Part shown: positions 1-32,000 of the stretch, piece after piece
Layout of the letters: every line of letters starts with the position of its first letter
Numbering within the stretch: the first letter of the stretch is position 1
Assembly (NCBI GenBank): GCA_963704435.1
Contig: OY969902.1
Coordinates: forward strand, 820,978 to 852,977
Reading direction: 5' to 3'
Source of the DNA: an uncultured archaeon
Lineage (GTDB): Archaea > Micrarchaeota > Micrarchaeia > Micrarchaeales > CABMGC01
DNA length: 32,000 nt
Position numbers and translations under genes: made by a program
The notes under the pieces: generated by a model
Told to the model about the DNA's origin: nothing
Database searches by the model: none
What the model saw: only the letters and a program-made list of their open reading frames with translations

Positions 1-3000
1 ATCGCGTAGTTGTCGACGTAGTAATCCATCTGCTCCGTCGCGTTCATCACCACCTGCGTGTTGGACGCGCAGTTCAGCCCGCTCCCGGGCGCAGGCAGGC
101 ACATCGTGTCGTTAACGTGGATATCGCCCACGAGCCTGTTGTTCTCTATGCTGTACAGCAGCTGCGGCGGGATTATCGCTCCGGCGTCCGACAGGTTGGG
201 CACGTACAGCGAGCTGGTCGCCAGGTTCTGGAGGTAGGTTGCCCCTCCCTCGACCAGGGCACTCAGCGAGTCGGAGTTCGCGTCGACTATGGCGTAGCTG
301 TATACGGTGTTAGTGGCGGTGACGGTGCCGCTGGGCACCGCCTGGTTCGGGGCGTAGCACTCCGCCGAGCCCAGAGTCGTCTGAGGCAGAGGGCAGGTGC
401 ATGGCCCCGATCCCGAGCAGCAGCACGATGGGGTGTATACGGTGGACTCCTTCGAAGTGTCCTCCTGCGCGTTCTGCCAGCTCTCGGTCATGGTGTACTG
501 GTACTCGTAGGGCACTATGACGTAGCCGCTCATCGTGCTCGTAAGCGTCTCGGGCGTGATGACTGTTTTCGGTGCCGGAGGCTCGTTCTCGCTCACGACG
601 ACCAGGCTCTGGCTCGACTGAGTGTTATGGGAGGTGTCGACCGCGACGACGTTGTATGCGCCCGGGCTCAGTATGTTGCACAGGCCGCCGCTGGTGGGTA
701 TCGTATAGGTCGCGGACCCCGTCCCCGGAGACGATGCGATCTCCAGGTTGTTCTCCTGCAGGTTATAGATAGAGAGGGTGACGCCATCCGTGCTGGAGGG
801 CGCGTTGGCGGTCAGCACGTCCTGGGGAGTGCATCCCGCTGTCTGGCTGTAGTCTATCTCCGTGCTGGTCATCGTGATCACAGGGGTCGCCTCGACCTTC
901 AGCGTTGCCAGTGTCGTGGACATTGTGTTCGTGTCCGTCGCCGTAACCGCGTAGCTTCCCGGGGCCAGGCAGTCTGCCGGCACATCGCATATCACGTACG
1001 ACACGGTGCCGGTGCCGCTGGCGACGGGATTGCCTCCATTTATGTACAGGTTCACGTTGTCGGTGCCGGTCGCAGCCGTGGACGATATCTGGTCTATCTG
1101 GCCCCAGTCTACCGGAGCCTGCTGTATCGTGAGGGACGGCTGTCCCGCGTCGTTTATCCCCTGGCTGCTGCCTGTGCTGCTCTGCGGCAGGGACGAGTAG
1201 ACTTGCCCCTCGAACTTCAGGATGCTCGCCGTGGATCCGAAGCTCTCGATATAGGTCATCGGGTTCGTGAGCGTGTACGTCGGCCCCTGCATGTTGGACA
1301 CCTGCGCGAGCTGGCTGCAGCTCCCTCCCTGCTGCGTGCTGGTGTAGCACGTGTAAGGCACGCCCCCGCCGAACAGCTTGGTGTAGTTCTCCACGTCAAG
1401 CTGCGCGCTGAGCAGCTCCGGGAATTGGTAGCTGGTCCCGCTGAGGAGCAGGGTCACCGTGTGGTTGAAGTTTACCGAGAAGCCCACGTTTGGGTAGCTG
1501 TAGCTTTGCGGGAGCATCGGGCCCGCGGCAGGATAGTCCGCGGAATAAGCGGACGGCATGCTGCCCGGATGGTAGGTGCAGCTTGCCGAAGAGCAGAACG
1601 TGATCGGAGCGCCTCCTGTCACCTGCACGCTTGCGGACAGAATCCACCCGTACGGCGGGTACGTCGCGCTTGAAGTGTAGGACCCTGTAGTCAGGCTGTA
1701 GTAGTTCGCGGATTTGGTCGCCGTGCCCTCGCACGAGAAGGCGTAGTTCTTTGTCAGCCCCTGCGTCCATATATTGCACCCGAGCAGGCCGCTGGTGTCC
1801 ACCCATTGGCATACGCCTTGAGGCCCGCAGTCTCCGGCCGGCGGCGCCACGTCAGATGTTTGGCAGTTCAGGTCCGAGGGGTTGCTCACCCCGCACGGCT
1901 GCTGCCACATGTCGTTGACGAGCGTCGGGTTTATCGGGAGGTTGGCGCCCGTTGAGTTCAGCATCCTTATCGAGAGCAGGTTGAGGTTCGTGGCCCTCGA
2001 CCCCCCGAGGCACCAAAACAGGAACTGAGTGCACCCTCCCACCATGCCGAGGCCGGCGTTCCAGTCGTCAAGAACGTACAGGTAGCCGTTGACGTCCTGC
2101 AGGCCGAGCGGGTGATGGTAGCTGTCGATATCGTAGTCGTACGCGGCGTCAGAGTAGGAGACTCCCCCACTGCCCAGCACGTTCGACGGATCGCTTCCGA
2201 CCCCGTCGAATTTCAGCCCGAACAGTCCGCCCTTGTAGAGGTAGTCGGAGATGTTCAGCTCCCCTCCACCTCCCGTATACGCAAGGTCCACCGGGCCTTC
2301 ATAGGTCAGGCTTGGGCCGAAGGAGTATATGACCCCGTCAGACGGGCTGGCCGTGAAGACGAGTCCTCCTGTGGGACTGGCCGCAATCTCTTGAGTGGCG
2401 GGCAGGTTGTTAGCGTCGTCGATGTCGGACGTGACGATGTTCATGTCTCCCGTGCCGAGCGTGTTGGTGACCTCGATGACTACTGTGTATTTGCTCAGCA
2501 GCCCGGCCCCCGAGGGAGCGGTAAAATAGTTCTGCGCCACGATGAACACGTCGCCGTTGGCGTCCGTGCTGATGTTGAACGGAGTGAAGCCGAGACTGGC
2601 TAGCTTCGGGTCATCTTCAGTGACGAGCGCGTTTAAGTCGATGGAGTTCAACAGGTACATATTCTGGTCCTGCACCGTGATTACGTTGCCCCAGAACGCG
2701 CTCCAGCCGTTCGCGAATTCCGCCGGATTCGACGTGTCAGGGACGTCGGGCTGCAGGTTCGCGCCGTTGTAGTAGCCCTTCGGTATGGGCTGCAGTATGT
2801 TGAGGCAGTAGTCCCCCCCGGCCTCGCTTATCACCCCGCTCTCTGTGCCGCACAGACCGGTAGACTGGTTCAGGACGAAGACGTAGCCTGTGGCTGTGCC
2901 GGTCACGGATATGGGATTCGATATGGTGGGGTTTAACAGGCCGCTTGTCGGCGCCTCCGGGATGCCTAGCAGGAGCTCCAAAGCGTTCTCGATCGGGCTC

Positions 3001-4625
3001 GCTGCCGATGTTATCTCTGCGCCCAGCTTCGTAAGCGATGTGTACCAGTTGTCGACGACTGCGCTCTCGGCGTCCAATCCGCTTCCCAGCAGGACGCTGC
3101 TGCTTAGCGAATTCACGGGCTGCGAAAGCAGGAAGCCCTTGTAGTTGACGAAGAACGCGTCCGAGGTGTTTACAGGATACATCTCTATGCTGTTCCCAGG
3201 CGTATAGTAGTTGAACGGGCTGAATACGTCGTAGGACCTCGACATCGTCTGGCTGTAAGGGGCGGGCATGGTGAACCCAAGCGAAAAGCGAGGCACGATT
3301 TTCGATGTGAACGACCCTGTCGTCGGAGGCGATGCGGAGGGGTTTGTCACCTCGGTGAAAGGTATCGCGACGTTGTGAATAGAGTCGAGCGTCGTCGTGA
3401 CCGCGAGCGTATATTTCACCGCGCACGACCAGTCCCATACCGCAGGGGAGCAGTCGCTGTTTCCGCAGCTCGGCGGCGCGAACATCAGGTTGTTCCAGTC
3501 GTAGGTGGTCTCGAGGTTCTGCAGGTCGAACACCTGGCTGTCTATCTGCGCGTTGTCGTCGAAATCTGCGAACTCCGCCGACCACGTCCATATCAGGTGC
3601 TGCGCAGACAGCGGGATCTGCTTGAAGATATATGTATTGGTCGAGAAGCCGCTGGATATCACGCCCTGTGAGCCCCCTGACGACAGCATGGGCGAATATG
3701 CGAACAGGCTGAAACTGGCGCTGGCGGGCGTGCTGACGCTCAGCTTGTTGTCCACTACGGCGTTAGCGACGGAGTCTCCGAGAATGACGTCGTAGCAGTC
3801 TGGGAGCCCGCCGCCGCAGTCGTCGCAGATGTTCTGGGAGTCGATGGTGTAGCCGATGCTTCCGATGTCCGTCTTGAGCGTGACCTTGGTGTTCAGGGTC
3901 GCAGGCCCCGTATTGTAGCACGCGTCGCCGGCAAGGTTCGCGACCGCGCCCGTGTAGAAGTAGCTGTTGTCCGTAGGGTTCGCGGCCGGCTTTGATACGG
4001 GGCACGTGAGCAGGCCGCCGGTATTCCCCACATTGTAGTTATTCACGTCGCTCGCGGGCGAGCTCAGCGTAGGCCCGGCCGTTGTTGGCGACGGCGGCTG
4101 CGCCCCGGATTTGCTGAAACTGGTTTCGATTGTCTCGGTGATGTAGCACGGCGACGGCGCTCCTCCAGACGAGTCGATATCCAAGGTCGAGCCGCTGCAC
4201 GAGTTGCTCTGCGGCCCAGAGCTGCAGAAGTTGAGACACCCTTCCGCGGTGCCGGTGCTCTCTGCGGGTATCGTCGAGGTTGTGGTCGTGCCGGTGCTGG
4301 TCGTGGTGGTGCCCGTGGACGTTGTGCTGCTGGCCGTCGACGTAGTGGTGGTGGCAGTTGTCGTCGTGGAGATCTCGCAATCAGTCGGAGTTCGAGGGCA
4401 AGAGCACGGTCCATTGTTTCCGTTGACGCACGTGCCGGACCCTGTGTAGTAGCATCCCAGGCAGCACGGCGAGCAGCTGCCTCCCACGCAGTAGGGCATG
4501 CCTGAACTGCATAGGCAGTCCGCGTCGGTGCTGCACGCTCTAGCCATGCCGCTGAGCGCGATCAGGATCAGAAACAGAGCGGAACCGAATAAAACAAGCC
4601 CAGCCCGTTCGTTTCGCTTTCGCAT
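1..4625 (-). CDS. Giant secreted Cys/Thr/Asn-rich cell-surface protein, N-terminal part only (>1,540 codons; C-terminus lies left of the window)
   Basis: Not in the supplied ORF track. Manual minus-strand translation from ATG 4625..4623 stays open to position 1, and I spot-checked the frame at about 10 places. An in-frame TGA at 4640..4638 bounds the start. The track has no ORF in this frame anywhere in 1-4625, and only Arg/Gly/Ala-rich shadow ORFs in the other frames. The protein starts MRKRNERAGLVLFGSALFLILIALSGMARA (basic n-region + hydrophobic core + ARA, signal-peptide-like). Then comes a 13-Cys module CSTDADCLCSSGMPYCVGGSCSPCCLGCYY..., a Thr/Ser stalk, and a long N/S/T/Y/G-rich region. 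Codons are GC3-rich like the neighbouring genes. Confidence 0.8.
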   Translation of the reverse strand, partial: MRKRNERAGLVLFGSALFLILIALSGMARACSTDADCLCSSGMPYCVGGSCSPCCLGCYYTGSGTCVNGNNGPCSCPRTPTDCEISTTTTATTTTSTASSTTSTGTTTTSTGTTTTSTIPAESTGTAEGCLNFCSSGPQSNSCSGSTLDIDSSGGAPSPCYITETIETSFSKSGAQPPSPTTAGPTLSSPASDVNNYNVGNTGGLLTCPVSKPAANPTDNSYFYTGAVANLAGDACYNTGPATLNTKVTLKTDIGSIGYTIDSQNICDDCGGGLPDCYDVILGDSVANAVVDNKLSVSTPASASFSLFAYSPMLSSGGSQGVISSGFSTNTYIFKQIPLSAQHLIWTWSAEFADFDDNAQIDSQVFDLQNLETTYDWNNLMFAPPSCGNSDCSPAVWDWSCAVKYTLAVTTTLDSIHNVAIPFTEVTNPSASPPTTGSFTSKIVPRFSLGFTMPAPYSQTMSRSYDVFSPFNYYTPGNSIEMYPVNTSDAFFVNYKGFLLSQPVNSLSSSVLLGSGLDAESAVVDNWYTSLTKLGAEITSAASPIENALELLLGIPEAPTSGLLNPTISNPISVTGTATGYVFVLNQSTGLCGTESGVISEAGGDYCLNILQPIPKGYYNGANLQPDVPDTSNPAEFANGWSAFWGNVITVQDQNMYLLNSIDLNALVTEDDPKLASLGFTPFNISTDANGDVFIVAQNYFTAPSGAGLLSKYTVVIEVTNTLGTGDMNIVTSDIDDANNLPATQEIAASPTGGLVFTASPSDGVIYSFGPSLTYEGPVDLAYTGGGGELNISDYLYKGGLFGLKFDGVGSDPSNVLGSGGVSYSDAAYDYDIDSYHHPLGLQDVNGYLYVLDDWNAGLGMVGGCTQFLFWCLGGSRATNLNLLSIRMLNSTGANLPINPTLVNDMWQQPCGVSNPSDLNCQTSDVAPPAGDCGPQGVCQWVDTSGLLGCNIWTQGLTKNYAFSCEGTATKSANYYSLTTGSYTSSATYPPYGWILSASVQVTGGAPITFCSSASCTYHPGSMPSAYSADYPAAGPMLPQSYSYPNVGFSVNFNHTVTLLLSGTSYQFPELLSAQLDVENYTKLFGGGVPYTCYTSTQQGGSCSQLAQVSNMQGPTYTLTNPMTYIESFGSTASILKFEGQVYSSLPQSSTGSSQGINDAGQPSLTIQQAPVDWGQIDQISSTAATGTDNVNLYINGGNPVASGTGTVSYVICDVPADCLAPGSYAVTATDTNTMSTTLATLKVEATPVITMTSTEIDYSQTAGCTPQDVLTANAPSSTDGVTLSIYNLQENNLEIASSPGTGSATYTIPTSGGLCNILSPGAYNVVAVDTSHNTQSSQSLVVVSENEPPAPKTVITPETLTSTMSGYVIVPYEYQYTMTESWQNAQEDTSKESTVYTPSCCCSGSGPCTCPLPQTTLGSAECYAPNQAVPSGTVTATNTVYSYAIVDANSDSLSALVEGGATYLQNLATSSLYVPNLSDAGAIIPPQLLYSIENNRLVGDIHVNDTMCLPAPGSGLNCASNTQVVMNATEQMDYYVDNYA

Positions 4626-4648
4626 GCAAACGGTAACTCATCGAAGGC

Positions 4649-4665
4649 TATATATATAAAGTTTC
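4649..4665 (-). promoter_or_regulatory. TATA-box-like promoter element for the giant surface-protein gene
   Basis: The minus strand reads gaaacTTTATATATAtag. It is centred about 30 nt upstream of ATG 4625, inside the 49-nt spacer after the GT4 stop. The spacing suggests a leaderless or very short-leader mRNA. Confidence 0.4.
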
Positions 4666-4674
4666 AAACGCGGC

Positions 4675-5817
4675 TCAGGGACGCCCGTTCAGCCTTCGCA
4701 TTATGCCGGAGTAGACCTTTCCCGCGCGGTCCCCAGAGAACTCCTCGAGGACCTCCCTGCTTACGTCCTCGTTCTTCTTCTCGTCAACCCCGTACCTGCT
4801 TGAGATGGCGTTCAGCGCCCTGCCCAGCCTGCCTTCCTTCACCTCTATGCAGTACTTGCGCACCTCCCTCGGGATGGAGCTCGTGTCCATCACGACGACC
4901 GGCGTGCCCAGCGCGAGCGCCTCGAGCGCGACCAGCGACAGGCCCTCCCTCTCGCTCGGCATGACCAGCGCCTTGGATTCGCATATCTCCCTGTAGAGCC
5001 TCCGGGTGCTCAGCCCGTGCACGAAAGTGACCTTGCCCCGCGCCTTCTCGCGGGCAAGCCTCTCCAGCTTCTCAAGCTCCGGGCCCGTCCCCACCACGGT
5101 CAGCTTGGCGTCGGTCTCGGCTATCGCCTCTATGGCGAGCCCGACCCGCTTGTGCCCGACGAGCCTGTTTATCACTATGAACTTGTTCTTCCTGCGCGGC
5201 CTGTTGGCGGCCCTGAACCGGGATATCTCCGCGGCGTCGACAGCCGCAGGGAACACCACGACCCTTTCAGGGTCAACGCCGAACTCGCGCTCGAGCAGGC
5301 GCTTAGTCGTGCTTGCGTTCGCTATGCCCATGTCCGACGCGCGTGCGCACACCCTCTCGATGACGTAGCCTATGCTGCCTATGGTCCGCGAGTAGCCGGT
5401 CCAGAAGCTCTTGCTCCAGACCTCGTGCCACGTGACCACCAGCTTGGTGCGCCTCAGCCGGGTATAGAAGTATAGCGGCAGTATGTGCAGGAACGGGAAG
5501 GAGTCGGCGTCGACCATCTCGAACCTGTACGGCAGTATCTTGAAGAATACCTCGAATGCGAATGAGAGGGGCATGCGGGCGCTGCGCCTCTTGCCGGTGC
5601 TCGTATACATGCCCTGCCAGCCCACTGCCTCCCCGACGCAGTGGTATTTTATCCCCTTGAATGAGAATTCACGGCCGGCCATCCCGTCCCTGAACATGGT
5701 GAAGCAGTGGACATCGTCGCCCTGCTTGGCGAGCCTGTGCATTATTATGAACCGCCTGCGCTCTATGCCCCCGTTGAACCACGGATACGCGTTGTCTGAC
5801 ACGAATGCGATTCGCAC
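4675..5817 (-). CDS. Glycosyltransferase family 4 (GT-B fold)
   Basis: 380-aa track ORF. N-terminus MRIAFVSDNAYPWFNGGIERR is typical of GT4. The C-terminal half carries the E-x7-E signature (EREGLSLVALEALALGTPVVV). Co-oriented with and directly upstream of the giant surface-protein gene. Confidence 0.85.
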   Translation of the reverse strand: MRIAFVSDNAYPWFNGGIERRRFIIMHRLAKQGDDVHCFTMFRDGMAGREFSFKGIKYHCVGEAVGWQGMYTSTGKRRSARMPLSFAFEVFFKILPYRFEMVDADSFPFLHILPLYFYTRLRRTKLVVTWHEVWSKSFWTGYSRTIGSIGYVIERVCARASDMGIANASTTKRLLEREFGVDPERVVVFPAAVDAAEISRFRAANRPRRKNKFIVINRLVGHKRVGLAIEAIAETDAKLTVVGTGPELEKLERLAREKARGKVTFVHGLSTRRLYREICESKALVMPSEREGLSLVALEALALGTPVVVMDTSSIPREVRKYCIEVKEGRLGRALNAISSRYGVDEKKNEDVSREVLEEFSGDRAGKVYSGIMRRLNGRP

Positions 5818-5969
5818 GATATCGACCAGTGGCGTCTATAGCACGTTCAACTTTAAATTAGTTGCTTAATCCGCTGCAAATGGACCTGATCCGGAATGCG
5901 GCGGACAAATGAACAGGCTACGCGTTTCGATACGGTTTTATCCTTTCCTTCAGATAGTCCTATGAGCCC
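5818..5969. promoter_or_regulatory. Divergent promoter region (GT4 leftward, pilin-like LamG gene rightward)
   Basis: There are two AT-rich boxes in an otherwise GC-rich spacer. ctttaaatta (5851-5860) reads taatttaaag on the minus strand, about 35-40 nt upstream of ATG 5817. ggttttatcc (5934-5943) lies about 27-36 nt upstream of ATG 5970. Confidence 0.4.
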
Positions 5970-6827
5970 ATGCAGGATTCGAAACTCCATAAGAGCATCA
6001 GGTCGCAGTCCGCGATGGAGTACCTGATGACCTACGGATGGTCGATCCTCATAATCACGGTGATCCTGGGCGCGCTCTACAGCGTCGGCGCGTTCGGATC
6101 ATCGAACCTCGGACCGCGCGCACCTCCTGGAAACTGCAAGGTATTCCGGTCATCGGGAGAGGCCAACCTCGAGGGCACATGCGGCGGGGTCCTGCCCGAG
6201 TCAGTCGCGCAGTTCAACGGGCAGAGCAGCTACGTCAACATAGCTAACAACCCTTACATTCAACTAAACGGAGCATTTACCCTTTCATTCTGGTTGCGCG
6301 TAAATTCGGTTTCGGGAACAGGCTATGATGGTTCATTCAGCCAAGGCAATGGCTGGATTGTTTACTATGCCTGCGTAGGTGTGCTCTGTGGACCGAGTTA
6401 CAAACGAGCGGACACCACGGAACATTCCTGGGCGAGTCCCCCCGTTCTCAATCAGTGGAAATATTATGCAGTCACTTATGACGGAAGTGGAAAATTATAT
6501 TTATACGCCAATGGGAAACAGACTAATTATTTTCCAGGAGCACTCCCGACAGATTCCGATATGTCTCCGCTACTATTCGGGCGTGGGGACGATTATGGCA
6601 ATCAATTTCTTTCAAATGTCCAAATCTACAACACCTCCCTCGACGCCAATCAGATACAGACGCTCTACATCAAGGGCATAGGCGCCGCTCCGGTGGATCC
6701 ATACCACATCGTGGGCTGGTGGCCGCTCAACGCCAACGCGACCGACTACAGCGGCAACAACAACGCAGGGGTCGCGACGAACGTCATCTACACTGGCTCG
6801 TGGCTTTCGGGGTATACCCCTCCTTGA
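5970..6827 (+). CDS. Class III signal peptide (archaeal type IV pilin-like) protein with LamG/concanavalin-A-like lectin domain
   Basis: 285 aa. N-terminus MQDSKLHKSIRS|QSAMEYLMTYGWSILIITVILGALYSVGAF is a short basic leader followed by the QSAMEYLMTYGW hydrophobic helix typical of archaeal prepilin-peptidase substrates. The body matches the Laminin_G_3 pattern: FNGQSSYVNI...FTLSFWLRVNS...WKYYAVTYDGSGKLYLYANGKQ...LLFGRG...FLSNVQIYNTSLDANQIQTLY. Confidence 0.85.
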   Translation: MQDSKLHKSIRSQSAMEYLMTYGWSILIITVILGALYSVGAFGSSNLGPRAPPGNCKVFRSSGEANLEGTCGGVLPESVAQFNGQSSYVNIANNPYIQLNGAFTLSFWLRVNSVSGTGYDGSFSQGNGWIVYYACVGVLCGPSYKRADTTEHSWASPPVLNQWKYYAVTYDGSGKLYLYANGKQTNYFPGALPTDSDMSPLLFGRGDDYGNQFLSNVQIYNTSLDANQIQTLYIKGIGAAPVDPYHIVGWWPLNANATDYSGNNNAGVATNVIYTGSWLSGYTPP

Positions 6828-6893
6828 GCGGACCTCTGGCTTCCGCGGCGCCAGCCAATTCCGTCCTTTGCCGGATGCGTGTCGTTCGCCATG

Positions 6894-6908
6894 CATAAAT
6901 TTAAAAAA
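6894..6908 (+). promoter_or_regulatory. TATA-box-like element upstream of the Cys-Gly-repeat membrane protein gene
   Basis: cataaatttaaaaaa is centred about 37 nt upstream of ATG 6938. It is the only AT-rich stretch in the 110-nt spacer. Confidence 0.4.
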
Positions 6909-6937
6909 CTTCACATCCAGTCTTATGCAGTGGTTGG

Positions 6938-7384
6938 ATGAAATCGGAACAAAACTGGATAGCCTTCATCCTGGAGCTGGTAGGCAGTCTTGTCCTTCTC
7001 TGGACCGTGTTCGGGGGAGTCACTATGCTGCTGCCATCGATGGCTCCTGTATGGAGTACGGCAAACGGAGGGATATGGCTTCCTTTCTTCGTGGGAATTG
7101 CGACGATAGCGTCAGTGGCGCTGTTCTTCCTGAGCTTCGCTAACCTGGCCCCAATGTGCGGATGCGGTTGCGGATGCGGCTGTGGTTGTGGACACGGGCA
7201 CGGAGCAAAGAAGGCTGCGCTTGTCGCGGGAGTGACCCTTGTGGCCCTGACATGGGGCAACATGATGTGGATGGCTGGAGCGCTGATAGGCTTTGCCCTG
7301 GTCTACATCGGCATCATGTCGGCTGCGATGTCCTGCACCTGCGATGCGAGCATGCCGCAGAAGGCGCCCCCTAGGAAGAGGTAG
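6938..7384 (+). CDS. Small integral membrane protein (about 4 TM helices) with a (Cys-Gly)6(His-Gly)2 loop; no family recognised
   Basis: 148-aa track ORF. It has four hydrophobic segments: WIAFILELVGSLVLLWTVFGGVTMLL, IWLPFFVGIATIASVALFFLSF, AALVAGVTLVALTW and MAGALIGFALVYIGIMSAAM. The central loop is PMCGCGCGCGCGCGHGHGAKK and the tail is SCTCDASMPQKAPPRKR. It has its own TATA-like box and is followed by a long T-tract. Competing overlapping ORFs (6901..7263 minus, 7156..7374 plus) give low-complexity nonsense. Confidence 0.7.
   Translation: MKSEQNWIAFILELVGSLVLLWTVFGGVTMLLPSMAPVWSTANGGIWLPFFVGIATIASVALFFLSFANLAPMCGCGCGCGCGCGHGHGAKKAALVAGVTLVALTWGNMMWMAGALIGFALVYIGIMSAAMSCTCDASMPQKAPPRKR
7157..7204 (+). 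repeat. In-frame hexanucleotide tandem repeat (TGY GGN)x6 (CAC GGN)x2
   Basis: The sequence reads tgcgga tgcggt tgcgga tgcggc tgtggt tgtgga cacggg cacgga. It encodes CGCGCGCGCGCGHGHG in the frame of the 6938..7384 ORF. Confidence 0.9.
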
Positions 7385-7390
7385 GAGCTG

Positions 7391-7425
7391 TTTTTTCTTT
7401 TTCTTTTCTTTTTTTATTTTTTCCT
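7391..7425 (+). terminator. Long oligo-T/pyrimidine tract, probable archaeal intrinsic terminator
   Basis: ttttttctttttcttttctttttttattttttcct starts 7 nt after the TAG stop (7382-7384). Archaeal RNAP terminates at oligo-T runs, and this tract contains several T5-T7 runs. Confidence 0.55.
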
Positions 7426-7526
7426 TGCTGTCAGCTTCCGCGCCGCTTTACTGCTGTAATCCCAAATAAGGAAAGGTATTTTAGCGCAGACGGACCATTG
7501 TCTGATACAATTGAATAGCGAAGAGC

Positions 7527-9269
7527 GTGCTCATGATGGCAAGCGTGACAGTCAGAATCGCAGGCGCGAACGGCGACGGCATAGAGTCGAGCGGAGCCCT
7601 GCTCATCAAGGTGGTCAGCAGGGGCGGCCTGCACGCCTTCGGCCACCGCGGCTACCAGTCCGTCATCAGGGGAGGCCATGTCTGGTACCAAGTGAGGGTC
7701 GGCGACGAGAAGCTGCTGAGCCACGGCGAAGGGGCAGACCTGCTCGTCGCGCTGAACCAGGACGCGATAGTCCACCAGAAGGCACACCTCAACGGGAACG
7801 CGATCGTGGTGTACGATCCCTCGAAGGTGGACGCGGCCCCGCTCTCAGGAACGAAGTGCATGCTCGTCAAGCTGCCAATGCTCGAACTCGCAGCGAAGGC
7901 GGGTGGCAGCCCTGTCATGAAGAACACCGTGGCTGTGGGTGCGGTGCTGGGATTCCTCGGCGTGAGCGCGGACCTGATGGCCGAGGTGCTGAAGGACATG
8001 TTCGCGGCAAAGGGCCAGAAGGTGGTCGACGGAAATATCGCAGCCGCCGCGGCGGGCTACGGGTATGAGGGCGTCAGGCAGTCGTACCACCTGAAGGGAG
8101 ACGGCGTGCGGAGGTACGTCGTCGACGGGAATTCCGCGCTCGCGGTCGGCGCTTACGCCGGAGGATGCAAGTTCTATTCCGCTTACCCGATGACTCCGGC
8201 GAGCGGCATAATGCATTGGTTCGCGGCCCACGAGAATGTCGGAGTAATGTTCAAGCAGGCCGAGGACGAGATCGCAGCGATCAACATGGCGATTGGTGCG
8301 TCGCAGGCCGGTGCGAGGGCCATGTGCGGGACCAGCGGAGGAGGGTTCTCGCTGATGGTCGAGGCGCTCGGCCTGGCCGGAATGCTCGAGACGCCGCTGG
8401 TGGTGGTGGACTCGCAGAGGACCGGGCCCAGCACGGGTCTTCCGAGCAAGACCGAGCAGGGCGACCTGCTGTTCGCGATGCACGCATCGCAGGGCGAGTT
8501 CCCGAGGGTAGTGGTCGCGCCGAGGAGCGTTGACGAGTGCTTCAGGATAGCCGGAGAGGCGTTCAACCTCGCGGACAGGTATCAGTGTCCGGTCATCATA
8601 CTATCGGACCAGTATCTCTCCGAGCACGTGGAGACCGTGGACGGGTTCGACGGCCCGTCCGCGATAGACAGGGGCAAGATTGCCGCGCGCGGAGACGGCG
8701 AAGGCAGGTTCAAGAGGTACCTGCTCACGGAAGACGGGGTCTCGCCAAGGTCGTTCCCGGGTATGCCGGGCCTCGAGTTCCTGGCAACGAGCTACGAGCA
8801 TGACGAGTACGGCGGAGTCGTCAGCGACGTCCTGTCGGGGCTCGATGAGCACGTGGAGATGCGGAGGAAGATGCATGACAAGAGGATGAGGAAGATAGTC
8901 ACGATGCTCAGCAAGGAGAGCGTGTTCGCGCCTAGCGTCGAGAACGAGGGCGCGGACTTCTTCCTTGTCGCGTTCGGCTCGACCGCGGAGCCTGCCACCG
9001 AGGCGCTCGGCCTTCTGAAGAAGAGGGGCCTGAACGCAGGCCTGATATCCTTCAGCTACCTGATGCCGCTGGACAGGGCGAAGACGAGGGGCGTCCTGCT
9101 GGGCAAGAGGCTCATCGGAGTGGAATGCAACTCGACCGCTCAGCTCGCGCAGCTGATAATGGTGGAGACGGGCGTGGAGATGAGGGACAGGATACTGAAG
9201 TACGACGGCGAGGCGTTCACGGCCGAGGAGATCGCCGCGCGCGCCGAGGAGATCGCAGGTAGGAGATAG
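7527..9269 (+). CDS. 2-oxoacid:ferredoxin oxidoreductase, alpha subunit (gamma-alpha fusion type; KorA/OorA-like, substrate not determinable)
   Basis: 580 aa. The N-terminal ~180 aa look like the OFOR gamma domain (VRIAGANGDGIESSGALL...GYQSVIRGGHVWYQVRV). This is followed by the alpha domain (AYPMTPASGIMHW...EDEIAAINMAIGASQAGARAM..TSGGGFSLM.E..G). The track start is GTG 7527; ATG 7533/7536 are alternatives. The stop abuts the beta-subunit start. Confidence 0.9.
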   Translation: MLMMASVTVRIAGANGDGIESSGALLIKVVSRGGLHAFGHRGYQSVIRGGHVWYQVRVGDEKLLSHGEGADLLVALNQDAIVHQKAHLNGNAIVVYDPSKVDAAPLSGTKCMLVKLPMLELAAKAGGSPVMKNTVAVGAVLGFLGVSADLMAEVLKDMFAAKGQKVVDGNIAAAAAGYGYEGVRQSYHLKGDGVRRYVVDGNSALAVGAYAGGCKFYSAYPMTPASGIMHWFAAHENVGVMFKQAEDEIAAINMAIGASQAGARAMCGTSGGGFSLMVEALGLAGMLETPLVVVDSQRTGPSTGLPSKTEQGDLLFAMHASQGEFPRVVVAPRSVDECFRIAGEAFNLADRYQCPVIILSDQYLSEHVETVDGFDGPSAIDRGKIAARGDGEGRFKRYLLTEDGVSPRSFPGMPGLEFLATSYEHDEYGGVVSDVLSGLDEHVEMRRKMHDKRMRKIVTMLSKESVFAPSVENEGADFFLVAFGSTAEPATEALGLLKKRGLNAGLISFSYLMPLDRAKTRGVLLGKRLIGVECNSTAQLAQLIMVETGVEMRDRILKYDGEAFTAEEIAARAEEIAGRR

Positions 9270-9270
9270 C

Positions 9271-10134
9271 ATGGCGAACGACTACGTTTCAGAGAGAAGG
9301 CCGGTATGGTGCCCGGGATGCGGCAACTACGCGATCGGCGCAGCGCTGGCCAAGGCGCTCGCGGACCTCCAGGCAGATAGGAGCCGCGTGCTCATCGTGT
9401 CGGGCATAGGCTGCGGCTCGGAGATGCCGCACTCGTTCAGCACCTATGGCATCGACAGCCTCCACGGCAGGCTGCTTCCAATCGCCGAGGGCGCCAAGCT
9501 CGCGAACGGAGAGCTCACCGTTGTCGCATCGGGCGGCGACGGCGACTGCTACGGCATAGGCGCAGGTCACTTGATCCACGCCGCGAGAAGGAACATAAAC
9601 ATCACGCTTATCGTCAGCAACAACGAGCTCTACGGCCTGACTACGGGTCAGGCGTCCCCCACGACGAAGATGGGGACCAAGACGAAATCGACACCGTTCG
9701 GCGACATAGAGCGCCCGCTGAACCCACTGGCGCTCGCGATAAGCGCTGGCGCCACTTACGTGGCGAGGGCGTTCGCCGGGGACCCGCAGCAGATGTCTGA
9801 GCTTATGCTTAACGGCATAGGGCACAGGGGCTTCTCGATCATAGACGTGCTGAGCCCGTGCGTGACCTTCACAGGGCAGCAGGCGTATGACCTGCTCAGG
9901 AAGAAGGTCTACAAAGTCGGGCAGGACCACGACCGGTCCAATGTCGCGTCGGCGATGCAGAAGGCGCTGGAGTGCGACCTGACCGGCTGGGAGAAGGTGC
10001 CAACTGGCCTGATCTACGAGACCGAGGTACCGACGTACGAGGACCTCGACGTCGCGCTGAAGAAGGGTCCCCTCATAAGCCAGCCGCTTCCGGGAAGAGA
10101 AGACGTGTCCGCGGTCATGGACGAGCTCAGGTAG
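9271..10134 (+). CDS. 2-oxoacid:ferredoxin oxidoreductase, beta subunit (TPP-binding; KorB/OorB-like)
   Basis: 287 aa. It has WCPGCGNYAI (Cys ligands), a GGDGDCYGIG...SNNELYGLTTGQ thiamine-diphosphate binding motif, and DVLSPCVTF. The start is 1 nt after the alpha stop (translational coupling). Confidence 0.9.
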   Translation: MANDYVSERRPVWCPGCGNYAIGAALAKALADLQADRSRVLIVSGIGCGSEMPHSFSTYGIDSLHGRLLPIAEGAKLANGELTVVASGGDGDCYGIGAGHLIHAARRNINITLIVSNNELYGLTTGQASPTTKMGTKTKSTPFGDIERPLNPLALAISAGATYVARAFAGDPQQMSELMLNGIGHRGFSIIDVLSPCVTFTGQQAYDLLRKKVYKVGQDHDRSNVASAMQKALECDLTGWEKVPTGLIYETEVPTYEDLDVALKKGPLISQPLPGREDVSAVMDELR

Positions 10135-10152
10135 CTCCGCAGCGCCAGCGCC

Positions 10153-10165
10153 AAAGTATTAAAAG
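10153..10165 (+). promoter_or_regulatory. TATA-like box upstream of the Thr-rich protein gene
   Basis: aaagtattaaaag lies 12-24 nt upstream of ATG 10177 and about 27 nt upstream of the second ATG (10186). This is compatible with a leaderless transcript starting at either Met. Confidence 0.35.
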
Positions 10166-10176
10166 CAAGGCGTTGT

Positions 10177-11181
10177 ATGAAAGGCATGTACGCCAACAAG
10201 GCGCTCGCCGTATTTTTTGCAGCGATCCTCACAATATCCCTTGCCGGTGCAGCGAATTATAGCAATACTCTAACCACTTCCTTACTTACCACAACACGCA
10301 CTACAACTTTGAATACTACCACATCGACTCGCACCACTACCATAACCACAATACCCACGACCGTCTATACGACGCTGCCTACGACATCGCGTACTACGAC
10401 CGTGAATACTACTACCATACTCCCAACATCGACTCGCACCACCACCGTCAACACAACAACCACAATCATTCCCGCAAATACCCTCCATGCAAACGCCACT
10501 ACAACAAAGACCTCTTCAACAACTTCAGCCACAACTTCCGTACGCTATAATGCAACAACCACGGTCCCTCCCAATACCAACACAATTCGCATAAATACTA
10601 CGACAATCGCGACCACCACGATACCACAGACCGCGATAGGCGCCAACTCCATTGTGATGATTACAGTGTCTCCTTCACAAGTAGGACAGACTATAATCAA
10701 TGGTTCATTCGCCGTCGAACCCACCAACTTCATCATCATCAACGGAGTTCCGACAATCACTATGTATGTGCTATACAATGGTTTGATTGTGAACACTAGC
10801 GTCATGACGCCATACCTTGAGAGGACGTTTCTGGTAAGCAACCATGTGCTCTATGTCCTGTTTGCTCCGCTCACAACTACGACCGTAAACGTTACCACCG
10901 CTTACACGACCCTTCCAACGACAACGGTACAGACTGGTCAAACCAGCGTTGTGACGACCGTGCTTCCCACCTCTACCACGGCTCCCATAACCAAGGCCCC
11001 CGTTAGCACTGTAGTGACCACCGTTCCCGCGAGTGCGGCGCAGAATTTGACTAGTTCTGTGAGGACTAGTACGATGACGACCGTGAATGCGACTAATGTA
11101 ACAGTCGCAACTTCCCCCACTTTGGGCGGAGTCTTCGTGCCGATCATAAACTTCTTCAAGAGGCTGTTTGGATTCATCTGA
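10177..11181 (+). CDS. Secreted threonine-rich (about 30% Thr) putative N-/O-glycosylated surface protein
   Basis: 334 aa. N-terminal signal-like segment: MKGMYANKALAVFFAAILTISLAGAA. I count about 100 Thr and 13 N-x-S/T sequons. There are internal repeats (T/S)RTTT(V/I)NTTT. A non-repetitive beta-rich core spans aa ~154-232. The C-terminal tail is hydrophobic/basic: GGVFVPIINFFKRLFGFI. Confidence 0.75.
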   Translation: MKGMYANKALAVFFAAILTISLAGAANYSNTLTTSLLTTTRTTTLNTTTSTRTTTITTIPTTVYTTLPTTSRTTTVNTTTILPTSTRTTTVNTTTTIIPANTLHANATTTKTSSTTSATTSVRYNATTTVPPNTNTIRINTTTIATTTIPQTAIGANSIVMITVSPSQVGQTIINGSFAVEPTNFIIINGVPTITMYVLYNGLIVNTSVMTPYLERTFLVSNHVLYVLFAPLTTTTVNVTTAYTTLPTTTVQTGQTSVVTTVLPTSTTAPITKAPVSTVVTTVPASAAQNLTSSVRTSTMTTVNATNVTVATSPTLGGVFVPIINFFKRLFGFI

Positions 11182-11188
11182 TGAGGAC

Positions 11189-11809
11189 TCATCTCTGAGA
11201 CTTCGCCAGCCTCTTCTTGACGTGCTTCAGCGAGGAGAACGTGTCCCTGTCTATCTCGTTAAGCGTGAAGGAGATGCTTGCCGCCTGCTTCTTCATGTTC
11301 GGCATGACTATGTTCTCCAAGGCGTTTACCCTCCTCTTCACCTTGTCTATCTCGATGACGAGCCTCCTCAGACCCTGCTCCCTCCTCGCGATCTCCACCA
11401 CCATCCTCTTGACCTCCCCGAACGCATCCTCGACGTCGCTGACCGCGACGCTGGTCTGCAGCGCAGCCCCCTGCCGCGCGTGGCCGAACCGCTCCTCTAT
11501 GATCGGTATCCTGACGCCCATCACATTAACTATCCCGAGGCTCACCCCGCTGGTGTCGCCCATCTGCGCCGCGGCTTGCTCGAGCTCGAAGTCCCCTGAG
11601 AACGTGGACGCTATCGCGGTGGTCTTGTAGGCGGCGCCCAGCACCTCCTGCAGCCTGCCCCTGTCCGCCTCCGACTTCTGGAGGATCTTGAAGAACTCGA
11701 TGACGAGCGCCTCCCTCTTCTTCTTGAGGAGGGCGTGGCCCTTGCCCGCGAGCTTGGCGCTCTTCTTCAGGTTTATCAGGTTCATCCGCGTCGGGTTGAT
11801 CCTCGCCAT
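11189..11809 (-). CDS. atpD: A-type (A1AO) ATP synthase subunit D
   Basis: The track ORF extends to 11905, but its first 32 codons overlap atpB. The homologous N-terminus [35 protein letters not shown] starts at ATG 11809, forming an ATGA overlap with the atpB stop. Confidence 0.9.
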   Translation of the reverse strand: MARINPTRMNLINLKKSAKLAGKGHALLKKKREALVIEFFKILQKSEADRGRLQEVLGAAYKTTAIASTFSGDFELEQAAAQMGDTSGVSLGIVNVMGVRIPIIEERFGHARQGAALQTSVAVSDVEDAFGEVKRMVVEIARREQGLRRLVIEIDKVKRRVNALENIVMPNMKKQAASISFTLNEIDRDTFSSLKHVKKRLAKSQR

Positions 11810-13200
11810 CACTTCTCGCCCTTGCGCTTCGGGAGGTACTTGTCGATGTATTCCTTCTTGATCCTCGTCAGTTCCTCCTCCGGCAGTCCTGACAGGAGTT
11901 CCCATCCGATCTGCAGGGTCTTCTCTATGTTCCTGTCCTCGTACTCGCCCTGGTTTATGAACCTCTTCTCGAACTCGTTGCCGAAGCCGAGGTACAGCTT
12001 GTCGCCCTCGCTCAGCGCCTCCGCCCCGATTATCGCGCTCAGGTTCCTCGCCTCCTGCGCCCTCGAGTACGCTCCGGCGAGCTGGTCCGCGACTCCCCTG
12101 TGGTCCTCCCTCGTCTTCCCTGCTCCGATTCCGCTTCCCATGAGCCTCGACAGCGACCCGATCGGGTTGACAGGAGGGTAGAGGCCCTTGTTGCCCAGCC
12201 CCCTGTCCAGGTATATCTGGCCCTCGGTGATGTATCCCGTCAGGTCGGGTATCGGGTGGGTGACGTCGTCTCCCGGCATGGTGAGTATGTTCAGCTGGGT
12301 TATGCTCCCCTTCTTTCCGCTCACGACTCCCGCCCTCTCGTATATGTTCGCGAGGTCCGTGTACATGTATCCTGGGTAGCCCCTCCTTCCAGGGACCTCC
12401 TCCCTCGCGCTCGCGAGCTCCCTGAGCGACTCGCAGTAGTTCGTCATGTCCGTCAGCATGACCAGAACGTGCATGCCCCTCTCGTACGCGAGGAACTCCG
12501 CTGTCGTCAGCGCAAGCCTAGGGGTGAGTATCCTCTCGATGCTCGGGTCGTCTGCGAGGTTGATGAACGCGACCGTCCTCTCCAGCGATCCCGTCTTCCT
12601 GAAGTTCTCTATGAAGTAGGACGCGTCGTCGTACGTGACGCCGATCCCCGCGAAGACCACGGCGAACTTCTCGCTCATGTTCTTGACCTTCGCCTGCCGC
12701 GCGATCTGAGCCGCGAGCTGGTTGTGCGGCAGTCCCGCGCCCGAGAATATCGGGAGCTTCTGTCCCCTGACCAGGGTCATCATGCAGTCGATCGTCGACA
12801 CTCCCGTCTCAATGAAGTCGCTGGGCATCTGCCTCGCCACCGGATTCATGGGCTCCCCGTTTATGTCCCTCTTCTCTCCGCCGAGCATCTCTGCCCCGCC
12901 GTCCTTCGGCTTGCCCTGCCCGTTGAATATCCTACCGAGCATGTCGTCGCTTACGTGGGTCATGAACGTCTCGCCAAGGAAGCTCACAGAGGTGGTCTCG
13001 ACGTTTATCCCGCTGGTCGGCCCGAAGACCTGCACCACGGCGTAGCCGTCCGCGCTCTCGAGCACCTGCCCGAGCTTGCTCTCCCCGTTCGCCAGGTTGA
13101 TCCTGACTATCTCGCCGTAGGCTGCGTTCCTGACGCTGCTCACCACTATGAGCGGCCCCGCCACGCGGTCAATCGTCTTGTATTCCACATCGAATTTCAT
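11809..13200 (-). CDS. atpB: A-type ATP synthase subunit B (non-catalytic)
   Basis: 463 aa. It has [21 protein letters not shown] and [24 protein letters not shown], typical of A/V-type B subunits. It overlaps the atpA stop by ATGA. Confidence 0.95.
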
Positions 13201-14987
13201 TCGCTCACCTTCTCCTCAGCAATGGCCTCCTCCTTCACCATCTTCCCGAACTCAGTGTCGATATCGCCGGTTACGGCCTTCGACTCGCCGTCGATCGAGT
13301 GCTCCCTGACCTCCTTCATCCTGGCCAGCCTGCCCCTTACCGCGGCCTTCATTATCTTGTCCGCGCTCACGCCCTTCCCTGCGGCATCGGCGGCCATGTC
13401 GCTGAAGTGCAGTATCGCCTTGAGCATCAGGTCCTGCTTCTTCAGGCTCGTGTACGCGTCGACCTCCTCGTACGCGTTCTGCCTCAGGAAGCTCTCCCTG
13501 AGCATCCTGCCGACCTCGAGCACTATCCTTTCGCTGTCCGGCAGCGCGTCCGCGCCCACGAGCTGGACTATATCCTTGAGGTCCGCCTCCTTCTGAAGCA
13601 GAGTCATCGCCTGCTTCCTCAGCCCGCCGAACTCCGGGCTGACGTTCTCGGAGTACCACTTGTCAAGCGCGTTGATGTAGAGCGAGTAGCTCGTGAGCCA
13701 GTTTATCGCCGGGAAGTGCTTGGCCCCGGCGAGCGACGCGTCCAGCGCCCAGAATGTCTTTATGACCCTGAGCGTGCCTTGCGACACCGGCTCGGACAGG
13801 TCGCCTCCCGGCGGCGATATGGATCCAACAACGGTTATCGATCCCATCGCGCCGCTGAGCGTCATGACCCTCCCGGCCCTCTCGTAGAACTCGGCTAGCC
13901 TCTTGGGCAGGTATGCGGGATATCCCTCCTCGCCAGGCATCTCCTCGAGCCTTGCGGATATCTCCCTCATCGCCTCGGCCCATCTCGATGTCGAGTCGGC
14001 CATGAGCGCGACGTCGTAGCCCATGTCCCTGAAGTACTCGGCCATGGTTATGCTGGTGTAGACGCTAGCCTCCCTCGCGGCCACCGGCATGTTGCTCGTG
14101 TTAGCTATGAGTATCGTACGTTCCATGAGCGGCCTGCCCGTCTTCGGGTCCTTGAGCTCCGGGAACTCGACCAGCACGTCGGTCATCTCATTGCCCCTCT
14201 CCCCGCATCCGACGTAAACCACTATGTCCGCGTCGGCGTATTTCGCTATCTGGTGCAGCGTGACGGTCTTCCCGCTCCCGAACGGGCCTGGAACGCCCGC
14301 TACGCCTCCCTTCGCGACCGGGAACAGCGTGTCTATGATCCTCTGGCCGGTCAGCAGCGGGACGTTCGCGGCTATCTTGTCCGCGAACTTCGATCCGGTC
14401 CTCACCGACCGGGTCTGCAGCATCGTTATCACGACCTTGCCCTTCGCGGTTCTAACAGAGGCGACCTCGCTCTCCACGGTGAACGTCCCCTCCCTTATGT
14501 GCTCGATCGTGCCCGAGACTCCGTAGGGCACCATTATCCTGTGCTTTATCAGCTCGGTCTCCTGCACGTATCCGAGCACCTGGCCCTCCTTGACCCTCGT
14601 GCCCTTCTTGACTCCCTTCTCGACGTGGAAGTGCCACTTCTTCTTCCTGTCTATGGCGTTTATCGCTATGCCTCGCGCTATGAAATCCCCGCTCCTGTCC
14701 CTGATGACGTCGAGCGGCCTCTGCACCCCGTCAAATATCTTCGACAGCAGGCCCGGCCCCAGCTCCACCGAGAGCGGCTTGCCCGTCGAGGTCACCTCCT
14801 CGCCCGGCCTGACCCCGCTGGTGTCCTCGTAGACCTGTATGACTGCCCTGTCCTTCTCCAGCCGTATTATCTCGCCTATGAGCTTTGCTGACCCGACCTT
14901 CACGACGTCGTACATGCTGCTTCCGAGCATGCCCTTCGCGACTACGAGCGGTCCCGCGATTCTCTCTATTGTTTCCATCATAATCAC
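13197..14987 (-). CDS. atpA: A-type ATP synthase subunit A (catalytic)
   Basis: 596 aa. Walker A GPFGSGKT is present, along with [24 protein letters not shown] and the A/V-type insertion after the N-terminal beta-barrel. The track start is GTG 14987 (GTGA overlap with the atpF stop); ATG 14981 is the alternative. Confidence 0.95.
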
Positions 14988-15313
14988 TTCTTGTTTTTGT
15001 CCGCAGCCATCAGGTCGATGCCGACGGCCCTGAGTATCAATTTCCTGAGCGAGTCCGCGTGGGTCTCCTTCTGCCCGTATCCCGATACCGAGATGACCAC
15101 GGGGTCGAGCGAGTTCTCTATCCTGTGGAGCAGCCTCCTGTCCTTGACCCTTGATATTGCGTCCTCGCTGGCTATTATTATGCCCACGTCCTTGCGCTCG
15201 AACAGGTCCGAGAGCAGCCTGTCCGGCTCCTCGCCCTTGCTGAGCGGGTAGGTCTCCTTCACTCCCGACAGCTTCAGGCCCAGGGACAGCAGCTGGTCCC
15301 CCACGACGACCAT
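14984..15313 (-). CDS. atpF: A-type ATP synthase subunit F
   Basis: The small protein [22 protein letters not shown]...[10 protein letters not shown] matches the AtpF pattern. The track ORF starts 10 codons earlier (ATG 15343, overlapping atpC). I prefer ATG 15313, but either is possible. Confidence 0.85.
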
Positions 15314-15330
15314 CCTCTTGATCTGAGAGT

Positions 15331-16395
15331 TCACTTGAACCATGTGATCATCCTCCTTATCTCGTCGTCGCCCAGTCCGTAGCTCTTGCCCTTTATTATT
15401 ATTCTGAGCGTCGAGACCTCTATCTCCTTCAGGTACAGGAACGCGATTATCGTGCCGAACGAGAGCACGCTGTGCCTGACCGCCTTGAGAGCGTCGCGGA
15501 ACAGCTCGTTCATCATCGCGATCTCGAATATCATGAGGGACCTGCCCTTGCCAGCGGCGTACTCGGCGGCGGCCTGCTTCAGGTCGAACGCGCCAATCGA
15601 GACTGCTAGGGCGTCAACGCTCTTGGAGCTCTCGAACGCCTTGCCCAGCGCGGCTATGCCCACGCTCCCGTTGCGCACAAGGTAGCCCCGGATCTCGGAG
15701 AACTCCCTCCCGTGCCTCTTCGCGTTGAGCAGCATGAGCGCGTTCTTCAGGTCTATCCTTCTGGCGATGAGCTGCGCCGACTCCCTGTTGATCTTCCTGA
15801 GCTTCTCGATAGTCGATCCGAGCTTGGCGTAGTACGCGACGTCTATCGCGCTGTCGACCTCCATCAGGTCCTTCGACTTCCTGTAGGCGTTCAGCGCGGA
15901 CCTCATCTCCTGCTTGTATGGCGTCGCGGCCGCGAGCTTCCCTATCGCGCTCTCGATGCTGTTCGTGGCCATCGCCTCCTTGACCCTCGCCGCGCTGACG
16001 TACTTCGAGTCTATCAGGTACCGGGATATGTCATCGAATCCCTTGCCCGTGCCCATGGCGCCTATCATGAACTTCGCATTGCTCATGTCCCACACTCCGA
16101 CGATGTCGCGCACTATCTCCCTGTGCGCAGGGGGAGCGACCGCGACCAGCTTGTTCGTCTCCTTTCCCAGGCTCTTGCTCAGCGCGAAGTCTATCAGCTT
16201 GTCCATCGACTTCGTGCCCCCGAACTCCTCGACGTAGCCCTTGTAGCTGGTCTGGAGGAGCATCGCGCCCATGCTCTCCGTCTCCTTTGCTGCAAGCATG
16301 CGCTCTATCGCGTCCCTCGCGACCAGCTTGGACTCCATCGCCTTCACTCGGGTGTTGGAGTAGCCATACCTTATAGCGTCGCGGAATCCTGGCAT
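15331..16395 (-). CDS. atpC: A-type ATP synthase subunit C (V-type d homologue)
   Basis: 354 aa, all-helical. The N-terminus [16 protein letters not shown] resembles the conserved AtpC start. It occupies the canonical position between atpE and atpF. Confidence 0.9.
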
Positions 16396-16401
16396 CTGTC
16401 G

Positions 16402-17082
16402 TCACTTGCGCTTGCGCTTCGGCTTGTGTTTCAAGGCCGTCTTCCTGGAAGCATTTTTCGGCACCTTCTTCTTGGCTGCCCCTTTGCCGAATTTCTTCTT
16501 CGCGATCCCTCTCTTACCGGTTCCGAAGACGCCCTTCCTTAGCGCCTCCTTCACAGTGTCGCGGTTCCTGTCGAAGAGGGTGTCCAGCGTAGCGTCTATC
16601 TTTATCCTGCCGTCTGCCGCGTAGATTACGAGCCCGTCCATCTTTCCTTGGCTGTGCCTTATCTTTCCGGCGAATCCCTTCGCGAACTTCGCGTCCCGCT
16701 TGTCCATGACGAGCGTGAGACTCTCCATCGGAGATACCTTCAGCGCCTCCTTTATCGCAGAGTCGAAGAGCCTCCCGTAGCCCTTCTCCTTGACGCGCTT
16801 GATGACGCTGCCCCTTATCCGCTCCACGAGCCCGTCGATCGTCTTCTCCCTGGCCGCGAGCAGGAGGTTACGCTCCTGCATCTCCCTCGACGACCTGTAC
16901 TCGAGGCTAAGTCTGCCGATCTCGTCCTTGAGCTCGCGCTCGAACGCCTCGTCCGCGGCATCAGCCCTGGCCTTCGCCTCTTTGACAATGGCCGCGGCCT
17001 CTCTCCTGGCCTTGGCCTCGATCTCATCGGACCTGCGCTTGGCGTCGTCCTGTATCTCCTTCTGCAGTGCATCCAACGGCAT
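16402..17082 (-). CDS. atpE: A-type ATP synthase subunit E (peripheral stalk) with unusual Lys/Arg-rich C-terminal tail
   Basis: 226 aa. N-terminal coiled coil LQKEIQDDAKRRSDEIEAKARREAAAIVKEAKARAD, then a globular C-domain. It sits in the canonical position between atpK and atpC. The last ~38 aa are GKRGIAKKKFGKGAAKKKVPKNASRKTALKHKPKRKRK. Confidence 0.85.
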   Translation of the reverse strand: MPLDALQKEIQDDAKRRSDEIEAKARREAAAIVKEAKARADAADEAFERELKDEIGRLSLEYRSSREMQERNLLLAAREKTIDGLVERIRGSVIKRVKEKGYGRLFDSAIKEALKVSPMESLTLVMDKRDAKFAKGFAGKIRHSQGKMDGLVIYAADGRIKIDATLDTLFDRNRDTVKEALRKGVFGTGKRGIAKKKFGKGAAKKKVPKNASRKTALKHKPKRKRK

Positions 17083-17091
17083 GTACTGACC

Positions 17092-17334
17092 TTATATGCC
17101 GATGCCGAATCCCAGCATTATCAGTATCGCGATGACGAAGGCGAAGATGAGTATCGTCTCAGGGAGCACCAGAAACAGCAGCGCCCTTCCGAACTCCTCT
17201 GGCTTCTCCGCGACGAGCCCCATTCCCGCGCTGCCTATCGCGGCCTGCGCCATGGCGGTTCCTATCGCCCCTCCGAGAATTGCCAATCCTGCTCCTATCG
17301 CTGCAACCGCAGCCTCCATTCCTAGTGCTACCAT
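17092..17334 (-). CDS. atpK: A-type ATP synthase subunit K (proteolipid c, single hairpin)
   Basis: 80 aa with two TM helices. It is Gly/Ala-rich (IGAGLAILGGAIGTAMAQAAIGSAG) and has the carboxylate in helix 2 (LVLPETILIF). Confidence 0.9.
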   Translation of the reverse strand: MVALGMEAAVAAIGAGLAILGGAIGTAMAQAAIGSAGMGLVAEKPEEFGRALLFLVLPETILIFAFVIAILIMLGFGIGI

Positions 17335-17339
17335 TCAAA

Positions 17340-19238
17340 TCACTCTTTAGTATAACGCCTCCTATAGCCGAACGGGCTGAACCTCACTCCTCCGCCCTCG
17401 TAGAACTTCGAGAAGAACTCGACGAAGTTGAGCCTTACCGCCTGCACTGAGCCTTCGAAAATGCCCAGGATCATATTCATGAAATGCAACAATATAAAGA
17501 TTACCAAGGTCAGGGAGAACGCCAGTATCCCGCTGCTGAGGGACGGCGTGAACGCCACGTCTATGAGCATGGCCGTCATCACGCTCGCGAGCCCGAATCC
17601 CATGAGCCGCGCATAGCTCAGCGGGTGGGATATGAGGCTCGTCATCTCCGTCGCCTCCATGCCGCTTAGCGCGACGGTGACCCCTGCCGACGCTATCGAA
17701 ACCGCGGCCGCGACTGTCGCGACGCCTGAGCTGAAGACCCCGAAGAACATGCCCGCGACCGCAACGGTGCCCGCGACCAGAAACGCGATGGACGTGACCT
17801 TGCTTGCGGCAAGCTTGAGATGGCCCTTCCTGTACTGGTTGACGAACCCAAACGACAGGCCGAGGACTATCTGCACGATTCCCAAGAGCACCGTGGCCGC
17901 AAGTATGGTGGTCAGGTCCTTGAGCCAGTCGAAGCCCGTGAAGCTAGTGAAGTAGTGGTTCAGCGGAAGGCCGAAGTACTGGTTCGAAAGGAAGCCGAAT
18001 AGGATTACGGATATGGAGCACATCTGCCATATCTTCGCGGTGTTGCAGACCAGGTCGTCGGGATTGGTTATCCTCGTGACCAGCGTGGCGAGCAGCAGGG
18101 ACATTAGGCCGTAACCGACGTCGGATATCATAAGGCCGTAGAAGATGGGGAACGTGATTATGAATATCCAGGTCGGGTCGATCTCGTCGCTCCTTGGCAC
18201 GTTCACGAAACTTACCAGGAAGTCGAACGGCTTCAGGAACCCCGGCCTCCTGACGAGCGTGGGCGCGAGCTCGTCCGTCTCCAGCGCATCCAGCGCGAAC
18301 TTGCCCCTGACGACCCTATTGAGGTCTTCGCGGAGCACGCCGAGGTTCTTCTTCACGATCCAGCCCTCCACTATGAAGGTCGAATCCGTCTTCTTGAAGT
18401 TCGCGCTCACGCCTGCCCTATCGGACTCGACGGAGAGCATCTCGACCATGCTGGCTATCTCCAGATAGCTCTTAGCGGCGTGCCCGTCGAGCCTGCAGCC
18501 GATTCCGGCCTTCTCCTCGGTAAGCTTGCGCTCGCGGGCGCGGAGCCGCCCCAGCACGTCCTCAGCCTTGCCGTCAAGGCTGCCGTTCTCGATGTCTATC
18601 TCATATACGCCGCCCAATCCGGTGATGCCCTCCAACGCATCAGCGGCGGCCCTCCTGTACGCGACGAAGAGCAGGAGACCTTCCTTGGTCTCCTTGCGTA
18701 TGACCTCGCAGTCGCCTTTTAGCTTCGCGAGCTCCGCTTCGACTTTCACTGACGCGCCCTTCGCAACGGAGAACGCCCTGAACTCGAGCACTCCGCTTCT
18801 GAGCTTCGAGAAGTCTATGCCAGTGCCCGTGAAGCGCTTCGCGAGCGCGGCCGCCTCCCTGACTCCACCGAGCTCGTTCTCTATCGCGTTCCTCCTCTCC
18901 TCGAGCGAGAAGACCTCGTCGACCGCTTTCAGGGACCGCGCCTTTGCCACCAGCCGCTCTCCGTCCAGCTGCCTGTGAGACGCGGCGTGGGCCCTGACCC
19001 TCTTCTCGTCAAGGTGCTTGTCCACGACGGTCCGCAGCCTCTTGTCAAGGTGCCTCTTCAGTATCGCCTCCGCGGACCCATACCTCACGAGCAGCTCAGA
19101 GACGGCCGGCACCTCCACAGCCGCGTCGTCCTGCGCCGGGAGTGCGCTCTTCCTTATGTCGACGACCCCCTTCTTGTGGAGCTCCTTTATGACCTCGTAC
19201 TTCCGGTTCTTGAGAGCGATTATTCTGATCTTCTGCAT
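17340..19238 (-). CDS. atpI: A-type ATP synthase subunit I (a-subunit, stator/ion channel)
   Basis: There is a soluble coiled-coil N-terminal half and a multi-TM C-terminal half containing the conserved Arg motif (HPLSYARLMGFGLAS). The track ORF starts at 19295, overlapping atpH by 38 nt. ATG 19238 (MQKIRIIALK...) is preceded by ggaggag and avoids the overlap. Confidence 0.9.
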   Translation of the reverse strand: MQKIRIIALKNRKYEVIKELHKKGVVDIRKSALPAQDDAAVEVPAVSELLVRYGSAEAILKRHLDKRLRTVVDKHLDEKRVRAHAASHRQLDGERLVAKARSLKAVDEVFSLEERRNAIENELGGVREAAALAKRFTGTGIDFSKLRSGVLEFRAFSVAKGASVKVEAELAKLKGDCEVIRKETKEGLLLFVAYRRAAADALEGITGLGGVYEIDIENGSLDGKAEDVLGRLRARERKLTEEKAGIGCRLDGHAAKSYLEIASMVEMLSVESDRAGVSANFKKTDSTFIVEGWIVKKNLGVLREDLNRVVRGKFALDALETDELAPTLVRRPGFLKPFDFLVSFVNVPRSDEIDPTWIFIITFPIFYGLMISDVGYGLMSLLLATLVTRITNPDDLVCNTAKIWQMCSISVILFGFLSNQYFGLPLNHYFTSFTGFDWLKDLTTILAATVLLGIVQIVLGLSFGFVNQYRKGHLKLAASKVTSIAFLVAGTVAVAGMFFGVFSSGVATVAAAVSIASAGVTVALSGMEATEMTSLISHPLSYARLMGFGLASVMTAMLIDVAFTPSLSSGILAFSLTLVIFILLHFMNMILGIFEGSVQAVRLNFVEFFSKFYEGGGVRFSPFGYRRRYTKE

Positions 19239-19257
19239 CTCCTCCGTGCGAAGCAAG

Positions 19258-19581
19258 TCATTCACCAAGAATAAGATCCGCGACCTTGCCAGCAACCCTG
19301 CCGAGGGCCTCCTTGCTTGCTTTCGTGTCCCTGACCTTCGCCGCCTCCTTCTGCGCGTCAGCGAGGGCCTTCCTGTTCTCCGCCTCGAGCCTCTTTATTG
19401 CCTCTTCGATCCTCGCGGTCCTCTGCTCAGTCGTCCTCTTCGCGGCGTTCTCCCCAATCTCCTTCGCCTTTGAGCCCGCCTCATCAATGATCCTCCTGGC
19501 CCTGAGGTTCGCCTTCTCCATCATGCCCTTCGCGGAAACCTCCGCCGCCTCAACGTTGCTTATCGATTCCATTCCGCCCAT
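19258..19581 (-). CDS. atpH: A-type ATP synthase subunit H (peripheral stalk)
   Basis: 107 aa, Ala/Glu/Lys/Arg-rich coiled coil (ANLRARRIIDEAGSKAKEIGENAAKRTTEQR...). It is the first gene of the operon, directly upstream of atpI as in the canonical atpHIKECFABD order. Confidence 0.75.
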   Translation of the reverse strand: MGGMESISNVEAAEVSAKGMMEKANLRARRIIDEAGSKAKEIGENAAKRTTEQRTARIEEAIKRLEAENRKALADAQKEAAKVRDTKASKEALGRVAGKVADLILGE

Positions 19582-19620
19582 TCTATCCCGTACAAAAAGC
19601 GAAGGTAATAGAGAATTGAC

Positions 19621-19630
19621 AAATTTATAA
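19621..19630 (-). promoter_or_regulatory. TATA-like box of the ATP synthase operon
   Basis: The minus strand reads ggTTATAAATTTg, centred about 45 nt upstream of atpH ATG 19581 in the only AT-rich intergenic stretch. Confidence 0.45.
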
Positions 19631-19699
19631 CCTTTTCTTCGTATAGGACAAACCCGTCAAGGAAGGTCCGATGAAGAAGTGGCTGTCCGCCTGGTTTAA

Positions 19700-20881
19700 C
19701 TATGGTTTGTGAAGCTCGGATATGAGCGTTAGTACGTTGACAAACCGCACTTTGCATGCGCCGACTTCGGCGCTGGCCCCTTCGCCATCTTTGAAGACGA
19801 CAAATCCTTTCTTGGACCTATACGATTCTATGAACTGTCGCATTCCCGCACCGACAGCGCCTTCCGGCGACCTCACTTTGACCTCTATGGGGGTTATCCG
19901 ATTCCCGTCTTGGACCACGAAATCCACTTCTGCCTTGCCTTTGGATTGCCAATACCTGACATTCTTCCCCGCTTTTATCAGTTCGGATAGCACATAATTC
20001 TCGAATATCCTGCCATTGAGTTCCGCACCCATTCGAAAATCATTAGCTACTGCGTTCCTGAGCCCTGTATCTAGGAAGTACAACTTGGGTTGCTTCGTTA
20101 TCTCCTTGAGCTTGTTCTTGTAAAAGGGCATGATCCGCACTATGAGATAGCTCTTTTCCATTGCGTCCATGTATTTCTTGACGGACTGGAAGGACAGACC
20201 GACGTCCCTGCATACGCTGTTGTACTGGATTAGGTTACCGACGTAATGTGACAGGTATGCTGCGAGCCTCTCCAGCGCACCCACGTCCTCTATCCTGAAA
20301 GTCCTTGACATATCCTTAAGCACCATCGTTTCGTACAGGTTCCTGAGGAGAGCCTCCTTGCTCTGGTTGTCGCTCTCCAGCACGACCTTGGGATAGCCTC
20401 CGTATGCGATGTGCTCATCCACGCTTCGCGACAGCATCTTCCCAGTGGTTTCCGCATACCCTTTTGTGGAAAGGAACTCCTCAAGGGAAAACGGATACAT
20501 CTTTATGACCGCTACTCTCCCCACGAGCCATGAAAGCACATCCTTGCCCAGTATCGTCTCAGAGGAAGACGTTATCCAGAGCCTTTTTCCGACATCGGCC
20601 AGATACTTCAGCTTTTGGCCAGGGTCTTTCCCGTACTGGACTTCGTCAAGGACCGCCAGCCTGCCACCTTGAAGGTACTGGTTCTCGAATTTCTTTATGT
20701 CAGAATCGAACATCTCCCTTACGTCGGGGTCGTCGAAGAAAAGATAGGATGCGCCTGACTTTTCCGAGAGCGCCTTAAGGAACGTCGTCTTTCCAGCCTG
20801 CCTTGGGCCCACGACGGCGACTATGCCATTGGCCTTTGCCGCGGAGACGAATTCCTTGGTAATGCCTCTTTCGACGTACAT
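19700..20881 (-). CDS. AAA+ ATPase (AAA_14-like) fused to a DUF4143/PD-(D/E)xK nuclease-like C-terminal domain (COG1373-type)
   Basis: Walker A VVGPRQAGKTT and Walker B-like LAVLDEVQ are present. The C-terminus KAEVDFVVQDGNRITPIEVK gives a D...E-x-K nuclease-fold signature. The track ORF begins at 20962, but I prefer ATG 20881 (MYVERGITKEF) because a TATA-like box sits 26 nt upstream of it. Confidence 0.85.
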   Translation of the reverse strand: MYVERGITKEFVSAAKANGIVAVVGPRQAGKTTFLKALSEKSGASYLFFDDPDVREMFDSDIKKFENQYLQGGRLAVLDEVQYGKDPGQKLKYLADVGKRLWITSSSETILGKDVLSWLVGRVAVIKMYPFSLEEFLSTKGYAETTGKMLSRSVDEHIAYGGYPKVVLESDNQSKEALLRNLYETMVLKDMSRTFRIEDVGALERLAAYLSHYVGNLIQYNSVCRDVGLSFQSVKKYMDAMEKSYLIVRIMPFYKNKLKEITKQPKLYFLDTGLRNAVANDFRMGAELNGRIFENYVLSELIKAGKNVRYWQSKGKAEVDFVVQDGNRITPIEVKVRSPEGAVGAGMRQFIESYRSKKGFVVFKDGEGASAEVGACKVRFVNVLTLISELHKP

Positions 20882-20902
20882 GATGCTTAGTTGCACGCCG
20901 TC

Positions 20903-20911
20903 ATTTATATG
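20903..20911 (-). promoter_or_regulatory. TATA-like box for the AAA+ ATPase gene (leaderless spacing)
   Basis: The minus strand reads acATATAAATga, centred about 26 nt upstream of ATG 20881. Confidence 0.4.
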
Positions 20912-20919
20912 TCTTTCTA

Positions 20920-20972
20920 CTAAAATTAAACTCAAGTTACAGTTTAGTCCAACTAAAATCAAACTAAAGTTA
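20920..20972. repeat. Two 20-nt direct repeats (18/20 identical), 33-nt period, immediately upstream of the ATPase TATA box
   Basis: ctaaaattaaactcaagtta (20920-20939) and ctaaaatcaaactaaagtta (20953-20972), separated by cagtttagtccaa. Confidence 0.85.
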
Positions 20973-21036
20973 AATTTCAGTAAAGGGCAGCGGCATTGCT
21001 TGGGCGTGCCGGCCCACAGCAGCGCGATTCCGAAGG

Positions 21037-23553
21037 CTAACCCGTCCCGTTGTATATTATCCTGAATATCTTCGTGTCAGGGTTGGCGTGCACCAGCTGC
21101 AGGCTGGCGAGGTTGTTGTCCCAAGGGCAAGAGCTGCTGCCGCACATGAAGAGGAACTTGACCAGGTTGGTGGCCATGATGCCGCTGCTCATGAGGTAGG
21201 CGTTGGTTATGTTCACCGGGATGTTGCCGTTCGGCACGCTCGAGTACATGATGAGAAGCGTGTCGTTGTTGGTCTGGTTGAACCCGGTCTGCGCGATTGA
21301 GGAGTATGTTGCGTTGTCCTCGTCGTAGAAGTCTATGTACTTGAACGGCGATATGCCGTTGTTAGGGAACACGAGGTAGCTCGTGAAGCTCCTGCCTCCG
21401 CTGACGTTGCGTATCACGGTCTGGGCATCGTACCCGTCGCCCGAGAACTCGAACAGCTGCGTCGTGGCGTTCATCCTCTCGCTTATGCTGGAGAACGGGC
21501 TGTAGCCGAAGACGTTGCTGCTGGCGTTTATCCCGGATTCGGTGAATATGCCCCCGCTCTCAAGCATCCACGTATCGCGCACTAGGAGATAGTCCGGCCT
21601 GCCATTGATGCTGCTGGTCAGGAACTGGGGGTCATCACTGGAGTTGAAGAGCCAATAGGCGAACGGGTCCGCCTTAGACGCGTTCTGCGACCCTACGCTG
21701 TCCGTGACGCTTGTGAGGTTCGCCACGCCCTCCACGACCGAGCCGTCTGGCCAGAGCGTGAGCACCACGCTGCTGCTGGCGGAGTTGTTCTTCAGCCATC
21801 CAACCGCGCTTATGAATGAGGGGTTTATGTTGTCCGCCGGGAAGAGCGACGGCAGGTACGACTGGCAGATGAATATCATGTAGATTACGATGGCTGCGAT
21901 GGCCACCAGGGACGCGAAGTAGAGAAGCTTGCGCCTCTTGCAGAACGTCGCTATCCAGTAGACGGTGTAGGCTCCGAATATCGACAGGGGCACGGACACC
22001 AGCGAGTTGAACCTTATCGCGTGCATCTGCAGGTAGGCGGTGAGCGCGAAGAACGAGATCAGCATCAGCAGCGGCTCGTCGAAGTCAAACTTTATCCTCG
22101 CGTTGCCCGTGTCGAGGCCTCCGCTGTCGTAGATCCGCATGAAGAGGTAGGGCAGGAATGTCAGCAGGAGCACCACCCACAATGCGACTATCAGGTCTTG
22201 CGCGTAGGTCGACGCCAGGATGATAATGCTCATCGGCGATGTGTACGTCTGCAGGCCGAAGCTCGATACGATGAACTGCGGTGTTGGCGGTTGCAGCTCC
22301 TGTATCGTCGAGGCGAAGCCGCTCGTAATCTCGAATCCGTTCGCCACGAATATCTGATAGACGAACCCAGGCAGGAGCAGGTATATGGCAAGGACGACCG
22401 CAAACGTGAACGCCACTGCGACCGCAAACCTGCCAGAATGGGTGTGCAGGAGGTTGCCCGGGATGACATGCTTGTGCCTTGCCTCCATAAGGTAGCTGAC
22501 GGCGTACCATCCCACAGCCATCGGTATGAACAGGTAGAAGAAGTATATGCCGGTGAAGGTCTGCCCTGAGAGTATGAATCCTGTTTGTATGTACGCGAAT
22601 ACCATCAGGAACCAGAACAGGAGCGCACCCAGCATGTACTTGCTGTCGTCAATCAGCTTCTTCCTATCGAACACGAACCCGAAGAGGAGTATCAGCGTGA
22701 ACGCCATGACGTACGTCGCGTTCGCAAACGATGCGCCGTTCCACACTGCGTTGCAGACGCTCAGGAAGAATCCCGAGAGGAGCATGTAAGCTACTTTTTT
22801 CTTTGTGCTAACTGCTTTGGAAATCTCGATTGCGAATATCAGTGCGATTATGAGGAATGCCGTCACGAAACTGTCTCCTCGATATATGAGGGCGCTGGTC
22901 CTCGCGGCGTTGCCCATGTTCAGCGCCAGGAACACCATCACGAGTATCCCGAACAGCTTGTCCTTGCTCAGGTACCGCGAGAGGAAGTATGCCCCTATGA
23001 CGTCGGCAATTCCGAACACTACAGGCATAAGCCGCATCACGGTGTAGTAGGTCACCCCGAAGAACCTCAGGAAGAAGTACGGCAACAGCGTCACCCAGTA
23101 CAGGCCGAACGGCTCGCCAACCCCCGCGTGGCTTGGCCAGCCGGATATGCCAAGTACGCTCGGCACCCTGAATCCGGCATTGATTGCTGCGCGGATGACT
23201 GAATAGTGGTAGTAGCCGTCTGGCTCGTAGAACCCGAAGAAGTGCAGCATCGATATGCGGAAATAGACTGTGAGAATAATGGCCGTCACGGCTCCCACTA
23301 TGAAAAGCACATTCCTGCAGTCCAACCCCGAAATCACGCCAGACTTCGAGGCGAAGGCCAGGGCCGCGATAGAGACCAACGCCAAGATAAGACCCGCAGC
23401 TGAAGTCAAATTCAATGACAGGCCGGAGGTCAGGATTAGAATTACACCAAGGACTATGCCTAAGCCCGAGGCGATTGCTAGACACAAGCTCAATGTAGAT
23501 TTTTTGGCCTGGTGACCAAGATGCTCATCAACGCTACTCAACAAATCACGCAA
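21037..23553 (-). CDS. aglB: GT-C fold membrane glycosyltransferase, probable STT3/AglB-type oligosaccharyltransferase with divergent catalytic motif
   Basis: 838-aa polytopic membrane protein. It has the first-loop acidic motif FYEPDGYYHYSVIR (23203-23226), like the EL1 D-x-D region of STT3/AglB. After the last TM comes AVGWLKNNSASSSVVLTLWPDGSVVEG. That context is the usual one for ...WL..N.....V.SWWDYG..., but with LWPDG (21742-21756) in place of WWDYG. A soluble Asn/Ser-rich C-terminal domain follows. The start is uncertain: the track uses TTG 23553, and there is no in-frame ATG until codon 102. Confidence 0.6.
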   Translation of the reverse strand: MRDLLSSVDEHLGHQAKKSTLSLCLAIASGLGIVLGVILILTSGLSLNLTSAAGLILALVSIAALAFASKSGVISGLDCRNVLFIVGAVTAIILTVYFRISMLHFFGFYEPDGYYHYSVIRAAINAGFRVPSVLGISGWPSHAGVGEPFGLYWVTLLPYFFLRFFGVTYYTVMRLMPVVFGIADVIGAYFLSRYLSKDKLFGILVMVFLALNMGNAARTSALIYRGDSFVTAFLIIALIFAIEISKAVSTKKKVAYMLLSGFFLSVCNAVWNGASFANATYVMAFTLILLFGFVFDRKKLIDDSKYMLGALLFWFLMVFAYIQTGFILSGQTFTGIYFFYLFIPMAVGWYAVSYLMEARHKHVIPGNLLHTHSGRFAVAVAFTFAVVLAIYLLLPGFVYQIFVANGFEITSGFASTIQELQPPTPQFIVSSFGLQTYTSPMSIIILASTYAQDLIVALWVVLLLTFLPYLFMRIYDSGGLDTGNARIKFDFDEPLLMLISFFALTAYLQMHAIRFNSLVSVPLSIFGAYTVYWIATFCKRRKLLYFASLVAIAAIVIYMIFICQSYLPSLFPADNINPSFISAVGWLKNNSASSSVVLTLWPDGSVVEGVANLTSVTDSVGSQNASKADPFAYWLFNSSDDPQFLTSSINGRPDYLLVRDTWMLESGGIFTESGINASSNVFGYSPFSSISERMNATTQLFEFSGDGYDAQTVIRNVSGGRSFTSYLVFPNNGISPFKYIDFYDEDNATYSSIAQTGFNQTNNDTLLIMYSSVPNGNIPVNITNAYLMSSGIMATNLVKFLFMCGSSSCPWDNNLASLQLVHANPDTKIFRIIYNGTG

Positions 23554-23666
23554 TGCACAGAAACGTATGCCTGTATGGTCAATTATTGTAATTTATTGGA
23601 ACCGCAGGTTTAAATGCTTCGCGCAATGCCTCTTGCTGGGGTTTTGAGACAGCTGCGCAGAGTCGA

Positions 23667-24632
23667 TTATTTCAGGTCCTGGCTGATTAAGGCGAAAGCA
23701 TTCTTTACGACCTCCTTTGAGGTCCTGAACTTCGGGGTGAACCCCAGTGCCTTGATCCGCGAGTTGTCCAGAAATGAGTCGGGGACGTCGCCGGGCCAGC
23801 CCTGCTCGCCTCCCGCGTACGCTATCCTAGCTCCCGGAGCGAACGTATCGATTGCAATCTGCGCTATTTCCGCTACTGTGGCCTGGTCGTCGGTCGCTAT
23901 GTTGTAGATGTTCTGCCTGTTTCCCGACTTTGCATGCGCAAAAAGCATCGCGTCGATGCAGTCGTCGACGTCGACATAGGACTTCCTCTGCCTCCCATCA
24001 CCCAGCACGGACAGCTCGGACGGGTTGGCCCTGAGCTTCCTCGCGAAATCTGGGACCACTCCATGCGTGGAGTTCCTCCCCGCGACGTTGGCGAACCTGT
24101 AGATGGAATAGCCAATCCCGAACAGGTGCGAGAAGGCGGTTATCATTCCCTCGGACGCGAGCTTCGAGGCGCCGTACAGCGAGATCGGCTTCAGCGGACC
24201 GTAGTCCTCCGGCGTCGGCCGTCTGTCTGCGGTCCCATATACCACGCTGGAAGAAGAGAAGATCAATTCGGGAACGTCGCACTTCCTGGCCGCCTCCAGC
24301 ACGTGGTATGTGAGCATCGTCCCCTGGTCTATGTCCGTCATCGTGTTTGCTGTGCCCTTGGGCACGTCCGCGCTGGCAGCCAGATGCACGATCATCGATA
24401 TGTCGCTCCTCCTGAGCTCGGACTCGAGCCTCCCCGAGTCGTGGAGATCGGCGTTGACGAATTCGAGTTTCCCTAAGGAGACGAGGTCCTCTACGAATGA
24501 GTAGCTGCCCGTGCACAGGTTGTCGTAAGCGACGACCTTCGAGCAGGTCTTCGCCAGCCTCCTGCACATCGCGCTGCCTATGAAGCCGGCCCCGCCGGTC
24601 ACCAGTATCCTTGCGTTCTCTATGGCGCCCAT
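23667..24632 (-). CDS. NAD-dependent nucleotide-sugar epimerase/dehydratase (extended SDR family)
   Basis: 321 aa. It has the Rossmann motif ILVTGGAGFIGS, the catalytic YGASK (YxxxK), and SSSVVYG. Specificity (4-epimerase versus dehydratase/decarboxylase) cannot be called by eye. Confidence 0.9.
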   Translation of the reverse strand: MGAIENARILVTGGAGFIGSAMCRRLAKTCSKVVAYDNLCTGSYSFVEDLVSLGKLEFVNADLHDSGRLESELRRSDISMIVHLAASADVPKGTANTMTDIDQGTMLTYHVLEAARKCDVPELIFSSSSVVYGTADRRPTPEDYGPLKPISLYGASKLASEGMITAFSHLFGIGYSIYRFANVAGRNSTHGVVPDFARKLRANPSELSVLGDGRQRKSYVDVDDCIDAMLFAHAKSGNRQNIYNIATDDQATVAEIAQIAIDTFAPGARIAYAGGEQGWPGDVPDSFLDNSRIKALGFTPKFRTSKEVVKNAFALISQDLK

Positions 24633-24751
24633 TCCAACAGAAGCATTTGCATTGGAAAGAATATAATAGGGCCATCAAGTTAGTGGAATGTGACTGGTCG
24701 AAAGGAATATCAACCAATCAAATGCAACTATAACTCATCGGTGCACTCAGG
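24633..24751. promoter_or_regulatory. Divergent promoter region (epimerase leftward, four-gene GT operon rightward)
   Basis: gaaagaatataatagg (24655-24670) is centred about 31 nt from the minus ATG 24632. caactataactc (24725-24736) lies about 22 nt upstream of the plus ATG 24752. Confidence 0.4.
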
Positions 24752-25825
24752 ATGGCAAAACCAAAGCTGTCGATACTGATATTCTCAAGGAACGACATAG
24801 ACGCCGCGCTGAGCCTCATCAATGACGTTTATGGCCTGTCTGATGATATTATCGTCTTCGACTCGAGCAGGAAGGCGCAGCACGAGCGGCTGCTTCGCGC
24901 GAAGCGGAACGGGCGGTTGAACAAGGTCAGGATCCACTACGTTGTGCCGCTGGGCTATCCCGACCCGCTGAGGATGTACGCGATGAGCAAGTGTAGGCAC
25001 GAGTGGGTGCTGCTTCTGGATACGAACGAAAGGCTGTCGAAAAGCTTGAAGGGGAACATACTTGACGTTATCCGGGATGCGGACTGCAATGCCTTCGCGA
25101 TTAAGAGGTACGAGAATGTTTCGGCAGACGGCACAAAGACCAAATTCTTCACTTGGCAGATAAGAATCTTCAGGAAGAGCAGAGTGAGCTTCAAGGGCAT
25201 GCCACACGAACAAGCCATAATAGAAGGGGATTTGGGAAGGCTAGAGCAGAAATATTTCTACATAGAGCACAGGACGGATCTTATGCACAGGGAGGTAAGC
25301 GTCTACGGCAAGATTCTGGAGGTCTTCGGGAGGATGTCCTATGGTACGGTCAACCAGAATCTGCTCTATTACCTGTACAAGATCCAGATGCCGAGAAGGA
25401 AGGATAAGCCAACATTGTCGGCCAGACTGCTGTCTTATGCATTGTCCGCATACGAGATGCTCGGGTCGAAGAGGCTCGACCAGGAACTGACAGATTCGGA
25501 TTACGTCCTGTTCCTATTCATGCTCTATGCAGGCTACTCGATAAAGCAGCTCAGCCTGCGCACGCTCCTTTCAGCGCTTCCTTCTGCAAGGGTCGATGCA
25601 GAGAGGATAAAGCGGTATCAGACCCGCGGCCTTACGCGCATGCAGATGTTCAGAGCGGCAGAGGCCATAAACAAAATAGGGATCATAGACATTCTCGAGC
25701 TCTACGACGACCGGGCAGTGAAACATCTGAATGCAAAATACGGCCCTGACGACCGCGGCATCGAGCTGCTCATGGACATCATTGCCGCGTGGGAGAGAAA
25801 AGGTGAGCGGGGTAGAGCAATATGA
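24752..25825 (+). CDS. Glycosyltransferase family 2-like protein with divergent DxD region and long helical C-terminal extension
   Basis: 357 aa. LSILIFSRNDIDAALSLINDV...IIVFDSS resembles the GT2 N-terminus. WVLLLDTNERLS sits where GT2 enzymes of this subtype have W.L.LDADE. IRIFRKSRVSFKGMPHEQ resembles the conserved R.FR...y.g..HE block. Confidence 0.65.
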   Translation: MAKPKLSILIFSRNDIDAALSLINDVYGLSDDIIVFDSSRKAQHERLLRAKRNGRLNKVRIHYVVPLGYPDPLRMYAMSKCRHEWVLLLDTNERLSKSLKGNILDVIRDADCNAFAIKRYENVSADGTKTKFFTWQIRIFRKSRVSFKGMPHEQAIIEGDLGRLEQKYFYIEHRTDLMHREVSVYGKILEVFGRMSYGTVNQNLLYYLYKIQMPRRKDKPTLSARLLSYALSAYEMLGSKRLDQELTDSDYVLFLFMLYAGYSIKQLSLRTLLSALPSARVDAERIKRYQTRGLTRMQMFRAAEAINKIGIIDILELYDDRAVKHLNAKYGPDDRGIELLMDIIAAWERKGERGRAI

Positions 25826-26859
25826 AAGGCAGAAAGAGCACGCTTTTCCTGTACTATGACCCCCACTATGCCCATGACGCATTCGCAAGGTCGCTGGGTG
25901 CGGACCGATTTCCAGCTCCGCGGCTGAGGTCAGGAGAGGGAAGCACGGCATACAACACCATCGGACTCCTAAGGACGGTCTCCGCAGCGTTCAAGATTCC
26001 CCGCGATTATGACGTCTACCTGTGCGAGGGGACCTACGTGTTCCCGGCGCTTGCCAGGAAGCTGCACCTGATCGGAGAGGACGCGAAGATCATAGACCTG
26101 CTAGCCAGCCCGCTGGCCTACTACATAAAGACGGGCGTGGTCGGAGGCGCTAAAAGGAGTTTCGCCCTGTCCCTGCTGAAAGAAGTGGACGGCTTCGTCT
26201 GCGTCGGCCGCATGGAGAGGCAGCTGATAGAGGAGATACTGCCCGGCGCGAAGACCATCGTGACCTACCCTTTCGTCAAGAGCGAGGTTAGGAGAAGTCT
26301 CCTGTCGGCAAAGGGCGCTCCGGACCTGGGGTCGAAGAATATCCTGTTCATAGGGAAGGGCGATCCCTACTACAAGGGCATCGACCTGCTTATCGAGGCA
26401 TTCAAGCGCGTCAGGAAGAAATGGCCGGACGCTGAACTGAACATAGTGGGCGCCATCGAGGGTTCAGAGCAGTACGCAAAAGGCGCTGAAGGCGTGAACT
26501 TCCTCGGGTTCGTGAAGGACCTCGAGAGCGTGATGGCCAAGTCTGCCCTGTACGTGCACCTGGGCAGGGGGGACTCATTTCCCGTCTCCTCAATGGAGGC
26601 GATGCTCCGCGGAATTCCCGCCATCGTGTCTGAGTGGACCGGTACGAAGGAGATTGTGCAGGAGGCGGCGAGCGGGATGGTCGTGCCGCTGGATGCGGCT
26701 GCCGCATCTGCTGCGATAGACAGGTACTTCTCTCTGCCCTCGAGGTCGAAAAGGCTGCTTTCGAAAAAGTTCCGCCGCGCAGCAAGCAGCATTAAGAAGG
26801 ATGTCGTAATTAAGAAGTTCGTAAAGGATTATAGGGGTCTAATCTGTGGCGAGAAGTGA
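25822..26859 (+). CDS. Glycosyltransferase family 4
   Basis: 345 aa. The start overlaps the previous stop (ATGA). The GT-B C-terminal half has ILFIGKGDPYYKGIDLLIEAF and GDSFPVSSMEAMLRGIPAIVSEWTG (an E/D-x7-E-type motif). Confidence 0.85.
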   Translation: MKGRKSTLFLYYDPHYAHDAFARSLGADRFPAPRLRSGEGSTAYNTIGLLRTVSAAFKIPRDYDVYLCEGTYVFPALARKLHLIGEDAKIIDLLASPLAYYIKTGVVGGAKRSFALSLLKEVDGFVCVGRMERQLIEEILPGAKTIVTYPFVKSEVRRSLLSAKGAPDLGSKNILFIGKGDPYYKGIDLLIEAFKRVRKKWPDAELNIVGAIEGSEQYAKGAEGVNFLGFVKDLESVMAKSALYVHLGRGDSFPVSSMEAMLRGIPAIVSEWTGTKEIVQEAASGMVVPLDAAAASAAIDRYFSLPSRSKRLLSKKFRRAASSIKKDVVIKKFVKDYRGLICGEK

Positions 26860-27895
26860 TCTGTTGAGGGTCGGGTTGCTTACCCTTCGTAGGTTCGAGA
26901 ATGCTTGCACGGGCCAAGGCATACCGCGCTACGTAGGGGAGCTCTACAGGAGCATGGAGAAGATCTCCGCCAGCCGAAGGGACTTGGAACTCCGCAAGAT
27001 TGTGATAAAGAGCGTGCTCTGGGAGGCGCCATCATTTTATGTCGCGCCATTCTTTGAGGATCTGTCGGGCCTGGACATAATACACAACCCCATAGGATTC
27101 CTGCGCATGCACCACCTTCCAAGGAAGTCGAAATACGTCGTTACTGTGCATGACGTGAATCCTCTGCCCCAGCGGTCTCTGAAATGGAGGACTTGGTACC
27201 GCATGTTCGTTGTTCCAGGGCTGAAGCACACAATGGAAAAGGCAGATGCGATCATCGTCAACTCCACGCAGACCAGAGGAGAGCTTGTGGCGGAGGGCTG
27301 CGAGAGGTCCAAGATAAGGGTGATCCCCCTCGGGGTTAACGACAGCTTCCTGAAAGCCAGCAGGAGACGGCATGGACGGAAAAATGGGTTTACTGTAGGT
27401 TATTTAGGGTCTTTTGCGATAAATAAGAACGTTGAATTCATGATAGACGCAGCAAAATACCTTAAGGGCAGCGGAATCATGATGAAGCTATGGGGCAACA
27501 AAGATCTGACATACAATGAGCTCAGTAGCCGCGCCAAGGGTCTAAAGAACATGAGGTTTATGGGGTTTGTGCCTGAGGACAAGCTGGTCAGCACCTACGA
27601 CTCATTCGATGCCTTCGCGTTTCCGAGCAGGTACGAGGGCTTCGGACTGCCAATACTTGAGGCACAGGCAAGGGGCCTCCCCGTGATCATATACAAGCAT
27701 TCGGTAATTCCAAGGGAGGTAAGGAAGTACTGCTTCGAGGCCGATGACCCGGAGCATATGGCGAGGATAATCGAGGGGCTGAAGGAGTACGGATACGACC
27801 GAGCGCGGATGGAGCGCGCGATGAAGTACGCCCGCAGTTTCACCTGGAAGCGTGCAGCGCAGGAGACGCTGGAGTGCTATAGGCGCATCGCATGA
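26846..27895 (+). CDS. Glycosyltransferase family 4
   Basis: 349 aa. It has FTVGYLGSFAINKNVEFMIDA and PSRYEGFGLPILEAQARGLPVI (E-x7-E). GTG start, with a 14-nt overlap with the upstream gene. Confidence 0.85.
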   Translation: MARSDLLRVGLLTLRRFENACTGQGIPRYVGELYRSMEKISASRRDLELRKIVIKSVLWEAPSFYVAPFFEDLSGLDIIHNPIGFLRMHHLPRKSKYVVTVHDVNPLPQRSLKWRTWYRMFVVPGLKHTMEKADAIIVNSTQTRGELVAEGCERSKIRVIPLGVNDSFLKASRRRHGRKNGFTVGYLGSFAINKNVEFMIDAAKYLKGSGIMMKLWGNKDLTYNELSSRAKGLKNMRFMGFVPEDKLVSTYDSFDAFAFPSRYEGFGLPILEAQARGLPVIIYKHSVIPREVRKYCFEADDPEHMARIIEGLKEYGYDRARMERAMKYARSFTWKRAAQETLECYRRIA

Positions 27896-28893
27896 GCAGG
27901 GACAAAGGCAAACCGCGCATAAGCATATACGCGACAGTGTTCAATAACGGTAACGTAGTGCAGAGGTCGCTGGATTCGATACTGGGCCAGTTCCCCGATT
28001 TCGACAGCGACTTCGAGCTAGTGATAGTGGACAACATGTCCACGGACGACACATATGCGATACTCCAGCGGTTTGCAAGGAAGCACAAGAACATCAAACT
28101 TATACAAAGGAAATGCAGCAGGGGCGAGGGGAAGAGGATCGCCTACAGCAGCACATCAGGCCACTACGTGTTCTATCTGGATCTCGATAATATCTACCTG
28201 AAAACGCTTTCAAAGGTAGTGCGCGCGCTGTCTGGGAGCTACAAGACCAACACCGCGTTCGACAACATCGGATTCATGGACAGGCGGACGATGGACAGGA
28301 TAGGGAACTGGTACGACCTGAACTACGCGGAGGACTACGAGCTGTACGCGCGTGCGATCAGCAAGGGCGTGCGCGTAATGGAGATCCCTGTGATGTTGTG
28401 GTATCCCGAGCTCGTCAAGGGTAAGGAGAAGTTCACTAGGGAGAAGAGGTATGCGCGCGGGAGCCTCGCTTTCCTAGTAAGGAGGGCAAGGCTGTTCTAT
28501 GACATAGCGAGGGGCCTGGGCATCACCAGGCTCAGCGAGGTGGACCTTCTGCGGCCCAAGAGCCTCGGCGACGAGGTTGCAGCAAAACTCCTCCTCTGCG
28601 TTTTTATAATGGCTAGGCGGACCAAGGCATACAGATACGGAAAGGAGATGACCAACCTAGAATACGTGCGCGCGAACGAGACCGCCCCCGACCCGCGGGC
28701 ATACGGGATAGCGGACAGGAGGTTCTGGCTGGCCAGGCTGGAGAAGGACCTTCCGGAAAGCATAGCCTCGCGCAGGCTCGCCGAGCTGAGGAAGCTGGGC
28801 TTCAGCAGGTTCGTCAACGGCAAGGGAAACGAGATCGTCGCGTACACAAAATACACCGCCAAGGGGTTCGTGAACGCCTGGAAGCTCAACTGA
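27892..28893 (+). CDS. Glycosyltransferase family 2
   Basis: 333 aa. ISIYATVFNNGNVVQRSLDSILGQ...FELVIVDNMSTDDT is the classic GT2 N-terminal nucleotide-sugar binding region, and YLDLDN is DxD-like. ATGA overlap with the upstream gene. Confidence 0.85.
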   Translation: MSRDKGKPRISIYATVFNNGNVVQRSLDSILGQFPDFDSDFELVIVDNMSTDDTYAILQRFARKHKNIKLIQRKCSRGEGKRIAYSSTSGHYVFYLDLDNIYLKTLSKVVRALSGSYKTNTAFDNIGFMDRRTMDRIGNWYDLNYAEDYELYARAISKGVRVMEIPVMLWYPELVKGKEKFTREKRYARGSLAFLVRRARLFYDIARGLGITRLSEVDLLRPKSLGDEVAAKLLLCVFIMARRTKAYRYGKEMTNLEYVRANETAPDPRAYGIADRRFWLARLEKDLPESIASRRLAELRKLGFSRFVNGKGNEIVAYTKYTAKGFVNAWKLN

Positions 28894-29005
28894 ATCTCAC
28901 AATGTCGGTCCAGAGCGCGAACTGACGCCCGATGCGAAGAGTTTAATAGAATATAGAGGCAATATTTACTACAGTCCATATAATACCACATCACGAAAAG
29001 AGTTC

Positions 29006-29012
29006 AGGAGGG
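29006..29012 (+). promoter_or_regulatory. Shine-Dalgarno-like site for the FkbM methyltransferase gene
   Basis: aggaggg ends 5 nt before ATG 29018. AT-rich boxes upstream (gtttaatagaatataga 28941-28957; ccatataatacc 28976-28987) could provide the TATA element of a separate transcription unit. Confidence 0.4.
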
Positions 29013-29017
29013 TACCG

Positions 29018-29755
29018 ATGGCCAGACCAATAGAATATGCGCGAGCAGTGATAACGCACCCTATGTGCGCGTTGGGGGCAGTGAAATTTGCATGGTTCCC
29101 CTGGATTCCGGCATTTCGGAAAAGGTGCAATCCTTCTTGCTATAAATCTCACGAACTTTTCCCCGACAGGGTGATACCTGTGAATTTTAAGGGCAGAGCG
29201 CTGCAGTTCCATATCCCTGCAGGGAACGGCTATACCACCTTTTATGACATGTTCAGCGAGTCCAGCGAATACAGGGATCTGAACGTGAAAGGCAAGAAAG
29301 TGCTCGACCTGGGCGGAGCCTGGGGCGACTCCGCCATCTATTTCTCATTAAAAGGGGCCGACGAGGTGCTCTCGTATGAGATTGTTAAAGAGTTTTGCGT
29401 ATGCGGGGAGGATAACCTTGCGCGGAACCACATAAGCAACACAAAGATGGTAAACGAGGCTGCATCAAGCAAGACGATAGACGCGTTCGCGAAGAGGTTC
29501 GCGAACTATCCAAAAGCCATGAAGATCGACTGCGAGGGGGCGGAGTATGAGATGCTGTCAAACGCGAAGACGCTAAGGGACTACGAAGAGATTATACTGG
29601 AATATCACGACGGATACTCTGGCCTGAAAGAGGAGCTCGAATCGCAGGGCTTTAAGGTGTCTGTCGCATATCCCGAGTTTTTAGGGGTCTGGGCGGACCG
29701 GCGCCTGTCGCTCTGCGGCATAATGTACGCAAAAAACGCTAATGCCCGTAGGTGA
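29018..29755 (+). CDS. FkbM-family SAM-dependent methyltransferase
   Basis: 245 aa. It has SAM motif I VLDLGGAWGDSAIYF and the FkbM-family signature block MKIDCEGAEYEML. Confidence 0.8.
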   Translation: MARPIEYARAVITHPMCALGAVKFAWFPWIPAFRKRCNPSCYKSHELFPDRVIPVNFKGRALQFHIPAGNGYTTFYDMFSESSEYRDLNVKGKKVLDLGGAWGDSAIYFSLKGADEVLSYEIVKEFCVCGEDNLARNHISNTKMVNEAASSKTIDAFAKRFANYPKAMKIDCEGAEYEMLSNAKTLRDYEEIILEYHDGYSGLKEELESQGFKVSVAYPEFLGVWADRRLSLCGIMYAKNANARR

Positions 29756-30770
29756 GCGGATGGTACTGACCCAATTAAAGAACCTCTCATACAAGCTGAA
29801 CGACACCACCGTCACCCTGCACAATAGGCTTGTGGTCAGGCGCCCGATGTCCTTCCCGACGGAAGTGGGGCTGATGTCCAGCAGGATCTGCACCGCGAAC
29901 TGCGTCTTTTGCCCGATCCATCATTACAAATCGGAGAAGAAGCCGTTCATGAGCCTTGGGATAGCGAGAAGAGTGGCCGATGACCTAATAAGGGAGGGCT
30001 ATTCCGGAACCATCAATCTAGGGGAGAACGGGGACGCGCTGCTCAATCCGGAGTTCAAGGAGATCTTCCTAGAGATGAAGAAGACGAAAGGCAAGCAGAT
30101 TTTGGTCACCAACATGAAATACATGACCAAAGATCTGTCCAAGTTCCTCCTCGAGAACGGGCTGCAGAGGCTTGTATGCAATTTCGACGGAGCGACCAAG
30201 GAAACGTACGAGGCCATGAAGACCGGCTGCAATTTCGAGGACGTCAGAAACAACATCCATGCATTCATAGAGCAAAGGGACCTCATCAGTTCATCCTGCA
30301 GGATCCAGATAAACGCCGTCCCGATAAGAAGATATCTGCAATATGTGGAGAAGGCGAAATCCAAACTGCCATATGATTACGCTGAAAACGAGAGGTACTG
30401 GAAGAAATATCTGGGCCCGAACGACGCCATAATGGAAAGCCAGTATATAGGGTCGTGGGGCAGGAGGGATTTCCATTCAAAGATGCGCACAAAGCCCTGC
30501 TATTCCTGGTCTTTCAACGCGTGTCTCATAGATACGGAAGGCGATGTCTACCCTTGCTGCATGGATTACAAGACGCAGCTCTCTCTTGGCAATGTGATGA
30601 ACAGCACCATAAGGGAGATATGGAACGGGGAAAAGAGGAAGAGGTTTATCGCGAACATAGTCAAGAATGACTTTGCTGCCATAGGGAAGCCGTGCATAAA
30701 CTGCGGCGTGCCAAACGACGATATCAAAAGCTACCTAAACTATCTGAAATACCGATTATTTTATAGGTGA
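29742..30770 (+). CDS. Radical SAM enzyme with C-terminal SPASM/twitch-like Cys-rich domain
   Basis: 342 aa. CTANCVFC gives Cx3Cx2C at aa 50-57 (29889-29912). The C-terminal region (30498-30707) has CYSWSFNACLIDTEGDVYPCC...GKPCINCG. That is a G-x4-C element plus a CxxC, 6 Cys in total. Alternative start ATG 29760 lies 5 nt after the methyltransferase stop and is preceded by ggtga. Confidence 0.85.
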   Translation: MPVGERMVLTQLKNLSYKLNDTTVTLHNRLVVRRPMSFPTEVGLMSSRICTANCVFCPIHHYKSEKKPFMSLGIARRVADDLIREGYSGTINLGENGDALLNPEFKEIFLEMKKTKGKQILVTNMKYMTKDLSKFLLENGLQRLVCNFDGATKETYEAMKTGCNFEDVRNNIHAFIEQRDLISSSCRIQINAVPIRRYLQYVEKAKSKLPYDYAENERYWKKYLGPNDAIMESQYIGSWGRRDFHSKMRTKPCYSWSFNACLIDTEGDVYPCCMDYKTQLSLGNVMNSTIREIWNGEKRKRFIANIVKNDFAAIGKPCINCGVPNDDIKSYLNYLKYRLFYR

Positions 30771-30873
30771 TGAGACCGCACATTAGCGGGGAGTAAATAG
30801 ATTAAAATAATGAAAATCAGAAGGTACAGGGATGAGAAACTGTAAATGTCTGAAAACTAATCAGGGAAGATAG

Positions 30874-32000
30874 ATGAAAACGAATCTCGTAGTGAGAGGA
30901 GACATAAACGTGATGGGCACTAGCGGCTGTGAGATACTGGCGCACGATCTTGCCGAATTCTTGATGGAGCACGACAGAAACGCGGAAATACTAAAAGCCT
31001 ATTCTATGGACCTCACCTCATACAAGCTAAAGCCATGGTATAAAACTTATGAGAAGAAGTACCACTTGGTAAAGTCGAAGAATCTCGGATTCTTTAGACT
31101 AAGAACACCCGTGCATTCCTTCATCTTCGTGCATCTGCGCAACCTGCCCGATGGGATAATCTACTTCCCATACGCCTTCTACGACTATCTGTCAAACATA
31201 TTTCTGAAACGCAAAACGCAGGCATTCGTATTTGCTGGGCACTGCGTTGAATTGCAGATAACGCACCCTGCCCTCCACAAGGCGATAAATCTCGTTGTTA
31301 AGCTTGCCTTCAAGCTCAAAGGCAATACTATCTACTTCCAGGCGGTTAATACAGAACAGATAGCGTATGTGCGGAAACTGGGGCTTCCGAAGAGGAACAT
31401 ATTCCTCATTCCCGTCTCCATCTTCTACAAGGACATGCCCCTTCTTGACAATGCCTCCAAAAAGCTCACCGTCCTTCACATAGGTGGAACGGGAAAGAAT
31501 TCCATTCTGCTCACAAAGGTTTTCGACAGGCTCATATCAAACAAGGAGTTTGGCAAGTATGAGTTCTATTTCATAGGATCCAGGCAGCCGAGCGAACTCG
31601 TTAGCTACTCAGAAAAGTATGCGAACGTGAAGATTCTTGGCTATGTCGATGACGTGGAGAAGATCAAGTACCTCCGCAAGTCTGATGTCGTAGTAGTGCC
31701 CGCGAACGAAACCTTCTCGACTGCCGCCCTCGAGGCGCTGGAGTGCGGTCCCATAGTAGTTTCCAGACCTGATAATCCTGCGATCAAAGACATGAAAAGG
31801 CTTGGCGCCCACCTGTTCATAACTGATGGCTATGATCCTGCCTCGTACATAAGCGACTTCCGGAAAGTCATCGTCCTCAAAAAGGACATGAAGCGGCTGA
31901 GGAAGATGCGGATGGAAAACCAGCGCATATGCAAGGAGTACTATTCCAGCGGAGTGGTTTTCAGCAAATATAAGAAAATGTTCGACGCCATAGAGCAAGG
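30874..32000 (+). CDS. Glycosyltransferase family 4 (3' end beyond window)
   Basis: Not in the ORF track because it runs off the right edge. Manual translation from ATG 30874 is open to 32000: MKTNLVVRGDINVMGTSGCEILAHDLAEFL...LTVLHIGGTGKNSILL...VVVVPANETFSTAALEALECGPIVVS. This shows the GT-B C-terminal half with E-x7-E. Confidence 0.8.
   Translation, partial: MKTNLVVRGDINVMGTSGCEILAHDLAEFLMEHDRNAEILKAYSMDLTSYKLKPWYKTYEKKYHLVKSKNLGFFRLRTPVHSFIFVHLRNLPDGIIYFPYAFYDYLSNIFLKRKTQAFVFAGHCVELQITHPALHKAINLVVKLAFKLKGNTIYFQAVNTEQIAYVRKLGLPKRNIFLIPVSIFYKDMPLLDNASKKLTVLHIGGTGKNSILLTKVFDRLISNKEFGKYEFYFIGSRQPSELVSYSEKYANVKILGYVDDVEKIKYLRKSDVVVVPANETFSTAALEALECGPIVVSRPDNPAIKDMKRLGAHLFITDGYDPASYISDFRKVIVLKKDMKRLRKMRMENQRICKEYYSSGVVFSKYKKMFDAIEQ

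Follow-up and report, generated by a model that had tools for sequence, protein, structure and literature searches.

SlaB, the S-layer stalk of Sulfolobales, and archaeal S-layer glycoproteins with a C-terminal anchor, among them the Haloferax CSG, combine a Sec signal, a large glycosylated ectodomain and a C-terminal transmembrane (TM) segment with Thr-rich, presumably O-glycosylated linkers. A tandem YVTN beta-propeller and PKD domains are present in 1L0Q, a fragment of a Methanosarcina mazei 'surface layer protein' (Jing et al. 2002). In Candidatus Micrarchaeum harzensis, the proven S-layer glycoprotein SLP_Mh (Micr_00292) is a PF05123 protein of 979 aa (bioRxiv 10.1101/2021.04.28.441871), with a mass of 101 kDa, PF05123/TIGR01564 domains and almost no Cys (Gfrerer et al.). 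Its family is reported in 38 of 49 Micrarchaeota genomes, it has no known membrane anchor, and for this role a second TM protein, a 'stalk', has been proposed. Four giant genes (MIA14_0152, MIA14_0331, MIA14_0793 and MIA14_0946) that take up ~2.5% of a 0.95-Mb genome have been described in Mia14 ('Ca. Mancarchaeum acidiphilum'); their products, averaging roughly 2,000 aa, are exported, carry beta-propeller and PKD-like domains and have been proposed to act in host contact (Golyshina et al. 2017, PMC5498576). As giant PKD/YVTN-propeller surface proteins are thus known from a cultivated Micrarchaeon (PMC5498576), the kind of protein described below is not new.

The window analysed here, a stretch of 32,000 nucleotides from an uncultured archaeon of the Micrarchaeota (GenBank assembly GCA_963704435.1, contig OY969902.1), carries a giant open frame at its left edge. 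The minus-strand frame runs from ATG 4625 to position 3 through 1,541 codons with zero stops, as the original prediction had it, and the probability of such a frame by chance is ~1e-20; the nearest in-frame stop on the 5' side of the ATG is 5 codons away. By codon position its GC content is 0.50/0.52/0.81, as in native genes of this window. Its codon bias, with an Nc of 41, does not exceed that of the ATPase genes (31-39). The frame is indeed missing from the list of open reading frames, because frames that run off the window edge go unlisted. The overlapping frames that are listed, previously read as shadows, have their GC maximum at codon position 1 (0.77-0.84) and an Arg content of 11-20%, and are shadows of the giant gene. 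The DNA has a G+C content of 61%, from which long shadow frames arise as well.

Extension of the sequence leftward, which had been proposed as a check, recovered the full gene on a public contig of 839 kb from the same organism (ENA ERZ25039481 contig_54332), with a product of 1,953 aa, 205 kDa and pI 4.1. The complete gene lies at 11193-17054 of the public locus L024, and the first 1,541 residues of its product are identical to the window protein; another 412 lie past the window edge. The DNA of a further locus, L025, is 100% identical to the window (range for the two loci, 99.95-100%). The identical sequence is present in three independent public assemblies; there, the frame ends at a stop codon that follows a conserved C-terminus. 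The giant open frame is a real gene.

The gene appears to have a promoter of its own. With the centre of the TATA box ~31 nt 5' of the ATG, the mRNA should have no leader or a very short one. The orthologues in L001, L004, L008, L014 and L023 conserve an upstream TTATTTATA-type box with this spacing, together with the start context GTTTG(A/C/T)ATG. The first 30 residues, earlier described as signal-peptide-like, have that character: a basic n-region (MRKRNER) and a hydrophobic core (KD19 up to 2.45) are followed by ARA|C, from which we infer cleavage after Ala30. The closest relative has the same signal peptide at its N-terminus, and a hydrophobic N-terminal segment is found in the majority of complete family members. 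If the peptide were retained, the protein could be anchored at both ends.

Table 1. Features of the giant gene and its surroundings, with positions in the window.
Feature	Residues (aa)	Position (nt)	Strand	Basis or remark
Start of conserved membrane-proximal region (stalk)	1355-1541	3..563	-	alignments; cut by window edge
Shadow ORF (example)		117-1673	+	518 aa
Two tandem homologous beta-rich modules (boundary ~1247-1253)	about 1160-1350	591..1148	-	hhalign, BLASTP
Predicted YVTN-like beta-propeller with large loops	565-1130	1236..2933	-	profile and Foldseek
Cys-rich loop in predicted propeller	905-967	1725-1913	-	part of propeller
Helical linker	501-564	2934..3125	-	long helix at model residues 385-416
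Conserved beta-rich N-domain	126-500	3126..4250	-	18- and 40-sequence alignments
Thr/Ser linker	86-118	4272..4370	-	33-residue S/T/A/G run
Distal Cys-rich module	31-83	4377..4535	-	Cys count (12 Cys)
Start codon (4623-4625) and putative Sec-type signal peptide	1-30	4536..4625	-	hydropathy
Archaeal TATA box TTTATATATATA		4649..4660	-	read directly; purine-rich BRE-like GAAAC just before
GT4 glycosyltransferase		4675..5817	-	Pfam Glycos_transf_1, Glyco_transf_4; directly upstream of giant gene
Divergent AglB/STT3-like oligosaccharyltransferase		21037..23553	-	STT3 E 5.6e-5, TIGR04154 E 3.4e-12

The domain organisation of the protein is summarised in Table 1. The distal Cys-rich module, for which 13 Cys had been counted (one too many), is a single copy of a ~55-aa repeat unit that occurs in six copies in L004 and five copies each in L008/P0004 and P0049, with S/T linkers in between (BLASTP E 1e-5 to 1e-24). 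No Pfam match was obtained for this module and nothing better than E = 0.3 in a PDB sequence search. The Thr/Ser stretch, proposed earlier as a 32-residue stalk and now longer by a single residue, is encoded by 21-nt tandem repeats at 4278-4369 and is probably O-glycosylated or extended. The N-domain constitutes the signature of the family, with the motifs SPANxVNxYN, LLTCP, AGDxC, AQHxIWTW and FSPxNYYTP resting on invariant and near-invariant columns, and is modelled by AF2 as long antiparallel strands, mostly at pLDDT 70-90. The helical linker is an insertion hot spot for accessory modules in other members: an SLT-like insertion is located there in P0003, and the SLT_3 domain of P0066 (aa 1554-1645), downstream of the start of its match to the core (~aa 1179), is consistent with the same site.

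A beta-propeller fold is predicted for the central region, in which the earlier reading had noted propeller-like strand motifs. The family profile matches the YVTN blades of 1L0Q (E 3.3e-5), the only solved structure matched, and with the AF2 model (pLDDT 73, pTM 0.75, from a 40-row alignment; an earlier model from a 6-sequence alignment, with pLDDT 31, was discarded) the significant Foldseek matches were all propellers, including CylK (1e-5), 1L0Q (3.6e-5), YncE, NHL, YWTD and WD40; the match in BFVD was an NHL propeller. The DSSP string of the predicted propeller contains ~6-7 four-strand units. The TM-scores against known propellers are low (0.24-0.38), and the likeness is therefore at the fold level only; the curated YVTN repeat models of Pfam and NCBIfam had zero matches at E <= 1 in the window protein. 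The motifs NISxDxxGDVF, HHPLGxxDxNGYLYVLDxW, YPPYGW and ENYTK are invariant in this region. The window protein and 1L0Q are both archaeal surface proteins with a YVTN-type propeller, which is followed by small modules that are beta-sandwiches in 1L0Q and presumably also in the window protein. However, the similarity is limited to a few blades (~9% identity, TM-score 0.28), and the window protein is about five times larger, is unmatched by the curated YVTN/PKD models and adds the N-domain, the Cys modules, the C-terminal stalk and big Cys-rich propeller loops.

The two modules downstream of the propeller, originally proposed as a tandem pair, are homologous to each other (hhalign 97.5%, E ~8e-12; BLASTP E 4e-8, 35% identity). 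They are presumed to be Ig-like; no Pfam match was obtained for them, PKD included, and a PDB sequence search gave nothing better than E = 0.3. The region is missing from P0003, and PKD domains were found in one of the 16 long family members scanned.

The membrane-proximal region has three conserved sequons. In the complete protein, the residues past the window end in FNYYYAPNVTQTIFQIGLFELGYGNL, followed by a single C-terminal TM helix (~aa 1911-1930) and then by KRTGGKRRAVKVKRRSRRERKGR, a strongly basic tail, giving a tripartite C-terminus (...LGYGNL, TM helix, KRTGGKRR...). The family signature NYxYAPN...IGLFEL[SG][YF]G is present as well, and C-terminal motif, helix and basic tail are common to all 14 complete relatives examined. 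As the gene ends in a TM helix, the protein appears to be anchored in the membrane by its tail and not released, so the view of it as secreted has to be given up. The topology and the Thr-rich linkers are common to the giant protein, SlaB and the Haloferax CSG. The differences are that no sequence relationship emerged in the Pfam scans, in which no family was matched; that the C-terminus has no PGF-CTERM or other archaeosortase signal (no PGF/PEF/VPXXXP motif and no match to an NCBIfam CTERM model); that the Thr-rich linker is distal, at the N-terminal end, and not membrane-adjacent; and that the propeller core, the Cys modules and the TM partner gene (see below) are without counterpart there.

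The family comprises 210 representative clusters at 50% identity, 199 of them at E <= 1e-10 and nearly all 1,500-4,000 aa long. Alignments of the window protein to all members cover aa 110-1541 and show 30-57% identity. Two further word-indexed profile searches found P0001-P0005 only, probably because low-complexity words swamp candidate selection. The 18 reference-genome loci derive almost entirely from metagenome-assembled genomes (MAGs) labelled Micrarchaeota, a DPANN lineage, in keeping with the small-genome archaeon envisaged at the outset. As had been anticipated, no named family could be assigned: the window protein has no match in Pfam or NCBIfam at E <= 1, the complete 1,953-aa protein has none in Pfam at E <= 0.1 or in NCBIfam at E <= 1, and the members sampled are named only "hypothetical protein". 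Judged by sequence, the family is undescribed, sharply delimited and found here almost only in Micrarchaeota MAGs. Other members carry SLT_3, GH5, GH39, M23, PKD and GxGYxYP domains on the same scaffold. The Mia14 giants, also from Micrarchaeota, are likewise large exported propeller proteins, but they are described as strain-specific and partly horizontally acquired, whereas the present family is widespread in the phylum; they also show Kelch/YVTN, PKD and CARDB domains by standard models, whereas the present core is invisible to Pfam and NCBIfam.

The body of the protein is rich in Ser, Thr, Gly, Asn and Tyr (S+T 23%, N 6.5%, Y 5.1%), as first described. The ectodomain is acid-adapted, with a pI of 4.1, 58 Cys and a K+R content of 2.1%; for cytoplasmic proteins encoded in the window this content is 9-18%. 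The many N-x-S/T sequons of the original prediction did not hold up: 10 are present against 21.5 +/- 3.9 expected from the composition (z = -2.9), a depletion by which the argument from many sequons to heavy glycosylation falls. Eight of the 10 are conserved in >=70% of members, N1080 in 17/17 and N684 in 17/18. Taken together with the AglB-like gene and the glycosyltransferase genes nearby, these conserved sequons make N-glycosylation plausible, and to that extent the claim of a glycosylated protein stands.

The gene order GT4, giant gene and TM partner is conserved, with the AglB-like gene nearby; the window has no tRNA genes and no Rfam families. In L001/L013, L004, L006, L014 and L016 the GT4 gene (58-80% identity) is the next gene upstream of the giant gene, and in L023 a GT4 gene is likewise called in that place. 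Orthologues of the AglB-like gene (51-71% identity) occur in L001, L004, L013, L014 and L016, ~3-7 kb away on the upstream side; in L023 an STT3 gene is found at ~4 kb on this side. Both the STT3 and the TIGR04154 scores of the window gene are under the curated cut-offs; its product has EPDGYYHY, and LWPDGS in place of the absent WWDYG. It is presumed to be the N-glycosylating enzyme for the giant protein. The TM partner has an N-out orientation, one TM helix and a basic Gly/Lys/Ala-rich domain, presumably cytoplasmic, that makes up most of its 330-580 aa. The juxtamembrane motif LS[FY]G of the giant protein is in register with the N-terminus of the partner, but homology between the two is not claimed at an hhalign probability of only 13.5%. 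A marginal similarity (E 0.003) links the 455-aa protein after the partner in L024 to a 518-aa neighbour in L001.

The reading favoured here, with a probability of roughly 60%, is that of a giant type-I membrane glycoprotein serving as a spike or scaffold of the envelope on which variable distal modules are displayed. The signal-type segment and the complete gene support a very large, exported, Cys-rich surface protein, as initially suggested. The protein would be exported by Sec, cut after Ala30 and tethered by its tail with the N-terminus outward, in the order signal peptide, Cys module, Thr/Ser linker, N-domain, helical linker, propeller, tandem modules, stalk and TM helix. The few conserved sequons would be N-glycosylated by the AglB-like enzyme, and disulfides would stabilise the structure. 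On a constant core, lineage-variable distal modules would touch the host surface or the biofilm matrix, the distal end being formed by one Cys module here and by up to six, or by glycoside hydrolases or lysozyme-like domains, in relatives. A role in adhesion is inferred; the host contact proposed for the giant Mia14 proteins favours this reading. Against it, the core is well conserved across the phylum, with many invariant residues (HHPLG...D...W), a pattern seldom seen in fast-evolving adhesins; a conserved function, structural or even catalytic, could lie behind it. The codon bias is unremarkable, the window member is without a recognisable binding or enzymatic module, and the modest pLDDT and TM-scores given above apply here as well.

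By analogy with SlaB, which holds SlaA in Sulfolobales, the protein could instead anchor the Micrarchaeota S-layer in the membrane or form its stalk, spanning the pseudoperiplasm, possibly with the TM partner, and holding a canopy of the SLP_Mh type. This is possible but unlikely. It would suit the second TM 'stalk' protein proposed for SLP_Mh, whose own anchoring is unexplained, a pseudoperiplasm 20-25 nm wide, the conserved C-terminal TM helix and stalk region, the wide distribution of the family, the co-conserved partner with its large basic domain and the AglB-like gene nearby, as near the S-layer gene of Ca. M. harzensis. However, a genome scan with two peptide patterns only found no member of the family in Mia14 or the genus Micrarchaeum, the variable enzymatic and Cys-repeat distal modules better suit an exposed protein than one buried under a canopy, and no similarity to SlaB came up in the Pfam scans; the pair of giant gene and TM partner is a loose organisational analogy only to the SlaA/SlaB operon. 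A placement of the giant gene in the slot of the S-layer gene beside AglB was considered weak and rejected, the neighbours in Ca. M. harzensis being a 5,095-aa ConA-like protein and MinD.

Still less likely is that the giant protein itself forms the lattice, as an S-layer glycoprotein replacing or supplementing the PF05123 type. It shares with many archaeal S-layer glycoproteins a large size, an acidic and S/T-rich composition, putative export, probable glycosylation and an apparent TM anchor; its TATA promoter looks strong, and 1L0Q, its only sequence relative in the PDB, is annotated as a 'surface layer protein'. It resembles SLP_Mh in being a Micrarchaeota envelope protein with an N-terminal signal/TM segment, and the AglB gene of SLP_Mh is four genes away. 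The proven S-layer protein, however, belongs to another family; no match to PF05123 or TIGR01564 was obtained in the Pfam and NCBIfam scans for the window protein or the complete protein, and the latter, with its 1,953 aa, 58 Cys and C-terminal TM anchor, is without the S-layer domain. On these profile searches, the giant protein is not the proven Micrarchaeota S-layer protein. S-layer proteins are typically almost Cys-free, sizes of 1,600-4,000 aa with enzymatic inserts are hard to reconcile with a regular lattice, and an elevated codon bias is lacking.

It is improbable that the propeller core acts as a surface-displayed enzyme or ligand-binding receptor, for example for host glycans or lipids, rather than as a passive scaffold. 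The invariant polar residues of the propeller (D832, H837-H838, D853, R887 and ENYTK) are compatible with such a function, catalytic propellers (CylK, PAL and hydrazine synthase) are among the best Foldseek matches, and in other members domains that degrade glycans or murein are fused to this core. Yet no catalytic family is matched, the TM-scores are low, and propellers often conserve His, Asp and Asn for structural reasons or in connection with glycosylation. An artefact, namely a chance open frame, a pseudogene or a misassembly in GC-rich DNA that yields long shadow frames too, is refuted for practical purposes by the coding signal, the ~210 homologous clusters and the independent assemblies.

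The findings do not introduce a new principle: archaea are known to have giant propeller/Ig surface proteins, and Mia14 is a case already noted. The analysis defines a family of ~210 clusters with a full-length gene model, a domain map and conserved, predicted glycosylation sites, together with the conserved four-gene context of AglB-like gene, GT4 gene, giant gene and TM partner. A more speculative and rather unlikely proposal is that the giant protein and its TM partner form a trans-envelope complex, either the missing S-layer anchor or a docking device coupling host contact to the cytoplasm; if true, the juxtamembrane LS[FY]G, TM helix and basic segment that both proteins have would serve as an interaction interface or a new sorting signal. 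The lysozyme-like, M23 and glycoside-hydrolase modules that relatives display on the same scaffold bear on the processing of host or biofilm glycans. Micrarchaeota belong to the small number of DPANN archaea grown in co-culture, and the anchoring of their S-layer and their attachment to wall-less Thermoplasmatales hosts are unexplained; the giant protein is a concrete candidate for envelope anchoring or host contact.

The minus-strand frame beginning at ATG 4625 is open to the window edge, as originally predicted, running through 1,541 codons to position 3 with no stop, for which the chance probability calculated from the local base composition is about 1e-20. Its GC contents at codon positions 1/2/3 (0.50/0.52/0.81) show the GC3-rich signature of the ATP-synthase and oxidoreductase genes of the window. 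The giant gene is real, and its dismissal as an artefact deserves practically no credence. The supplied ORF list contains nothing in this frame, as had been remarked, because it leaves out ORFs running off the source, and the ORFs listed over the gene in other frames are indeed shadows; one of 518 aa, for instance, is 18% Arg and peaks in GC at codon position 1 (0.84). On its upstream side the frame is closed by a TGA five codons ahead of the ATG, and an archaeal TATA box sits within the 49-nt gap that separates the giant gene from its upstream gene (Table). Upstream of orthologues in five other loci, a TTATTTATA-type box is again present at this distance, together with the start context GTTTGNATG. 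Therefore, ATG 4625 is the true start, and a leaderless or short-leader transcript is implied.

The upstream GT4 product was matched exactly on an 839,390-bp ENA contig (L024), an NCBI metagenome contig (L025) and a Logan contig, with DNA identities to the window across the giant gene of 99.95% for L024 and 100% for L025. On leftward extension the frame closes after 1,953 codons in L024, and the window protein is identical to the first 1,541 residues of the product. The complete protein (204.8 kDa, pI 4.07) carries 58 Cys and 14 sequons, with 50 Cys and a pI of 4.05 for the part within the window; the 412 residues beyond the edge end in …FNYYYAPNVTQTIFQIGLFELGYGNL, one hydrophobic helix and KRTGGKRRAVKVKRRSRRERKGR. 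The description of the protein as secreted holds in part. Its N-terminus is of the export type, with the proposed signal-peptide-like features (basic n-region, hydrophobic core with KD19 up to 2.45, ARA|C), and the closest relative opens similarly. Release is not supported, since the C-terminal hydrophobic helix and tail are those of an anchored protein; thus, tethering to the membrane by the C-terminus is predicted. The C-terminal motif, TM helix and basic tail are common to 14/14 complete relatives examined, most of which begin with a hydrophobic segment, and no known archaeosortase signal in NCBIfam was recognised at the conserved juxtamembrane motif. The K+R content of 2.1%, compared with 9-18% for the window's cytoplasmic proteins and 4-5% for a further pair of exported proteins, is consistent with an acid-exposed ectodomain.

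The core (aa 126-1140) was modelled with AlphaFold using a 40-sequence alignment (pLDDT 73.3, pTM 0.75; a 6-sequence alignment gave pLDDT 31). Foldseek searches of the PDB at E <= 1e-3 retrieved beta-propellers only, led by CylK (1e-5) and by 1L0Q (3.6e-5), the YVTN propeller from the surface-layer protein of M. mazei, and followed by YncE, PAL, NHL, YWTD and WD40 domains, with low TM-scores (0.24-0.38); the BFVD match was an NHL propeller. Independently of the model, the sole match of the family profile among all PDB sequences was 1L0Q (E 3.3e-5), in an alignment covering YVTN blades with EIAASPTGxLVFxAxPxxGxIYxF. The matches from both searches support the propeller-like motifs read earlier, and the modelled core contains a YVTN-like beta-propeller. 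The two tandem modules following it, presumed to be Ig-like as read earlier but with no significant Pfam or PDB match, are mutually homologous (hhalign 97.5%, E 7.7e-12; BLASTP 4e-8).

Coordinates of the features discussed in the text (aa, residues of the giant protein; nucleotide positions refer to the window unless a locus is named)
Feature	Position	Strand	Remark
TATA box TTTATATATATA	4660-4649	(-)	~31 nt upstream of ATG 4625
Shadow ORF	117-1673	(+)	518 aa
Cys module	aa 31-83		12 Cys
Thr/Ser stalk	aa 86-118		21-nt repeats in its coding sequence
Beta-rich N-domain, very long strands	aa 126 to ~500		AlphaFold model
Long helix	~aa 510-541		AlphaFold model
~6-7 four-strand units, interrupted by low-confidence Cys-rich loops	aa 565 to ~1130		AlphaFold model
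Tandem modules	aa 1160-1252, 1253-1350
C-terminal hydrophobic helix	~aa 1911-1930		complete protein
AglB/STT3-like	21037-23553	(-)	838 aa; below curated cut-offs in Pfam and NCBIfam
Partner gene	L024 17566-18783; L001 15843-17123; L004 15627-16661		8 further loci
LamG_3/ConA-like	5970-6827	(+)	285 aa
orf334	10177-11181	(+)
DUF4143/AAA_14 ATPase	19700-20962	(-)
GT4/GT1	26846-27895	(+)
FkbM-type methyltransferase	29018-29755	(+)
ATP synthase B subunit	11809-13200		463 aa, intact
ATP synthase B subunit, L024	2573-3256		227 aa

The N-terminal Cys module, credited with 13 Cys but containing one fewer, precedes the expected Thr/Ser stalk. It is a repeat unit, found once in the window, in six copies in the closest relative (L004) and in five in both L008/P0004 and P0049, with S/T linkers separating the copies in these relatives. 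Longer family members add further domains to the shared scaffold, namely SLT_3 (lysozyme-like, 5 members), GH5 plus GH39, peptidase M23, PKD, GxGYxYP and DUF2341, most of them N-terminal or within the linker ahead of the propeller. The carriers include P0066, P0021, P0003 and members of A7, an alignment with 16 members scanned for accessory domains. Since the known hosts of these symbionts are wall-less Thermoplasmatales, hydrolases of the murein type were not to be expected.

The body is rich in Ser/Thr/Asn/Tyr as described (S+T 23%, N 6.5%, Y 5.1%), but the many sequons claimed for it amount to 10 N-x-S/T sites where 21.5 +/- 3.9 would be expected (z = -2.9). Sequons are few, yet mostly at conserved positions: 8/10 are kept in >=70% of 18 family members, with N1080 ('NYT') in 17/17, N684 in 17/18 and N1054 in 16/17. 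Within A2, the alignment of 18 members, those with 50-109 Cys (window, L004, L008, P0004, L014, L016) have about half the expected sequons, and those with 24-46 Cys are mildly depleted, at or above expectation. From this contrast, disulfides and glycans may trade off against each other as means of stabilisation.

In agreement with the earlier failure to name a family, Pfam and NCBIfam gave zero matches at E <= 1, the complete protein included; no published description of the family and no domain model spanning its core were found. A word-indexed search of 5.8 billion clusters yielded only 3-5 relatives, and the core profile, run exhaustively with HMMER over 1.84 billion representatives, yielded 210 clusters (199 at E <= 1e-10, 168 at E <= 1e-30), their representatives being nearly all of 1,500-4,050 aa. 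The family is sharply delimited; sampled members are named 'hypothetical protein' only. Eighteen loci were recovered when one genome per GTDB species was scanned, and nearly every one belongs to a MAG with the label Micrarchaeota, Micrarchaeia or Micrarchaeaceae. The other genes of the window (A-type ATP synthase operon, 2-oxoacid:ferredoxin oxidoreductase, AglB-like gene, many glycosyltransferases) are consistent with an archaeon of the Micrarchaeota kind.

Synteny around the giant gene is conserved. The GT4 glycosyltransferase gene directly upstream on the same strand has counterparts at 58-80% identity in L001/L013, L004, L006, L014 and L016, and one is likewise called in L023. An AglB/STT3-like gene lies ~3-7 kb upstream in L001/L013, L004, L014, L016 and L023, and 16 kb upstream in the window. 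The window AglB-like protein keeps EPDGYYHY in the first external loop, has LWPDGS at the expected WWDYG position and is possibly a diverged oligosaccharyltransferase of Micrarchaeota; the Ca. M. harzensis AglB, too, is listed below its KEGG score threshold in the published annotation table. Downstream, a gene for a partner protein of 330-580 aa is found in 11/14 loci, and also in L024 (the window's own genome) and L023. The partner has no Pfam family match and consists of a short N-terminus, one TM helix (LLSFGA[IV]xALIPLLIIIILIAAAAGLTRG[YF]D) and a Gly/Lys/Ala-rich stretch of basic character (14-19% K+R). In the partner, the LSFGA motif, TM helix and Arg recall the LS[YF]GN motif, TM helix and basic tail of the giant protein, with hhalign aligning the two segments in register at a probability of only 13.5%. 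That the two form a trans-envelope complex, anchoring the S-layer or linking host contact to the cytoplasm, is a speculative proposal.

Side observations concern other genes. The divergently transcribed LamG_3/ConA-like protein starts with KSIRSQSAMEYLMTYGWSILIITVILGAL, an archaeal type-IV-pilin-like class III signal, and has the look of a fusion between a pilin and LamG; the gene departs from typical codon usage (GC3 0.63, Nc 60). Window ~6239-6619 fails to align to the otherwise 99.9%-identical L024, where the gene encodes 299 aa; therefore, it is a surface protein that varies between strains. The orf334 product, encoded between the oxidoreductase and ATP-synthase genes with odd codon-position GC (0.36/0.57/0.55), has a signal peptide, is mucin-like in the part that follows (30% Thr), holds 13 N-x-S/T sequons and finishes in a hydrophobic C-terminal segment; with no Pfam or NCBIfam match, it is a candidate second envelope glycoprotein. 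Compared with the genes for ATP synthase and the oxidoreductase (GC3 0.82-0.87), the DUF4143/AAA_14, GT4/GT1 and FkbM-type genes are clearly lower in GC3 (0.63-0.69) and weaker in codon bias (Nc 50-52), and they may be recent acquisitions inside the glycosylation gene cluster. The short ATP synthase B subunit called in L024, followed by an opposite-strand ORF, is explained by a genuine difference between strains or else by a frameshift or misassembly in that contig.

Giant archaeal surface proteins that combine a YVTN-like propeller with small beta modules are already known as a kind. The present family differs in its own N-domain, a distal 'beads-on-a-string' stalk of variable-copy Cys-knot and S/T units, a juxtamembrane motif conserved without a known archaeosortase signal, sequons that are few yet conserved and whose density apparently trades off against Cys content across members, and a conserved TM partner.

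In the giant protein thus described, an export-type N-terminus and an anchor-type C-terminus flank a Cys-rich, acid-adapted ectodomain that has a propeller as its core and a duplicated module. A Sec-exported, tail-anchored, glycosylated envelope spike or scaffold presenting distal modules is the favoured reading (probability about 0.6). A role as S-layer anchor or stalk is unlikely: SLP_Mh, the S-layer glycoprotein of 'Ca. Micrarchaeum harzensis', has no known anchor, and for it a stalk protein with a TM segment was postulated, in a pseudoperiplasm that measures 20-25 nm across, but the exposed variable modules speak against a buried position. Somewhat less probable still is the S-layer lattice protein itself, as the proven SLP belongs to another, widespread family and the giant protein is Cys-rich, very length-variable and of ordinary codon bias. 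A propeller acting as enzyme or receptor, to which invariant D/HH/D/R residues and enzyme-like top matches would point, is improbable given the low TM-scores and the want of a family match.

As an envelope spike or scaffold, the protein would be exported by Sec with its N-terminus outside and its tail inside, and disulfides would stabilise the ectodomain. The AglB-like enzyme would N-glycosylate the conserved sequons with glycans built by the linked glycosyltransferases, and the Thr/Ser linker would be O-glycosylated. A comparable proposal was made for the giant PKD/YVTN proteins of Mia14, another Micrarchaeota member (PMC5498576), and biofilm and surface contact are important in the harzensis co-culture (PMC8975820). 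The spike would keep the variable distal modules off the membrane so that they may touch the host surface or the biofilm matrix.
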